Virus record (IMG/VR): IMGVR_UViG_3300030329_003010
Origin: an uncultured virus (IMG/VR IMGVR_UViG_3300030329_003010)
Lineage: Duplodnaviria > Heunggongvirae > Uroviricota > Caudoviricetes
Length of the DNA stretch: 64,000 nucleotides
Direction: 5' to 3' (one strand)
In this document: one piece after another, positions 1 to 64,000 of the stretch
Layout of the letters: each line of letters starts with the position of its first letter
How positions within the stretch are numbered: the stretch's first letter is position 1
Notes under the pieces: model-generated
Database searches by the model: none
Seen by the model: only the letters and a program-made list of their open reading frames with translations
What the model was told of the DNA's origin: nothing
Translations under genes and position numbers: made by a program

Positions 1-1
1 A

Positions 2-52
2 TTTGCATACAACCAAGAGCGGAAGGAGCAAATGAAAATGATGAAGACCTAA
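2..52 (+). CDS. 3' end of a truncated ORF entering the window
   Basis: Open frame FAYNQERKEQMKMMKT* ending at TAA 50-52, followed by a hairpin. Confidence 0.35.
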   Translation, partial: FAYNQERKEQMKMMKT

Positions 53-61
53 GCCCAAAGG

Positions 62-104
62 GACTCCCCCTTCGGGGGTCAGTCTAGCGTTTTTGCGCTA
101 GATT
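62..104 (+). terminator. GC hairpin (CCCC-TTCG-GGGG) plus second hairpin TCTAGCG/CGCTAGA at a convergent junction
   Basis: UUCG-loop stem directly after a + strand stop codon, T-rich sequence downstream. Confidence 0.5.
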
Positions 105-405
105 GGCCCCCACTTTTTTTATTTTCAAATTCACCAACCAAAATATGCACCATAACCCACAGTCAGAAATAGCCTTAATTTTGCGTATAGATACCCTAGA
201 ATGCACGCAAATTGATTTTAGGTCAATATATACCAGCGACCCTCTAAAGTGCGTTAAAACGCGTTTTAGAGGCATTCTAAGGCCTATGGCTTTCAGTCTA
301 ACGATTTTCTCTTTGTAATATATTCAACGCCAAAAATTAACATTTTTAGTCGTAGCCGTCTAGCCTAGCACCTTTCAAAAAATTTTACAAAAATTTTGAA
401 ACCAA

Positions 406-1914
406 CTATCTATACCTGCGACGGATTACTCCACCTATGCCCAACTTTCCTTTGCGAGCAATACCTCTACTCTTATTACCGCCAATCCATTCGCCGCCCG
501 ATAAACTGCCCATCGCAACCGCCACATCTCCCTGCGGAATCTGCAACTGGTCAACGGCGTGTGCAAACGCCATAGCCGCGTCGTTATGCTTACCTAAGTC
601 CACAATCAGTCCGTCGCGCCACGCGTGAGTCTCCAGTTCTTGAAACAGGATATTCACCTTACGTCGTGTTTCATCGTCGCCATATGGGAAAATTAACTTC
701 TCGCGCTCAAACCAAACGCGCAACCTGTTCATCAAACCCTGCTTCAACACTCGATTGCTGACCCGGCTCTTACGATAGTCCACCAAAGCACCCTTTTGAG
801 CCAACAAACTTTCATACAATTGTTGGAAGCCCACATCTTCTGCCGCCAGTGGCGCATTACCATAGCGTTTAATCATATCAATCAAAACATCAGCCTGTCT
901 ATCCGGTGGGAAATCGTTACGCCGCCACATATTTACAAAGTGGACAAAACCATCGCTATCCTGTCGGACCACAACTATTACCGAATAGTCCTGTCCTAAA
1001 CCTTGTGCGGGGTCAAACCCAATAACATACCGAGAGTCGTGTATCTTTTCAACCTCAAGTATTCCTTCCATATTCAAGTTCTTACGCACAAGCATACGGG
1101 GATATACTGCTGCCTCATCATCAACAACCCGACATAGATATTCCTGTATGAAAGATAACTCTCCCATAGCCTGTTTTTGTTCTAGTAAGAAATCAATCGG
1201 CCTGTATTCCGGCCACAATTCTTGTACCGGATGGCTTTCGGGGTCTTGTTTCCATTCATCCCAATTTGTAATCGCAGACCAAGTACCGGATTTCCATGCG
1301 TCATTTTCTAACATCTCCGTATGGTACAAATCATTCATACTCATCGGCGTACCGACCACATAGATGCTAGTACCCGGACTTAGCATCGGTGTAACCTTCT
1401 TACGAAACCAATCACGGGTAACGCCCGGATTTAAGTCGCCCATATCGTCTAGTACGTCATCAAAAGCGATAGCCGCCGGATGTTCACCACGAATAGCCGA
1501 CCCTACACTCGTAGCACGAATCCATGCGCCGTTAGTAAAGCGAAGTTCTAATTTGTTACCCCTGCGTGGGTCAAGATACCTACTAAGTTCGGGATGCCTC
1601 TTCATATCTTCTCGGATTTCTTCAAGACGACGAACCGCCAAATCTTTACTCGCAGAAAACAACCAAATGGTAAACGGCTTCTCACGCCATCGTTCAAAAA
1701 GACACTGATGCAATAACTTCACACGGAGAGTAGTAGATTTACTATGGTCCCGTGGTGCGATGATACAAACTCGGTGAACCTGCGCTCCTTCTCTTTTGCC
1801 GTACATATCCATCCATTCTCCAATGTGGTCGCCCCATGTGTAACCCAACCACTTATAGAAATATTCAATATCACTCTTACTACGAGCCATAGCGAAAGCA
1901 GAATTATTAGCCAC
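406..1914 (-). CDS. terL: Terminase large subunit
   Basis: Walker A APRDHSKS, Walker B IAFDD, coupling motif VGTP, RNase H-like nuclease GFDPA...DYS...HNDAAMA; GGTGA RBS before GTG start. Confidence 0.92.
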   Translation of the reverse strand: MANNSAFAMARSKSDIEYFYKWLGYTWGDHIGEWMDMYGKREGAQVHRVCIIAPRDHSKSTTLRVKLLHQCLFERWREKPFTIWLFSASKDLAVRRLEEIREDMKRHPELSRYLDPRRGNKLELRFTNGAWIRATSVGSAIRGEHPAAIAFDDVLDDMGDLNPGVTRDWFRKKVTPMLSPGTSIYVVGTPMSMNDLYHTEMLENDAWKSGTWSAITNWDEWKQDPESHPVQELWPEYRPIDFLLEQKQAMGELSFIQEYLCRVVDDEAAVYPRMLVRKNLNMEGILEVEKIHDSRYVIGFDPAQGLGQDYSVIVVVRQDSDGFVHFVNMWRRNDFPPDRQADVLIDMIKRYGNAPLAAEDVGFQQLYESLLAQKGALVDYRKSRVSNRVLKQGLMNRLRVWFEREKLIFPYGDDETRRKVNILFQELETHAWRDGLIVDLGKHNDAAMAFAHAVDQLQIPQGDVAVAMGSLSGGEWIGGNKSRGIARKGKLGIGGVIRRRYR

Positions 1915-1924
1915 ACCAAATCAC

Positions 1925-2044
1925 CTATCTAGGCCCAAGAGCCTTTTCACCACAATAAGGACATATACGTTTTAGTGCCTTTGCCCGTATCATTCTATCT
2001 GCGGCCCAACCACATGAGCGACAGACAACTGCTTCCCATTCCAT
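1925..2044 (-). CDS. 39-aa Zn-ribbon microprotein (MEWEAVVCRSCG...CPYCG...)
   Basis: Hand translation; two CxxC; GGAGG RBS; start overlaps upstream stop (TAATG). Confidence 0.7.
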   Translation of the reverse strand: MEWEAVVCRSCGWAADRMIRAKALKRICPYCGEKALGPR

Positions 2045-2196
2045 TAGTATCTTCCTCCTAATTGAAATCTAACACAATCTTTAACACATTCAAAACAAAC
2101 GCATCTGCCGTCAATCCACATTATTTCACGAAAATAAACACTACACAAAGCACACTGGAACCGTTCAAAATCCCTAGAGCCTCCCATTCTACTCAT
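2044..2196 (-). CDS. 50-aa Zn-finger microprotein (CALC...CFEC)
   Basis: Hand translation; CxxC pairs; translationally coupled to both neighbours. Confidence 0.65.
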   Translation of the reverse strand: MSRMGGSRDFERFQCALCSVYFREIMWIDGRCVCFECVKDCVRFQLGGRY

Positions 2197-2326
2197 CTCG
2201 TACCACCCTCATATAGCCACAGTATATCCTTTTTCCATCTTTATAGACCATGCACTTAGTATCACAAAGCACCTTTTCTTTACCGCAATTATTACAGCGA
2301 CGTAATTTAGATGTTTTACTCTTCAT
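2189..2326 (-). CDS. 45-aa Cys-rich microprotein (CNNCG...C...C...CG)
   Basis: Hand translation; GGTGA RBS; overlaps the stop of the phosphoesterase gene. Confidence 0.6.
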   Translation of the reverse strand: MKSKTSKLRRCNNCGKEKVLCDTKCMVYKDGKRIYCGYMRVVRDE

Positions 2327-3779
2327 GTTCCATCACCGGAGCATACAAACTCCCAACTAATCCTTGTTCACAATCAATAATGTGGGCGCACAATCCGGGG
2401 CGTGAACGATACCCATGTCGCGCATGATACCTGTCTGCGCCCGCCAAACTTGGTAATTGAACTACAAAAGCACCGTTGTTTTCGGTCAAAGACCTATGAT
2501 GCAAATGCCCGTGGAACCAAACGTGGTTTTCACAAAGCCCCCATTCTTTACGTTGTTCTTGAGCCATCAAACTAGGAAGTCTATCCGGCTTGATAGAATC
2601 ACCATGCGTAAAGCCCAATAAATTCTCACGCCAAACTACATACTGTCGTGTACCAGCATTAATAACTACTTCAACATCATCTGCCCGTTCATACACCGCA
2701 CTAAGATACATCATAAGTGCTAGGCTGCTCATACGGTCATGATTACCCGGCATAAATACAACCTGTACAGGTGCAACGGCTCTTAGCATCTCAATATGCT
2801 CACGGGCCATTTCGCAACCGCTCATCATAATTTGACCGGGACTACCAGCAACGTCTTGTGGAGTACCTTTTGTTGTTGTAGCAAAGTCGGTATCAATGTG
2901 GAACCAATCACTACCTGTTGGTACAATAATCTTTTCCGGCTGACCCGGCAACCTACCAATCAAATTCTGCGTCTTGGAAATCAAGCGGCTGCGAGCAATA
3001 CCAAAGTCATAAGCCTCTCCTGTCTCATCTTCCCAACCGTATTTACCCCAATGGAAATCCGTAGGAGATATAACCGCAACATACTCACTGATAGGAGTTT
3101 CTAATTTAATTGGTTTGTATCGGGCCGAAAAATCAACGTCGGCTAAAAGATTACGGAACTCATTAAGTAAGTAATAATCTAACTCATTAAATGCCTCCGC
3201 ATCCTTTTTCATTTGGCGCATCATTTTTGCTTCTGCCTTTTTCATAAAACCCATACGTTGCTTTTCAATAATATCTTCTATCATATCATCTACATCACGA
3301 CTAAGCATATCTTCATCGGTATATGGGTCCATATCGTGCTTCCACATATGTATCTTAACATATTCAGAAATCCACTGGCGAGGAAATCCGAACTTTAGAG
3401 CCATTTGACTAATTGTGTAACCTTTACCAGTAAAGTCACTGTAAGCGTTTTTCATCAAACGGTGTGTATCACCATCTACTACTACCATGCCGCCAGTGCT
3501 TTTTAATGATGTAATGTATCTATCGTTGTGTTTATCATAATAATAATCTTCGCCACTAAGCCAACCATCTTCATCATCAAGAAACTCCGACGGTCTTGGT
3601 AATTCTTCAAGTGCGTTCTTTTTCATGTATCTTTTTATTGCGGTGCGCCAAGCCTCTGCGTTTTTACCACCTTCATCTATTTCTGCTAAAAATCTAGCAA
3701 ATTCGGCGATATTATACCAGCCGTTGTTCACATATCTATCTAAGAGTTCGCGGATGTACTCTCCTCTAACGTGCCTCAT
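2316..3779 (-). CDS. Calcineurin-like metallophosphoesterase with N-terminal helical/HTH region
   Basis: Motifs TDFH, GSD, GNHD, THGD, HGHLH; TTTATTAA TATA box about 23 nt upstream. Confidence 0.82.
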   Translation of the reverse strand: MRHVRGEYIRELLDRYVNNGWYNIAEFARFLAEIDEGGKNAEAWRTAIKRYMKKNALEELPRPSEFLDDEDGWLSGEDYYYDKHNDRYITSLKSTGGMVVVDGDTHRLMKNAYSDFTGKGYTISQMALKFGFPRQWISEYVKIHMWKHDMDPYTDEDMLSRDVDDMIEDIIEKQRMGFMKKAEAKMMRQMKKDAEAFNELDYYLLNEFRNLLADVDFSARYKPIKLETPISEYVAVISPTDFHWGKYGWEDETGEAYDFGIARSRLISKTQNLIGRLPGQPEKIIVPTGSDWFHIDTDFATTTKGTPQDVAGSPGQIMMSGCEMAREHIEMLRAVAPVQVVFMPGNHDRMSSLALMMYLSAVYERADDVEVVINAGTRQYVVWRENLLGFTHGDSIKPDRLPSLMAQEQRKEWGLCENHVWFHGHLHHRSLTENNGAFVVQLPSLAGADRYHARHGYRSRPGLCAHIIDCEQGLVGSLYAPVMEHEE

Positions 3780-3819
3780 AAAATCTAATGATTAGTGTTG
3801 CTTAATAAAGGGATGGGTT

Positions 3820-4030
3820 CAGTCTATTGTTTTTATTGTTTTTGCTACTTACTGAAAAAAATAATCAATAGACAGGGCCGCAAAATAACTAATTAATTTT
3901 TTTCTTCTTTAATGTGTTTAGGGTTCTTCCTAATTTTCTTAAACATCTTTGAAATAAAAAAACAATAAAAAAAACTAGCAGACGTAAAGCCATTAATTTT
4001 TTCAGAAGAAAATTGAAAGAATAAAAACAA
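3820..4030. promoter_or_regulatory. AT-rich intergenic element with nested inverted repeats between divergent modules (origin- or pac-like)
   Basis: GTCTATTG/CAATAGAC and TGTTTAG/CTTAAACA inverted repeats; similar to 46321-46434. Confidence 0.45.
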
Positions 4031-4042
4031 TTCATACAAACC

Positions 4043-4342
4043 TTGATACGAGGCAATAATAAATGGTTAATTGTGAAAATAAATGCTTTAGACCTTCCCG
4101 CATTGTGGAGTGCATTAAGAAACGACGAAGACTTTCAGATGTGTTACGACGAAGCGCAAACTGCTTGTTTAGATGTACCCGGATATGTAAATACAAGCCT
4201 AGTATTAGCCGCGATTTTTGCAGAAGCACTGTTTTTCATATTTTTGTTTATATCTACGCGGGTAATGTTAAAACATCGTAAAAAGTCTCGCAAAGATAAT
4301 GGAGCCAAGCGAGGGCAGGGCCATAATAGAGAGGCTCGATAG
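4043..4342 (+). CDS. Small membrane protein
   Basis: One hydrophobic helix followed by a basic tail; start uncertain. Confidence 0.5.
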   Translation: MIRGNNKWLIVKINALDLPALWSALRNDEDFQMCYDEAQTACLDVPGYVNTSLVLAAIFAEALFFIFLFISTRVMLKHRKKSRKDNGAKRGQGHNREAR

Positions 4343-4592
4343 CCTCCGAAATAGAATGGACCGACAGGATGGTAGAATAGGTGAAATCGTTGGCTATGTG
4401 CGCCAACCTTACGAAAATACAAGCCGATTAATGTCGCTTGAACTCAAAGTTGATGAGATACAAAAGGATATACAGGCTATCAAGGCCGGTCCAGTGTACT
4501 CACTAGACCGAGCAATTAACAAAAAAATCGCAAAAAGTGGCGGAATTCTCATGATTTTGCTAATTTTGGCTCAAAGTTTGGCGATGATTTAA
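4299..4592 (+). CDS. Coiled-coil protein with C-terminal membrane anchor
   Basis: Heptad-like region plus C-terminal GGILMILLILAQSL. Confidence 0.65.
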   Translation: MEPSEGRAIIERLDSLRNRMDRQDGRIGEIVGYVRQPYENTSRLMSLELKVDEIQKDIQAIKAGPVYSLDRAINKKIAKSGGILMILLILAQSLAMI

Positions 4593-4617
4593 TAATCAAC
4601 AGAAATAGTCGCTTTGT

Positions 4618-6015
4618 ATGGTAGAGCGAAAGCCCCGTCGGTTTTCTTGGTTTAGACGGGCAGAAGCAGAAGAGAAACCACAGACGAGGGTTGGTACAAA
4701 CACCCCACTTAGAGTTGCGGCAGGTATTCCCGACATCATGCGGGACACCGAAGTTTTACAAAAAGATAGTAACTTCGACAATGAGTTTGACTTGTACGAC
4801 AAAATGATTAAACTAGACCCCGAACTCAACGGAGCAGTTCGCGCCGTAAGTCTAACTGCTAACAATTACGAGATAGATTACTCGCGTGGTAAAAACGGTA
4901 CAATAAGAAATGCTATCGAAGAACTTGTACATAAAATTGATTTCGATGATTTCCTAATTAATGCTATGCGCTCACTTATGGTATATGGTAACGACATCAA
5001 CAAATTGGTCGGTAAAGCAGGTCTAGGTATTACAGATGTACAAAGCCTTCCAGTGAAACAAATTACTATTGTTGATGAGCGCGGCGGTCTTGAATCATAC
5101 TTCGTGGCCGATGAAGACTCTCCAATAATTCGCCCTGTAACATATATGTTACGCGAAGCAACTCTTTACGAACAAGCATTCCCTGTTGACGAAATACTAC
5201 ACATCCGTATTGACTACCGTTCCAATTGGTTCACAGATAACAAAGGTAGGCGCACTTACGGTGTATGGGGAGCATCCCGATTTACTTCCCTAAAACAACC
5301 AATTCGTGCAAAGTATAACACTATTAACAATCGCGTTTCACTAGAAGATGCGATGACCAAGCAATACATTACAATCGACCAGTCTGCTATTGAACATATA
5401 CAAGACCCAATAGAGCAGAAGGAAAGATTACAGTATATTATTGACGAAGTTATTACTCTTTTCGATGGGCTGCGAGGCGACCAAATTCCAGTGCTTCCGC
5501 ACTATGTACAATTGCACCATGTTGATTTAGAAAACACAATCCCTTCTTCATCAGACTTTTTAGACACCATTAACGCTGATATTGCGGCAGTTCTACAAGT
5601 TCCCCGTGTGGCTGCTGGTCAAGAACGAGGCTCAACCTTTGCTGCTACCTACAACGCTAACTTGTGGGCGGTCCAAGCAATTAGTAGGCTACAAAAGATT
5701 CTCGGAGAGGCAGTACATCGCCTCTTTTCCACCCATCTTGAATTATCGGGCATACCGCACAGTATGGCGGACATTCCCCCGATTAGATTTGAGGCTATGA
5801 ACGAAGAGTCCCCTCTTGCTATGATGCAACGCGCAGTTATGGGCTACAATGCTGGCGTTATTACGCTAAACCAAGCATTAGATATGGTAAACCTCCCATT
5901 GGCCGGTGCAGAAGGTGAAGAAAGAAAGGAATCTTCAAACGACACTCCCGACATAGGTGACTTGCCTAGAGAGGATTCTCAAGAGGGCGCGTCGGATTTG
6001 GTAGAAGATGAGTAA
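4618..6015 (+). CDS. Portal protein
   Basis: 465 aa, head-module position, portal-like segments (LMVYGND, DEILHIR, YGxxGxS, IAAVLQVP, GVITLNQA). Confidence 0.85.
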   Translation: MVERKPRRFSWFRRAEAEEKPQTRVGTNTPLRVAAGIPDIMRDTEVLQKDSNFDNEFDLYDKMIKLDPELNGAVRAVSLTANNYEIDYSRGKNGTIRNAIEELVHKIDFDDFLINAMRSLMVYGNDINKLVGKAGLGITDVQSLPVKQITIVDERGGLESYFVADEDSPIIRPVTYMLREATLYEQAFPVDEILHIRIDYRSNWFTDNKGRRTYGVWGASRFTSLKQPIRAKYNTINNRVSLEDAMTKQYITIDQSAIEHIQDPIEQKERLQYIIDEVITLFDGLRGDQIPVLPHYVQLHHVDLENTIPSSSDFLDTINADIAAVLQVPRVAAGQERGSTFAATYNANLWAVQAISRLQKILGEAVHRLFSTHLELSGIPHSMADIPPIRFEAMNEESPLAMMQRAVMGYNAGVITLNQALDMVNLPLAGAEGEERKESSNDTPDIGDLPREDSQEGASDLVEDE

Positions 6016-6361
6016 GAAAAATGGTAGGTCGTTTAACGACAAGATGATAGCGCGTACCGTCTTACCAGTAATCTATTTATGGATGGCTTCTGCTGGCGCA
6101 GTTGTCGCTATGGGTATTTACGCTCCCGACGTAGTTCTAACTAATCTTGACGGCTTTATCGCTCTTATTGCTATTATTGGCGGTGTGGCCGCTCCAGCAT
6201 TTAACACGCTTATGCGTATGTGGGAATCAGAACAGGCAGCAGAAGTCGCTGAAATACCAGCAGACTTTGAGCATGAAAGAGAAAGAGAAGTTGACCAACA
6301 TCAACATACAATGATAGTAGAAAAACATGAGGCAGGTGTGAAGAGTGGCGGAAAATCCTGA
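6008..6361 (+). CDS. Two-TM membrane protein (holin-like)
   Basis: Two hydrophobic helices and a charged C-terminus. Confidence 0.6.
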   Translation: MSKKNGRSFNDKMIARTVLPVIYLWMASAGAVVAMGIYAPDVVLTNLDGFIALIAIIGGVAAPAFNTLMRMWESEQAAEVAEIPADFEHEREREVDQHQHTMIVEKHEAGVKSGGKS

Positions 6362-7847
6362 CGATTTCGATATGCTAGTCCGTAAGGCTAAAACTCTTGC
6401 AGAAGCCACTGGTCGTTCCGAAGAGGATGTTCTAGCGGACCTAATGGATGACGGTGTGCTTAATGAATCCAATAAAGAAAAGCGCGACCTTGTTTCTGAA
6501 TTGAAAGAGGCGGCAGAACTCATTAACACTGTACAGGCAATTAATAGAGAAGTATCAGATAATAAGGTTCTAAATGGTAACGGTAACTCTACTAACGTAG
6601 AAATAGAAACTACGCTAGAAGGCGACATAGTGGACCGGGCTATCGAATCCGTACAACGTAAGGCCGAAAACATTAAGAAAATACTAATATTAATTTCTCC
6701 TATTTTCTTATTATTAGGCGGTGGTAGCCTAGAAATGTTTGGTGTTACAGACTTTACTGGTAACGATGATGATTATGATGATACTTACTACGAAGTTTGG
6801 GGATGCACTGATTACGAGGCAGAAAATTACGATGAGTATGCGAACATGGATGACGGCTCATGTTATTATCCTACTTATGGTTGTACCAATGATGCTGCGC
6901 CCAATTATGACCCCGAAGCCGATATAGATGATGGCTCATGCGAACCAAATCCCCCTCCACCAAGACCCGGTTGTACAGACCCCGAAGCCGAAAACTATGA
7001 TGAAGAGGCACAGGAGGATGACGGCTCTTGTACCTACGAAGAACCCGAACCTATCTACGGATGTACTGATTCCGAAGCAAATAACTACGATGCAGAAGCA
7101 GGAGAAGATGATGGGTCATGTGAATATGATGAGCCGGAACCCGAACCCGAACCGGAGCCGGAAAACAACTGTACTGTTGAAATAACCAATCATTATCGAG
7201 GTCATGTGGCCGAAGATGATGAACAAGATGCAATCCTAATAGCATTCCGTATTGTACCGAATGATTGCGAAGGTGAAACAATTGAGGTTGATATTGATAT
7301 GCACCCTCCCGGCGAAGATGATGAAGTGGACTACCATCAGTATGTAACTGTAAGTGGTAATGAATCAACTGATGTCTCACATACCTTTGATAATGTTGCT
7401 TCGGGCGTTTGGGTTCCTAGAATTACTGCGGCACTTGATAACGAACCGGTTGAGGTAATTTGGATGTGGTCAATTGAAGTCGAAGAAGAAACTTGTGAAA
7501 TTAATCTATTTGCTATTAACATAGGAACAAACAATACTTCGGCAGTTGTCTTTTATGACCTTGATTGCGGCACAGAACCCAATCAATTAGATGGTTATAA
7601 TGTAACTGTTCAGTTTCTTGTGTATAATGTGAACTCAACGAATAGTAGTGAACTCCCTATTAAGTATAATACAACAGAACATTACATACAAGGATATGCA
7701 GATGACCCGCGTATGTTACGCTTAACTAATTTCACTAGCAACAATACAACTGCGTATGACTTTTATTGGTATGCTTCTTGGGAAAATGCTGACGGCGAAT
7801 GGGAATTTGTTGAACGAATGTGGCTAAATAGAGAGTTAAGTGCTTGA
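6345..7847 (+). CDS. Membrane-anchored acidic protein with four GCTD-x-A-x-NY-x-A-x-DDGSC repeats
   Basis: Single TM segment, four Cys-bounded repeats, EP linker, beta-rich C-terminal region. Confidence 0.8.
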   Translation: MAENPDDFDMLVRKAKTLAEATGRSEEDVLADLMDDGVLNESNKEKRDLVSELKEAAELINTVQAINREVSDNKVLNGNGNSTNVEIETTLEGDIVDRAIESVQRKAENIKKILILISPIFLLLGGGSLEMFGVTDFTGNDDDYDDTYYEVWGCTDYEAENYDEYANMDDGSCYYPTYGCTNDAAPNYDPEADIDDGSCEPNPPPPRPGCTDPEAENYDEEAQEDDGSCTYEEPEPIYGCTDSEANNYDAEAGEDDGSCEYDEPEPEPEPEPENNCTVEITNHYRGHVAEDDEQDAILIAFRIVPNDCEGETIEVDIDMHPPGEDDEVDYHQYVTVSGNESTDVSHTFDNVASGVWVPRITAALDNEPVEVIWMWSIEVEEETCEINLFAINIGTNNTSAVVFYDLDCGTEPNQLDGYNVTVQFLVYNVNSTNSSELPIKYNTTEHYIQGYADDPRMLRLTNFTSNNTTAYDFYWYASWENADGEWEFVERMWLNRELSA

Positions 7848-8287
7848 GGTGGGAAATGTTCGACATATTACAAGAAGTCGAACTAAAAGAACGGCTAGAA
7901 AACTTTCAAAGTTCCACAGACAAAGGTTATCCCGAATCCGTAACTCCTCTTACATACTATACAAAAAAAGAAAATGATAAAATTTTAGCATACTCTTCTT
8001 TTTCTGATATGGGTGATTTTTACTTTGTAGGCAATACCTATGTTATGCCTCACAGTAGAGGTCAAGGAATATACGGCAGACTATTAACTAGCAGAAACAA
8101 GCATCTATCCGATAAACCTAAAGTTACTCTTGTAAATCCTATTGAGGGTACAGATATACAAATACTAAAAAACCAAGTGGCTAAACAAGGAGGCGTAGAA
8201 GTTACTTGTTATGAACAAGTAGCAGATATAATGAGCCAAGACCTTTACAAAACACTATGTTGTTTGCCGGTTTACATATACAGGTGA
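7844..8287 (+). CDS. GNAT-family acetyltransferase
   Basis: Acetyl-CoA motif A YVMPHSRGQGIY. Confidence 0.7.
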   Translation: MRWEMFDILQEVELKERLENFQSSTDKGYPESVTPLTYYTKKENDKILAYSSFSDMGDFYFVGNTYVMPHSRGQGIYGRLLTSRNKHLSDKPKVTLVNPIEGTDIQILKNQVAKQGGVEVTCYEQVADIMSQDLYKTLCCLPVYIYR

Positions 8288-8291
8288 TACC

Positions 8292-10181
8292 ATGCCGACA
8301 CCTAAAGAAAATGAATCAAAAGATGATTTTTTGGACCGTTGCATGGCTGACTCCAAAATGAATGAAGAGTTTCCTAATAATGACCAAAGGTTTGCTGTAT
8401 GTAATAATTATGCTGATAAAACGGCAGAAGAAGAATATGAGGATTGGGGAGAAACCGCTACTGCGGCAGAATACAAAGGTCGTAGTGTAACACTTAACAA
8501 GCCATTCCGAACACCAAACGAAAGTAAAAAGTTTGGAGTGTATGTAAAAAACTCTAGTGGTCGCGTAATTATTGTAAGATTTGGCGACCCTAATATGGAA
8601 ATAAAACGAGATGACCCAAAACGACGTAAAGCATTTCGTGACCGACACAACTGCGATACTGCAACAGATAAGACTACTCCTAGATATTGGTCATGTCGTC
8701 AATGGCGTGGCGGTAAAAAGGTAGAGGCCGAAGAGTTGAATAATCACTCAGAAGATTTGGTTGCTATGGAGTGCGGTTGTGGTTGTGATGGTAATGGCCA
8801 AGATGTAGAAGCAGAAATGCTTTATTGTGAAGGTTGTGCAGCACAAACAGAATGTGCTGAAAAAGGACAATGTGTAAATAACGCAGAAGCGGCTGAACCA
8901 ACTCCTAGCCCCGATGAAACTCACGCAGAATATATGACTCGTTGTATGGCTATGGGTTATAGTAACGAAGAATGTATGATAGCGCACGAAGGTCACAAAT
9001 TCAAAGACCAAGATGAGCCACATGATAAGTCTGACCACGAAGCAAAACACAAAAAAGACCATGACTACGGTTATGCAGAAGAAATTTCAGTTACTATTGA
9101 TTTAGAAGTTTCAGATGTTGTTGCGGTAGTAGAGGCTACTACAAAGCAAACTATTATAGAAATTCGTGGGGTTGCTTTCCACGAAGGTATGAATAAGAAT
9201 AATTGGTCCCTTACCCGTGAAGGTGCAGAAGTCGTGGTTGAACAAATGGTGGGAGCGGACGTAACACTCAACCATCCTAAAGCACATGAGGAAGGGGCGG
9301 GTTTCACCCGCAACATGAATGGTGATGTTGATGAAGCCGTCGTCGGCGTAATCAAACAAGCATCCATTCGTGACCTTTCCGATGGGCGTTGGGAAGTAAC
9401 CTATGTAGCCCATGTAGTTCGTACAGAACTCTTTGCTGCTCTTGAGTCCGGCCTTTGGGAGCGCGAAAACTATGGTGTTTCAATCGGAGGCACAGGTATT
9501 CCAGTTTCATCCTCCGAGGATGGAATTGTATTCGGCGAAAGGTTCCGGTTTGACCACTTGGCTATTGTCCACAAACCGGCATATCCACGCGCTAACATCG
9601 AATCAGTACAACGAATTGAAGTACAAGAACAGGAAATAGAGGCTTCTGAAATGCTTAAGTATCATTCACCTACTGAGGAGGGACAACAACAGGTGATTGC
9701 TATGACCGATGAAGAGATGAACGACGCTAACAACGAGATGGAGGCACTTAAGGCTGAACTCGTTTTGGCTAATGCTAGAGTAAATGAATTTGAGGCCGCA
9801 GAAGCAGCCCGTGTAGAAGAAAGCCGAATGGAATTAGTTTCCGAGGCTTCTGAATTGGGTATGAGCGGTCATGAAGACCTATCCACAGACACACTAAAGA
9901 GCCTAATTGCGTCATGGCGCGAGGCTCATCCTGACCCGGAGCCAGTAGAAATGGCTCCAGTCGCAGAACCACAGGTTGCATCCGAGGAGCCAGTAATTGC
10001 TTCCGAGACACCAACACATGTGGTCGCTAACTATCTCAACGGCAAAATGGTCGAAACCGACGAAAGCACCTATGCTAAAGCATGGAACGCATGGGCTTCT
10101 GCTTGGAACAAGACATTGGCTGTTGCGGAGCGCAATACAATGCGCGCACCAAACTTTGAAGAAAGAAAGGAGATGATTTAA
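8292..10181 (+). CDS. Multidomain prohead protease / scaffold polyprotein
   Basis: Between portal and capsid; protease-like core (MNKNNW...VTLNHP...VSIG...FDHLAIVHKPAY); acidic coiled-coil C-terminus. Confidence 0.8.
   Translation: MPTPKENESKDDFLDRCMADSKMNEEFPNNDQRFAVCNNYADKTAEEEYEDWGETATAAEYKGRSVTLNKPFRTPNESKKFGVYVKNSSGRVIIVRFGDPNMEIKRDDPKRRKAFRDRHNCDTATDKTTPRYWSCRQWRGGKKVEAEELNNHSEDLVAMECGCGCDGNGQDVEAEMLYCEGCAAQTECAEKGQCVNNAEAAEPTPSPDETHAEYMTRCMAMGYSNEECMIAHEGHKFKDQDEPHDKSDHEAKHKKDHDYGYAEEISVTIDLEVSDVVAVVEATTKQTIIEIRGVAFHEGMNKNNWSLTREGAEVVVEQMVGADVTLNHPKAHEEGAGFTRNMNGDVDEAVVGVIKQASIRDLSDGRWEVTYVAHVVRTELFAALESGLWERENYGVSIGGTGIPVSSSEDGIVFGERFRFDHLAIVHKPAYPRANIESVQRIEVQEQEIEASEMLKYHSPTEEGQQQVIAMTDEEMNDANNEMEALKAELVLANARVNEFEAAEAARVEESRMELVSEASELGMSGHEDLSTDTLKSLIASWREAHPDPEPVEMAPVAEPQVASEEPVIASETPTHVVANYLNGKMVETDESTYAKAWNAWASAWNKTLAVAERNTMRAPNFEERKEMI
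9702..10181 (+). CDS. Probable separately translated scaffold protein (nested in-frame start)
   Basis: AGGTGA RBS before in-frame ATG 9702; promoter-like ATGCTTAAGTATCA at 9651-9664. Confidence 0.55.
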   Translation: MTDEEMNDANNEMEALKAELVLANARVNEFEAAEAARVEESRMELVSEASELGMSGHEDLSTDTLKSLIASWREAHPDPEPVEMAPVAEPQVASEEPVIASETPTHVVANYLNGKMVETDESTYAKAWNAWASAWNKTLAVAERNTMRAPNFEERKEMI

Positions 10182-10182
10182 G

Positions 10183-10605
10183 ATGGCATACGGAGAAGGG
10201 GCAGACCCACGAACAGCAACTTTGAAGACTGGAACCACTGTTAGTGGACCGGGACTTTTACTAACTAACGACAGCACTAACAACACATTAGACCTAACAG
10301 CGGCTAACGAAATCGCTATTGGTGTATCAGCAGGTGATTCAACCCGCGACGTTGATGGTACTTTACAAACTGCTGCTGGCGCAACAGTTTCTTACTACCC
10401 ATTGGGCGGTGTTTTGATGGTACAATCAGAAGCATCCCAAACATACACTACCGGACTTTTAGTATATGCACAGGCGAGCGGCCTTTGCGGTACAACATCC
10501 TCTTCCCGCAAACTCATTGGAGTATATGTGGGAACAGGAGAAACTACTAGCGGTAGTGCTGGTGATATGATTCCTGTTATGACCGCTGGAGCGGCAACTG
10601 CTTAA
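10183..10605 (+). CDS. Capsid decoration/cement protein
   Basis: Small Gly/Thr-rich beta protein immediately upstream of the MCP. Confidence 0.65.
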   Translation: MAYGEGADPRTATLKTGTTVSGPGLLLTNDSTNNTLDLTAANEIAIGVSAGDSTRDVDGTLQTAAGATVSYYPLGGVLMVQSEASQTYTTGLLVYAQASGLCGTTSSSRKLIGVYVGTGETTSGSAGDMIPVMTAGAATA

Positions 10606-10609
10606 GGAG

Positions 10610-11530
10610 ATGATTAAGATGGCAAACGAAACATTAGACACAATATTGAACGCAGAAGCGGCTGCTGGACCGTTCGGACCGGGCGACCAAGTACTTGAGC
10701 AGACCTTAAGAGACTTTATCCAACTACAATCCAACGTCATCAGCGTTGGTACAAAACTTGTTGGAGTACGAAGTGTACCGTGGTTGGACTTCAAGTGGTA
10801 CACTGGAGTTACCGGTACTTTCACTTACCCAATCGATGATGTAGCAATCGTTGACCCTACCAACATTGGAACTGCTAACTATTCAGTACAATTAGAGAAG
10901 GGACAAGGTCGTGTTACATTCCTAGACGCTGTAAGACTAAGAGGCGAATCCTTTGAGAACATCGACAGACAACAGTTGGCTATTGTCCGTGGTCGTGCAG
11001 ACACTATCGACAACCACATTCTAACAAAGTTGGTTGCTGGTGCTGGACAGACTAACGCTGCAACTGCTACTTTTGGTGCTGCAACCGCAGACGAAGAAAA
11101 GGACTTGTTAGATTCTATGGACTTAATCTTTGCTAACGCAAAGGTTTCCGGTGACGAGCCAATGGCTCTTGTACTACCTGCTGATAAGAGAAGTGCTATG
11201 CTAAACACACAACTCTTCGGTAACGTAGTCGAGTCAATGACTGACCATCTACGAAGAATCGCTAACTTAACAGTGTATTATTCCCGTGACTACGGAAGCA
11301 GCAGCGCACTAGGTAACGATGCAATCTTAATGATTCCCGGTGCTGAAACTGCTGAATTCTTCACATACAATGGACCCGGATTCCAAGAGACAGAATTAAC
11401 CCGCCTACCGGGTGTTGGTTTCGACTGGCTCTTGACTGGTTACATGGGTACTGTTATCCATGAGTTCCAAGATGGTGCATCCTCCGGTACTAACAACCGA
11501 ATTGTGAAGATTACAGGCGTAAGGGCTTAA
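10610..11530 (+). CDS. Major capsid protein (HK97 fold)
   Basis: About 300 aa, canonical position after scaffold and decoration genes, strong RBS. Confidence 0.8.
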   Translation: MIKMANETLDTILNAEAAAGPFGPGDQVLEQTLRDFIQLQSNVISVGTKLVGVRSVPWLDFKWYTGVTGTFTYPIDDVAIVDPTNIGTANYSVQLEKGQGRVTFLDAVRLRGESFENIDRQQLAIVRGRADTIDNHILTKLVAGAGQTNAATATFGAATADEEKDLLDSMDLIFANAKVSGDEPMALVLPADKRSAMLNTQLFGNVVESMTDHLRRIANLTVYYSRDYGSSSALGNDAILMIPGAETAEFFTYNGPGFQETELTRLPGVGFDWLLTGYMGTVIHEFQDGASSGTNNRIVKITGVRA

Positions 11531-11559
11531 TCTTAACAACGGGTTGATAATACTAGAAG

Positions 11560-12000
11560 GTGAAAAAAATGACGAAGAACATTAACAGAAAACTACAAAA
11601 CCTACTTGATGGTGAAGCATCTAGGCCGGTTACAGGTAACGCTACTTCTGCTCTCCCTCTTTTCCCTCTTGTGTACAAGATTGAATGTGCTGGTGGAGCA
11701 ACTGCTAACTACGACATTACTGTTGCTGAAAAGTGCATGGTAATTGACGCTTACATCGTAAATAACGCTGCTGGAGACACTTCTGATACAGTACAAGTTA
11801 CTAACGGAACTGGTTCTAACCACATCACTAACGCTATGAGCAACGCTGGAGCGGCTGGAGCGGTTGTTGCAGCATCTTCATTGGATGGAACTCACAGAAA
11901 CTTAGCGGCTGGTGCTACACTTCGCGTAACACAGACTGATAACTCCGGTAGCGATGCTGGCGCAACATCATGTTACATCATCGTACTACGAACCGTTTAA
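11560..12000 (+). CDS. Virion structural protein
   Basis: Ala/Thr/Gly-rich beta protein downstream of the MCP. Confidence 0.6.
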   Translation: MKKMTKNINRKLQNLLDGEASRPVTGNATSALPLFPLVYKIECAGGATANYDITVAEKCMVIDAYIVNNAAGDTSDTVQVTNGTGSNHITNAMSNAGAAGAVVAASSLDGTHRNLAAGATLRVTQTDNSGSDAGATSCYIIVLRTV

Positions 12001-12011
12001 GGTGATTCCCT

Positions 12012-12368
12012 TTGGCTACTAAGGCTGGTTTGGCCAAACAACTGCGAAAGCAAGGCATACCAGTTCCAAAGGAAGGTAAAGTTGCTGATTACGAGCATAG
12101 GCTTAAGCACTGGCTTCCCGGCCCCGGATATATTGTAAGATTGGCTAAACCATCTTCAAGAATGCCGGGTCATCCAGTACAACTTTTGAAAGATACAAAG
12201 ACAATGTATTGGATTCCTAATAGCGAAATGGCTAGAGAAATTATTGAAAGCAAAATAGTGTTTGTCCTACAAAGAACTACGGAACCTCTAAAAGACACCG
12301 TAGTAATAGAAATACCAACGGACTACGGAGTGAATAGCGATGGCGGTAACAACAGCGCAGATTCGTGA
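12012..12368 (+). CDS. Hypothetical protein, head-tail region
   Basis: GGTGA RBS, TTG start, operon context. Confidence 0.6.
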   Translation: MATKAGLAKQLRKQGIPVPKEGKVADYEHRLKHWLPGPGYIVRLAKPSSRMPGHPVQLLKDTKTMYWIPNSEMAREIIESKIVFVLQRTTEPLKDTVVIEIPTDYGVNSDGGNNSADS

Positions 12369-12771
12369 CCTCCTAAATCGCCCACGCGGTCTTAACGAAG
12401 CCACAATTAACGAGTACATTACTATTCGTACCGCAGAAGTAAATAAGAAGTCTCGCGGTGCAAACTTTGGTGTAACTGCGGATAACGCACCAACGACTAC
12501 TCTTAAAGAGTCCGCAATTAAATTCCTAGTATGTGTAGATTGTCTGCGCGTACTTATTGATACTATACCGGCAGTACACCCCGAAAAAGAACAGGGTACT
12601 CAAGATATTAGGTATAATCAACAATTGAAGTCCTTTGAAAAACAGGCACTAGAAGCAATCCGCACCATAGAAGAAAAGGGAGGTACTGCTTTCTACACGA
12701 AAGCCACTACTACCCGTGTGGGCGGAACTACGAGTGGAGCGCAGTTATCGGGTTCTTTAGACGATGACTGA
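12340..12771 (+). CDS. Head-tail adaptor-like protein
   Basis: Helical ~140-aa protein starting MAVTTAQIRDLL; neck position. Confidence 0.55.
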   Translation: MAVTTAQIRDLLNRPRGLNEATINEYITIRTAEVNKKSRGANFGVTADNAPTTTLKESAIKFLVCVDCLRVLIDTIPAVHPEKEQGTQDIRYNQQLKSFEKQALEAIRTIEEKGGTAFYTKATTTRVGGTTSGAQLSGSLDDD

Positions 12772-12788
12772 AAGAGAGCGTGTAAGGT

Positions 12789-14891
12789 ATGGCTGATGTT
12801 GTTTGGGAGGGAGGCTCTTCTACTGCGGCGGGTACTGCGGCGAATTGGGTGGGAGGTTCCTTACCCGGTTCCGGTGATGTGGTGGTATTCAACTCAACTG
12901 CCTCCGCAGATTGCATATGGGATGCGTCGGCTATCGCTACGGTACAGGGTATGAGAATAGAACATACCTTTGACCAAATATTACGTTTTAATTCTGCTGG
13001 TTCATTAAATCTTACTTCTGCTGGTTTAGAAATTCAAGCGGCTGGTAAAATTAGTGCTATCGCCGCATTTACTTTCGCTTTCAGTGGCGCATTACCATTT
13101 ACAGGTAATATAGAATCCTATGTTAAGATAGTTTCGACAAACGACACAAATCTTGATACTGGTAATATATCCTATACAGGTATGTTTAATACTGTTGCGT
13201 CAAGAGCATTATTTACTTTTACATTCGCTATACCAACAGGCGTGGATGTTATTATGGATGATGGTGTTTATCCTAATCTTACATTAACTTCTGCTTCGGG
13301 TACAGTTTATTTTGCTATGATTTACGGTGCGCCTTTCAATAGTTATGGTCTTGTGGATATATTAAATTTTAGTGCTAGTGGCGACGTAGAAGTTAGAAAA
13401 TCCTCTAGTACATATTATCCAGTAGCAAACGATTATGATAAATCATTTAGATTTGGTGGTTCATTAACAATTAGTAGTAATTACTGGTACACATATCGCT
13501 CTACCGTTACTTATACTCCTCTAAGTACTGCTGTTTTTAGATTTCCGGCTGATGGAGAAACTAATTATGGTACTGGTGCTAATTTTTATGCACAACACTA
13601 TGATGTTATTATAGCACCGGGAGATGTTGCCGGAACAAAATGTATTCTTGATAGCGGACATATACTTTCTTGTAACTCATTAACAGTATTAGAGGAGGCT
13701 GTTTTTGTTGGGCCGCCGGAGCATCCGGGTAGTGAAATACGATGTATTAGAAGACCGGTTATTGACGGTACTTGGAATTTTGTACAAGTAGCAGATGGGA
13801 TTTATTCTTCCGATGAAGCAAAGCCATTTTTCGGTGTACCACAAGGCGGAACTGGACTTCAAACTGTTACAAAGGGTAGTATTCTCATAGGGAATGATAT
13901 GAATGTACTTAGTACTGACGCAAATCTTACTTTTGCAGCAGACCACTTACACGTTGATAGAGGTATCAAAATCACAGAAGGTGCTGACCATCCTGTTGCT
14001 CCCGGTGCTGGTTATGGGCTTTTATGGACAAAGAATACAACCCCTAGTACCCTCATTTATACTGATGATGCCGGTACAGATACTACTCTAGGCTCCGGCG
14101 GAGGTGGTATTACCGCACTTACAGGAGATGTAACAGCAAGCGGTACAGGTTCGGTAGCGGCTACTATTGCTGACGAGGCTGTAACATATGCAAAAATGCA
14201 GCACGTTTCAGCAACAAGCAGGGTGTTAGGTAGAATTACTTCGGGTGCTGGAGATGTTGAAGAACTTACTGGTGCTAACATTCGTACTATTGCTAATGTT
14301 GAAAATGGTGCAGATGTAACAGATGAAACTAATGTTAAGGCAGCATTAAGTGGGGCGACTATTACTGATGTAACTGCTGCATCTGATGATAAGGTGCTTA
14401 TTCAAGATACAAATGATAGCGATAATTTGAAAACTTCTACTGTAAGTAGTATTGTAGCAGCAGGTGGGACAAGACAAGTTATTGTTTATGCTGCTATGAA
14501 TGCAGGAACACCTTCTTGTGCAAATGCAGCGACTACTAATATTGATATGGGTACTGCTGTTGTAGGAACTACACAAAGTATTACTGGAGTTGGGGGCGCA
14601 TCAACAACAGGTTTCATTTCTCCTTTTGATGGGCCGGCTATGATAGAAGTTAGACTTAACTTAAGTGCTTTTGTAGCATCAACAAGTAACTACTACATGG
14701 TTCGTTATCAGATTAACACAACAGCAGGTAATTGGGTTGCCGGTGGTGAAATAGTTGGTGGCGACCAACCTACAATTAGGCAATTGGTTATACTTAATCA
14801 AAACGATGAAGTAGGAGTCGCTGTCTATCAAAATTATGGAAGCGCGAGAACCCTAGCAGGAGCGCAAATGTTAGTGTACCAAATACTGTGA
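12789..14891 (+). CDS. Fibre / adhesin-like virion protein
   Basis: N-terminal WxGG...AANW...P...D beta-helix start; fibre motifs GVPQGGTG, LTGDVT, AVTYAKMQ. Confidence 0.7.
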   Translation: MADVVWEGGSSTAAGTAANWVGGSLPGSGDVVVFNSTASADCIWDASAIATVQGMRIEHTFDQILRFNSAGSLNLTSAGLEIQAAGKISAIAAFTFAFSGALPFTGNIESYVKIVSTNDTNLDTGNISYTGMFNTVASRALFTFTFAIPTGVDVIMDDGVYPNLTLTSASGTVYFAMIYGAPFNSYGLVDILNFSASGDVEVRKSSSTYYPVANDYDKSFRFGGSLTISSNYWYTYRSTVTYTPLSTAVFRFPADGETNYGTGANFYAQHYDVIIAPGDVAGTKCILDSGHILSCNSLTVLEEAVFVGPPEHPGSEIRCIRRPVIDGTWNFVQVADGIYSSDEAKPFFGVPQGGTGLQTVTKGSILIGNDMNVLSTDANLTFAADHLHVDRGIKITEGADHPVAPGAGYGLLWTKNTTPSTLIYTDDAGTDTTLGSGGGGITALTGDVTASGTGSVAATIADEAVTYAKMQHVSATSRVLGRITSGAGDVEELTGANIRTIANVENGADVTDETNVKAALSGATITDVTAASDDKVLIQDTNDSDNLKTSTVSSIVAAGGTRQVIVYAAMNAGTPSCANAATTNIDMGTAVVGTTQSITGVGGASTTGFISPFDGPAMIEVRLNLSAFVASTSNYYMVRYQINTTAGNWVAGGEIVGGDQPTIRQLVILNQNDEVGVAVYQNYGSARTLAGAQMLVYQIL

Positions 14892-14895
14892 TAAT

Positions 14896-15075
14896 ATGCC
14901 GACGATGCCCGATGCCCTTACTGAACAATATCCCGACCTACCCTTTAATGTATATCCGGTTGTGGTTTGGAATCCCCATACAAGTGAATACATTTACAAT
15001 CCTTCTGCTTGGCCTAGTGAGGGATATGGAACAGCACCAACAAATGAACAATTACAGGAGTGGATGAACGAATGA
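14896..15075 (+). CDS. 59-aa fibre chaperone-like protein (XkdW-like)
   Basis: Hand translation MPTMPDALTEQYP...W...APTNEQLQEW; directly follows the fibre gene. Confidence 0.5.
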   Translation: MPTMPDALTEQYPDLPFNVYPVVVWNPHTSEYIYNPSAWPSEGYGTAPTNEQLQEWMNE

Positions 15076-15242
15076 CGAAAAGACCCGGAAAAATAGTATA
15101 TCAACCGCCCGAAAAGTCGTTTACTCATGTAAACATTGAAGAGACACCCCACGGCTACAAGATATACAGGCCGGGTGCAGATAGACCTTTTACAGTAATT
15201 CCGTTGTCGGCAGTTAAGCAAATAGTATATGATAGAGAGTGA
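15072..15242 (+). CDS. Small hypothetical protein
   Basis: ATGA overlap with upstream stop; GGAG RBS. Confidence 0.6.
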   Translation: MTKRPGKIVYQPPEKSFTHVNIEETPHGYKIYRPGADRPFTVIPLSAVKQIVYDRE

Positions 15243-15442
15243 GAAAAATGAGCGATTTAGAACTTTGGATTCCAGTAATAATGTTAGTAGTCGGCGCAGG
15301 TGCATGGGGCTTAAATAAATATAAGAGCATCATGGCTGACGGTAAAGTTAGCCTTGAAGAAGTCCTCGACACGGTAAGCGAAGCAACCGACAAGGTTGAG
15401 GAAATCGCAGATGCCGTGGAGGATGCTAAGGATGCAGAATAA
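15239..15442 (+). CDS. Small single-TM protein (holin-like)
   Basis: N-terminal TM helix and acidic amphipathic tail. Confidence 0.55.
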   Translation: MRKMSDLELWIPVIMLVVGAGAWGLNKYKSIMADGKVSLEEVLDTVSEATDKVEEIADAVEDAKDAE

Positions 15443-15494
15443 TCCTCGATACTTAATCGAATGGCTCAACCTCTATTTCCCGGAGGAAGAATAA

Positions 15495-16031
15495 ATGACT
15501 TATTATTGCTCCGTTGCAGATGTAGGTTCCCGTCTAGGTCTTAACAGTGAGCAACGTACACGCGCTACTACACGCATTACTAGCGCAATCCGTAGGGCTA
15601 CAATCGACATCGACCAATGCTATCGTGATTATGGTAGAGATGTACCAGCAAAAAGTATCAAATCTACTACTCTTGATGGAGCGGTTACTGCCGGTGCTAC
15701 CACAGTTACATTAACAAGCAGCACAGGATTTAGTACCGCAGGTAATGGTAACATAGATGGAGACTCCTTTGCATGGACAGGAAAATCTAGCAACGATTTA
15801 ACCGGATGCACAGGCATCTCTTTTGACCACGCTGACGACTCTCCTGTTGAAGAAGGAGAAGAGGCTCATGTATTGCGTGAGATTTGTGCGGACATAGCAG
15901 CAGCATATTATTACGAGGATGAATCGACATTCCAAACAACAGGCGGTGAAGGCGGAATGAGAGGCACTACATTACGCGAAAGAGGTACTAACAACCTAGT
16001 ACGCCTAGCACACCTCGGTTCAGTAGATTGA
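15495..16031 (+). CDS. Head-tail connector with inserted beta domain
   Basis: YCSVADV...ATIDID...LREICADIAAAYYY adaptor signature. Confidence 0.65.
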   Translation: MTYYCSVADVGSRLGLNSEQRTRATTRITSAIRRATIDIDQCYRDYGRDVPAKSIKSTTLDGAVTAGATTVTLTSSTGFSTAGNGNIDGDSFAWTGKSSNDLTGCTGISFDHADDSPVEEGEEAHVLREICADIAAAYYYEDESTFQTTGGEGGMRGTTLRERGTNNLVRLAHLGSVD

Positions 16032-16040
16032 GGTGATTAA

Positions 16041-16565
16041 ATGAGTTTTGTAGAATTTCAAACACCGGACATAACCGGAATTGCTAAAAGATACTTGAAT
16101 AAATTCGGGCAAGATGCGGTGGATGTAATAGTCGACACTTTAAAGAAAATAGGTGAAACAGAAGAAAGAAACACAAGTAATCGTTTGTTTTCGCGAAGTA
16201 CCGCTAATGCTGATATATTTGAAAGAGTAGGAGAAGCAGTATTTTCTGAAATTGGCGAGCAAAGCAAAAAAAATGTTACACTTCTTTTCGGCTCCGCTCC
16301 GGGTCCGGGTTCAAGAGGTGCGAACATCGCAGCGATTCTTGCTTTTGGTAAAAAACAGGGGCCGAGGCAAAGTCAAAGAAAATTTGCTACGCCCGCTAAA
16401 AAATCGGGAACCGGTCACAAAATTTTCTTGCCCGAAGGGTATCGAAGCCCGGAGAGAAAGGCAGAACCTATGTTTTTTCCACGCGCCCAACAAAATATTA
16501 TGAAAAATATAGAAAAGAAAATACCCGAAGCACTTCGTAGGGCGTTTGATGAGGTGAAGGTATAA
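16041..16565 (+). CDS. Neck / tail completion protein (HK97 gp10-like)
   Basis: Basic protein with AFG and EPMFFPRA motifs; position. Confidence 0.55.
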   Translation: MSFVEFQTPDITGIAKRYLNKFGQDAVDVIVDTLKKIGETEERNTSNRLFSRSTANADIFERVGEAVFSEIGEQSKKNVTLLFGSAPGPGSRGANIAAILAFGKKQGPRQSQRKFATPAKKSGTGHKIFLPEGYRSPERKAEPMFFPRAQQNIMKNIEKKIPEALRRAFDEVKV

Positions 16566-17638
16566 TGGCTATCGCAACTAAGACTCAATACTGGACAAGT
16601 CGTATGAACGGCACAAATCCAGCCTCTCTAGGTGGAACATTTAATGATTCGTGGACTGTAAGTGGTAGTGGTGGAGCCGCTAGTGGAGAATATTGGAGAA
16701 TCACTAGCAACGGCTACTGGTATCAAACTCCTACGACAAGCGATTATACTATTGTTGCCGCTCTAAAGTTCCCAAATACAGGCGCACTACCTTCTAATGG
16801 TACTGTACTTATGCGCCTCGATAACGCAGATTATAGAGTTGAAGTAAGAGCAAAAGGTAACTCTTCTACATTAGACCTCGTAGGTGCTACCACTGTTACT
16901 ACACCGGACTTAGATTTAGCGATGGCTGATGATAATCCAGTAGCAGTTATACTGCGCCTTACACTAGATGCTAGTGGTAATGCTAAATTGTATATGCGTG
17001 AGATTATTGAGGATGACGACGGTGCTACGCATTATCTTTCTGTAACTGGTTCTAGTGGTTCCGGTAAAGATGCGCGATGGGGTAATTCATCCGGCACAGT
17101 GGATTGGGGTTCAGTCTATTTTACAAATGCAGGGGCATTTAGTCCCGATGAACTATTGACTTCTGATTTCGCTCAAGATGTTTTGGCTCGTATGGGTCTT
17201 GGTATAGTAGAGCAGATAAAAAATAGTACAAGAATGTATCTTAAAACACAAGTGGATAACTCTTCAATAATATACGGATATGACCTTTCTATGGATATGC
17301 TGAACAGATTGTCTCCTCCGACAGTTCATGTTATGGTAAAAGATTTGGGGTCGCCGGAATTTGAATCTTTGGGAGGAGCGAAGATAACACAGAACTATGA
17401 TGTTATGATTTTTGTAACCACGAAGGGTACTAATTATGAGAACGCATATCGTCTTGGTCTAAACATTATTGGTGAAATCTTTGACGAACTTTACACGAAT
17501 ACAGGGGTAGAAGGAACTACTGATAGTATTATTTCATATCTCGCTGAATTCAGTCCTCGTATGGACAATGATGACTTTGTTTGCGTACACCGTATGGAAC
17601 TAACATATATGCGTAGAATCGACATGCGACATCGCTAA
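16565..17638 (+). CDS. Tail terminator-like protein with N-terminal beta-sandwich domain
   Basis: Directly upstream of the tail tube; C-terminal terminator-like pattern. Confidence 0.55.
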   Translation: MAIATKTQYWTSRMNGTNPASLGGTFNDSWTVSGSGGAASGEYWRITSNGYWYQTPTTSDYTIVAALKFPNTGALPSNGTVLMRLDNADYRVEVRAKGNSSTLDLVGATTVTTPDLDLAMADDNPVAVILRLTLDASGNAKLYMREIIEDDDGATHYLSVTGSSGSGKDARWGNSSGTVDWGSVYFTNAGAFSPDELLTSDFAQDVLARMGLGIVEQIKNSTRMYLKTQVDNSSIIYGYDLSMDMLNRLSPPTVHVMVKDLGSPEFESLGGAKITQNYDVMIFVTTKGTNYENAYRLGLNIIGEIFDELYTNTGVEGTTDSIISYLAEFSPRMDNDDFVCVHRMELTYMRRIDMRHR

Positions 17639-17698
17639 TAAGTGCGAATGCTTAATAATCAATCGGGGAATCAACAACTACCGTCGAGGTGATAACCT

Positions 17699-18730
17699 AT
17701 GGTTGAATTCTTAAATCGTTATGTCTCAATAGAGAAAGAGTCCACTTATGGAACTGAACCGAGTGGAACTCCTGTTTATGGAGAAGTTGATGACGAATCT
17801 ATCCAACATAACTTTGAACTCATGACCCGTGAGGACATGAGCCGACCAATCAGTGCAAAGTCCGTAACCGGAACTGAATATTCAGAAGGCGACATTAACC
17901 TCGCTATGCAGGTTGATGATTTCGTAGGAAATCTATTATACTCATTTTTCCCACAAGATACAACTAGCAACCCATCGGGTTCAATTTACAAACACATTCT
18001 AACAGAGCCTTCTCTTACAAGCGCATCTGCTGGTGTTTACCCTTCTTGGACTGTCCGTGTTGGGCGTGAAGAAAAAGAACACACTTTTACTGGTATGATG
18101 ACTAACACATTAAGCGTCAGTGCTTCGGTTGGAGAATACGCTACAATGAGTGTTGGGTTTGTTGGAAAAGCAGAATCGGCAACCGCCGCACTCGCTACTC
18201 CTACCTTTGATGGTGTCGCTCTCGATGCACTATACTTCGCTAACGGAGTAGTCAACTTTGATGATGGTACTTCGGGCGCACCCGCAGCATCGGCATCCGT
18301 TAAATCGTTTAGTTTTGATATTAACTTAAATCGTGATACAGATAACGCTTATGCTATCGGAGCCAGTACATATGGTCGCGCACCTCCGGCACAACGGCGT
18401 GAAGTGACTGGAACTCTTGAGTTCAATAAGGTAATTTACACAAGTTCTCTTGACGAGCCTACTTACGACGGTTTAATTGCGGCTGATGGTCTTGAATATA
18501 ATGATGGGGCAGCACCAGTTCTTATACTTGAATTAAAAGACGAAGCAGCAGCAGATTTCATCAAGATTCAGTTTGAAAAGATACGCTTTGAGGCTCCTCA
18601 AGCATCAGTAAGCGGTCGCGATACTAACACAATGACCGTAAACTTCGTTGCTTTGTATGATGATGACCGAGGTTGCATGACCGTAACGGCACAAGGAACA
18701 TCTCTATCATCCACACAGTATGACGCTTGA
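17699..18730 (+). CDS. Major tail tube protein
   Basis: KESTYGT start, REVTGTLEF, beta-rich; upstream of chaperones and tape measure. Confidence 0.8.
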   Translation: MVEFLNRYVSIEKESTYGTEPSGTPVYGEVDDESIQHNFELMTREDMSRPISAKSVTGTEYSEGDINLAMQVDDFVGNLLYSFFPQDTTSNPSGSIYKHILTEPSLTSASAGVYPSWTVRVGREEKEHTFTGMMTNTLSVSASVGEYATMSVGFVGKAESATAALATPTFDGVALDALYFANGVVNFDDGTSGAPAASASVKSFSFDINLNRDTDNAYAIGASTYGRAPPAQRREVTGTLEFNKVIYTSSLDEPTYDGLIAADGLEYNDGAAPVLILELKDEAAADFIKIQFEKIRFEAPQASVSGRDTNTMTVNFVALYDDDRGCMTVTAQGTSLSSTQYDA

Positions 18731-18739
18731 GGTGATTAA

Positions 18740-18916
18740 ATGAGTTTCATAGAACTAGCAGAATCTCTTGGACATGAAGTCGATGAGGCATCCGCAGAAG
18801 TTCTATCAAGACTTGAAAACAAAAGCGTTGCACTAAAATTTATTCGCAGACTTCCTAAAAAGAAGGCTACTCCTAAGAAGGCTAAGAAGTCTTCAAAGAA
18901 GGAGAGTGAAGAATAA
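18740..18916 (+). CDS. Small protein with Lys-rich tail
   Basis: Hand translation MSFIELAES...KKKATPKKAKKSSKKESEE; GAGGTGA RBS. Confidence 0.6.
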   Translation: MSFIELAESLGHEVDEASAEVLSRLENKSVALKFIRRLPKKKATPKKAKKSSKKESEE

Positions 18917-19128
18917 TGGCGGTTGGTGACGGCGGCATTAAGATTGTCGATAAGTCAAAGATTACCGTTACAGAATTGAAGACTACAATGGCTGGTCTAG
19001 CATCAGCCCTTCAAACTCTCATGCGTGGTAGCACATTTGCTAACAACGATATTATTTATCAAATCATGTACGAAAGAAACAAGAATAGTAATGATGTTAC
19101 AGTGTATGTGGTGTGGGAAGACCAGTAA
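18916..19128 (+). CDS. Small hypothetical protein
   Basis: ORF track; coupled to upstream stop. Confidence 0.6.
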   Translation: MAVGDGGIKIVDKSKITVTELKTTMAGLASALQTLMRGSTFANNDIIYQIMYERNKNSNDVTVYVVWEDQ

Positions 19129-19226
19129 TAGGTGATTAAAGATGTCGAGAAGATATACAGAACCAGTAAGTGAAAAGAAGCCGAAGAAGGCTTCAAAGAA
19201 GAAGAAGAGTGAGAAAGTGAAGAAAG

Positions 19227-19586
19227 ATGCCGGTACTAAAAAAGGAAATTGAACTAGAAGATGGGCGCAAAATTTGGGTGCGACAGGCATCCGGTATGCA
19301 GAAATTAAAAATCGAAACTATACAAGCGAAAATATTTCGTAAGTTTAGGCATTTCGGTGCTAACCCCGCAGAATGGACAGAAGACCAAAACATAGAGTTT
19401 TCTGACGCTCTTGACGAGGCTGGTGGCGGAATGGAAATGCAAATCCAAACATGGATTCCTAATTGTATTATGGAGGAGGATTTCGACATAGATACTCTTA
19501 CTACATCAGAACTTATAGAAATACTTTCATTTGTGCGTGGTGATGACCCGGAGGGCGCACTCCCTTTGGTCACTTCCTCGGAGTAG
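19227..19586 (+). CDS. Tail assembly chaperone (G)
   Basis: Between tail tube and tape measure; slippery heptamer near its 3' end. Confidence 0.7.
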   Translation: MPVLKKEIELEDGRKIWVRQASGMQKLKIETIQAKIFRKFRHFGANPAEWTEDQNIEFSDALDEAGGGMEMQIQTWIPNCIMEEDFDIDTLTTSELIEILSFVRGDDPEGALPLVTSSE

Positions 19587-19882
19587 CGACCCCATTGTGT
19601 ATGGCTTTTAAGGGTGTTTTACCCTCCGACCTTTGGGAACGATATGACTCCGAGGGCGGGCAGAAAAGGGTTGAAATTGATATGCTAGTAGCGGCAGAAA
19701 TAAATGACCGTATTAGCGAGGCTAGTAAGGATGCTAAGAGGGATGGTAAATCTATGGTCGCAAGGCGTGATAGACGAAGAGAACAACGCCAACTCTTAAA
19801 CAACAACAAAGACCTGTTTAACGCATTGAGAGATGCGAATGTCCCGATTGAGGGCAGTAATGAAAGTGGGGATAAGGAATGA
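19562..19882 (+). CDS. Tail assembly chaperone GT extension reached by -1 frameshift
   Basis: C-CCT-TTG heptamer at 19562-19568; the -1 frame is open into ORF 19595..19882. Confidence 0.65.
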   Translation, partial: PFGHFLGVATPLCMAFKGVLPSDLWERYDSEGGQKRVEIDMLVAAEINDRISEASKDAKRDGKSMVARRDRRREQRQLLNNNKDLFNALRDANVPIEGSNESGDKE

Positions 19883-22674
19883 TTGAACTTTTCGGGATTA
19901 TTCCGTCGTGGTTTATCGCAATTGTTTTTGCGGCTACGCTAGTCGTAAATCGCGCTGGTGCATCTAAGATTTTCTTCGATGTGGTTGGTACTTTTCAAGC
20001 CAATCGGCTTATCATGGATGCAGATACGGCATTTACTACTTTTCAAGCATTAGGTATGGATGCGTTTTCGGGCATAGAAGAAGCCGCCATGATGCTTAAT
20101 GAACAAATACAAGCGATAGTTGATGCTACTGTTCCTCTTTCCCGTGAAATCGCTGCCGCTAGAATTGAATTCGATAAGTTTATTAGTGATGCTAAACAGG
20201 CTGATTTAGGAAACGAGATTAAAGATATTGGTGTCCAGTTTGGTTTTACTGGCGACCAAGCACTCCGAGCCGGTGCTAAGATGGCGCAGTTATCCGGTAT
20301 TCTTGGCGAAGAATCAGTACCCGCCGCTACTGAAATGAGTTTAGCGTTTGGAATGATTGGTGAAATGGAGTCAGAACAGGCCATGCAAAGACTAATCAAC
20401 TTACATCAGCAGACAGGTTTTATGCTACGCGGTACTACACAAGCACAATTTGATGCTATGAGCGCACAAGAAAAAGCAAATCAAATTCGTGTTGCATCTA
20501 TCGCTACACTCAACGAACTGAACGCAGTTGAAGACCATTCGGCTGCTAACATGGAAAGGATTACTTTCGTCATGAACCAGTTTGCATCACAGGCTCATTT
20601 GACGGGTGAAAGTATTGCATCTATGGCCGCTATGTCTGCTACCTTAATTGAGGCAGGTGAAGAACAGGGTAAGGCCGGTCGTGCGCTTCGTATGATTTAC
20701 GCTCGACTAGGTGCTGATACTAACGGCGCGGCTTCTGAATTAGAGGCATTAGGTATTGCTACTAGAAAGGCAGACGGAACTCTAAGACCTCTTAGTGATA
20801 TTCTAGTGGATTTGGATAAAAACACAGTAAATTTATCAAAGGCAGAACGACAAAGAATAGCGCAGACTGTTGCGGGTAATAACCACTATGTTCGTATGCT
20901 CAAATTGATGGAGAATACAGATAGAGTAATAGCATTAACAGGAGAAGCGGCTGGTAATACCGCTCCAATTGTAGATATATTAAATGATAGATTTGACGAT
21001 ATGTCTGTCCAATTAACTCAAGCCGAAACCGCTTTGAACAATGTTCGCGCAGAAATAGGCGATGAATTATTACCAGTTGTAACCGAGGCTACTGAAATGC
21101 AGGTTGCTTTTAATGAAGCCTATTTAGGTCTTTTACAGGCCCCCGGATTAGGAGATTTTCTTCAAAAGTTTATTGCTTTTCAACAAGTAGTCGATAAAAC
21201 TCTCGGCCCTATGTTTTCTATGTTCCTAAACATAAAGCAAATGAATCTTGCTTTGATGACGGCGGTTCAAGTTGCCCGCGCTCTTAACGGAACACAAGTC
21301 GCTGGCTTTTCTAAAATGGAGAGAAGAACACAATTAGAAAGACAGTTGGTTAAGTTAAAAGAAATAGGAAATCTAAAGGAGCGACAAACTAATATAAACT
21401 TAACTGCTGCTAATACGTTAATAGAAAATCAAATATCGGCGGCTAGAGAAAAGGCAATTATAGAAAGATATAGTACACAAGAAGGTAAAAAAGAGTTACA
21501 AACTGATTTACATATAACTAAAATGTTGAAAGATAGAGTTACATTTTTACAGAACGAACTTAAAGGGCATCAAGCAAAAATAAAAGTCAAAGAAATAGAA
21601 ATAGGTATGAGTTTTAAAGAACTGGCCATGCAAAGATTTAAGAATGGCCAAATAAAAACCGAAGGTGGTATTCAGAACAGTATTAATGGGATGATGGTTC
21701 AGGCTATCGGGATGGGTACAAAAAAACTTGAGCAGATGGAACAGGAATTAAAATTAGGATTACATCATCTTAACACTCTTGGTAAAGAGGCTCTTTTTAT
21801 GGATATGATAAACAAGGAGGGTGCAGAAAGGGTTGCTAATGCTGCGCGTGTTAAACAACTTGAACAAGAAATATTAGGTATAAACAGAATGTATGATTTC
21901 TCCGCTCAACAAAAAATGAGTAATTCACTTATGGCGGTACAGATAGGGGCTATGGGTGTATCTATGGCCTTCGGAATGTTAGGAGATACGTTAGGAGGTA
22001 AATTCATCAACAAACAAGAGGCTGCACAAATTTCTATGGTAATGATGACTATGAGCATGGCTTTACTAATTCCCGAAATGTTCATGATGACTTCAAGTAT
22101 GGCGACATTAGCATCAACTTCAACACTGGCGGCGGGAGCGAATGAAAAACTTGCTGGCTCAAATATGCTAGTTACTAATACTGCTAATGCTGCTGGAAAT
22201 GCTACAAGGGGTATGTATCTCAAAGCAGGTATAGCGGGCGTTGTTATGTTAGGACTTTCTATCGCAATAGTTAAAGCGGCTAATCATTTTGGTTTGTTTG
22301 AAGATACTTTGGATAGTTTTGATTGGGAGGGTATAGCGGAGGATGCGTCAGAAGCATCACAGTTAATGCTTGATGATATTACCGCCCAACAAGAAGGTGT
22401 TTTGGGTCTTATTGATACATATAATGAGGCTGGAGAAGCCGTACAAAAGTTCGGTAGTACTAGAGAAGAGTTGTTCTTTGGATTTAAGGCCGGTAATGTT
22501 ACTGGTGATTTGGTAAAGCAGGTTCAGCAACAGGGTGTTGAGAACTTTGTAGCGAATACAGAAATAATTATGACCAACAACTTTAACGGTATGACTACCG
22601 ATGAAGTAGCAGACACAATAATTGAAAAGATAAATGAAAGAGCGGCGTTAGAAAACATTGGTGTGAGTGGATAG
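19879..22674 (+). CDS. Tape measure protein
   Basis: 931-aa helical Ala-rich protein; TP901-type core (AGRALRMIYARL, LRPLSDIL); hydrophobic segments. Confidence 0.88.
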   Translation: MIELFGIIPSWFIAIVFAATLVVNRAGASKIFFDVVGTFQANRLIMDADTAFTTFQALGMDAFSGIEEAAMMLNEQIQAIVDATVPLSREIAAARIEFDKFISDAKQADLGNEIKDIGVQFGFTGDQALRAGAKMAQLSGILGEESVPAATEMSLAFGMIGEMESEQAMQRLINLHQQTGFMLRGTTQAQFDAMSAQEKANQIRVASIATLNELNAVEDHSAANMERITFVMNQFASQAHLTGESIASMAAMSATLIEAGEEQGKAGRALRMIYARLGADTNGAASELEALGIATRKADGTLRPLSDILVDLDKNTVNLSKAERQRIAQTVAGNNHYVRMLKLMENTDRVIALTGEAAGNTAPIVDILNDRFDDMSVQLTQAETALNNVRAEIGDELLPVVTEATEMQVAFNEAYLGLLQAPGLGDFLQKFIAFQQVVDKTLGPMFSMFLNIKQMNLALMTAVQVARALNGTQVAGFSKMERRTQLERQLVKLKEIGNLKERQTNINLTAANTLIENQISAAREKAIIERYSTQEGKKELQTDLHITKMLKDRVTFLQNELKGHQAKIKVKEIEIGMSFKELAMQRFKNGQIKTEGGIQNSINGMMVQAIGMGTKKLEQMEQELKLGLHHLNTLGKEALFMDMINKEGAERVANAARVKQLEQEILGINRMYDFSAQQKMSNSLMAVQIGAMGVSMAFGMLGDTLGGKFINKQEAAQISMVMMTMSMALLIPEMFMMTSSMATLASTSTLAAGANEKLAGSNMLVTNTANAAGNATRGMYLKAGIAGVVMLGLSIAIVKAANHFGLFEDTLDSFDWEGIAEDASEASQLMLDDITAQQEGVLGLIDTYNEAGEAVQKFGSTREELFFGFKAGNVTGDLVKQVQQQGVENFVANTEIIMTNNFNGMTTDEVADTIIEKINERAALENIGVSG

Positions 22675-25600
22675 TGAAATGGTTAGAGCGACAACATTAG
22701 ATTATCAGTTTCTTTTGGCTGGTTATTACGATGACTTTAATGGTGCTAGAGTAATACCAAACGATGATAACAGACCTAGTTTAAGTGCTGATTACGACCA
22801 CACTAAAACACACTATGGTAATCCTCTAAACGGGGAGGCAACAACCAATACTCGCTATCGCTGGTCTTATGCCGATAGAGCGCAACTAGGCTCTAATTTA
22901 GTTGCTTCTGCATCCGATAAATTCCTAAAAAACACTAGCCCCGCAGAATGGCTTACTTTCGACGTTATGAGACAGAAGGCGGATAAATGGGAAGGCCGCG
23001 CCCAATTACAATATCCCGATTCAAACACTAACGCAAACAAATATGAATTTGGACAGGCTGGTACAGAAGGCTACATTTCTTTCTGTAACGGACATGATAC
23101 TGCTGGCTCTTATACTGTACCAACAGGTGATAACGATGCTTCTCAAGGTAGAGCGACCCGTTCTCCTTATACCATAGTAAATTATGATGCCGGTAGCACA
23201 ACAGCACAAGCAACTTCGGGTAGCACCGCTACCGCATACGGTAGTAACGGAGGTAATTTTATACAGACTACTCATTTAACCGGATGTTGGATGGGAGAAA
23301 GAAATTATGATTTTAACCATTTTACAACTCCCCATCCCGATGCTACTGAAAACCCCGAACTTCTTTATACCCCCCACAGGTCGCCCGGAGGAAAACCGTT
23401 TCTTTGTATTGAGGCTAGACATTTAACTGATACAGGTTATATCGTATCTTCTGTACCTAGACCCGCTATCGCTTATGACGCTCTTTTGAATAGCAAACAA
23501 GATAATGATACGTTTGGTATTAGATTCGCAATACAGTCTCTCAAAGGCACATCTACGTCAGCAGATGGTAATGCACCTAAAATGGTAATACACATAGGTT
23601 TCCCTTCGGGCAAAAGTGTTGATGGTGAAAAGGGTTTTGATACAAACGCTAATACTGCTGCTATCGAATGGAATATTGATTTAGGAGCCGCAACAGCAGC
23701 GAACAATGGATTAGGAGGAACCTATGATTATACAAACACAATGACCTCATGGGATGGGTCCGCTTATGATGCCTCCTCTCTATGGATAGATTTAGAGTTT
23801 GTAATAGATTACACCAACAACAGATATACAGTGTATAGAGATGGTACTGCGATTAAAAACACTAGCGGAACAGATGGGCCTTTTACTATGAATAACAATT
23901 CAGAAACCTCTTCCGCCTTTACTCCTAGTCAAATGAGAGGTTATCAAATAGAAACGATGCCTCAATCTAGTGCTACAAACAGTATATTTACTCTTATGTT
24001 AGATAGAGTAGGTTTGTATCAATCTCTAAGTGAGAGAGCAGACGGAACGCAAATGCCGCCAATTGATAGTATGCAAATAAATTCGCCTGTAAATGGCGTA
24101 TCTACTATGGTGTTGAAAATTGCAGATGACCCCGGAATGAATACATCCACTGGCGCAGTTGGGCTTAGGGACCAAGACTATACTCATTTCCTCAATAGTA
24201 TTTTTAGAGGAGAAGTGAATGATTGGAGTCTGTTGTTATTTCATCAGAACTTAAACCGGCCTCTTTGGTGGGGATTATTAGAAGGAATGAATATCAAACA
24301 GGGTCCAAAAACAAGAATGCTGACTTTACGAGCGCGTGACCCCTTATCTCTATTAGAAAGACAAGTTCCTCTTTGGGAGTTAGGACAAGGGGCTGCAAAT
24401 GATAGCGAAGAAGGAACTACATACTGGACTCAAGAATCTCAAACCTTTAATACCGCATTTTATTTAGGTGCTAGTTCATTAAGAACATTAAGGCCGACAA
24501 TTGGGTTACATAAGGATGATTCTTATGTTGTTCGTACTGACCAAAGAACTCAAGTTTTGTCGGGACATCCTATCCAAATGTACAATAATGAAGATACTGA
24601 CGGGCCTAACAACATAGAAGATGATTACGCAGGGGTAGCGGCTATTGGGTTTTCACAAGTTGTTAGTTCGGGAGATACAAGAGTTTTTCTTAGAGGCAAT
24701 CCGGGTTATACAACATCAAGTTCTATTACAATAACTGGTACTGCTAATCACAATTGTTCTAGTAAAACTCCTCAAGCGGTAGGCACATGGACACAAGACG
24801 GGGAAACATATCAGTATTTAGATTTTGATGCGGGGGATTTACCATATGTTCAAGATGCTAACACAAAATACGTTTATGCTGGAAAATACCTTTGGAATGG
24901 GGTATCAGTAGCGGCTACCGGTAACGCTTCTCAATTAAATACTTACTCTTTCATATTCTTTGGCGACCCAAATCTTAGTGTAGGCGACGTTTTTACTATT
25001 CCCGAAACTACGGCTCTAAATCACGCTGATATAGATGATAAAGTACATACTGTAACGTCTATTTCCAAACACAATAATTATTATGAAAGAACAATACAAT
25101 TATATTATTACACAACCATGACTCGACCCGGTTATGTTAAACCGACCATAGGAGTACCGGGTTTCAAATTAGATTTAGGTAGTGATTCTTATGTTAATTT
25201 AGATAGTAATAATATACCGATAGATGGTTGTGATTTGTATGTCGTAACTACCGATACTCCTTACACATCCTCAACCAATGAATACGGTTCCTTTACTAAT
25301 TTTGCGGCTACCGATTTTATTAATGGGTCGTTAAGTATTGGTGATACCAGTATTACTCTCGATAGTTCAAGCGGCTTCAACTCCTCCGGCTCTCATGCTA
25401 AACCAGCAACCATTAGTTTTGCGCCTATAACTTATTCATATAGTGGTTTTGCATCTAAAATAGATTTTGTAACCTATACTGGTATTTCTACCAACGATTT
25501 GACTGGAGTACCATCATCATCAGAAAACTCAATAAACCATAATCATTTCGATGGAACCATAGGTAGTGTTAATAGAACACAAACAGTTTCGCAACCCGGA

Positions 25601-28600
25601 TGGTTATATGGTAATGAACGAGGTATAATTTCTACCGATTCCGGCATCGTTACCCCACTACCCACATCCGTAACAGATATTTCTACACGCGCTTCTCACG
25701 CAGTATGGATGAGAGATTTACCTAAATCCTTGTGGTTCCAATACCATTTCGGTAAAATGTTAGGTAATGATGAATTAGTTTTAGGTGCTACTTACAAGGC
25801 TGGTACTACTGGTGGGTCGGTAGCAGTTGGGGCAAATATAGTGCAAATTTCAAGCACACTATACAATGCTATACCTAATTCGGGGGTAGCACAATTAGGA
25901 ACTACTATTAGTGGCTCCGGTTATCTTAATTCTGTAAAAGACCAAGTAGATAAGATGGATTTAGATACATTTATCTATCGAGGGAAAGCAACAAGTGGAG
26001 GTGCTTACTACCTAATAGGTTGTTCTTATATCAGTAAAGCGCATGATAGCGCATCCTTCATAGGTGTTGCTGATATTAGTAATGATTACAAACACTGTTG
26101 GCTTTTGTGGGCAGATATGAGAAATGATGGTACTGCTGATGCTGACGGTGGATATAGAAAAAGAGATTTTGGTATTATAGAGCCTACCGTAGAAAATTAC
26201 GAAGTAGATTTGTTTTATGCTGACCAAGTAGATGAAAACGGTAATCCTGTTGTATTCACAGACTTAAAATTAAGTGAAGATGTTGACCTTTGGGAAATAA
26301 ATTCACAAAGCGACCCATCGACAGGAGGCGCATGGTCTAAACCTGCCGATTATTCAACAGGCGCGGCTGCAACCTTAGCAGATGCTTCGGGGGCAGTACG
26401 TCTTACAGTTAGTTCGGGTCATGGAGTAGCCGCTAACGATTATATCCATATTTTTAATAGTGATTTTCATGATGGTGTTTATGAAGTTGCTTCTGTAACT
26501 TCTACTACAATAACATTAGGTGCTGGTACTTTCATAAGCGCAGATAACGGACATGGTGCGCCGGGTGTATTCTATTGTAAAGTAACAGGTAGTGAAACGG
26601 AAACAGATACAGATTTTCACGATTGGGAAAACAAGGCTGGTGCGTTTTTAGTGGTAGATTCCTCTAAATTTTTCAATCTTAACACGACTGTAAATAACGG
26701 TAGAATGTATAAAAAAGTAGGAGGTAGAACAAGTCTAGGTGACTATGTTTCTACTAGAGAAGGTTTTCCTACTTTGATAGATAATTATTGGAGACAGGCT
26801 ATGGCTACGTTTCAAACAGTGGACCCGCCTTATGGAACGCACCCGAATTTTGCCTATTTCGTTTCCGATACATCTAGCGCAGATAATTCCATAAATGCTG
26901 GCGATAGACATATTAGATTACAAGATGGCTCTTTGTTTCCTAGAAACGGCGTAGGTAGAGTTATAGGAACAAAGGGAGATAATGTTGTAAGTAATTACAT
27001 TTTGTGGGAGGATAGAGTGAAAGATGCTCATACAGGTACGGTTACTTCTAATTCATCAAGTGCTAGAACTTATACATTAACAGATAGTTCTGCTGATTTT
27101 TCAGCACTTGAAAATATGCTTGATAACGAACAATACCCCTTTATCATAAATACTACGACCGGAGAGACAAGTATGGTAGTCGAATACACTAGCAGTACAG
27201 TTATTAAAATTGCTAGAGACACTTACACCCACACTACTTTACCTATTCAAGACTTAAACGATTATCCGAATATTTCCGGCTGGACATCAATTGCTAATGG
27301 TAACGCTTATGTTATCCCGGACCAATTAGTTAGTGTGTTTGGTACATCGCTAAGTAATGTAAGTAATATCGCAACTTTCACATATTCTGAATTAGAAAGA
27401 GAGATACAAAAAGAATACATAAACGCTACTTTAACTGCGAATACTAACACAACAAGCGGTGCGACAACTTACACAAGTACGATACCCAACATTAGATTTA
27501 CTATGCGCTCTACCGGAGCGACTGGTACTACGGCTGCTAATGAGTATGAAACTTTAGGTGTAACAAATAGTGTGATTTCTCCTTATTCTTTACGTTTGAT
27601 GATGAGAATACGCGGCTTTGTGGAAAGTCCGAATATGGGTACATATTACGAAAGCGACAAAATGAGAATGTTATGGAACGCTGCTTTGATGAAAACATGG
27701 TTGCCTAGAACTAGACTATCTTGTATTCACGATATAAACAATGTTCCCAATACAACTAAAATGACTATTGATGGTACGACGAATGATGATGCTCAAGATG
27801 ATTTCGGCTCCGTGTATGATTCTAGGTCTAAAACACTATTAGGTACTATGAAAGGAATACATCAGGCTAGTGGTTTAGGTAGGACTACTAATATTACTAC
27901 TAATTTTGGTTTTCTTTGTGGTAGAGATGGAAGGATAGAATTCAGACCTCGTTATAATTCCGGCTTCCTTTTCGATAGAACCAACTTAATGATTAGTGAT
28001 ATGAAAAGCGATATGGGGGGTCAAGTTACTCATGTTCGTGTTTATTACAAGAACGGCAGGTCTTTTGCTGACTTCCCCACACCTTCTCTTTCAGATACAA
28101 CTCGTTGGAAAATACTTGAGCATCCAACCGTTATTAATCATAGAGAGGCAGAAGCAATAGCGAAAGCAGAATATAGAAAATCTAAAAATACTAGACTTTC
28201 TATAACTGCTGAAACGATAAGGACAAGTACCCAAACTGATAAAATGCTTAGTGGTGGTAGGTTCGGTTACATAGCAGATACTCAAAGAACATTAGACCAC
28301 AAAGTAGGAGGGGGTATATACGACCCATTCCATATTTCTTTAGGCTTTTCACCTTTCCCCGGAATGGTAAATGCTATGGATGGAAACCTAAAAGATGTTG
28401 TGACCACAGGAGATTTATCAAATAGATATGGTCAAGCGGCTCCATATACCGCCATAGGAACTTCGGGTACGCCCGCTAGAACTGCTTACAATGAGCATTA
28501 TTATTCTTATGGTGCTAACAGTTTAGCATACGCTTTACAAGTAGTTCATATTCCTCAAGATATGCCTCTTAAAAGCGATACAAGTAATAATGAATTAAGA

Positions 28601-30151
28601 GTGTTTGTTGTGCTAAAAGACCAATCGGGAACTGATATAGACAACGCTGAATTCTTACTTATGGTAGCAGATTACAATTTTAGTAATTCAACTACTTCTA
28701 ACGGCGGTGGTAGTTCTCCGGCAGCAGCGTTAGCGCCTAGTTTGGCCGGTTCAGAAGCAAATGCTACTTCTCATGTGGTTGCTAAAAATAGTGGTTTCTA
28801 TCAAATACGAGTTCCACAAACATATTCAAACACGTTATATACTGCTAGCGCACAGATGGTAGTTTCTTTCAACGCAGAATATTGTCGCGCACTTCTAAGA
28901 CATAGATGTGGCGACCCATCCGGGTCTAACGTATTGAGTAACGCTCATACTTTAACAGGTATTTCATCCGCACCATACACGGCAGCAAACGCAAATAGTC
29001 TTTTCCCTCTAGGTGTAAGAAAATATAGTGAGTTTGGAGACTTTGCTTATGGTCGTAGCGAATGGTATGCGCCAAGACTTCATGTAGTACCCGATGTTAA
29101 TTATGTTCCCGGAAGTTACGCTTCTTATACAGATAAGGCTTTAGAATTAAATGAAGAAACTATGGTGATACAAAACGTAGGTTGGTCTGTTAAAGGCAGC
29201 AATACTGAAAAAGTTACTTTGAGATTAGAAAGAGATTTGAATTTAGGTCCGGGCGGGTTTTTACCGTATATTTCTACTATGGGCATAAGCCCTAGAACTG
29301 GTGGCGGCGGAGGAAATTCCGGCGGGCCTCAACCTACTCCATATCCCGACACTAATGGGCCGGGTGATGGTGCTGGTGGTTATGGAGGGTCATATCCCGG
29401 CCTAGACCCACTACCGGGCAATAACCCAAGACCCGGATTACCTAGTGGTGGTTTAAGCCCTTCATCTCGTTCGCCCGGAGGTAATCACTCTCCCTCTACT
29501 GGTGTTAATAATTTAACTAGCGCAGCATATGGTAACATAAAAGGTCGCATGGCGTTAGATAACGACGCATTTAGCGGACAGTCCTCTTTCTCAATACTCG
29601 GACAGAAAAGACCTTCGCCATTACCATCTATGATGACTCCCGCCAATTCTAGTGGTTTGGATAAAATACAGCCTTCATTTGGCGCGGCTACAAAAACAGA
29701 TGGAGATGTTACTTTACCGGGTATAGGAAATTCTGATAATACCGGCGACCACTCAAGCGGTCTTGTTGCTTCTGCAACCGTACCTGTTAATACTGTATCT
29801 TCTAAACTAAATGTCTCTTGTGTAATCTCATGCGCTCCTCAAAGTATTGATTCACAACAAGGAGTATTAGAAGTTAGAGTAAGGTGTTTAGAAACAGATG
29901 TAGAAATATCAAATAGTATTGTTGTACCTACCGGCACTTCAAAGAAAACTTTTGAACTGTTACCCACAGATATATTAGACGGCGCATCAACAGCAGGTAA
30001 TAATATCGAAGTAAGGGTAAGTAGAAGGCCGAATACGACAGAAGATACTGCTGTTTATAATTCTATTAAAATACATTCAATAGATGTGTTGTTTGACCAA
30101 TCAGCATTTAACGCTCCGAGTCTAGGAAAAGAATTTAGTTCGTTTTCGTGA
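22667..30151 (+). CDS. Giant tail tip / baseplate-receptor-binding protein (2494 aa)
   Basis: Follows the tape measure; Thr/Ser/Gly-rich beta domains; hub-like segments; Gly/Pro linker near the C-terminus. Confidence 0.75.
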   Translation: MDSEMVRATTLDYQFLLAGYYDDFNGARVIPNDDNRPSLSADYDHTKTHYGNPLNGEATTNTRYRWSYADRAQLGSNLVASASDKFLKNTSPAEWLTFDVMRQKADKWEGRAQLQYPDSNTNANKYEFGQAGTEGYISFCNGHDTAGSYTVPTGDNDASQGRATRSPYTIVNYDAGSTTAQATSGSTATAYGSNGGNFIQTTHLTGCWMGERNYDFNHFTTPHPDATENPELLYTPHRSPGGKPFLCIEARHLTDTGYIVSSVPRPAIAYDALLNSKQDNDTFGIRFAIQSLKGTSTSADGNAPKMVIHIGFPSGKSVDGEKGFDTNANTAAIEWNIDLGAATAANNGLGGTYDYTNTMTSWDGSAYDASSLWIDLEFVIDYTNNRYTVYRDGTAIKNTSGTDGPFTMNNNSETSSAFTPSQMRGYQIETMPQSSATNSIFTLMLDRVGLYQSLSERADGTQMPPIDSMQINSPVNGVSTMVLKIADDPGMNTSTGAVGLRDQDYTHFLNSIFRGEVNDWSLLLFHQNLNRPLWWGLLEGMNIKQGPKTRMLTLRARDPLSLLERQVPLWELGQGAANDSEEGTTYWTQESQTFNTAFYLGASSLRTLRPTIGLHKDDSYVVRTDQRTQVLSGHPIQMYNNEDTDGPNNIEDDYAGVAAIGFSQVVSSGDTRVFLRGNPGYTTSSSITITGTANHNCSSKTPQAVGTWTQDGETYQYLDFDAGDLPYVQDANTKYVYAGKYLWNGVSVAATGNASQLNTYSFIFFGDPNLSVGDVFTIPETTALNHADIDDKVHTVTSISKHNNYYERTIQLYYYTTMTRPGYVKPTIGVPGFKLDLGSDSYVNLDSNNIPIDGCDLYVVTTDTPYTSSTNEYGSFTNFAATDFINGSLSIGDTSITLDSSSGFNSSGSHAKPATISFAPITYSYSGFASKIDFVTYTGISTNDLTGVPSSSENSINHNHFDGTIGSVNRTQTVSQPGWLYGNERGIISTDSGIVTPLPTSVTDISTRASHAVWMRDLPKSLWFQYHFGKMLGNDELVLGATYKAGTTGGSVAVGANIVQISSTLYNAIPNSGVAQLGTTISGSGYLNSVKDQVDKMDLDTFIYRGKATSGGAYYLIGCSYISKAHDSASFIGVADISNDYKHCWLLWADMRNDGTADADGGYRKRDFGIIEPTVENYEVDLFYADQVDENGNPVVFTDLKLSEDVDLWEINSQSDPSTGGAWSKPADYSTGAAATLADASGAVRLTVSSGHGVAANDYIHIFNSDFHDGVYEVASVTSTTITLGAGTFISADNGHGAPGVFYCKVTGSETETDTDFHDWENKAGAFLVVDSSKFFNLNTTVNNGRMYKKVGGRTSLGDYVSTREGFPTLIDNYWRQAMATFQTVDPPYGTHPNFAYFVSDTSSADNSINAGDRHIRLQDGSLFPRNGVGRVIGTKGDNVVSNYILWEDRVKDAHTGTVTSNSSSARTYTLTDSSADFSALENMLDNEQYPFIINTTTGETSMVVEYTSSTVIKIARDTYTHTTLPIQDLNDYPNISGWTSIANGNAYVIPDQLVSVFGTSLSNVSNIATFTYSELEREIQKEYINATLTANTNTTSGATTYTSTIPNIRFTMRSTGATGTTAANEYETLGVTNSVISPYSLRLMMRIRGFVESPNMGTYYESDKMRMLWNAALMKTWLPRTRLSCIHDINNVPNTTKMTIDGTTNDDAQDDFGSVYDSRSKTLLGTMKGIHQASGLGRTTNITTNFGFLCGRDGRIEFRPRYNSGFLFDRTNLMISDMKSDMGGQVTHVRVYYKNGRSFADFPTPSLSDTTRWKILEHPTVINHREAEAIAKAEYRKSKNTRLSITAETIRTSTQTDKMLSGGRFGYIADTQRTLDHKVGGGIYDPFHISLGFSPFPGMVNAMDGNLKDVVTTGDLSNRYGQAAPYTAIGTSGTPARTAYNEHYYSYGANSLAYALQVVHIPQDMPLKSDTSNNELRVFVVLKDQSGTDIDNAEFLLMVADYNFSNSTTSNGGGSSPAAALAPSLAGSEANATSHVVAKNSGFYQIRVPQTYSNTLYTASAQMVVSFNAEYCRALLRHRCGDPSGSNVLSNAHTLTGISSAPYTAANANSLFPLGVRKYSEFGDFAYGRSEWYAPRLHVVPDVNYVPGSYASYTDKALELNEETMVIQNVGWSVKGSNTEKVTLRLERDLNLGPGGFLPYISTMGISPRTGGGGGNSGGPQPTPYPDTNGPGDGAGGYGGSYPGLDPLPGNNPRPGLPSGGLSPSSRSPGGNHSPSTGVNNLTSAAYGNIKGRMALDNDAFSGQSSFSILGQKRPSPLPSMMTPANSSGLDKIQPSFGAATKTDGDVTLPGIGNSDNTGDHSSGLVASATVPVNTVSSKLNVSCVISCAPQSIDSQQGVLEVRVRCLETDVEISNSIVVPTGTSKKTFELLPTDILDGASTAGNNIEVRVSRRPNTTEDTAVYNSIKIHSIDVLFDQSAFNAPSLGKEFSSFS

Positions 30152-30857
30152 TTGGGTCACGCAACGATAATATTCTTCGGGCTTTTTCTCTACCGATTCC
30201 GGGAATCTCCATTAATTGTTTCTGCGAAGTTTTACTATTCAGAAGTTTAGGGATTGTTACAAATTTATCCATGACTTGTTCTGCTAGGTGTGGTGTAATC
30301 CCTTGTATAGATGATAACGCCTTGATAGGAGCCTCTAGGTTATCCGTCTGCGCTACCTTTACTGATTTGGGTACATTACCTAGCCTGTCGGTAATTAGAT
30401 GGTTTGTATGCGTAGTCATAATGAAATCTATGAACTCTTCCATCGTTAAGAATTGCATGAATTTAATATTAGGAAATCGAGAATAAAATGATACCTTGAA
30501 AGATTTTATTACTGACCTCATCTTACCCATTTCTTTAGCAACGGATTGAGCCGAGGGTCTGCCGCCCGGAACCCACGGCTTTAGTTTGGTCCCATATACT
30601 ACAAGCATAGGATTCTCAAACGCTTCTTCTAAATCACGCAATTGCGCTACAATAGTTCTAGTTCTCCCTATACCTAGTATTGAGCGGTACAAATCATTTA
30701 TTTCTTTGGCTTCTATCCCTATATCTCCTATGATATAATCAGCCGAGTCTAAACGGGCTACTTTTGCTATGCCGTTAGAAGAGTGGTTAGCATCTCCTCC
30801 GCGCATAAGCATTTTATGTATGACCTTTTCGTTCTCTCGGTCATCTATCAGAATCAT
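30135..30857 (-). CDS. ERCC4/XPF-family nuclease with C-terminal (HhH)2
   Basis: IDDRE, DYII, IEAKEINDL nuclease motifs; IQGIT and IPGIG HhH motifs. Confidence 0.88.
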   Translation of the reverse strand: MILIDDRENEKVIHKMLMRGGDANHSSNGIAKVARLDSADYIIGDIGIEAKEINDLYRSILGIGRTRTIVAQLRDLEEAFENPMLVVYGTKLKPWVPGGRPSAQSVAKEMGKMRSVIKSFKVSFYSRFPNIKFMQFLTMEEFIDFIMTTHTNHLITDRLGNVPKSVKVAQTDNLEAPIKALSSIQGITPHLAEQVMDKFVTIPKLLNSKTSQKQLMEIPGIGREKARRILSLRDPITKTN

Positions 30858-30990
30858 GGGCTACGATTAACGATTCCCCTTTATTAAATAAACCCATGTA
30901 TCTTCTACAATCATCACAAAAACGAACCTTTATTGTTGGAGAGTTATCAAACATACATTCAAAATAACCCCAACACGCTTCGCATCTCAT
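30841..30990 (-). CDS. 49-aa Zn-finger microprotein (CEAC...CDDC)
   Basis: Hand translation; coupled to the primase stop. Confidence 0.5.
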   Translation of the reverse strand: MRCEACWGYFECMFDNSPTIKVRFCDDCRRYMGLFNKGESLIVAHDSDR

Positions 30991-32006
30991 CAATCAACCC
31001 TCCTTAGATTGTGCGCCCAACAATCATGTCCGTCACAAAGACCGCGAGCGGCGTACCAACCAGCAGAAGGCGACCTATCGTAAGTCAATAGGGTTCTAAT
31101 GTGACCTCGGCTTACAGTAGGATTGAAGTCCCTCCAATCTAGTGTTTGTATGTACGATAATATCTCATCCTCCATAGATTTCAATTTGTCTGCTGGTACG
31201 CTAGATGCCGGAGCGAACCAACGTAGGTTTTCAGCCATATGCAATACTAAGGCTACACGAATCTCATGACTAGGATTGCTTACTTGTATTGCCCTATCTA
31301 GGCAGGGAGGAATCGGTACGGTACTATGTGTACCCACTTCGCCGGAGAAACTTCCGGTAGAAACCCACTCCTCACTTTCGGGATTCTCGATAGCCCATCT
31401 AGTAATAGAAAAGGTAGGGGATAAATCATCTCCGCGAAACGGGTCTAAGTGTGTATAATCATTTACAGGTCTTGTCGGTATGATAAAATCCATAGGGGAT
31501 TTAGCAAACTCACGCGCATCTATATTGACCGCCCATCTACCTCTACTCACATTGTAAGTGTCGGGAATCCTAGTCATTTTCTTAGCAAATCCCACTTCAT
31601 CTAATGTCTTTAGGTCATGCGCTTTACTACGCTCGTAGCGATTTAATTTTCGGTCCCAAGAGCCGCCAACAACAGCCTCCTTGAACAATTGGTGAACGTG
31701 GAATCCTCTACCAGTAGCGACCAATCGAACATCACCTTCTAGGCGATTAATCAGCGTTGCTACATCGCGCTTAACGTCATCAATTCCACCACGCTCACCC
31801 ATATCGAAATCCCACCAAGCGCGGTCTATTACCACACTGTTATAATCGGGTTTCCAAGGGCGTTGCGGGTCACGTTCTTTGAATGAAAACAAAGATGTGT
31901 AACAATTGGCTTTACCATTGACGGTATCAACGTAAGAGGAAAACCTATCTAGGGATGGACAAATGCTACGCCGTAGCCCAATCTCGCGGGGAAATGAAAG
32001 TAGCAT
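30990..32006 (-). CDS. Archaeo-eukaryotic primase (PriS catalytic domain fused to a PriL/PriX-like C-terminal domain)
   Basis: WWDFD, TGRGFH, RIPDTYN motifs; C-terminal PPCL...SHEIR...C. Confidence 0.85.
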   Translation of the reverse strand: MLLSFPREIGLRRSICPSLDRFSSYVDTVNGKANCYTSLFSFKERDPQRPWKPDYNSVVIDRAWWDFDMGERGGIDDVKRDVATLINRLEGDVRLVATGRGFHVHQLFKEAVVGGSWDRKLNRYERSKAHDLKTLDEVGFAKKMTRIPDTYNVSRGRWAVNIDAREFAKSPMDFIIPTRPVNDYTHLDPFRGDDLSPTFSITRWAIENPESEEWVSTGSFSGEVGTHSTVPIPPCLDRAIQVSNPSHEIRVALVLHMAENLRWFAPASSVPADKLKSMEDEILSYIQTLDWRDFNPTVSRGHIRTLLTYDRSPSAGWYAARGLCDGHDCWAHNLRRVD

Positions 32007-32009
32007 ATC

Positions 32010-32171
32010 TCAACCAACCACCTGCTCATGTCCACACGCGCAAACCGCTACAACAATAGGAGTTCTTTCGCCACCTTCGACGCTAGTTACACTCCATAGA
32101 GTCATCTCATCTATCCACTCGCATTCGCCGCTACCGTCGTCTTTTGCACACACTGTTACTTCTTTACTCAT
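32010..32171 (-). CDS. 53-aa Cys-containing microprotein
   Basis: Hand translation; ATGA overlap with upstream gene; CACGH. Confidence 0.5.
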   Translation of the reverse strand: MSKEVTVCAKDDGSGECEWIDEMTLWSVTSVEGGERTPIVVAVCACGHEQVVG

Positions 32172-33019
32172 GCTATCACATCCGGTTCTAATCCGCTAAG
32201 AATCCCATCGCACGACATGGAAAAATCACACCATTCGGGGCAAAAATAATCATTCCACTTCATCGGCCATTGATGGGAAACTAGAGACTCTATGGTGTCG
32301 TTTAAGGATTGGGGAAAGGTATTAAGTGTCCTAGTAGGAACTCTCTCCATTACGGCTACGCCACAAGATTCTCCGAGCCAAACCTCCTTTCCTCGCTTTC
32401 CAATTTCGTCTAACATACGCTCGTCAGTACAGTCGGGAGCGATGTAAAGGAAATGTGTAATGTTCTCATAACCTGCTTGTGTAAGCATTCTATGATAGAA
32501 AACAAGTTCCTTACGGGTACGACTCAATTTAGAAGGATTCATATTCCCTGTCTTGAGTTCCACAATAATGATGCCTCCGTCGGGATGACGCAGAACACCA
32601 TCAATCATACCGCTCCAAATGATAGGAATAGTACCTAGATTTTCGGTTACAAAATCTTCATAGAGGTATCTCTTTTCTTCAACCTCCACAACGTCAAGGC
32701 CGCCTAAAGTCGCGGCAATACCATGAATCAATTTAGTCATTTCATCTACACCAACATCTCCAGCAACTCCTTCCTTTTCGGCAACGGCTGGTATAACATC
32801 GGGACCATCTATAAGACTAGCCTCCATTACAGAATGTATAGCAGTACCACGAATTGCCGCCTCTCCAACAGGAGGGCTAGGTACACCACTCATGTATCTC
32901 CACCAATATTGGCGAGGACACTTTTGATAATTCATGAAAGAAGATTTACTTACTCTCAAGATAGGTAGTTCTCCTACCTTGTAAGAAGATTGTTCGACTT
33001 GTTCCAGCGTAGCATCCAT
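32168..33019 (-). CDS. PD-(D/E)xK exonuclease, Cas4/RecB-like
   Basis: CPRQ...GTAIH, GMIDG...VELKTG, C-terminal CPEWCDF...C Fe-S cysteines. Confidence 0.85.
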   Translation of the reverse strand: MDATLEQVEQSSYKVGELPILRVSKSSFMNYQKCPRQYWWRYMSGVPSPPVGEAAIRGTAIHSVMEASLIDGPDVIPAVAEKEGVAGDVGVDEMTKLIHGIAATLGGLDVVEVEEKRYLYEDFVTENLGTIPIIWSGMIDGVLRHPDGGIIIVELKTGNMNPSKLSRTRKELVFYHRMLTQAGYENITHFLYIAPDCTDERMLDEIGKRGKEVWLGESCGVAVMERVPTRTLNTFPQSLNDTIESLVSHQWPMKWNDYFCPEWCDFSMSCDGILSGLEPDVIA

Positions 33020-33152
33020 CAGATAACCTCCGCACCAAGAATATCTTCTAGGGTGCGGATAAGAAGTCTGCGAGGTACATCTCCTAGATTAGCCCCGCGC
33101 TTTAGACCTGCTATGTACCGTACTAGACGGTCTTGCATATCAGTAGCCTCCC

Positions 33153-33452
33153 TCATTCGCTTTCCTCCGTAAAGTCATCAAGTGTTGGTTGCCCCTCGTT
33201 TAGAGGCATATTACAATTAGGACAGATTTCCTCTCGTTCTATCCCTTCTATTAATGGTATTAGTATTTCTTGTTTGCACGACGGACAGGTTATTTCTTCT
33301 GCCGAACCTGTTTCTTTAAGGCGCGAAAATAAAATTACATTCAAGCGATGTATGTCCATAGAAACCGCTTGAACGAATTGAGTCAAATACTGACGCATAT
33401 CCATTATTTGAGTTTCTAACTCACGAATACTTGGCTTTCTGCTTCTGCTCAT
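33153..33452 (-). CDS. Coiled-coil + Zn-ribbon protein
   Basis: CPSC...CPNC; start moved to ATG 33452 downstream of an AACTTTATAT promoter and GAGGT RBS. Confidence 0.65.
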   Translation of the reverse strand: MSRSRKPSIRELETQIMDMRQYLTQFVQAVSMDIHRLNVILFSRLKETGSAEEITCPSCKQEILIPLIEGIEREEICPNCNMPLNEGQPTLDDFTEESE

Positions 33453-33486
33453 ACTATTACCTCTTCTTTTAACCATATAAAGTTGC

Positions 33487-35703
33487 TTATACCCATTCTA
33501 CCCCACCCAAACCGTTCAAAGCGTTGTAAAGCGGTTGTGTACTCCACTTCATTACGTTGTAATAAGGGAGAACTTTATCCACCACGAATTTGCTAGCCAA
33601 TGTTCTATAACCGATATTTGTAATGCCTTCTATGTCCTCCGGCTTATCAAAGGCTACATATTTGCCCTCATCATTAATAGTCACTAAGAAGTATGAACCA
33701 GCACCGTAACCTTTACCTAGATATTCGTTGGCCCACGCCGCACCAGCAGAAGGACCGGACAACACCTTATACTCCTTAAGTGACTTTTCTAATTTTCCTT
33801 TCATACACAATTCTTCTATCGCACATTCGCCCGATACAATATCATCAATAAGGTCCGTTAGATTTTTAGTAATTGCTACTTCGGGCCGACCCGACAACAT
33901 AGCATTTAGAGTTTCTTTCATAGCCTCTTTCATTACAGGAGGCATCCTAGATTGCTTCAACTCAATTCCTTTGACGTACAGACTAGGCTCATGATATTCT
34001 CCATCAGTCCATACAGTAATACCAGCGTACCGGTTCTTAGCCATGATAACCATACTGCTACACCACTTTTCAAATTCAGTAGCGATAGGACTCATCTTAT
34101 CGTTGATTCTTGTTAATGCCTCTAACCCTACTTCGGGGTCCGGTATCTCACAAAATACGCTATCAGTGTGACCGTAACGAACTGTAAGCCCTTCTTCGTT
34201 AGCCAAATCCCTCAATCTCGCTAGAGTTTGTCTTGAAGTATATGTGATTGCCGCCGCTACATCGGGATGATACAAACCGTACTTAGAGTCACCAGCCGCG
34301 CCATACATTGATGCTACTAGATGCTTACAAGCGTTTTGTAACGTGTCCCATTTCTCATGGTTTTCGGGGTCATCCTTTAGCATTTTCTTGTAATGATTTC
34401 TCAAGTTAGTCATCTTATCCATTTGTCGAACAAGCAACCCTTTATCTCCTTGGCGGAAACAAGTACCGTTACCACAATCTTTCCCTTCGGGGTCCAGTGT
34501 GTCCCATGAAATATTGTGCAATTCAGCGTTACTATGGTACATAGCCCTAATATCTAGGATTCCAATGTTATGATGAATACCCGAATCCACTTCCATAACT
34601 TCTGCGCCGGAATACGGCGTATAATCGAATTGTGGTTTGGTAGGTATTCTTTTATCAAACTCTTCATCTACAAGAGCGAGAGATGTAAATAACTTAGTAA
34701 CAAAGGGTGTGGAACGTATATCGCATTGTACGATATGTTGGATAGCACAATAATACTCAATCGCATTTACTAGAGAGTTTAGACGAGGCAATAACCTTAC
34801 GTCTTGTCTAGCATAGTGTAGATACAAAGGTAAATCGCTATAATATGTATCGTGTCCATCTTCTAGGGCCACCTTAGAATCATTCAAACATTCTAGTGCT
34901 ACATCGTCAAGTCGATAACCAGCGAGTTTCCCATATTTGATTTCCCATATTTTTGAAAAGCCAATCATAAGGTCTATACAATTCCGCCCTGCTATGGGTT
35001 GTTCCCAATCACCAAACTTCCAACGGAAACGGCGCATAGGAGACATATTACTAGGATTGATACCAAGTGTTCTGCATCGTTCTGCTATGTTCTTGATGTC
35101 TGCTCCAACCACGAACCAGCCGGTAATGATGTCGGGGTCACAACGCTTCATGTGATTGATAAAATGTTCTAACATAGACTTTTCATCAGCGAAGCACATA
35201 GCATGAGTTTCGTATTCATAATCCCCAACCTTGTTGTATTTTCCAGCCTCATAATCGGGATGAATAAACCAAACGTATTCTTTCTCGGTATAGGAATCAT
35301 ATACTACGATAATTCTCATCTCATTTGTGTCCGGCGACCATTCACAATCCATATACCAAACACGATGATTGTAGTTGGGTATAGGAGGTAAACCTTCGTT
35401 TATTCTATCAGTAAGTACGCGATTAACAAACGGTATGTTCCCTTCCCAAGTCGGCCCTATTTCTTTAATACGCCGTAATTGGTCGGGGTGCGATACTGTT
35501 ATTTTAGCCAAATCTTCTCCGTACAAACCCTCGTAGCCGGATTCCTTTCTAACTGCTTGAATCCACTTTGAAGATTCCTCGGTTACAAAAACATAAGGCC
35601 AGTGGTCATTGTCCTTGATAACTTGTCGAACGTTGTTCTCATCCCTATAACGGATGATTACTTCTCTTCCTTTACCTTGTTCGACTATCATCGCATCCAC
35701 CAT
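33487..35703 (-). CDS. polB: Family B DNA polymerase with 3'-5' exonuclease
   Basis: ExoI DCE; Pol motifs DIRAMYHS, KHLVASMYG, YGHTDS, KNRY, KGIE. Confidence 0.95.
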   Translation of the reverse strand: MVDAMIVEQGKGREVIIRYRDENNVRQVIKDNDHWPYVFVTEESSKWIQAVRKESGYEGLYGEDLAKITVSHPDQLRRIKEIGPTWEGNIPFVNRVLTDRINEGLPPIPNYNHRVWYMDCEWSPDTNEMRIIVVYDSYTEKEYVWFIHPDYEAGKYNKVGDYEYETHAMCFADEKSMLEHFINHMKRCDPDIITGWFVVGADIKNIAERCRTLGINPSNMSPMRRFRWKFGDWEQPIAGRNCIDLMIGFSKIWEIKYGKLAGYRLDDVALECLNDSKVALEDGHDTYYSDLPLYLHYARQDVRLLPRLNSLVNAIEYYCAIQHIVQCDIRSTPFVTKLFTSLALVDEEFDKRIPTKPQFDYTPYSGAEVMEVDSGIHHNIGILDIRAMYHSNAELHNISWDTLDPEGKDCGNGTCFRQGDKGLLVRQMDKMTNLRNHYKKMLKDDPENHEKWDTLQNACKHLVASMYGAAGDSKYGLYHPDVAAAITYTSRQTLARLRDLANEEGLTVRYGHTDSVFCEIPDPEVGLEALTRINDKMSPIATEFEKWCSSMVIMAKNRYAGITVWTDGEYHEPSLYVKGIELKQSRMPPVMKEAMKETLNAMLSGRPEVAITKNLTDLIDDIVSGECAIEELCMKGKLEKSLKEYKVLSGPSAGAAWANEYLGKGYGAGSYFLVTINDEGKYVAFDKPEDIEGITNIGYRTLASKFVVDKVLPYYNVMKWSTQPLYNALNGLGGVEWV

Positions 35704-35813
35704 TTATCTCTTGATTGCGTAGGAATATAACTGTTCTTGAAACACTTGTAACAAAGACGATGGATAGGGTGTAAAACCGACCAACGCTTACACTTCTTAC
35801 AAGAGCCAGCCAT
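35688..35813 (-). CDS. Zn-finger microprotein (CKKC...CYKC)
   Basis: GGAGG RBS before ATG 35813; overlaps the polB start. Confidence 0.55.
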   Translation of the reverse strand: MAGSCKKCKRWSVLHPIHRLCYKCFKNSYIPTQSRDKWWMR

Positions 35814-35837
35814 ACAAATTCCTCCAATATTTTTTAA

Positions 35838-35934
35838 GCGGGAACGGCGGGAGCGGAGGATAGACCCCCTGCCCATCCCGCACGAAGCGGGAGAGAATGA
35901 CCCTCATTAATCCGTTATTACTTGGGCAAACCGC
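35838..35934 (-). ncRNA. Candidate pseudoknotted structured RNA upstream of the polB unit
   Basis: GC-rich intergenic island with several complementary segments, two of which cross. Confidence 0.4.
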
Positions 35935-35944
35935 GAAAAAATAC

Positions 35945-36235
35945 TTATTCCTTTCTTCGACCTCTCGCTCTTGTCTCAATGCCGAACTTTAACAACCAGT
36001 CACGAACCGCCATAGGTGTAATACCCTGTTCAGAAGCGATGTCGGCCATAGACCTACCCTCAACTAAATATGCGTTCCTAAGCCATTGTTCATCACGGTA
36101 TTCCTTAGTAAGTTTTACTATCCTACCACTAAAAGCCCAATCGCCCAAAGACTGTTCAACCGACCCATCTTCGGGATGAATGGTAATGCTAGTCCTATTT
36201 CCTTCGTCGTCTATCAATAATATTTCTGCTTTCAT
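35945..36235 (-). CDS. HTH DNA-binding protein
   Basis: YRDEQWLRNAY...SMADIASEQGITPMAVRDWLLKFGI. Confidence 0.8.
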   Translation of the reverse strand: MKAEILLIDDEGNRTSITIHPEDGSVEQSLGDWAFSGRIVKLTKEYRDEQWLRNAYLVEGRSMADIASEQGITPMAVRDWLLKFGIETRARGRRKE

Positions 36236-36241
36236 TTTTAA

Positions 36242-37066
36242 TCACTCCAATAATCCTACTTGGAATACCAAGTCTCCATCGGGGAGGCTGAAAAGAATAC
36301 GGGTTCCTTGTCCGTATTCACTGAAATCTAGGAAATGTAATGTAACATCTCCCGAATAGTGTTTGAGTACCGAGTCGATACCACCTTCAATAGTAACTCC
36401 GCCTTCTTCCATCATTTGTTCCGGTAGAGAAAAGTTAGTTTCAGTAGCACCCTTTAGTTCAGAGCCTACCTTTACATTAACGTAATCGGCATCGTGATAG
36501 AACGAGAACCTGTTGGTTTTCTGTCCATTAATAGCATCACATCGTAGAGCCTCATGTAGTTCAGAACAATCGAGAGTTATGGACAGATAAGGTTTCATCC
36601 ATTCATCGTTAGTACTAATTAAATAACTACCATCTTCCCATTTTAATTGCTGAAACCTAGTGAGGCTTTTTACCGCCCAAGCAGAAATAGCATCGGGACA
36701 GTTACCAAAAGCCGGAGCATTTAGGCTACTAATAAGTGTAGTTTTCTTATTCCTTGATTGTATTTGTAATTTATCATCGGACCAAGACAAAGATACTTCT
36801 GTGCCGTGGTAAGGTAGAATCCCTAGTACCGCATCTATTGATGCAATAGGTATATTCACTGTACTATGAAGCACTTCGCCTCCATGTGGTACAGAAAACC
36901 TAGAGAGAGAAGTAATCCCATCACGCACTATATTGATAGTCACCGCATAACTGTCCATAAAACGCAGTAAAGTAGATTCTACTTGGTCTTGTTTCTTACC
37001 TGCAACCGTTTGTGGTCGCTTAGTTAGCGTAAGAAGCCTAGTTAGTGCGTCGTTCCTAATATTCAT
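36242..37066 (-). CDS. PCNA-like sliding clamp (putative)
   Basis: 274 aa, two-domain alpha/beta pattern, lies between polB and RFC. Confidence 0.55.
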   Translation of the reverse strand: MNIRNDALTRLLTLTKRPQTVAGKKQDQVESTLLRFMDSYAVTINIVRDGITSLSRFSVPHGGEVLHSTVNIPIASIDAVLGILPYHGTEVSLSWSDDKLQIQSRNKKTTLISSLNAPAFGNCPDAISAWAVKSLTRFQQLKWEDGSYLISTNDEWMKPYLSITLDCSELHEALRCDAINGQKTNRFSFYHDADYVNVKVGSELKGATETNFSLPEQMMEEGGVTIEGGIDSVLKHYSGDVTLHFLDFSEYGQGTRILFSLPDGDLVFQVGLLE

Positions 37067-37070
37067 GTAA

Positions 37071-38036
37071 TCACTCCCAATTTAAGAAAGGTAGTCCAGT
37101 CCAATTTACTTTCTTATCCTTTACAGATAGAATAGTATGAGTCTCGCCTAGATGTTCCATGTTGTGACCCTTCATTTCTTCAATGATTGCCTTTACCGCC
37201 CATTCACCGTCTGCTAGGGATTTATCACCCTTAACACCAGCCGCAGGGTCAGCCTTCTTCATGTAACGAGTTAGGAATATTTGTTGCGAGAAACAACGCA
37301 TAGTTCCCTTCTCCCATTCGGGGCGTTCGCCAACACTCATGAGGACTTTACCGCCGGAGCCGTTATCCACATACTCTTGAATTGCCTTCAAGTGGAATGT
37401 GAAGAATACCTTCGGTACATCCAATCCATGAACTCGCTGAATAGTATCTCGGAACAGTTTGTTACGAATACGCCATTCTGCTTGATTGAATCTATCCCCA
37501 TCTTCGGGATTAACCGGATTCTTAGAGCGATTCTGCAATACATAAGTCATAGCCTGTTCGCACCACTTAAGGAAAGTAGAGCCGCCATCAAAGATGATAC
37601 CGGCATATTCTTCTCCGCCCTTAATTCGTTCTGCTACAATATTAGTAAACCATGATACCTTATCAATAAGAGCAGTATAGTTCACGGAATTATCCTCATT
37701 AAAGATAGAGTCATCCAACTCATCGAAGAGAGGCAGAACTATGATATTGTCCTTGTTAGGGTACAGATAATCAACTGTCTGCTTGGCGGAATTGTCCACA
37801 TCGAAGATAGCCACTTTCTTTCCAGCCTCAATCTCCGGCCTAAGTAGGTCAAGAGCGAGTCCAGTCTTAGCAGTATTCTCACGACCAACAAGAGCCATAC
37901 GAACAGGTCTATACTTTGCTTGGTTGTTATCAAACAAAGCATTGTAATAGTCTGCATCGTAAGCCGTCTTTAGGGCCGGATTAGGAGTAGCGGTAGGAGC
38001 CGCAGTTGCGGATTGACCCCAACTCATGCTTCCCAC
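37071..38036 (-). CDS. RecA-fold ATPase (AAA_24/Sak4-like recombination protein)
   Basis: Walker A GRENTAKT, FDVDNS, Walker B IIFDGGS, FFTFH. Confidence 0.75.
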   Translation of the reverse strand: MGSMSWGQSATAAPTATPNPALKTAYDADYYNALFDNNQAKYRPVRMALVGRENTAKTGLALDLLRPEIEAGKKVAIFDVDNSAKQTVDYLYPNKDNIIVLPLFDELDDSIFNEDNSVNYTALIDKVSWFTNIVAERIKGGEEYAGIIFDGGSTFLKWCEQAMTYVLQNRSKNPVNPEDGDRFNQAEWRIRNKLFRDTIQRVHGLDVPKVFFTFHLKAIQEYVDNGSGGKVLMSVGERPEWEKGTMRCFSQQIFLTRYMKKADPAAGVKGDKSLADGEWAVKAIIEEMKGHNMEHLGETHTILSVKDKKVNWTGLPFLNWE

Positions 38037-39238
38037 CCGTCATCCTCAACATCTACTGGTACATCAGCCATTGGAGCAATCGCATCGAAGGCCCACCATC
38101 CGTTTACAGATAGTCGGTATTCTCCTTCTTGTGTTTTCCAAGGCTGTGCAATCACAAGAGCCTTAGTACCAACTGCGAAATCAATCATGCTTTCTTGAGA
38201 AGCAGGGATATAGATGTCCACTACTGGAGCCATTGAAGTAATATCTAAGTCAGCAACTACTAGGTTGAAACCACCATTATCGCGGGGTTCAATACTAATA
38301 ACTTCTGTAAGTACACCAATGAGTCTATCCCACCATCCGTCAGTACCATGATTAGCCTCATAGAACGGACCGATAGCATCAAGATTCTTCAATAGGTCAT
38401 CACCAAGCATACTGCCCATTAGACCACCATCTTCACTACGGAAGGGAGGTAGAGGGAATTCAGATGCTAGTGAATCATCACGATTGAATACTGATACTCC
38501 AGCCTTAGCATAACCAACACCGTTTTTACCCATACGGACCGCATAAGTACACGGCACAAAGGTAGGAGGCGCATCTTCGGCAACGCTACCGGAAGCCTTG
38601 ATTGTTACAGGTCCGTCAGCAGTAGCAAAAATCATAGTTCGCTCTAATTCCTTAGTAGGTCTAGGCGCACCATACTTGAAGTTAGCATCGCCGGATGGGA
38701 ATGTCGGAGACTTACTATCCCATACTATGTAGTAGTAAGTAGATTCATCCAACTGCTTGTAGTTCTTCGGCAATTCGGTCACTGAATCCTCATCGTAATC
38801 CGCTTCAAAAACAACCTTGTTTCTTAAGGATGGATTAATAGCGCGGGTGTAAGTACCATCGTAGTTATCAGTAAAGATTACTACTTTACCTTGAGTAACT
38901 AGAGATTCGCGAGCATCTTCGTCAGCCATCTTTAGAGTTGAGTCCATCTTACGGTATAGCAATTGACCCCAATCTTTGTATCTAGGTACACTAATAAACA
39001 TACCCTTTAGGGATTCAGCACCGCTTCTCTTCAATTTAGCACTCTCGGATGCTAATTGTCTAGCCGCAACTCGTAGAGCAAACACTCCACATTCCTCGTC
39101 ATTCTTTCCAGCGTTACGCCATGCTGGTCCCTGTTCATCAAGTACGGTTTCTGCTCGTACTCTTAGAGTGGACACTTCAACACCTACGTTCGCCGCCACG
39201 TTCTTCATCATTTCGTCATTCAATACCATGTCTTTCAT
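38024..39238 (-). CDS. Putative ssDNA-binding protein (RPA/OB-fold like)
   Basis: Replication context, beta-rich C-terminal domain, acidic tail DVEDDGWEA; start moved to ATG after AGGAG. Confidence 0.55.
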   Translation of the reverse strand: MKDMVLNDEMMKNVAANVGVEVSTLRVRAETVLDEQGPAWRNAGKNDEECGVFALRVAARQLASESAKLKRSGAESLKGMFISVPRYKDWGQLLYRKMDSTLKMADEDARESLVTQGKVVIFTDNYDGTYTRAINPSLRNKVVFEADYDEDSVTELPKNYKQLDESTYYYIVWDSKSPTFPSGDANFKYGAPRPTKELERTMIFATADGPVTIKASGSVAEDAPPTFVPCTYAVRMGKNGVGYAKAGVSVFNRDDSLASEFPLPPFRSEDGGLMGSMLGDDLLKNLDAIGPFYEANHGTDGWWDRLIGVLTEVISIEPRDNGGFNLVVADLDITSMAPVVDIYIPASQESMIDFAVGTKALVIAQPWKTQEGEYRLSVNGWWAFDAIAPMADVPVDVEDDGWEA

Positions 39239-39284
39239 ATCTCCTTTCGGGTAATTTATCCTTGTTCGTTTAAGCATATAAAGT

Positions 39285-40205
39285 TCACGCTTCACCCCTC
39301 AATGCTTGGTTTGGGATGCAACTTCGTACAAAGTTGGCGCGAATAAGTTCCGGTGAAACGCCGGATATAAGGTCACGTTCTGCCTCAATTAGAGCGTGAA
39401 TAATTGTTAGTTTTGACTCTTGTTTTGCGTCGGATTCTACCACATAATCAAAGATACCCTTTAGAGTATCTTTCAATGGTTGCCCCTTGATAATCTTCAA
39501 TGCACCATCAAAGGACTTCTCTCGTACTGCTATGCGTAAGAATTTTTCATAGTCCACATCGGGAGTACCCAAAGATGCTAGGAACTTGTCTTTGTCTGCG
39601 CCATAATTAACATATGCCTGTAAGAAATTTATAGCAGAGCGAGCATCGCTATGATGTTTTGCTATACGTTGAACGGTATCGTCCATCCTAACAAAACCAG
39701 CGGCGTTTTCTTTGAGTGTTATTTCACGTAAAATACTTGCTATGTCCCCTTTATAGTAAGGGCGGAAATGTATTACTTTGCATCGCGATTGTAGCCAAGG
39801 AGAAACCTTAGCGAGATTGTTACAGGTCAATATGAAATAACCATGAGCGTTTTCCATAACTCCCTTGAGAGCGGATTGCGCCGCATCAGTCAATTGGTCT
39901 GCTTCATCAAGTAAGAAAATCTGCTTGTGATTACCAGTCCTAGTTCTCGGAATCAGTTCTTCTTCGATGAACCCAATACCCCTTTCTTTCTTTGTTGAAG
40001 CATTAAACACATGAAGTTGATAACCGAGGTCATTAGCCAAAGCGCGAGCAATAGTAGTCTTTCCTGTACCCGCCTCTTGAGAGTGGAATAAACAATGGAA
40101 AACTTTGAATCCATCACCAACCTTAAAGTGCGCTACAATATCATCACGACCTATCACATCTTTCAATGTGGTGGGCCTATGCTTTTGGGACCATATTTCA
40201 GTCAT
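39285..40205 (-). CDS. rfcS: Clamp loader, RFC small subunit
   Basis: WSQKHRP, GTGKTT, FNAS, LDEAD, LQSRC. Confidence 0.92.
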   Translation of the reverse strand: MTEIWSQKHRPTTLKDVIGRDDIVAHFKVGDGFKVFHCLFHSQEAGTGKTTIARALANDLGYQLHVFNASTKKERGIGFIEEELIPRTRTGNHKQIFLLDEADQLTDAAQSALKGVMENAHGYFILTCNNLAKVSPWLQSRCKVIHFRPYYKGDIASILREITLKENAAGFVRMDDTVQRIAKHHSDARSAINFLQAYVNYGADKDKFLASLGTPDVDYEKFLRIAVREKSFDGALKIIKGQPLKDTLKGIFDYVVESDAKQESKLTIIHALIEAERDLISGVSPELIRANFVRSCIPNQALRGEA

Positions 40206-40498
40206 TATTCCTCCTCCTCGTTTATTCCCCATACTTGTCTATACACTTTCTCGCCCGAAAAACTGTGGGCCTTAACATTATCAACAACATGGAATCTATG
40301 GTCGCGCCTCAACATTTGGCTTAAAGAGATAGGGCTGGCTGGCATACATTTAGGCATAGTACCTTTCACGGTTCTAACTTCCGAATACATTTCATGAGCA
40401 GTACAAGGTCCGTTATCACGAACATAATCATAACATCGGTTACGGAAGTTCTTGTGGCGAATACCAAAACCATGATGTAATTTTCCTCCTCTACCCAT
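40205..40498 (-). CDS. Winged-helix protein (paralogue family)
   Basis: YDYVRDNGPCTAHEM...SLSQML. Confidence 0.7.
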   Translation of the reverse strand: MGRGGKLHHGFGIRHKNFRNRCYDYVRDNGPCTAHEMYSEVRTVKGTMPKCMPASPISLSQMLRRDHRFHVVDNVKAHSFSGEKVYRQVWGINEEEE

Positions 40499-40752
40499 TA
40501 TTCATCACCTGCCGCATGGTGTTCTTTTGGTAAATGCTTAACTCGCTTTTCGCGCATTCCTCTCAAAATATCCCTAATGTTTTTTAGTGCTGTGTTATAT
40601 CGTTTAACCGCAACTTTGTCTCCTCTTGGTACTAAACCATCAAGAGCCATTTCTGTTGTACTCGTATAATGACTATCTTCATCATCGCCTATCAGCATAT
40701 TCAGAATTTCCCATTCAACGTGTTTAACACACTTGGCTCTCAACAAAGTCAT
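40498..40752 (-). CDS. Hypothetical protein
   Basis: Start moved to ATG 40752 after AGGAGTGA RBS and a motif-A promoter. Confidence 0.6.
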   Translation of the reverse strand: MTLLRAKCVKHVEWEILNMLIGDDEDSHYTSTTEMALDGLVPRGDKVAVKRYNTALKNIRDILRGMREKRVKHLPKEHHAAGDE

Positions 40753-40822
40753 CGGTCTATCACTCCTACAATTTATACTCTTATTGTAAGAATATAAAGT
40801 TGCTGGTAGCGGGTTCGTAAGG

Positions 40823-41287
40823 TTATTCGCATCTAATACAATGTAGGCATTTTTCTGCCCCTTTGGGGAAAACTCGATTTCTTCCGCACTCATCACACTT
40901 CACCATTCGTTGTTTTTCTTTCGGAGTTGCTACACTTGGACTTCTAGTAAAAATAATATCCTCGGTACTTTTTATTAGTTCTCTATCAATATCATAAATT
41001 GCGTGTGCTGATTTAACTCCTACTATGTTCTCAATCTTTTCTGAACCTACAATTATTACTTGTGTATTTTTGGATAGTAAAGCAGAAAGTGTATGGGGCG
41101 AAGGAATTACTTTGACGCTTCTATGTTGCGATAGAAGGTCAGCCATTCGCTCTTTAGTCATCGGACCGTTCTCCCAAAGTAAATCTACAATTAAACGACG
41201 AATCCGCCGGTTGTTAGCACCCATTGACTTATGAATATACCAAACACCTTTATTAATCATCTCCCATAGAAAGCCACATTGACGCAT
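40823..41287 (-). CDS. Winged-helix protein with C-terminal Zn finger
   Basis: LLWENGPMTKERM...PSPHTLSALL; CDECG...CLHC; true start probably near 41224. Confidence 0.7.
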   Translation of the reverse strand: MRQCGFLWEMINKGVWYIHKSMGANNRRIRRLIVDLLWENGPMTKERMADLLSQHRSVKVIPSPHTLSALLSKNTQVIIVGSEKIENIVGVKSAHAIYDIDRELIKSTEDIIFTRSPSVATPKEKQRMVKCDECGRNRVFPKGAEKCLHCIRCE

Positions 41288-41516
41288 CTACGAAAGATGT
41301 ATCATGGCTATGCCTTCTATATTCTTTCCAATCCCATTTATTAGATTTAGCCTCCTCCTTCTTTACAACCTTCGGTTGTTTAGTGACCTTTGCCTTCGGT
41401 AAAAGAAAATCCCGACTTATGTTATGAGAGTGATTCCACCACTCACACCACCATTTAGTCAACCATAACCAAACCCATAAAAAACCAATTATGGTGAAAC
41501 AAATTTCTAAACCCAC
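41253..41516 (-). CDS. Small membrane protein
   Basis: Trp-rich N-terminal TM segment. Confidence 0.5.
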   Translation of the reverse strand: MGLEICFTIIGFLWVWLWLTKWWCEWWNHSHNISRDFLLPKAKVTKQPKVVKKEEAKSNKWDWKEYRRHSHDTSFVDASMWLSMGDD

Positions 41517-42184
41517 TCGGTAACTACCTCCTTTCTTTTACGAATACCTTTTGGTAGTTCATCTCCACCAGCCCTAACTTCATTACGGACAGACGGACAG
41601 TTATCTAGTATTTCTCTCCAGTACAAATCGTTATGCCGAAAGGGAGCGGGAGGAAACTCTTGTTTCTTTTGCTTCTTAGGCCATTGAACTCGACTACCAC
41701 TAGGTTTTATTGAGTATGCTACCAAAGCGTAAATGTATTCGTTGGGTAACAAAAACATTATCTCGTTTAAGGAACGATGTAACTCCAAATCATTCGGGCG
41801 ATTTGCACGAACAAACGAAAGCAATAGAGGAACAGGAACATCTTGAATCTGCCTCCTCACAAAATCCCTATCTCGTACACGAAATACACACTGTATCGCT
41901 CTTATGTAATCATCTTCTTCTTTATCCAAAGTCGGGTCTAGTATTACGAAGTCCTCACTTTTTTCTGTTAATTTTGGTTTCTTTTCAGTAACAATTACAA
42001 GTCGGTGGGATATAAGTTCACGCCAGCCCAAAGCATCCTTTTCTGTAAATTTATCAGTATGGAGAATACAAGTAAGTTCTTCGACAGAAGGAGAAGTGGT
42101 CATCTCGTTGAACATTTCAACGTAGTTCCCACTCTTGTACGGTCTTTCGTCAGCCGTGTAAATCACGACTCCCAATAAGGCCAC
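41507..42184 (-). CDS. Hypothetical protein
   Basis: 225-aa ORF coupled within the operon. Confidence 0.7.
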   Translation of the reverse strand: MALLGVVIYTADERPYKSGNYVEMFNEMTTSPSVEELTCILHTDKFTEKDALGWRELISHRLVIVTEKKPKLTEKSEDFVILDPTLDKEEDDYIRAIQCVFRVRDRDFVRRQIQDVPVPLLLSFVRANRPNDLELHRSLNEIMFLLPNEYIYALVAYSIKPSGSRVQWPKKQKKQEFPPAPFRHNDLYWREILDNCPSVRNEVRAGGDELPKGIRKRKEVVTEWV

Positions 42185-42426
42185 CCCTGTACAATAATGT
42201 GATTCTCAATCCTTTCTAATTGGTTTTTGCTCAAGTACCAAACCCTCCTTACTTCGGCTTTACTAATTTTGTAATGACCACAATACCATTTAAGTCCGTC
42301 ATCTTCAAGTATAGGACAAATACCTGTTTCATCCATCGCTGAAAATAGTTTCGGAAAATCCGAAACAAAAATCGAGCGATTCATAAGTTGGTAAAGGTAC
42401 GGCCTCCACTTGATAGGTTCAGTCAT
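42163..42426 (-). CDS. Hypothetical protein
   Basis: Coupled ORF. Confidence 0.6.
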   Translation of the reverse strand: MTEPIKWRPYLYQLMNRSIFVSDFPKLFSAMDETGICPILEDDGLKWYCGHYKISKAEVRRVWYLSKNQLERIENHIIVQGWPYWES

Positions 42427-43067
42427 TCAATATCCTCCCACTCCACATCTACAACGGTATGCGTCGGACCTTTTAAGGAAGCCATATGCAATTCTACTTG
42501 GTCTAGTAATTCGGGATGCGGTTCAAGAGTATTTACTAATTGGCGCATGAAATCATTCATTCTATTTTCAGCGAGAAGTAATTGAGAATCAACCCCAATC
42601 TCCTTCTTTAATTGCCCGACCAATTTCAATGATGTATTTGCTTGACCTACAAGTTTAGTAGCATCGGCAACCCACTCCGAGGATATTCCATCTTGTGCCT
42701 TGAGAACTTCTAATTCATCCAACCAGCCTACCAAACGACGGACCAATCCCTCGGCCATATCCAAAGTATTGATTGACTCTTCTCGCATCTTCTCAACGTG
42801 GGATGCTTCTTCGGGGTCGAACTCCAAGTGATTGTCCATGTGGTTATCACAAGTTCCTTCGGGCCAACCATTACGAACTTCTATTATGTTCGGTCCTACT
42901 TCCCTGTTCCGTAGTTGTATTTCCAATTGCTTTTTTTGTGACGATTCACAAAAAGGACATGGCGAAGATTTGAGAACCCACCGGAGGGTTTCAATGACTA
43001 TTGGTTCGCCGGATTGAGCGAGTCGTTCCTCTATCTCTCGCCTAGTTTTCATCTTTTCCTCTCCCAT
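42423..43067 (-). CDS. C2H2-like Zn-binding + coiled-coil protein
   Basis: CPFC...NHMDNH and a long helical C-terminus. Confidence 0.7.
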   Translation of the reverse strand: MGEEKMKTRREIEERLAQSGEPIVIETLRWVLKSSPCPFCESSQKKQLEIQLRNREVGPNIIEVRNGWPEGTCDNHMDNHLEFDPEEASHVEKMREESINTLDMAEGLVRRLVGWLDELEVLKAQDGISSEWVADATKLVGQANTSLKLVGQLKKEIGVDSQLLLAENRMNDFMRQLVNTLEPHPELLDQVELHMASLKGPTHTVVDVEWEDIE

Positions 43068-43122
43068 TTACAATGTAGGCATTCATTTCCCTTGGTTACA
43101 AAAACACCACAACTTATACATC

Positions 43123-43395
43123 TCATTCCTCTTCACCACGCACAACATCCCAAAGGTGGATGTCTCCATCCTTGTCTAACATAACAAACCGCTCGTCTTT
43201 ACGCATCCATCTCATCGCTTGTTGAGTAGTTACACCAGCCTTAGATGAACCAATCCATTTTCCATTCTTGAAGGTGGCTTCTCGTAAAATTTGCCTCAAC
43301 GTACAAGGACCGTAAATTTTCAACCAGTCATAGATAGCATCTATGGCCCACGGGGTACTTCTTCTACCTCTAGGGGTTCTAGGCGGTACACTCAT
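43123..43395 (-). CDS. Winged-helix protein (paralogue family)
   Basis: IYDWLKIYGPCTLRQIL. Confidence 0.7.
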   Translation of the reverse strand: MSVPPRTPRGRRSTPWAIDAIYDWLKIYGPCTLRQILREATFKNGKWIGSSKAGVTTQQAMRWMRKDERFVMLDKDGDIHLWDVVRGEEE

Positions 43396-43617
43396 TCCTT
43401 ATCACCTTCGCACAACTTATCATATATTGAAGTCACTTTCCAAAATATCATAAACAAAAGAGTTAAGTGTGTGTAATCTATCCATGTTATCATTCTTCCA
43501 CCAACCTTTTTCCACAATGAGGACACGCTTTCATGTGCTTCCCCTCATCTCTAAAATCTACTATCTTCCATTGAGTTGCTACGCAACCGTATGAGTAACT
43601 GCAATACGAACTGCGAA

Positions 43618-44952
43618 TCATTCTTGTTCACCCCACGGATTAGGCCCACGCTCATTTGTAACCGGACCGATACGACACATAACACCGCGCCGACCCCTAC
43701 CTTTCTTAGTAGAAGGCTCATACTCTCGATACCAAGGTTGGCCTTGTAGATTCTCAATAATCCAACGCTTCGCTGATTGATAATCGCCAGCAGTAACCAT
43801 GCGAGAAACTTCTTTGATAAGTGTGGACTTTGTAATGTCCTGCATCCAAAACGCATCTTTCATGAGTAGAGTATCTGCATCCATAACCCTCCTTCTCATC
43901 ATCAAAGATTTGGCTAGAATATCTTCTAATCGCTCATCCATAGTTACAACCAACGGTTCACCCCCACGATAATTGGGACTCATCATATGATACCCTATCG
44001 CTATACGCCTAAAAAGGTCTGCCTCAAAGGAACGAACCTTTGGGGATTCCAACCATGCTAGAATCGAATCATCGAAGAGTACACCAGTAGGGGGATTAGC
44101 AACGGCATCATCCAATCTAGTTCTTATCCAACCCTTGATTGAGATTGCCTTTTCTGCTAAAGAAACTCTATCCTCGGTAGTCATATTAGATTGAGCGTGT
44201 TGCGCCCTCTTGAAAGCCAATTCTTTCTCATCACTCATCTCAATATCAATGATAAAGAAACGGCGGTCAAGACCGGAATCCAATTCAAATCGAGCCGGTT
44301 GTGTACCGGCCCAAACAGTATATCTTGTAGTGTATTGAACCCAACCTGCCTTCATACCTTTCTGCACTCGACCATTATCTAATGATGTGAGAAGTTGGTT
44401 TTTCATATCTAGGCTATGGTCTTTCTTGGAAGCATCAGACATAGAAGAGAACTCCTCAAAACCAAGGAATCCACCGCATAGTTCACGCGCAATAGGTCGG
44501 CCCATAATGTCTCCATCTTCATTGACTGAACCAAACATACCTGCCTCGGTAATACTGTTTGGTCCCATCATAGTTCTAAATCCCTCTCCCATATCCGCAT
44601 CGAAGTTATGGAGTAATCCAGTACCTTCGGCTAGGAACATTAGAATCAAAACCGATTTACCGGAACCCTTTGCACCACGAAGCATGATGTGAATTCTTGT
44701 GTCCGGCAATTGAGACATCGGAGTGTAGAATGGTACGTTACTATGTCTTAAAGGACAAGTAGTTATTGTAAAATCTTTACCCGCATCTACCAATGGGGAT
44801 TCGGGGTCGAAATCACATCTACTACATTTGTTCAATGCGTTGAAGATATGCGCTCCAACTGAACAAATGAATATAGGAATCTTATCATCTACACCAACGT
44901 AGTGATTTCTACTAGCAAATCTCTTTACTTCTTCTATTACATCAAAACTCAT
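43618..44952 (-). CDS. MCM-like AAA+ helicase lacking the canonical N-terminal domain
   Basis: GAKGSGKS, ITEAGMFG, GFLGFEEF, LDRRF arginine finger. Confidence 0.75.
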   Translation of the reverse strand: MSFDVIEEVKRFASRNHYVGVDDKIPIFICSVGAHIFNALNKCSRCDFDPESPLVDAGKDFTITTCPLRHSNVPFYTPMSQLPDTRIHIMLRGAKGSGKSVLILMFLAEGTGLLHNFDADMGEGFRTMMGPNSITEAGMFGSVNEDGDIMGRPIARELCGGFLGFEEFSSMSDASKKDHSLDMKNQLLTSLDNGRVQKGMKAGWVQYTTRYTVWAGTQPARFELDSGLDRRFFIIDIEMSDEKELAFKRAQHAQSNMTTEDRVSLAEKAISIKGWIRTRLDDAVANPPTGVLFDDSILAWLESPKVRSFEADLFRRIAIGYHMMSPNYRGGEPLVVTMDERLEDILAKSLMMRRRVMDADTLLMKDAFWMQDITKSTLIKEVSRMVTAGDYQSAKRWIIENLQGQPWYREYEPSTKKGRGRRGVMCRIGPVTNERGPNPWGEQE

Positions 44953-45770
44953 ATGTGATACCCTCCGCTATCATTTGGGTCAATGTCGAATGGGCTTGTG
45001 AAATTACCATCCTCGTCTATTGAAATTAATAATGAACGTACATTGTTCATTTCTTCTGAATCACATTCTATTCCGTACACTTGTTGGTAATAATCAACAA
45101 AATGCTGAATAGCATTCTCATCTAATCCGGTTGTGTCTGTCTTTACAACACAAAGGTAGGATTCAGCATCGCCGTCATAATGAGCCATAATCTTACTGAA
45201 CAAATAATTAAACAACCAACACGGTGTTGTTAATGCTAATTCTCCTCCTCCTAATAGGTTTAGTCCGCCCAACATAGTATCGTTCATAAAATCATAAACG
45301 ATAACTGCACCGTTATCATCTAACGGGTCAAGTGGAGTATCGGTAGTTATTAGTGTGGTCAGCATACCAAAACTTGTAACGCCCAAATCAATCAACAGAC
45401 AAGTCATATCACGGATAGCCGGATATGAGAAAAGCCAATTAGTAGTATCATCGGGGCTTACAGGAGGCATCCAGTTAGTCAGTCGTAGAAGTAGAGTACC
45501 ATCAATATCATACAACATCCAACACGGCTCCATTACTTCGGGAATATGATTGAATGGCTCCACACATAGATGTCGGGAGTAAATGCGTGCAATTGGCTCT
45601 CTATTACCAATAGCACCCATACCACTCACGAATGTAGAGAAAGTTGGTTCGTGTTGCATAAACGCAATAGCACTACAATCTTCTCTCACAACAGGCCAAC
45701 GGCGGTCAGTCCAAAGAACATCTATTTCCTCGTAGGTTGTTGTGTCGAATTTACTGCGTACCGGCATCAT
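44949..45770 (-). CDS. PAC2-family (proteasome assembly chaperone-like) protein, putative
   Basis: IARIYS, LLIDLGVTSFGML, YLCVVKT...DENAIQHFVDYYQQVYGIECDSEEM resemble the PAC2/PbaA pattern. Confidence 0.5.
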   Translation of the reverse strand: MMPVRSKFDTTTYEEIDVLWTDRRWPVVREDCSAIAFMQHEPTFSTFVSGMGAIGNREPIARIYSRHLCVEPFNHIPEVMEPCWMLYDIDGTLLLRLTNWMPPVSPDDTTNWLFSYPAIRDMTCLLIDLGVTSFGMLTTLITTDTPLDPLDDNGAVIVYDFMNDTMLGGLNLLGGGELALTTPCWLFNYLFSKIMAHYDGDAESYLCVVKTDTTGLDENAIQHFVDYYQQVYGIECDSEEMNNVRSLLISIDEDGNFTSPFDIDPNDSGGYHI

Positions 45771-46258
45771 ATATTACCCTCCTCATCTAACGATATAAAG
45801 TTGAGCCTTTCTTGGATTGCATCGGCCATTCTTTTAGGTAATTGTTCTAAAGTGGACATACGATGTCTAGTTGTATCTCGATACGATAATGCTAGTTCTT
45901 CAATGCTTACTGCTTCATATACAGGTATTGGTGTAGTATAGCGAGAATATACTTTCAGTGTATGACCTTCCGGTACTGTTCTCCTTTCGGACTTTTCTTC
46001 TCCTATCTTACGGAAGAATTTGTTCTTCGCTAGAATTTGAGTTACTTGGTTTGTAGTGAAGGAACTTCCTCGCTTACTACCGTACACATATACACCTTCT
46101 CTCTCCCCTTTACCATACACATATTTTCTAGTCTTGGTACTTTCAGAATCCTTTAGGTATTCTATGATTTCATGGGTGTTCGCACTACCCACTTCATTCA
46201 AAAAGTCCCAAATCTTCATTTTCAACTTACTGTGCCTACATCTTCTTCTATTCGCCAT
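45767..46258 (-). CDS. Winged-helix protein (paralogue family)
   Basis: IWDFLNEVGSANTHEI...TTNQVTQILAKNKFF. Confidence 0.65.
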   Translation of the reverse strand: MANRRRCRHSKLKMKIWDFLNEVGSANTHEIIEYLKDSESTKTRKYVYGKGEREGVYVYGSKRGSSFTTNQVTQILAKNKFFRKIGEEKSERRTVPEGHTLKVYSRYTTPIPVYEAVSIEELALSYRDTTRHRMSTLEQLPKRMADAIQERLNFISLDEEGNI

Positions 46259-46320
46259 TCTTTTCACACTCCAAAATTAATTCAGAAATAATTAATCGTT
46301 GTACCAATCCCCGATTCCGC

Positions 46321-46434
46321 TAATTCTTTTTTTGTTTCATAGATGTTTTAGAAATTAATCCTTATTTTCTAAACATACTAAAGACGAATAAAAAGAATTC
46401 CGAAAAACGCTAGACTGGTCGCCATTATTTATTT
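46321..46434. promoter_or_regulatory. AT-rich imperfect palindrome plus motif C (origin-like)
   Basis: AATTCTTTTT...ATGTTTTAGAAA/TTTCTAAACAT...AAAAAGAATT; similar to 3890-4003. Confidence 0.45.
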
Positions 46435-47304
46435 CTACTCACCCCCGAATAAATCAAAATAATTGAGCGCATCCTTAGCGTCAAGTCTTTCGATTACAAA
46501 CATATCTTTCATTTTTAGTTTTCTTGTAGCACCATTAATTCTTGAATCATTCATACGATTCTTTTTACGGTCAGTAAATATCAAAGCACTACCTAATATA
46601 CAAGCATCTTCCATTGTGATAAAACAACCCATGAAAGTGTTCATATCTATGGAACAGAAAGTACCATCTACGTTGATTGCGGGTACGGGTTGAACGAAAA
46701 GATTACTCCATTCTAACCCCACATTAACCCTCGCAACAAAGGTCAAGATTGGTTTTTTGGACTTAGCGTACTGTCTTTGTGTTATGATAACTTCATGATT
46801 GCCTTCTTTATTGGGTATAGTCGCATTTATACAAATCCTCATACCAATAGCCTCCTTTTCTTCGTGAGGGAAAGGATTCGTAGTTATCCTAGCGTCATAT
46901 CCTCTTTCTTTTATTGTTTGTACTAGACCTACTAACCAAGCATAATCGTCAAACTTTTCTCTAGTCACGGCCTTGATATAAACTGAAACCGGCTCTCTCC
47001 ACAGGGTTACAAAAACACCCTCTTGGTTTTCTATTAGTTCAGTCAATAGTTCCGAAAACGGAGTTTCTAAATCCATCATGCTATCATATACATCACGGCG
47101 ATAGGGCGGTGGAGATGGGTAGCATAAAGCACATACCAAATCATACACCGTTCTTCTATCGGTAATGTGGCCCATCAGCCTGTCGTCTTGATGTAACAAG
47201 GACAAATCACAGGATGTAAGACTTCCTACCCTGCCGGTAGTGAAATACTCAACCTTGATGTCTCTAGTATCAATTACCAAAGGGGCTAGATTATTTGTGT
47301 TCAT
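46435..47304 (-). CDS. Hypothetical protein
   Basis: 289-aa ORF with GGGGTGA RBS. Confidence 0.75.
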   Translation of the reverse strand: MNTNNLAPLVIDTRDIKVEYFTTGRVGSLTSCDLSLLHQDDRLMGHITDRRTVYDLVCALCYPSPPPYRRDVYDSMMDLETPFSELLTELIENQEGVFVTLWREPVSVYIKAVTREKFDDYAWLVGLVQTIKERGYDARITTNPFPHEEKEAIGMRICINATIPNKEGNHEVIITQRQYAKSKKPILTFVARVNVGLEWSNLFVQPVPAINVDGTFCSIDMNTFMGCFITMEDACILGSALIFTDRKKNRMNDSRINGATRKLKMKDMFVIERLDAKDALNYFDLFGGE

Positions 47305-47479
47305 TCAATCACCCCAAGTAAAGCGTCATATATTGTGTCTAATCGTTTCTTATCAGACATCTTAGGATTGCCCGCTTCTTGGAATAGATACAAGGCATCC
47401 TGTATTCCCTTACGCAATCGCTTAATTTCTGCGAGTAATTCTTTCTTTGTGTATATTGAAGATATATGGTTTTTCATTA

Positions 47480-47794
47480 TTACAACCCCCTTTGCATGGC
47501 TTTGTACTCTTCTTTTGTGTAATGTTCTTCAACTTTAGGAACAAACATTTTGATAATGTAAATCCAATGGCGTACAAGTTCTAATTCCGATTGAAGAAGA
47601 TGAGAATTCGGATGCTCTTGTAAGTTTTGAGCCTTCTCTTGTAACACTCTTAAAACCCCTTTCTCCCAAATCCCTTTTCTAATAACTCCTGTATAATTAA
47701 CAACCCAAGAAAGGTAGCCACCAAAACTATTATGTTTGTAGAATTCACTCGTCATTTTATCTGCTAATACTTCATTCCATTTTATATCACTCAT
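47480..47794 (-). CDS. Hypothetical protein
   Basis: Coupled ORF with GGAGG RBS. Confidence 0.65.
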   Translation of the reverse strand: MSDIKWNEVLADKMTSEFYKHNSFGGYLSWVVNYTGVIRKGIWEKGVLRVLQEKAQNLQEHPNSHLLQSELELVRHWIYIIKMFVPKVEEHYTKEEYKAMQRGL

Positions 47795-47796
47795 TA

Positions 47797-47988
47797 TTAT
47801 TCCTCCTCCAACTCTCTTACCTTCTCATCATACAATGCGTACGCTTTTTGTTCATCTCCGATTTCCCATCCTTCGACTAACTCCTTTGTATCATTAGATG
47901 TATGTCTCACTATATCAATAGCCCAAACAAACTTAGCGAGTTTGTGCATCTCAACTTCTTTATCTCCAATCATCGCACTTTGAATCAT
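47797..47988 (-). CDS. Hypothetical protein
   Basis: Coupled ORF. Confidence 0.6.
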   Translation of the reverse strand: MIQSAMIGDKEVEMHKLAKFVWAIDIVRHTSNDTKELVEGWEIGDEQKAYALYDEKVRELEEE

Positions 47989-47990
47989 TA

Positions 47991-48314
47991 TTACAACCCC
48001 CTCTCTTCTTTTATCTTTCGTAAAACTCTAGCAAACGCCTTCCATTTCTTGTTGTATTCCTTTGTGAATTGTGAATTGTTAGGTGGCTTGACTCCAACCC
48101 AAGGAGCGATGCCTAAGATAACAGCCTCAAGAGTCTTAAGGTATTGCCTTTCAGCCTCGGCATAAGCGTTCATTCTATCACTCTCGGCAGGATTAAACTT
48201 ACACTTAGGACATAATACATATCCTTCTTCATCCGGTAATGTGTCCTCCTTATTGAATGCGACGAATCTAGTGAAACAAGCCTCACAAGTCATTGTTATA
48301 CCCATTTTAAGCAC
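47991..48314 (-). CDS. Zn-ribbon protein
   Basis: CEAC...CPKC. Confidence 0.65.
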   Translation of the reverse strand: MLKMGITMTCEACFTRFVAFNKEDTLPDEEGYVLCPKCKFNPAESDRMNAYAEAERQYLKTLEAVILGIAPWVGVKPPNNSQFTKEYNKKWKAFARVLRKIKEERGL

Positions 48315-48597
48315 CCCTCTCGATGTATTGTGTTGCTTCGTCTATGTTTACCAGCGCGTAAGTTTCTACATAAGTTCTCATTTCGTTGTCTTTACGAACC
48401 CTACCCATCTTCTCAATACCTTTCCATCCGTGAAGTATTTGTGCAATAGTTCTCGCTGATGGTACTTGGAAATTTTTAGAGATAATCCTTTCTCTAATTC
48501 CATCGTTCATTCTTTCAACGATTTGGTTCGCGGTCAAAGTTCCTTCGTAGTTTCTTAGCACGAATAAAATCGCACGCCGTAGTCTAATGTGTCTCAT
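48307..48597 (-). CDS. Winged-helix protein (paralogue family)
   Basis: ILFVLRNYEGTLTANQI...PSARTIAQIL; directly behind a motif-A promoter. Confidence 0.7.
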   Translation of the reverse strand: MRHIRLRRAILFVLRNYEGTLTANQIVERMNDGIRERIISKNFQVPSARTIAQILHGWKGIEKMGRVRKDNEMRTYVETYALVNIDEATQYIERGA

Positions 48598-48650
48598 AAT
48601 TAATCATTCCTCCTCAAGTATATAATGTTTCCGGTAGCGGGTTTGTAAGG

Positions 48651-49155
48651 TTACTCTTCCTCATCCGGCCAACCACAATAACTGCACCAAGCAGTAGGTG
48701 AAGAGTCATCCCAATCACCATCTAGGGTTAATCTGCATTCGCATCTAGGGCAAAGAGGTCTAGCATATCTCCAACTCATTCGTAGACCTCCAAATCTTCG
48801 GGGTCTACTTCCCATGAACAAGAGGAATAAGAAGTACAACCACAACCCTCGCAATACAATTCTACCGCGACATAAGGCATATTGGTTCCTTGAGAACCAT
48901 AATCGGTCATTCGATATACTACAAAGTCACAAAGACTTCTATCTTCTGCACAATCACTCATTCTTTCTCCTCCCATTCAACATATTCTCCACAACTTCGG
49001 CATTTAACTTCGCATTGATTGAATACAGGATGTAAAATTTCATCCCATGTTCCACATTTACAAACCCATCTGTATAGGCTTTCTGTATAAGTTATATTGC
49101 ACTTCATACTATCGCCCCCTTCCACCATGAAGGAGCAGGTCGCCCTCTTTCCCAC
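48651..49155 (-). CDS. Cluster of three overlapping Cys-rich microprotein ORFs (48651-, 48776-, 48958-)
   Basis: CPRC/CSYC, CEGCG and CKCG/CRSCG motifs; true starts probably internal to the track calls. Confidence 0.55.
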
Positions 49156-49604
49156 TTGGCGAATGTTTTGGAATGATAATATGCTCGGTATGCTTTTACT
49201 ACATCTGCATCTTTGAACTCATCCGGCATACATTGAGCAAAGGGAGTCAATGGGCCTTCGGGAATCAAATGAGCCATGTTAGATAGTATCTCGATACCAT
49301 CAGCACAAAAATGAGTCTTGTTGAATCTCTTGGTGTATTCTTCTGCTAGAGCGGCGGCATGATAACAAGCCCAAATGAAATTGTCTCTTGAATCACCACA
49401 AAAGCGAGTGGCGGGATGATTGTGATAACCACCCTTGAGAGGCGTACCTTTCTTAGTAAGAGGCATCTGCTCCGGTGTAGCACCATGTCTAATAACACTA
49501 GAACCTAGTTGTTGGTAAAGTTCCACGACCATTTTAGGCAGGTGCTTGTCGCAATACATTTTGGCCGATACAATCGGGTCTTTATCAAGTACAAATATGT
49601 TCAT
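49104..49604 (-). CDS. Pyrimidine-dimer DNA glycosylase family protein (T4 DenV-related)
   Basis: MNIFVLD...CDKHLPKMVVELYQQL...HP...AYRAYY...KW...PSWW. Confidence 0.8.
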   Translation of the reverse strand: MNIFVLDKDPIVSAKMYCDKHLPKMVVELYQQLGSSVIRHGATPEQMPLTKKGTPLKGGYHNHPATRFCGDSRDNFIWACYHAAALAEEYTKRFNKTHFCADGIEILSNMAHLIPEGPLTPFAQCMPDEFKDADVVKAYRAYYHSKTFAKWERGRPAPSWWKGAIV

Positions 49605-49607
49605 TGG

Positions 49608-49835
49608 TCATTCCTCCTCGGTGCGGTCGGAAGTGGCTTCTGCCTCCCCCGACAACGTTTTCTCCACTGACTCCTCGTTATTAAACCCTTCGGTAGCGGC
49701 TTTGTAAAGTCCTATATGTGCTATCATAACATCTCTTGTACAACGCATACAAGCATAATCTCCTCCGAAGATTAAAGTTAGTACGTTGCCTTGGTTACAA
49801 AGACAACATGAGTGATATTGTAATCCTGTTTCCAT
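49608..49835 (-). CDS. Zn-finger protein
   Basis: CCLC...CMRC. Confidence 0.55.
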   Translation of the reverse strand: METGLQYHSCCLCNQGNVLTLIFGGDYACMRCTRDVMIAHIGLYKAATEGFNNEESVEKTLSGEAEATSDRTEEE

Positions 49836-49837
49836 AT

Positions 49838-50143
49838 TTAATTCTCCTCCATTATCATTTTCAGCATTATTAAGTAGCCAATCAAGTCATCTACAATATC
49901 CATATCACTCTCAATACTATCGTTACCTCTAGCCAACCGTGATAGTTTATCATCAATGCGTACCCTAACTCCGGCTTCTGAATCTAACTTTGAGAACAAA
50001 CGAACAGGATTGTTTACACTGTCTCCATACTGTTCATTTTTATTGACCAGCAATTCACCTACACGGTATAGTATATCATTTACTTTCTGCGAAAAAGTCT
50101 GTGCTTTTGGGTCGGGCTGTCTTTTTTCAACCATATTAATCAT
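49838..50143 (-). CDS. DUF1599 / nucleotide-modification-associated (MazG-like helical) protein
   Basis: KNEQYGDS...RIDDKLSRL...DDLIGY. Confidence 0.75.
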   Translation of the reverse strand: MINMVEKRQPDPKAQTFSQKVNDILYRVGELLVNKNEQYGDSVNNPVRLFSKLDSEAGVRVRIDDKLSRLARGNDSIESDMDIVDDLIGYLIMLKMIMEEN

Positions 50144-50363
50144 CCCCCATAAGTTCAGTGTGTATAATTTCTGATTTCATTACCTTTACTCGCCAATTCT
50201 CTCTTTGTTCTTCATTAATACGGTTAAGAATACCCAATATACGAACTATCAAAGAAACATCATTATCGTATTTCTCATCAGCATCGTCTTGTTCATCATC
50301 ATAAATAAATCTCAATGTATATTCAGTGTTAAATAAATTCCGTTTCATAATTACCACAACCAT
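50136..50363 (-). CDS. Hypothetical protein
   Basis: Coupled ORF. Confidence 0.55.
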   Translation of the reverse strand: MVVVIMKRNLFNTEYTLRFIYDDEQDDADEKYDNDVSLIVRILGILNRINEEQRENWRVKVMKSEIIHTELMGDD

Positions 50364-50899
50364 CCTAAGATTCTTCGGATTAGACCACTCTTTCTAGGTG
50401 GATTTTCTGCTAATACTAACTCCAACTGCGCTACTATTTCTTCTAGTTCTTCGACTTGAGTTTCTAATACCGTAACCCTATCTTCTAACTCATAGATTTC
50501 ACAATTGTTCTTGATGTCGTCGTAATCCACATAGTCACTAATATCAAAGCCACTAAACACTGATTCCGTAATATCATCTTCGATGTTGTATTTGATTGTA
50601 TCAAAGTCAATGTGGTCATTGACCTGCTCAAGAATATCATCCTCGATTTCATATCTAATATCACAAGTGTCGATGTAATCATTAACATCAATGTAATCGG
50701 ACAAATCCATGTTGCTCATAAATTCCTCGATAAACTCATGTACTTTACCTTCACTAATTAAGTCGTCAGTATCGATGAATTCTAAGAAATTAGTATTCTC
50801 AAGATGACTTAAGATTGATGCTTCAATCATCCCACTATCTATTTCACTCAATACACCTTCAATTATTGCGCTTTCATCAAATTCTATTTCTGCTTCCAT
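50351..50899 (-). CDS. Extremely acidic repeat protein with coiled coil and amphipathic C-terminus
   Basis: Repeated D-L/I-S-D-Y-I/V-D and I-E-D-D-I units; tail GLIRRILGWLW. Confidence 0.75.
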   Translation of the reverse strand: MEAEIEFDESAIIEGVLSEIDSGMIEASILSHLENTNFLEFIDTDDLISEGKVHEFIEEFMSNMDLSDYIDVNDYIDTCDIRYEIEDDILEQVNDHIDFDTIKYNIEDDITESVFSGFDISDYVDYDDIKNNCEIYELEDRVTVLETQVEELEEIVAQLELVLAENPPRKSGLIRRILGWLW

Positions 50900-51112
50900 G
50901 TTTATGCCTCCTCTACAATTATTTCTTCCACATAGTAATCTTTAGCCGGATGTGATTTACCGCCCAAATTTTCACGTTGTTCATCATATAGCCACGCCAT
51001 ATCATATGCGTCTTCTTCTGATTCTGCTTCTACAACAAACGTAAAAGCGACCATCTTTGTTACTTCGTATTCCTTCATATTTATTCCTCACATTCATTCC
51101 TTATAACTCTTT

Positions 51113-51829
51113 TCATAGCGGGTTCGTTAGGCTTTCCTCCACTTTCAAAGAGTATTTGTACGTTTTTTCATCCCAATGATAATCCTCATAAAGACTCATG
51201 TTATCTATCAAATCCGCAACTAATCCATCCATACTTTCTTCGATTTGGTATATTGTGCTTGTGCCTAGCCATGTATCAATAACATATTTGGCCGTCTTTT
51301 TGAGTTGTTGAATTTCATGATAATCGATTCTAGTTATACCATCGTACTTATGAATTTCCTTGATACGGTGCAGCCTCTCGATTTTAGCCTCATCATAGAG
51401 TTCTTCATGTAAACTTTCATTATAGTTTTCATCTTCTGCAAAAACCTTTTCCATTTTAAGATTCTTGTCTGCTTCATCCCTAAGTGAATTATTGGCTTGT
51501 CGTAAAGCCATGTATGCTAAAGCATGGTCACATTCTTCTGCCGATTTCCTAGCGGCATTACAAGTGAAATCTGCTTCGGATAATTTCTCAACAAATTCAA
51601 GAGTGATAGGCCAATAATCTTGTGAAGGCTTAGGGCATTGTATTCTATCATAGAGAGAGAATCGTCTATACGCTTCTTCTATTGAAGTCTGATGTCGAGC
51701 GTCACCGATACTACCTACGCCAGTGACCATACACATTACTCCCATTCCAAACGAAGGAATGAATTCGCGTTGAGCCTCGGTGAACTCTTCAAACTTTTCT
51801 TTATTCTTACATCCTACTCTTAACGGCAT
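51113..51829 (-). CDS. Hypothetical protein
   Basis: About 240-aa ORF; likely start MPLRV after GGAG. Confidence 0.7.
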   Translation of the reverse strand: MPLRVGCKNKEKFEEFTEAQREFIPSFGMGVMCMVTGVGSIGDARHQTSIEEAYRRFSLYDRIQCPKPSQDYWPITLEFVEKLSEADFTCNAARKSAEECDHALAYMALRQANNSLRDEADKNLKMEKVFAEDENYNESLHEELYDEAKIERLHRIKEIHKYDGITRIDYHEIQQLKKTAKYVIDTWLGTSTIYQIEESMDGLVADLIDNMSLYEDYHWDEKTYKYSLKVEESLTNPL

Positions 51830-51830
51830 T

Positions 51831-52037
51831 TTACTCCCCCTCCTCTTCTTCATTTTCCATAGCCACAATCAATTGTTTCATTTCAGAAATTCTCTTCATT
51901 CTACTCCAAACCATATAAGCATTATCGGTCATCGTTTCTAATTCCTCAAGACTATACCTATTCAACAATCTGTTTGGCATCTTTTGTTTCATCCAATACA
52001 TTAATTCGTCTATCCATTTCCATTCAATCGGTTTCAT
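51831..52037 (-). CDS. Hypothetical protein
   Basis: GGAGG RBS. Confidence 0.6.
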   Translation of the reverse strand: MKPIEWKWIDELMYWMKQKMPNRLLNRYSLEELETMTDNAYMVWSRMKRISEMKQLIVAMENEEEEGE

Positions 52038-52038
52038 A

Positions 52039-52497
52039 TCATTCTTCCTCCTGTGTGTTTCCTGTTAAATTGTCCTCTACTTCCGCGCTTATATAGTTTT
52101 CGGTGGCGGGTTCGTTAGGTGTCCAATTGTTTTCTTTGTTCAAATTATAATCGTGTTTATGGCAAAACCAAACCGTACAACCAGCACCGTGCATTTGAAC
52201 CCAACAAGCGACTGATACTCTACTATTAGCATAATCCTGTTTTTCACCTACACTCTCATTCACATTTTCTAAAAATGATTTGAAAGTAGGGAATGTTAAA
52301 TGCAAACTAGGTATATCTTTAGAGTTATAAACACCTGCTATGGCCCTAAAATACTTGAAGTGTTTACCAATCTTTCTTTTTTCTTTTTGTATTAGTTTGG
52401 TTACAAAAACAGGGTCGTCAAACGGACCTTGCCATTTTTCTTCGTTCAAATCTAGTGTGTATGTTATTTTTTCATTCATTTTATTCTTCCTCCTCAA
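52039..52497 (-). CDS. Hypothetical protein
   Basis: ORF track; contains a motif-A promoter near its 3' end. Confidence 0.6.
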   Translation of the reverse strand: MRRKNKMNEKITYTLDLNEEKWQGPFDDPVFVTKLIQKEKRKIGKHFKYFRAIAGVYNSKDIPSLHLTFPTFKSFLENVNESVGEKQDYANSRVSVACWVQMHGAGCTVWFCHKHDYNLNKENNWTPNEPATENYISAEVEDNLTGNTQEEE

Positions 52498-52681
52498 AAT
52501 ATTGTAATATCTTTTTTATTGTATGGTCTGTGAACCTATCTTCCATATGGGCCTTATCAAGGGCGTAAATCAATCTCAATCTTTCGCTAGGTTGTTCTAA
52601 CGCCTTAGTAAAAAGCGATGCTAGTGTATTATACCTATACGATTTCATTTTCATTGTGTTTGCATATTCTTCTAAATCCAT
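52481..52681 (-). CDS. Small protein, paralogue of 53140..53346
   Basis: Shared FTKAL..ERLRLI..LDKAHME..HTIK. Confidence 0.75.
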   Translation of the reverse strand: MDLEEYANTMKMKSYRYNTLASLFTKALEQPSERLRLIYALDKAHMEDRFTDHTIKKILQYFEEEE

Positions 52682-52682
52682 A

Positions 52683-53156
52683 TTACTTCACCTCCAAGCC
52701 GACTATTTCATATCCACTCCATTTAATACAAGCCCTTCTGAAATTATCATCTAAATCGTCAAGGATTGCATAACCATTTTCATCCCTTTCTATAACAAGT
52801 TCTTTGATTTCATCCCACGATAAATCGCTTTCTTTCTGATGCTCTTCTGCTAATGAAACCCAAGGTGGGAATAAACAATTCCGGTCATTATAATTTTGAG
52901 CGCGGTCATCCCATGTATTCCTTTCATAGTCCCATGTCCATTTGTAATTAGGGTCCGATTCTGAATAATGAATGATACCTTTCTTTTCTAAAGACGTAAC
53001 TATCGCTCTCCATTGTTTAGGATTCATGCTACAATATGAAGCCGATACCCACATGACTATACCTGTACCGTCAGTCGTATGGTCTGAACAAACCATGTCC
53101 GTGATAAATTGAAATTCTAGTTTTGTTATTTGTTTCATTTTATTCATCCTCCTCAT
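52683..53156 (-). CDS. Hypothetical protein (wHTH-like N-terminus)
   Basis: MNPKQWRAIVTSLEKKGII. Confidence 0.65.
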   Translation of the reverse strand: MRRMNKMKQITKLEFQFITDMVCSDHTTDGTGIVMWVSASYCSMNPKQWRAIVTSLEKKGIIHYSESDPNYKWTWDYERNTWDDRAQNYNDRNCLFPPWVSLAEEHQKESDLSWDEIKELVIERDENGYAILDDLDDNFRRACIKWSGYEIVGLEVK

Positions 53157-53346
53157 AATATTCTAATATCATTTTAATTGTGTGATTTGAAAACTCACCT
53201 TCCATATGAGCCTTATCAAGAGTGCGAATTAATCTCAATCTTTCCCAAGATTGGTCTAACGCCTTGGTAAAAATCGCGGCCAATTTGTTATACCTAAAAC
53301 TATTCATCTTTCTTCTATGTGCGTGTTCATCTATATCCATATTCAT
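53140..53346 (-). CDS. Small protein, paralogue of 52481..52681
   Basis: See paralogue; GGAGG RBS. Confidence 0.75.
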   Translation of the reverse strand: MNMDIDEHAHRRKMNSFRYNKLAAIFTKALDQSWERLRLIRTLDKAHMEGEFSNHTIKMILEYYEEDE

Positions 53347-53633
53347 TCCTCCTCCAATAATCCCATTACAACCCAATTAGTTTCGTTTGAACCTTCAATC
53401 AAGACGTTACCATCTCCACCGTATTCGCACCATTTCCAATTAGGATAGTGCAATAACATTTTGTGAAAGCATTCTTTGATTGAATCATATTTTTTGATAG
53501 CCTCTCCTAATGTAGCAATCTCATATGATTTATCAGCAACACCTAAACTATAATCCCCATTATCATCTATATGACCATCTTCGGGGCCGTACCAAACAAG
53601 CACATTAAATTCTCTCATTACATATTCACTCAT
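53343..53633 (-). CDS. Hypothetical protein
   Basis: Coupled ORF with GGTGA RBS. Confidence 0.6.
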   Translation of the reverse strand: MSEYVMREFNVLVWYGPEDGHIDDNGDYSLGVADKSYEIATLGEAIKKYDSIKECFHKMLLHYPNWKWCEYGGDGNVLIEGSNETNWVVMGLLEEE

Positions 53634-53796
53634 TCTTCATCACCTTCTCTTGTTTCCGGCATACATTCGGGATGATACCAACGCTTCATTTTATCTCGCT
53701 CCGTTGCTCCAACTTTATCAAAACTGAAATCCTCATAATGTGTAATCGGTTCCCCGCATTTCTTACAGGTGAATGGTGTCCTTCTTAGTCCCATAT

Positions 53797-54084
53797 TTAC
53801 TCCTCTCCTTCTAGGTATTTATAGTTTCCGATAGCGGGTTCGTAAGTTCGTATAATTTGATTCATTTTTCTTAGTATATCAAAAGCATGAATCAATCTAT
53901 CCGTTGCATAATCCATAGCATAATCGTACCCTTCTTCTTCTATCATTCCATCAAGGAAATTATATTGCTCAAGAACTGTTTCACAGACTTCCCAATTGTT
54001 AAGGAAATTCCATTCACCAATCTCAATAGCCAATTCAATCCATCGTTGGTTTTTAGCCAATTCTTCAAAAATTCGCGTTTCCAT
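53797..54084 (-). CDS. Hypothetical acidic protein
   Basis: Coupled ORF. Confidence 0.6.
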   Translation of the reverse strand: METRIFEELAKNQRWIELAIEIGEWNFLNNWEVCETVLEQYNFLDGMIEEEGYDYAMDYATDRLIHAFDILRKMNQIIRTYEPAIGNYKYLEGEE

Positions 54085-54503
54085 TAAGCATCATCTCCTA
54101 GATAAAATTCTTCTTCCAATCCAAATTCTTCTTTCAACATAAATTCTTCTCTCAACATAGTGATTACTCCATCAACAACATCGGGATATTTTTCACTATC
54201 GCGTTTGAAAGTCCAATCAACAATCGGTACGACATCACACCAAGCATCTCCGGTATAATTAACGGCTACTGTTTGTTCATTTCCTGTTTCTTTGTTGAAC
54301 AGTGTTACGTTACAACCCTCAAAATTTTGGGCTTGATACGTCACTTCATCCAAATCAGAAAAGTCAATCGGTCTTACTTCTTCATATCCGTAACCCATCC
54401 AAGTTACCTCAAATCCTCGTTCTCTCATTTCCCAAAAGAAGGCGTATAAATTATCGCCAAACTTAAAGTTACAAATTCTTTCTTTCTTTATTCTTCCTCT
54501 CAT
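54084..54503 (-). CDS. Hypothetical protein
   Basis: Coupled ORF. Confidence 0.65.
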   Translation of the reverse strand: MRGRIKKERICNFKFGDNLYAFFWEMRERGFEVTWMGYGYEEVRPIDFSDLDEVTYQAQNFEGCNVTLFNKETGNEQTVAVNYTGDAWCDVVPIVDWTFKRDSEKYPDVVDGVITMLREEFMLKEEFGLEEEFYLGDDA

Positions 54504-54808
54504 TGTTTCACACTCCTTTTTTCTGCCCTATCGTAAGCATAATCCCATAAATCCTGTACTGAATCCTCTAAGATGTCTCCAGCATTATCATAATAGTCGG
54601 TCCAAACTAATCTTCCTCGACCCAATGATTTTCTGTATAAATCATCTTCTGAAAATCCAACAACAGGTTTGTAAGTTGGCTTCGCCCCAAGATGCGAACC
54701 AGTTTCAACTACACCAATCCAAATAGTAGTATTACTATTTACCGATTGAGGTAAATCATCATTCGCTTCAAAAATTTCTTCTGCTAATTTGTCTATGTTA
54801 TTCGTCAT
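54500..54808 (-). CDS. Hypothetical protein
   Basis: Directly behind a motif-A promoter. Confidence 0.65.
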   Translation of the reverse strand: MTNNIDKLAEEIFEANDDLPQSVNSNTTIWIGVVETGSHLGAKPTYKPVVGFSEDDLYRKSLGRGRLVWTDYYDNAGDILEDSVQDLWDYAYDRAEKRSVKQ

Positions 54809-54862
54809 ATTTAGTCCTCTCCTTTCAACTATTTATACCTTCCGATGGCGGGTCCGTAAGGT

Positions 54863-55204
54863 TTACCAATCCTCCACGATTATACCGATTTGAATTTCTC
54901 TCCAATCCATTATACCACCGGCTACATTCCTATCATAACCCCAAACAGGGATTACAGTGGTGTAGTCCTCAATATCCTCATCATCATCTAGGCCATAGGC
55001 TTCTCGGATTTCATCTTCATCCTCATATTCGGTATATCCACAACAAATTGCGATAGGGTCATATTCAATCTCCTCGCCTATATCGTCTTCTAATTGTTCA
55101 AAGTATTCAAACAAGGCTACTCTTCCCTCATAAGAGAAGTTATCCCCTCGGCCACAAAGCCTAAATCCGTCTATAAATGCGCTTCTAGTAACATGTTCTT
55201 TCAT
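54863..55204 (-). CDS. Acidic early protein
   Basis: FSYEGRVALFEYFEQLEDDIGEEIEYDPIAICCGYTEY. Confidence 0.7.
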   Translation of the reverse strand: MKEHVTRSAFIDGFRLCGRGDNFSYEGRVALFEYFEQLEDDIGEEIEYDPIAICCGYTEYEDEDEIREAYGLDDDEDIEDYTTVIPVWGYDRNVAGGIMDWREIQIGIIVEDW

Positions 55205-55479
55205 TAATAATCACCCTCTTCATAGTATTTTTCAATATGTAATTCTAATTCGTGAATAGCATCGGGATGTATATTCGCTTCATCCTTAGTATAAAGAACC
55301 CCACCAATCATTACTGAATTTTCATGATTCATCGGGTCTTGAAAAACCTCTTCAACATCGGGAGCGTATTCAAGAACCCACTTTTCATATTTTCTTAATC
55401 TACGAACCTGCATCCTAAGATATGCAATATCCTTTACTAATGTTAAAATTTCCTTATTACTCATATTAGTTACCTCCAT
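55204..55479 (-). CDS. Hypothetical protein
   Basis: ORF track. Confidence 0.6.
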   Translation of the reverse strand: MEVTNMSNKEILTLVKDIAYLRMQVRRLRKYEKWVLEYAPDVEEVFQDPMNHENSVMIGGVLYTKDEANIHPDAIHELELHIEKYYEEGDY

Positions 55480-55640
55480 AAAATACCATTACAGGTGAAT
55501 TGCGTTTAATAAATTCCGTTAGGAATGTTGGTTGTGTGTTGCTTTCTTTGCTCATATATACCCATTATCGCCCTACTATATAAACCTGTCGATGGCGGGT
55601 TTGTAAGGTTTTTTCGGCCATATTGTTTTTGTAACCGTAA

Positions 55641-55720
55641 CAAAAAATAAAAAAACTTACGACCCCCTTCTCGGTCCTCCACCGCTACCGGATGAGGGTG
55701 GGCCAAAAAAGGGGCCGTAA
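55641..55720 (-). terminator. Long RNA hairpin followed by a U-tract
   Basis: 18 contiguous pairs (4 G-U) on the minus strand, then UUUUUUUAUUUUUU; downstream of ORF 55734. Confidence 0.6.
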
Positions 55721-55733
55721 AAGGTGAATGTAA

Positions 55734-56027
55734 TTAGTATATAGCGAATCCAATAAAAGGAGTAATCCTTTCATCGGGAAAATTTGTAATATACCAAGCG
55801 CGAGTCATCTTGTCGATTCTTTCTAGCAAATTCATATATCTTGAGCCTACACCGTATTTTATGCCTCGTATTTCTACCCAAAACATATGTCTATCATAAC
55901 AAGCATGGACTATTTCACTAAACTCATCTTTTGTTTTACATTTAGACAATGCTATTCTCACAGTTTTTTCCCAACCATCAAAAGTTCGGGAGTTGTAAAT
56001 GTAATCTACGGGTTTCATCTTACTCAT
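55734..56027 (-). CDS. Hypothetical protein (leaderless, motif-A promoter)
   Basis: ATG about 22 nt after the TATAAATA box. Confidence 0.65.
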   Translation of the reverse strand: MSKMKPVDYIYNSRTFDGWEKTVRIALSKCKTKDEFSEIVHACYDRHMFWVEIRGIKYGVGSRYMNLLERIDKMTRAWYITNFPDERITPFIGFAIY

Positions 56028-56310
56028 ATATACCAATTATCGCTATACTATTTATAGTTTGTGATAGCGGGTTCGTAAGGTGTTTTTGTAACCCTAACTT
56101 TTTATTTTACCAACTTAAATGTTTTTGTAACCCTAACTTTTTGTAGCGGTTTTTTAGGATTTTGTTTTTGTAACCGTAAGTTTCGGCTGGAGAAAGCGGG
56201 TTACAAAAACTGTTTTTGTAACCGGCGCGAGCGAGCAAAAAAAATAGCGCGAAAAAAAACGGGTTACAAAAACTTATAGAAGTCTGTAACAATGCGTTAC
56301 AAAAACTCTC

Positions 56311-56531
56311 TTAGGGTTTCGCTCGGAGTGAGGGATTTACCGACAAACGAAGCGAGGATAGTTGTTCCCTCGTTGGGTATGTAAGAATGGGTTACAAAAA
56401 CTCTCTTATGTTTTTTTGGTTTCCAATGCACGCTCTCGGAGCCAATCCCTCGATACGCTAGAGCAAGGTGCTAAACTCGCCCTTGCGGGAAATCCCGCCT
56501 TTTTGTAAAGCCCCTTTCGGAGCCATTGGAA
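56311..56531 (-). ncRNA. Candidate multi-stem structured RNA
   Basis: Closing stem TTCCAATG/CATTGGAA, GNRA hairpin, further stems, 8-nt long-range complementarity. Confidence 0.4.
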
Positions 56532-56555
56532 TGTGATAGTGGGTTACAAAAACTT

Positions 56556-56996
56556 TTACTTCTTTCTTCTTACGTGATATACTGATGTGACCCTATGCCT
56601 TCGGCCACTTGTCCAGTCATGGATTTGACCTGCTCGGACACACAAAACATGACTTCTAGTGAAAACAATATACACGCCACGTTTCGGGATAATTCCGGCC
56701 CGTTGCATGGCTCCGATGGTCATAGACGAACCGAATTTTTTCCTCCAAAGAGTCGGACTCATTTTATGATTACCTTCAACCGGCTCGGTTACAAAATCTA
56801 AATCCTTCATCGCTCTTAGCATTCTTGATTCACAAAGACCTTTTCGATAACTTCTACCACGAAGGGCGCATTTACCATGAGCAGTTTCATAATTTACGCC
56901 GGTAGCAATCGCAACCGCTTTGACCGTACAATCATTCATTTCGCCCCATTTATCAGAGGCTTTAGACATCTTCTTGAACAATTTTGATTCACTCAT
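56556..56996 (-). CDS. Papain-like / C39-like cysteine peptidase-fold protein (putative)
   Basis: NDCTVKAVAIATG (Cys), SHVLCV (His), IHDW (Asp). Confidence 0.6.
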   Translation of the reverse strand: MSESKLFKKMSKASDKWGEMNDCTVKAVAIATGVNYETAHGKCALRGRSYRKGLCESRMLRAMKDLDFVTEPVEGNHKMSPTLWRKKFGSSMTIGAMQRAGIIPKRGVYIVFTRSHVLCVRAGQIHDWTSGRRHRVTSVYHVRRKK

Positions 56997-57286
56997 ATGG
57001 TTCTACCCTCCAGACCACAGTTTTTACAACGATAACGGAGACTGTATGGAATTCTTTCAAGATGAAGTCTTGAACAACAAAGATAGTTTTCTGCACTCAT
57101 ATTTACTCCTCTCCTTCTTTACTTATAACACTTTCGATAGCGGGTTCGTAAGGTGAATTTCATCCATATAATCATAATCTAAACCTACCATTATATCGCC
57201 CCCTTCAATCTCAAATTTTTGCACTCTCTACATTTGCATTTTGCTGGATTTCCGGCACACATTTCATCTAAAATATCTAGTATCAT

Positions 57287-57478
57287 TCAATAATCATCTC
57301 CATTAAAGCCCAATTTTTCATGAATGAGATATAGAATATAATCTACTTGTTCAAATTCAAAAGGGTGAACACTAACTGTATCGTAATTAACGAATTTTAA
57401 GATTTCACAACATGCATTTTCAAGTCTTGATATTTGCTCATCCGACATTTTTTCTAATTTTCTCTTTATTAAATTCAT
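57287..57478 (-). CDS. Hypothetical protein
   Basis: ORF track. Confidence 0.55.
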   Translation of the reverse strand: MNLIKRKLEKMSDEQISRLENACCEILKFVNYDTVSVHPFEFEQVDYILYLIHEKLGFNGDDY

Positions 57479-57590
57479 GAAGCCACCACCTTTTTAGTTT
57501 TACAATGAGGGCAATTTTTATCTTTACAGGAATCGGGCCAAAGAGTGACCATCAAATCATGACCAATTTTCATTTCGGGTTGTTCGCTCA

Positions 57591-57908
57591 TTAAAATTTC
57601 ACCCCCAACCATTGTTCAATAACATAGTCATCATAAAATTGGCCGGATTGGTCAAAATATTCCCAAGGTAAATTTACGTTATTTTCTGGCGGTATGAAAT
57701 CAGTATAACCTCTATCTTTTAGGAAATTGACTAATAACCAATTTTCTAACTCTTCAAGATTCATTGAATCAAGATACAGTGAATAAAATTTGTACAATTG
57801 AAGTATTCTAGTTTTATATTTCCCAAAATCGACCCATTCCTCTTTCGTGAAATCTTTTTCAAAGGATTTCGCATGAGCAATTTTGTATGGAGTTAATTTA
57901 GTAATCAT
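57591..57908 (-). CDS. Hypothetical protein
   Basis: GGAGG RBS. Confidence 0.6.
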   Translation of the reverse strand: MITKLTPYKIAHAKSFEKDFTKEEWVDFGKYKTRILQLYKFYSLYLDSMNLEELENWLLVNFLKDRGYTDFIPPENNVNLPWEYFDQSGQFYDDYVIEQWLGVKF

Positions 57909-57909
57909 T

Positions 57910-58143
57910 TCAATTCCTCCTCCTCAATAACGGCATCTCGTTCTCATATTCAACGGTTCTTATCATCATTTCAAGAATCATATCTTCATAAGTTCTAGTT
58001 TGAAGTACGATATTTCCATTTTCATCCCTCAATGTCCAATACAATCTTATTTTACCATCGTAAGGATTTTCTAATTCTTCTCGGCAAATTTCAAGACCCA
58101 TACATTCATGTTTAACAATTCGATTTTCATAATTACTGTACAT
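57910..58143 (-). CDS. Hypothetical protein
   Basis: Coupled ORF. Confidence 0.6.
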   Translation of the reverse strand: MYSNYENRIVKHECMGLEICREELENPYDGKIRLYWTLRDENGNIVLQTRTYEDMILEMMIRTVEYENEMPLLRRRN

Positions 58144-58302
58144 TTAATAATCCGCTCCATTAAATCCAAGTTCTGCAATTTCATTCAAAACCCAATCCGA
58201 TAGGGGTGGGTAAGAATTCAATCGCTCCTTTCTTTCATTCAATATTCTTTCAATTTTAGCAATTACCTTGGGGCAACGCTTTGGTAGGCTTCTTCCGCTC
58301 AT
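58144..58302 (-). CDS. 52-aa first gene of the leftward early unit
   Basis: Hand translation; leaderless ATG after motif A and TATA; ends LGFNGADY like ORF 57287 (LGFNGDDY). Confidence 0.55.
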   Translation of the reverse strand: MSGRSLPKRCPKVIAKIERILNERKERLNSYPPLSDWVLNEIAELGFNGADY

Positions 58303-59252
58303 AATCAACAATTAGCAACCTAGTATTTATATATATCGGTAGCGGGTTTGTAAGGTCATACTTATGAAGTTTTTGTAACCCGATAGTTCGGGGGAGGATT
58401 GAATCTTTTCTACTATAAAGTATGACGCGCTCACGCGAGTATAGCGTTTTTGATTTTGTAACCCATTTTTGTAACCTGTTTGAGAGTGATAATATATTTC
58501 AAGTTTTTGTAACCGGATATTTTCTGAACTGTTTTTGTAACCCCGAAAAGACCTACTGCCTCATTCACACTTGCTTTACTCTTTGCACTCGGTTTACTTT
58601 TTACACTAACTTTGTTTTTGTAACCGATGGTTGGGGGTCGATTTTGCTCTCTCTGTGGGGTTACAAAAACACTTTTTGGGTTACAAAAACACGTTTTGGG
58701 TTACAAAGACAGGTTACAAAAACACGCTTTTGTAACCCGAAAATCGTTAGACTGGTCGGCATTTTTTAATCGTCAAAAAATAACTACGATTTGCCCCTAC
58801 TTTATCGAGATTTTAGCACTTTTTTGAATTTCACTTTCAGTTTTTTCTGAAAGTGAACCTGAAAGTGTTTACGTCTAGCGTTTTTTAAATTTTTGTAACT
58901 GTTTTTGTAACCGGTAAAATGTTATTTTTTTGTTTTTGTAACTTGTTTTTGTAACCGACCCTTACTATATATTAATTTAGCAAACATTATATACTATGAA
59001 TGGTTTTTGTAACCGGACCCAAATCGCCAGCATATCGGAGCCGTTTTCTTGAAGCATCCACTTACAAGTATATAAACAATTGGTTTTCGCCCCCCCACCA
59101 TTGTTTTTGTAACCCACAATGTTTTTGTAACCGCGCTGGTGTAAAAAATGCACTAAATTACTAAAAAAAACCTAAAAGGTTACAAAAACAGAAAAAACCT
59201 ACAAATGCACAAATCAACGAACATACTATAAGGGAAGGGGGTATCTCGTAAC

Positions 59253-59720
59253 ATGAGCAAAGAATACGAGCGAGAAAATAAGCCGAAGTGGTGCAAGCCA
59301 TGTAAGAAGACCAAGAGGGGCATCATTGTTGATGATTGCTTCATGTGTGTTGATTGTGCAACCGAAGAGGGTTATACAGTCATCAAGAAAAGCAACGCTA
59401 ACAAGACCTCATTCACATCAAAAACAGGTAAGAAGTCAAGAGCAAAGCAGTTGAATGATATAGACGCTATGCACCGAGCAAATCAAGCCCGAAGGGTCAA
59501 GGCTACCCAAAGAGCAAAGATGGCCGCAGAGAGGCGTAAAATCGCACTTATGGAGGGTATGGTAGGCACTGATGGACTCGCTAACCATTTCCGTATGAAT
59601 GGAGTGTGTAAGTGCTGCAAGGGTCGCCTTCCTGTTTCTCAAGCCGCATATGTTCACCGTGACGCTTTTGTAACCCCGAACAAAGTTCCAACCGTACTAT
59701 GTAGGGGGTGCGTTGAATGA
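59253..59720 (+). CDS. Basic protein with N- and C-terminal Zn fingers; first rightward early gene
   Basis: CKPC/CVDC and CKCC/CRGC; leaderless after TACTATAA. Confidence 0.7.
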   Translation: MSKEYERENKPKWCKPCKKTKRGIIVDDCFMCVDCATEEGYTVIKKSNANKTSFTSKTGKKSRAKQLNDIDAMHRANQARRVKATQRAKMAAERRKIALMEGMVGTDGLANHFRMNGVCKCCKGRLPVSQAAYVHRDAFVTPNKVPTVLCRGCVE

Positions 59721-59959
59721 AAACTCCATTAATTACCCAAGAGGTTTTTGTAACCGAAAAAATTGCTTGGAGAGATTTTGAAAACAAAGACCTTGGTAAA
59801 ATTGTCGTTAAACAAATCACCTACGGGCCGCCCGTAGTTATTGGTTATGTGGTCGAAGATGATGAAGGAATGGAGAAGAAGGTAGTTCACTACAAGAACG
59901 CCAAGAAGTCGATATACAAAGAAGATTCGCCGTCATATTTGAATGAGGTATTCGGATGA
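59717..59959 (+). CDS. Hypothetical protein
   Basis: ATGA overlap; motif B follows the stop. Confidence 0.65.
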   Translation: MKTPLITQEVFVTEKIAWRDFENKDLGKIVVKQITYGPPVVIGYVVEDDEGMEKKVVHYKNAKKSIYKEDSPSYLNEVFG

Positions 59960-60336
59960 GTTTTTGTAACCGGAGGTAATAAGTATGTGTAGAATTTGTA
60001 AACAATGGGTGAAAGGTTATTCTTATGAAAATGGCTCCTTTAGAGGTCAACCTAAATTTTGGGATGGTATCTGTACAAATTGCGGTAGAGATGAAAGTTG
60101 ATTTTGTAACCGTTTTTGTAACCTATCTCTGTACGTTTTTGTAACTCTGTATCTCTCTGTATCTCTGTACGTTTTTGTAACCGTTTTTGTAACCTGTGCA
60201 ATTTTGTTTTTGTAACCGAAGGCGCGTAGCGCGGACCCCGATACCACTTGAGATGCAGGTATATAATCATATGTTTTTGTAACCCATAAGGGTGCTTTTC
60301 CGAAACATATATATGCTGTGGTCCCCTCCCATTAAA

Positions 60337-60445
60337 TAGAGGAGGAGGAAGCGAGAACAGACCACTTGCGGAAGGTCGAAATTGAAAGGAGGATAGCACC
60401 GAGTAAAGGAGAGCCGTAAGAAGAACAGTCATAAGCAGTTTTTGT
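60337..60445 (+). ncRNA. Candidate purine-rich small RNA with multiple GGA/GGAGG motifs
   Basis: BRE/TATA CCGAAACATATATAT at 60300-60314; no ATG downstream; ends at a T-tract. Confidence 0.35.
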
Positions 60446-60822
60446 AACCTAGTCCCACACCCCCCCGTAACCAATAAGACCTAACTACTTGCTTTTGTAA
60501 CCGGCTGCTATACCAACCACGGCGAAGTCACTGGGCTACGGGATAAGGGGGGGCGTGAAACTTTTTTTGTAACCCAGTTTTTGTAACTGGGTTATTTTTT
60601 TTGTAACCTAGAATGTTTTTGTAACCCACACTCTCTGTGTGTTTTTGTAACCTAATTTCTCTCTGTGTGTTTTTGTAACCCACACTCTCTGTTTGTTTTT
60701 GTAACCCAAGACGCGAAGCGTAAAAAATGTTTTTGTAACCCATTATGTACAAAAACAAAATTGTTTTTGTAACCTATAACTACAATCCAAACATATATAA
60801 GGGGACACCCTATCCGACAAAT

Positions 60823-61302
60823 ATGGGTACTAGATGTAACATACGAATAACAGATGAACGAGATGAATTATGGTTTTACCGTCATTATGACGGTTATCCC
60901 GATATGATTATACCGGATTTGGCCCCGTTAATGGAAGCCTTGCAGAATGGTCATGTTCGCGATAATGTTGGCCAATTTAGCGGTTGGTTAATAGTAATCG
61001 GAAATAAGGATATGTGGAGCAATAGAAGCCTCCCAACAGGTAGAATGCGCGAGGGTGGTTATTCAGCATGGAAATGCGGAAACTATGAGCCAACAACAGG
61101 CAGACACGGAGACATAGACTTCCTTTATCATATCGACCTAGTTCAAAAAACTATGACGGTTTACAACGGATGGACCGGAGAAGAAGAAGATTTGGCTAAA
61201 TTTTTTCCCCATGAAGTTATAGAGTGTTATCCCTATATCTCCTATCTTGATTTTGTAACCAACGAAAATTCTTATGGATATGAAGGTTGTAATTGGTCGT
61301 GA
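60823..61302 (+). CDS. Conserved viral protein with Y-x-H-x-DGYP motif
   Basis: MGTRCNI...FYRHYDGYP; start moved to the leaderless ATG 60823. Confidence 0.75.
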   Translation: MGTRCNIRITDERDELWFYRHYDGYPDMIIPDLAPLMEALQNGHVRDNVGQFSGWLIVIGNKDMWSNRSLPTGRMREGGYSAWKCGNYEPTTGRHGDIDFLYHIDLVQKTMTVYNGWTGEEEDLAKFFPHEVIECYPYISYLDFVTNENSYGYEGCNWS

Positions 61303-61463
61303 TTTTGTAACCGTTTTTGTAACTCTCTCTCTTTAGTTTTTGTAACCAAAACTTTTTTTGTTTTTGTAACCGAATATTTCCTAGCACTGGCTACAAAAAC
61401 AATTGTTTTTGTAACCCCATAACTTAACGAAACATATATAAGCGGAGGCTACATCTCACAAAT

Positions 61464-61655
61464 ATGGAGCATTACCGTAACCATATGGTATCGAACAGGA
61501 GATACCACAAAGAACGACGTTTGAACGCCAAGAAGCAGAAGAAAGCACTAGAGAAGGCCAAAGAGTCCACTCAAGTAGCCATGAAATTCGCATTCGCTAC
61601 ACGAAGCATATGCCTAAAATACGGCTACCGCTTAGAAAAGGAGGTTGAAGTTTAA
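61464..61655 (+). CDS. Small basic protein
   Basis: Leaderless after TATA. Confidence 0.65.
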   Translation: MEHYRNHMVSNRRYHKERRLNAKKQKKALEKAKESTQVAMKFAFATRSICLKYGYRLEKEVEV

Positions 61656-61852
61656 TGTGCGAAAAATGTAAAAACGACGATGGATTGAAAGAGCATTTGA
61701 GGATTAAAGATGAGTCACTAACTAACGGCTTGATTTATTGGTTCTGTCCCGATTGTGGTAGAATAGACAAACCATATCATGATAGATTCAATAAGTTAGG
61801 GTTCGGAGTATGGATATGGGGTTCGCCCGATTGGATGATTCATGATGAATGA
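61655..61852 (+). CDS. Zn-finger microprotein
   Basis: CEKC...CPDC; GGAGG RBS. Confidence 0.65.
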   Translation: MCEKCKNDDGLKEHLRIKDESLTNGLIYWFCPDCGRIDKPYHDRFNKLGFGVWIWGSPDWMIHDE

Positions 61853-61972
61853 TTTTGTAACCCTTTCTCTGTATGTTTTTGTAACCGAGGGATAAATATG
61901 TTTTTCATTTTTGTTTTTGTAACCGGACTACTCATTCCAAACCATTATATACCCGCACCACTTCGTAGGGGT

Positions 61973-62146
61973 ATGAGCGAACAACACGACGCACACGTTA
62001 GAACATGGAAGCAATTTTGGAATGAATACTTCAATAATATGATGGATGAAGAAATATCAGAAGAAGAAGAAAGGAAAATGATGGAAGCAGACCTAGCATT
62101 AGACCGCCACCTACAAAGAATAGAAGATTCTTACGGAGAGTATTGA
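61973..62146 (+). CDS. Small acidic protein
   Basis: Start moved to the leaderless ATG 61973. Confidence 0.6.
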   Translation: MSEQHDAHVRTWKQFWNEYFNNMMDEEISEEEERKMMEADLALDRHLQRIEDSYGEY

Positions 62147-62147
62147 A

Positions 62148-62339
62148 ATGAGCAAACCATTGTTTTTTGTAACCCCCAACGCACCTAAAGGTCGGGCCTG
62201 TATTTGGACAGACAAAGCCCAACGCACTAGAGACGCACAAATCAAGGCACTAATCCCATTGGCCCATAATGGCAACGTAGAGGCCATGCAAGCCCTTCGA
62301 CTTGTCCTTTGGACTAATGTAGTAGCGGGTGCAGTTTAA
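62148..62339 (+). CDS. Small hypothetical protein
   Basis: GGAG RBS; motif B follows the stop. Confidence 0.6.
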   Translation: MSKPLFFVTPNAPKGRACIWTDKAQRTRDAQIKALIPLAHNGNVEAMQALRLVLWTNVVAGAV

Positions 62340-62414
62340 GTTTTTGTAACCAGAGGATAAATCACGACTATTATATACTGCCTACTACTAGGGTCAATCA
62401 AGAAGGGTGCGAAT

Positions 62415-62690
62415 ATGGATATAGAAGTAAAATATAACGGAAAGAGTTGGGAGCCGAGAGTAACAAAATACAAGGTAGTTATGGGTAACTTTCATGGCCG
62501 AATGGATAAACACAACGGCCAGTTCGTTCATCTTGATTTGTTTTTGAGTCTTGGGGAACAAGATTTGCAGGTTTATTATGGAAATATAGTCGCTAATAAC
62601 AACAAAGAATTGAAGGAAATAATCGAGGAAAAGATAAGCGAGTTCAAGCCTTTTGTAACTAAGTTATATGAGTTTATGATGAACTTGTGA
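62415..62690 (+). CDS. Hypothetical protein
   Basis: TATA at 62370; motif B follows the stop. Confidence 0.65.
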   Translation: MDIEVKYNGKSWEPRVTKYKVVMGNFHGRMDKHNGQFVHLDLFLSLGEQDLQVYYGNIVANNNKELKEIIEEKISEFKPFVTKLYEFMMNL

Positions 62691-62927
62691 TTTTGTAACC
62701 GGCGTTTTTGTAACCCTCTTTGTAACCGGTGTTTTTGTAACTCGTTTTCTTTTTTTTGTTTTTGTAACCCATGTTTTGTTAATCCTTGTGGGTACAAAAA
62801 CATTTTTGTTTTTGTAACCCTAGTTATTTTTTTGCTCGCGCAACGGTTACAAAAGCGTTGTTGGGTTACAAAAACAATATTATTGGGTAATCGTTGGGTT
62901 TATATACGAACACCCTATCCGACAAAC

Positions 62928-63113
62928 ATGAACGTACGACTATCGAACGACAAAGGAATGACTGTCCATTACATCAAGGCCCGAAGGTTGCTTATCAGAA
63001 CCAATAACGGCGTACGAGATGTGACGACATTAGACGACCAACAAGCCCACGCTTTTGAAACCTTAGTGCTTCAAAACCGCTTCAAGGGCTGCACTATTGA
63101 GGTATTAGCATGA
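62928..63113 (+). CDS. Small hypothetical protein
   Basis: Start moved to the leaderless ATG 62928. Confidence 0.6.
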   Translation: MNVRLSNDKGMTVHYIKARRLLIRTNNGVRDVTTLDDQQAHAFETLVLQNRFKGCTIEVLA

Positions 63114-63538
63114 ACGAAAGAGCATACCACACGAATGAAATTATTGACTTGACCATTGAAAACGGCGGAGGCACTTGGCTAAGAGTAGGCATGGGTGTTT
63201 TTGTAACCCCGAATTCTAATGATAGGTATGTCTTAGCCGCTTATGATGGCGACGGCTTAGTTATCCCTAATTTCATGAGTCAACCAATTGATTTTGTAAC
63301 CCAACTTGTTGATTGGTTTGCATCACAACAAAACAGCCGAATATACACAAACAGTGGTTTTTGTAACCAAGTTGTAAACGCTCATTTTGGAACTTGGGTT
63401 CGTGGTGATGATTTAGTGCTTGATATTGTGGAACTAGAAAATGATTTTGTAACCGCGATGGAAAAAGCGAGAGAGCGAAATCAAAATGCAATCTTTGACC
63501 TAGTAGAGATGAAAGAGGTTTTTGTAACCGAGGAGTAA
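63110..63538 (+). CDS. Possible SAM-lyase-like (T3 SAMase/DUF3293-related) protein
   Basis: GTW...LVLDIV...AMEKARERNQNAIFDL pattern. Confidence 0.4.
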   Translation: MNERAYHTNEIIDLTIENGGGTWLRVGMGVFVTPNSNDRYVLAAYDGDGLVIPNFMSQPIDFVTQLVDWFASQQNSRIYTNSGFCNQVVNAHFGTWVRGDDLVLDIVELENDFVTAMEKARERNQNAIFDLVEMKEVFVTEE

Positions 63539-63716
63539 ATGCTTTTGTAACCGAGGTTTTTGTAACCTCTCTCTCTTTGTTTTTGTAACCAAGAGATTTG
63601 TGTTTTTGTAACCCGTTTGTTTTTGTAACTTAACGTCGTGGCCACAAAAACAAAATTGTTTTTGTAACCTAAACGATAATCGCTACCTTTATATACGCAC
63701 ACCCTATCCCGTAAAC

Positions 63717-63845
63717 ATGAACTACACAGATAACGAATACGGTTTCCATTGTGGAAACCCTGTATGTACACGAAATTGTTTTGCTTGTGCGAACCGCTTG
63801 ACCATAATATATGGCCAATGGGTCGAAGTACCGGAGTTGATTTAA
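63717..63845 (+). CDS. 42-aa Cys-rich microprotein
   Basis: Hand translation; CGNPVC...CFAC; leaderless promoter. Confidence 0.55.
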   Translation: MNYTDNEYGFHCGNPVCTRNCFACANRLTIIYGQWVEVPELI

Positions 63846-63847
63846 AC

Positions 63848-64000
63848 ATGAACAACAGACAACGATTGATAAATGAATTAAAGAAAGCAGACGGTAAAGC
63901 GTTTGATACCTTAAGAAAAGAATTCAAAGAGGCGAATAATGAACAAATGGTCGGCTTTATGGATTGGATGGAGCGCACTCAAGGCAAAGGTTACGCGGTG
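63848..64000 (+). CDS. Truncated ORF running off the window
   Basis: MNNRQRLINELKK... open to the window end. Confidence 0.5.
   Translation, partial: MNNRQRLINELKKADGKAFDTLRKEFKEANNEQMVGFMDWMERTQGKGYAV

What the first reader, a model, noticed from the sequence alone, without database searches (positions are those of the whole stretch)
55620..63670. Early region saturated with about 80 copies of one 11-12 bp motif (GTTTTTGTAACC) that partitions genes into promoter-ORF cassettes
Seen: about 80 copies by hand count in 8 kb, against only a handful in the other 55 kb. They are not a tandem satellite: spacers are variable and often unique, and some pairs are 11 bp apart (about one helical turn, e.g. 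60101-60123, 60171-60194). Clusters fill the intergenic gaps, giving a repeated unit [motif cluster]-[TATA]-[1-2 small ORFs]-[motif cluster]. Inference: this is a dedicated cis-acting system on the likely first-expressed DNA. Candidate roles are an array of sites for a cooperatively binding/spreading protein (viral or host), a decoy sponge for a host regulator or defence protein, histone-excluding phased A-tracts, or microhomology points for shuffling anti-host gene cassettes. I know of no description of such a system in archaeal tailed viruses.
Basis: partly seen in the sequence, partly recalled or inferred. Interest (0 to 1): 0.88.

Follow-up and report, generated by a model that had tools for sequence, protein, structure and literature searches.

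The report
Lineage-specific motif arrays flanking viral gene cassettes
A marine tailed virus, probably of archaea, packs about 90 copies of one 12-base word around the promoters of its small unknown genes, and related viruses do the same with their own versions of the word, which points to a private gene-control code whose reader is still unknown.

Summary
GTTTTTGTAACC (up to 1 mismatch) occurs 81 times in 55620-63670 and 10 times in the other 56 kb; shuffles give 0.49. It is not a satellite or a misassembly.

- **Orientation:** 76 of 91 copies point with transcription.
- **Placement:** 71 of 81 lie in the 40% of the region that is non-coding. A copy starts within -1 to +3 nt of the stop codon of 8 genes. 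Another starts 59-60 nt before the ATG at 4 promoters, 17-19 bp upstream of the TATA box. A relative sharing only about 4 of 32 early genes keeps these placements.
- **Dialects:** 28 of 40 terminase relatives carry such arrays, in about a dozen versions sharing TTGTA. Versions differ even between viruses with 98-99% identical terminase.
- **Cassette turnover:** gene gain and loss between relatives often ends at a copy.

Best reading (about 0.5): arrays of half-sites for a sequence-specific regulator of one promoter class, which also serve as recombination points. Closest known: mycobacteriophage stoperators, T4 PeSLs, the halovirus HGTV-1 promoter motif. I rate it a new variant of a known kind.

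The parts
58369..58737 (+). Motif array at the divergent point, 11 copies (++++++----+). No co-oriented gene lies upstream.
58901..59189 (+). Array of 7 copies (++++++-) upstream of the first + strand gene.
59253..59720 (+). 155-aa protein with two CxxC..CxxC zinc ribbons and a long basic helix. Weak candidate reader. Holds a coding copy (GCTTTTGTAACC, 59664).
59717..60101 (+). Two small ORFs (80 aa; 38 aa with CxxC pairs). Copies lie at 59744 (coding), 59960 (1 nt after the stop) and 60100 (overlaps TGA).
60100..60284 (+). Array of 7 copies, all +, with contiguous pairs 12 bp apart.
60438..60774 (+). Array of 11 copies, all +. Includes a 26-28 bp local tandem (60614-60708). The last copy, 60763-60774, starts 60 nt before the ATG.
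60793..61302 (+). TATA box (60793-60800) plus a 159-aa ORF (60823-61302). The TGA overlaps the copy at 61301; a coding copy lies at 61249.
61249..61416 (+). Array of 7 copies (+++++-+). The inverted pair 61389(-)/61405(+) ends 17 bp before the TATA at 61434-61441.
61464..61852 (+). Two-gene unit (63 aa and 65 aa). The TGA overlaps the copy at 61851.
61851..61924 (+). Array of 3 copies. The last one, 61913-61924, is 60 nt before the ATG at 61973; TATA at 61944-61951.
61973..62351 (+). Two-gene unit (57 aa and 63 aa). A coding copy lies at 62163. The copy 62340-62351 starts 1 nt after the stop and is the left junction of the cassette that the relative L009 lacks.
62352..62715 (+). Cassette of 364 bp: promoter (TATA 62370-62377), a 91-aa ORF (62415-62690) and two copies. 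It is absent from the ~90% relative, whose junction is a single shared copy.
62689..62875 (+). Array of 8 copies (++++-+--), including the inverted pair 62790(-)/62808(+).
62899..63538 (+). TATA (62899-62906) plus a two-gene unit (61 aa and 142 aa). The 142-aa ORF holds 5 copies, 4 of them in frame as [VD]FVT. The next copy starts 3 nt after the stop.
63541..63669 (+). Non-coding part of the last array in the window (6 copies). The last copy, 63658-63669, is 59 nt before the ATG at 63717; TATA at 63688-63695.
56082..56553 (.). Arrays in the - strand block. Five - copies lie downstream of gene 56556-56996, the first 3 nt after its stop. Four + copies lie upstream of the promoter of gene 55734-56036. 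56199(-)/56212(+) form a perfect palindrome.
55625..55636 (+). Single copy 17 bp from a class II promoter element (55590-55607).
40804..58354 (-). Span holding a second, single-copy promoter motif (CTTACGAACCCGCTATCG, 10 copies, all on the - strand). This is a different promoter class for the leftward gene block.
   Evidence: context

Best explanation
The 12-13 bp word tGTTTTTGTAACC is the half-site of an operator or upstream activating site. A sequence-specific DNA-binding regulator reads it and controls one class of TATA-box promoters, most of them apparently leaderless. These promoters drive small genes of unknown function.

Each cassette has one copy at a fixed place, starting 59-60 nt before the ATG and ending 17-19 bp upstream of the TATA box. 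At 3 of 7 promoters (one more lies about 80 nt further upstream) it is paired with an inverted copy, as expected for a dimer. Further head-to-tail copies, at a spacing equal to the site length, fill the gap back to the preceding stop codon.

Inferred, not shown:
- The extra copies give cooperative, high-occupancy binding that switches the whole module on or off.
- Because they all point with transcription, they may also stop or insulate read-through from the gene upstream, as stoperators do.
It has not been identified.

As a by-product, the many identical copies act as recombination points at which cassettes are gained, lost or swapped.
For: Shown:
1. Enrichment and strand bias. 81 copies inside versus 10 outside, against 0.49 expected. 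76 of 91 are co-oriented with the gene blocks (binomial p 5e-11).
2. Fixed promoter geometry. The motif start lies 59, 59, 60 and 60 nt before the ATG at four promoters and 75 nt at a fifth. The motif end is 17-19 bp from the TATA at five. The TATA starts 27-30 nt before the ATG at six of the seven (45 nt at 62415), so those transcripts are probably leaderless.
3. Persistence across gene turnover. A lineage whose terminase is 83-84% identical shares 4 of 32 early genes at 39-49% identity. It still has 60+16 copies of the same word (L016), motif-to-ATG distances of 57-61 nt, and stop-to-motif offsets of -1/+1.
4. Arrays stand where nothing upstream needs terminating: 18 copies at the divergent point, 58369-59189. 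They are absent downstream of the last gene of the block in L025, L047 and L054.
5. Other lineages put a palindromic pair of their own word 8-25 nt upstream of a TATA-like box.
6. Dialects. 28 of 40 terminase relatives with at least 3 kb of downstream DNA have a 9-mer present 10 or more times, always on the same strand. The structural side of the same loci gives at most 5. About a dozen versions share TTGTA.
7. The word changes between viruses with 98-99% identical terminase (L079/L086 versus L091/L103), and nearly the whole early module changes with it.
8. Preferred head-to-tail spacing equals the site length: 12 bp here, 14 bp (20 cases) in L054, 15 bp (8 cases) in L071.
9. The paired word is not a host-genome feature. 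Only 5 single matches, all in unrelated bacteria, were found among 185,579 species genomes.

Candidate reader. The zinc-ribbon/basic family (window:59253-59720) sits at the edge of the largest array in every lineage examined. It is the only module protein shared across dialects (hhalign probability 85%, E 5.7e-6; reciprocal HMM hits 8e-5 and 4e-6).
Against: - No binding protein is identified. Pfam, PHROGs, the protein Atlas, Foldseek and VIA-align gave nothing informative for the candidate.
- The zinc-ribbon candidate fails two natural tests. L053 keeps it at 94-95% identity to L054/L055 but has no arrays at all (0 copies). L047 and L065 share one dialect, yet their proteins are only 60% identical, no closer than proteins of different dialects.
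- A virus-encoded activator cannot act on the very first genes expressed unless it is packaged in the virion. Whether this region is early is itself inferred.
- The fixed motif-to-ATG distance may partly reflect common descent of a duplicated ~70-bp promoter module rather than independent constraint. The spacers are recognisably similar.
- 10 copies lie inside genes and come and go between relatives.
- No RNA data were available.
Confidence: 0.5

Rival explanations
1. The copies are first of all recombination sites that define mobile promoter-gene cassettes, like T4 PeSLs or, with a dedicated enzyme, like integron attC sites. Their abundance and uniformity come from copying and exchange rather than from binding a regulator.
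For: - One clean event: window 62352-62715 (promoter, 91-aa gene and two copies) is absent from L009, which has a single copy at the junction.
- 9 of 27 homology-block ends lie inside a copy (null 16%), and 22 of 27 lie within 30 bp (null 52%).
- A copy abuts the stop codon of 8 genes here and of 4 in the distant lineage.
- Coding copies lie near the protein ends, in frame as xFVT.
- Gene content turns over almost completely while the word stays.
Against: - No integrase or recombinase family was found among the 110 ORF queries scanned with Pfam.
- 5-11 copies per gap is far more than exchange needs.
- Block ends are not independent (62351 recurs in 4 relatives), and some are contig ends.
- Gaps are almost all array, so an intergenic breakpoint is near a copy by default.
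- Strand bias and the fixed distance to the TATA are not explained.
Confidence: 0.15
2. The copies are transcription terminators or insulators read by the host machinery. The T5 run on the sense strand is an archaeal oligo-T termination signal, repeated to make termination complete between independently promoted cassettes.
For: - T5 lies on the sense strand in 76 of 91 copies.
- The first copy starts -1 to +3 nt from the stop codon of all 7 complete + strand units and of gene 56556-56996.
- Outside the arrays, T5 runs are rarer than A5 runs on the sense strand: 22 versus 45, and 29 versus 41.
- That archaeal RNA polymerase terminates at oligo-T is established knowledge, recalled here.
Against: - The strictly conserved GTAACC part has no role in oligo-T termination.
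- Other dialects have only T2-T4 (ATTTGTAGTAA, AAATTGTAACC).
- 18 copies stand at the divergent point with no co-oriented gene upstream.
- No copies follow the last gene of the block in 3 of 3 lineages checked.
- 10 co-oriented copies sit inside genes.
- The stop-overlapping variant TGATTTTG has only T4.
Confidence: 0.12
3. The arrays bind or exclude a host protein: a decoy or sponge for a host regulator, nucleoid or defence protein, or sequence that keeps host chromatin off the first-expressed DNA. The dialects would then follow differences between hosts.
For: - Genes expressed first must work with host factors only.
- About 90 sites per genome would titrate a scarce protein.
- No viral reader was found.
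Against: - Dialects differ between viruses with 98-99% identical terminase. Natural array-less relatives exist (L053).
- A-tract-based exclusion fails for dialects with T2-T4.
- The fixed promoter geometry is not needed for a sponge.
- Single copies in host genomes could not be searched. Only the paired pattern was scanned, and it found none.
Confidence: 0.1
4. The arrays belong to DNA replication, partition or packaging: iterons of an origin, a centromere-like site, or a recognition region for the packaging enzyme next to the terminase gene.
For: - The cumulative GC-skew minimum and the strand switch lie at about 56-58 kb, beside the largest arrays.
- The region lies between the replication genes and the terminase gene.
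- Arrays of short direct and inverted repeats occur at plasmid centromeres and origins (recalled).
Against: - Copies are spread over 9-10 kb and tied one by one to promoters and stop codons.
- GC skew simply follows gene direction through the whole window.
- No origin-binding or partition protein family was found beside the arrays.
- The copy nearest the terminase is about 1.5 kb from its stop, with a convergent gene in between.
Confidence: 0.08

Closest known systems
Operator/stoperator sites of Cluster A mycobacteriophages (L5 gp71-type immunity repressor)
   Same: - Asymmetric 12-13 bp site in many copies over the genome, in promoters and in short intergenic gaps.
- Orientation strikingly tied to the direction of transcription (PMC9283540, passages read; here 76 of 91).
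- Site versions differ between related phages (PMC6550527, search listing only).
   Different: - There: 20-30 mostly single sites, a known monomeric HTH repressor, bacterial temperate phages.
- Here: about 90 copies in arrays of up to 11 concentrated in 9-10 kb, inverted pairs at promoters, archaeal-type TATA promoters, no repressor or integrase found.
PeSL (promoter-early stem-loop) cassettes of T4-type phages
   Same: Small composite regulatory sequences flank variable genes of unknown function and serve as points of genetic exchange (PMC4122927, abstract read; PMC2839356, search listing). Here an inverted pair plus TATA sits at cassette borders, and breakpoints fall at copies.
   Different: A PeSL is one promoter/terminator unit per border with a bacterial promoter. 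Here a short word is repeated 3-11 times per gap, and each lineage has its own version.
Conserved TATA-plus-inverted-repeat motif of halovirus HGTV-1
   Same: An archaeal tailed virus in which most ORFs of one genome arm are preceded by a conserved motif with a TATA-like box and an inverted repeat, proposed to act in transcription control and shuffling (PMC3950731, passage read). Checked here: 15 exact copies of the top 12-mer, 14 of them one per gap between 128.7 and 140.5 kb.
   Different: HGTV-1 has one ~60-bp unit per gap and no arrays. Here there are 5-11 copies of a 12-mer per gap, plus copies at stop codons and inside genes.
Intergenic repeats of halovirus HF2
   Same: Repeats in intergenic regions of an archaeal tailed virus that carry promoters and are conserved in position among relatives (PMC8707807, abstract and section 3.1).
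   Different: HF2 has seven 58-bp and two 29-bp repeats that are themselves the promoters. Here the word lies upstream of a separate TATA box and is about ten times more numerous.
Arrays of short contiguous repeats bound cooperatively by small repressors (omega protein heptads of plasmid pSM19035; MetJ met-boxes). Recalled, not checked in any call.
   Same: Contiguous direct or inverted copies of a short site upstream of promoters, at a spacing equal to the site length.
   Different: Those arrays hold 2-10 copies at a few promoters and are read by ribbon-helix-helix proteins. No such protein was detected here.

Membership tests
Stoperator/operator system (Cluster A mycobacteriophages) | Asymmetric site of about 13 bp present in many copies | tested here: met
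   12-13 bp non-palindromic consensus; 91 copies
Stoperator/operator system (Cluster A mycobacteriophages) | Orientation correlated with the direction of transcription | tested here: met
   76 of 91 co-oriented with the gene blocks; same strand bias in 28 of 28 array-bearing relatives
Stoperator/operator system (Cluster A mycobacteriophages) | Read by a phage-encoded immunity repressor (HTH plus stoperator domain) | tested here: inconclusive
   No HTH repressor family reached a curated cut-off among the 110 ORF queries. The candidate zinc-ribbon protein is unrelated and only weakly supported.
Stoperator/operator system (Cluster A mycobacteriophages) | Binding blocks transcription elongation in one orientation | not testable with these tools
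   Needs reporter or in vitro assays
PeSL-type mobile regulatory cassette | Composite promoter plus stem-loop at the borders of variable genes | tested here: inconclusive
   An inverted pair lies just upstream of the TATA at 3 of 7 + strand promoters (60745-60774, 61389-61416, 63641-63669); a fourth pair (62790-62819) lies about 80 nt upstream of its TATA; the other promoters have a single copy
PeSL-type mobile regulatory cassette | Insertions, deletions and replacements between close relatives end in the element | tested here: met
   62351|62704 junction; 9 of 27 block ends inside a copy against 16% expected, ends not independent
Tandem satellite / minisatellite | Head-to-tail copies of one unit with constant period | tested here: not met
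   Only short local arrays of 2-3.6 copies; spacers variable
Archaeal oligo-T terminator | Run of 5 or more T on the sense strand just downstream of a gene | tested here: inconclusive
   Met for this dialect and for 8 gene ends. Not met in dialects with T2-T4. Arrays also stand where no gene lies upstream.
Integron-like cassette array | Site-specific integrase next to the array and attC-type imperfect palindromes of 57-141 bp (definition recalled) | tested here: not met
   No integrase or recombinase family in the window. The element is a 12-mer in multiple copies, and each cassette has its own promoter.
Replication origin with iterons | Clustered initiator sites beside an unwinding element and an initiator gene | tested here: inconclusive
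   The GC-skew minimum is nearby, but copies are dispersed over 9-10 kb and no initiator family was found
Magrovirus (virus of Poseidoniales) | Sequence relationship to described magrovirus genomes, or a host link | tested here: inconclusive
   Terminase and PolB are at most 27% identical to named phage records. Five relative contig numbers are absent from the supplements of PMC10160649. An archaeal host is inferred only from TATA promoters, most of them apparently leaderless, and from RFC, ERCC4 and PolB genes.

The most novel reading that the evidence does not exclude
Each early module of this abundant marine virus family carries a private regulatory code: its own 11-15 bp word in 50-90 copies plus a matching, still unknown reader. 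The code works as an immunity or exclusion system between co-circulating viruses. A resident or first-arriving virus would silence, or refuse to activate, the cassette region of any virus using the same word. Conflict between viruses would then drive the rapid switching of words seen between genomes with 98-99% identical terminase. If so, immunity groups of uncultivated archaeal viruses could be read straight from metagenomes, and the arrays would mark the anti-host gene arsenal.
Probability: 0.2. Interest if true: 0.85.

Novelty: new variant of a known kind. Interest (0 to 1): 0.62.

Why it matters
Almost nothing is known about how tailed viruses of uncultivated marine archaea control their genes. 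Here one cis-acting code can be read from sequence alone:
- it marks one promoter class and the borders of about a dozen cassettes of unknown genes;
- it recurs in 28 of 40 relatives examined;
- it exists in about a dozen versions that switch between near-identical genomes.

This gives a concrete bait for finding the regulator: a 12-mer, with natural array-less and dialect-swapped relatives as controls. It also gives a way to delimit the fast-evolving, probably anti-host, gene module in metagenomic contigs, and a test case for whether stoperator-like or PeSL-like logic exists in archaeal viruses.

Tried and rejected
- **Whole genome:** none is held for this window.
- **RNA evidence:** no RNA holder was listed for the region, so transcript ends could not be examined.
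- **RNA genes:** no tRNA in the window. Rfam on 52000-64000 gave two chance-level rows far below the gathering scores.
- **Literature:** the exact word and its complement occur in 11 unrelated papers only. Two magrovirus papers have 0 hits for repeat/motif/intergenic/promoter. A third mentions only terminal repeats.
- **Earlier notes of this scan:** none for this genome.
- **Protein families:** the 30 small ORFs of the region gave no Pfam hit above a curated cut-off. PHROGs gave four families of unknown function.
- **155-aa candidate reader:**
  - 20 unnamed clusters in the large protein collection.
  - Only 6 representatives in the exhaustive search.
  - Only 3 already known loci from the alignment scan.
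  - Atlas hits all below 0.9.
  - AlphaFold model pLDDT 78, with no Foldseek match at E <= 0.001. VIA-align matched only the long helix, at Z <= 5.6.
  - Homodimer prediction: no verdict.
- **Other reader candidates rejected:**
  - The 61-152 aa protein right after the terminase gene in 29 loci. It is absent from the window lineage and nearly identical across three dialects.
  - The large protein next to the terminase end. It is hypervariable within one dialect: 34% identity at 92% terminase identity.
  - The 63-aa protein 62148-62339. It looks like a helical repeat and also occurs with another dialect.
- **T5 runs on the sense strand in other dialects:** only a weak excess, not decisive.
- **Host link:** not obtained.

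Full report
**What is there.** The word GTTTTTGTAACC, allowing one mismatch, occurs 91 times in the 64-kb window. 81 copies (53 exact) lie in 55620-63670 and 10 elsewhere, against 0.49 expected from shuffles. The extended consensus is tGtTTTTGTAACC[c/g].
- Tandem Repeats Finder sees only short local arrays of 2-3.6 copies, so this is not a satellite.
- The closest pairs are contiguous, 12 bp start to start, not 11.
- Eight DNA runs from two studies hold 92-97% of the sampled words of the region.
- In each of the four runs laid, one independently built contig covers 59136-64000 (58961-64000 in one) with two differences. 57429-59165 breaks into short overlapping pieces with variants, which looks like strain diversity.
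- I therefore see no sign of misassembly, with the usual caveat that these are short-read contigs.

**Context.** The window is most of the genome of a tailed virus.
- It encodes terminase, portal, tail tube and tape measure genes, a family B DNA polymerase, an RFC-like clamp loader, and ERCC4 and PD-(D/E)XK nucleases.
- In relatives the motif region is followed by DNA matching window 64-3632. The map is therefore circular or permuted, about 65 kb, and the window lacks roughly 1.5-2 kb. That missing stretch holds more arrays and two more genes.
- Genes left of about 58330 run leftward and genes right of it run rightward. GC skew follows gene direction throughout.
- An archaeal host is inferred only from promoter architecture and the replication genes.
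- The magrovirus label is unverified. Terminase and polymerase are at most 27% identical to any named phage record.

**Anatomy.** Of the 8051 nt, 3233 are non-coding. These hold 67 copies, with 4 more overlapping a stop codon by two bases; 10 copies are fully coding.
- *Promoters.* The rightward genes form at least seven complete units, each with its own TATA box. The TATA starts 27-30 nt before the ATG in six of the seven (45 nt at 62415), so most transcripts are probably leaderless.
- *Rule 1, upstream copy.* A copy starts 59, 59, 60 and 60 nt before the ATG of genes 61464, 63717, 60823 and 61973, and 75 nt before 62415. It ends 17-19 bp before the TATA in all five.
- *Inverted pairs.* At three of the seven promoters that copy forms an inverted pair with an A-rich copy 4-6 bp away (61389/61405, and degenerate halves at 60745 and 63641). 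A fourth pair (62790/62808) lies about 80 nt upstream of its TATA. Perfect palindromes also occur at 56199/56212 and 58712/58726.
- *Rule 2, stop-codon copy.* The first co-oriented copy starts -1 to +3 nt from the stop codon of the last gene of all seven complete rightward units and of the leftward gene 56556-56996. In four cases the stop is the TGA of tGATTTTGTAACC.
- *Strand.* 76 of 91 copies point with transcription.
- *Coding copies.* These are mostly read in frame as [VDA]FVT, one frame being closed by the TAA inside the word. They come and go between relatives.

**Relatives with the same word.** A scan of viral contigs for two exact copies within 4-30 bp found 12 contigs. Ten carry dense arrays of the same word next to a related terminase gene.
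- One lineage (L016, L006, L023, L001) has a terminase only 83-84% identical in protein and about 75% in DNA. It shares 4 of my 32 curated early genes at 39-49% identity.
- It nevertheless has 60 sense and 16 antisense copies in L016, motif-to-ATG distances of 57-61 nt, and stop-to-motif offsets of -1 or +1. The placement rules therefore outlive the genes.

**Relatives with other words.** Among the 80 best terminase relatives (65-99% identity), 40 hold at least 3 kb downstream of the terminase gene.
- 28 of these have a 9-mer present 10 or more times, always with the T-rich form on the strand opposite the terminase. The structural side of the same loci gives at most 5. Several loci come from near-identical viruses, so these are not 28 independent cases.
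- The words form about a dozen dialects sharing TTGTA, for example TGTTTTGTAGTT, TAATTTGTAGTAA, TaTTTTGTAGGGTT, tGTTTTGTAGGCAgc, aaaaTTGTAACC and TTTTTGTCC.
- The architecture [array]-[small ORF]-[array] recurs in L047, L054 and L071, with a palindromic pair of the local word 8-25 nt before a TATA-like box.
- Preferred head-to-tail spacing equals the site length: 12 bp here, 14 bp (20 cases) in L054, 15 bp (8 cases) in L071. In L065 the unit is an inverted pair (11 cases). This argues for side-by-side binding rather than helical phasing.
- Dialects do not follow the terminase tree. L030 (94% terminase identity to the window) uses TTTTTGTCC. L079/L086 and L091/L103 (98-99% identical to each other) use different words and have almost entirely different early genes.
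- L053 is 97-98% identical in terminase to L054/L055 but has no arrays. It has eight single copies of another promoter-linked word instead.
- The paired word is absent from 185,579 species genomes, apart from five single matches in unrelated bacteria.

**What it most likely does.** The evidence fits a sequence-specific DNA-binding protein that controls these promoters. That evidence is the fixed place upstream of the TATA box, the inverted pairs, the contiguous packing, the strict conservation of all 12 bases, and the lineage-specific versions.
- A position 17-19 bp upstream of the TATA is where archaeal activator sites usually lie, whereas repressor sites usually overlap the TATA or the start site. 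This rests on recalled general knowledge. The sign of regulation is open, because a protein spreading over an array could also occlude the promoter.
- Strand bias and the copy at each stop codon suggest a second, polar role in stopping read-through, as shown for stoperators (PMC9283540).
- A pure terminator reading is weakened on four counts:
  - 18 copies stand at the divergent point with no co-oriented gene upstream.
  - No copies follow the last gene of the block in L025, L047 and L054.
  - Some dialects have only T2-T4 runs.
  - The non-T part of the word is invariant.

**Recombination.** Against the ~90% relative, window 62352-62715 is missing and the junction is a single shared copy. That segment holds a promoter, a 91-aa gene and two copies. 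A second segment (59730-60101) is replaced between copies. Over six relatives, 9 of 27 homology-block ends in 58400-63700 fall inside a copy (16% expected), and 22 of 27 fall within 30 bp (52% expected). The ends are not independent, some are contig ends, and the gaps are mostly array anyway. I therefore take this as real but secondary: many identical 12-mers are bound to recombine.

I could not identify it.
- *For the candidate.* The best candidate is a 155-aa protein (59253-59720) with two zinc ribbons and a long basic helix.
  - It is the first rightward gene after the two largest arrays.
  - It occurs in every same-word contig that covers that place and in no other-word locus by tblastn.
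  - A 190-229 aa family at the edge of the largest array in other dialects is distantly related to it (hhalign probability 85%, E 5.7e-6; reciprocal HMM hits).
  - That family diverges to 62-64% identity where the dialect changes between near-identical backbones.
- *Against the candidate.* L053 keeps it at 94-95% identity without any array. L047 and L065 share a dialect at only 60% protein identity. Structure and family searches were uninformative.
- Three other candidates were examined and dropped.

**Comparison with what is known.**
- The nearest mechanistic analogue is the operator/stoperator system of Cluster A mycobacteriophages: asymmetric 13-mers, more than 20 sites, orientation tied to transcription (PMC9283540).
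- The nearest architectural analogues are T4-type PeSLs (PMC4122927 abstract) and the HGTV-1 motif (PMC3950731). In HGTV-1 I found 15 exact copies of the top 12-mer, one per gap, each an inverted repeat between TATA-like boxes.
- HF2 intergenic repeats are promoters, present in nine copies (PMC8707807).
- Three things are new here: the density (5-11 copies per gap, about 90 per genome), the two placement rules, and the family of dialects that switch between near-identical genomes.
- My searches for the word and in three papers on Poseidoniales viruses found no description of it.

**Verdict.** The interpretation as a dedicated cis-acting system is supported. The best mechanism is regulator-site arrays with a side role in cassette exchange (about 0.5). 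I rate it a new variant of a known kind, with interest 0.62.

Noticed in passing
window 40804-58354, - strand: A second promoter-linked word, CTTACGAACCCGCTATCG (up to 3 mismatches). There are 10 copies against 0.02 expected, all on the - strand. The six I read in context (53829-58354) lie directly upstream of a TATA box of a leftward gene. It is always single-copy, so the virus has at least two promoter classes.
   Followed up: partly
window 52039-53376, - strand: Tandem duplication of a two-gene unit. ORFs 52481-52681 and 53140-53376 are clear paralogues. The stretches upstream of 52039-52497 and 52683-53156 are nearly the same.
   Followed up: no
window 56787, 59664, 59744, 61249, 62163, 63197-63518; also 17408, 25463, 32645, 35581, 47005, 52399: Copies inside genes are mostly in one frame and read [VDAI]FVT. 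Unrelated small proteins, and also the DNA polymerase, therefore share this peptide. One other frame is closed by the TAA inside the word.
   Followed up: partly
L025 11861-12970 (-), just beyond the window's end; counterparts in L013, L028, L006, L001, L047, L054, L071: The last and largest gene of the cassette block (about 290-420 aa, cysteine-rich) converges on the terminase gene and evolves very fast. It is 34% identical between viruses with 92% identical terminase. No family hit.
   Followed up: partly
29 relative loci, 3-103 nt after the terminase stop (e.g. L047 3854-4102): A small basic protein (61-152 aa) follows the terminase gene in other lineages. From its sequence pattern I guessed a winged-helix fold; no family hit supports this. 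It is absent from the window lineage.
   Followed up: partly
L053 downstream of terminase: A natural array-less relative. Its terminase is 97-98% identical to array-bearing L054/L055. Its cassette region is different and carries eight single copies of CCTCGCAAGCGT about 20 nt after a TATA-like box. It would be a useful negative control.
   Followed up: partly
window 56300-56540: A 240-nt G+C-richer non-coding stretch between two sets of copies, with no convincing ORF. Rfam finds nothing there.
   Followed up: no
window 57429-59165: In all four runs laid, the independent contigs break into short overlapping pieces with many variant letters here, and one contig skips parts. This suggests several strains differing around the divergent point.
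   Followed up: no
window 1-64 and 63671-64000 versus L009/L012: The window's end and start are joined in relatives through about 2 kb that the window lacks. The window is a cut of a circular or permuted map of about 65 kb.
   Followed up: partly
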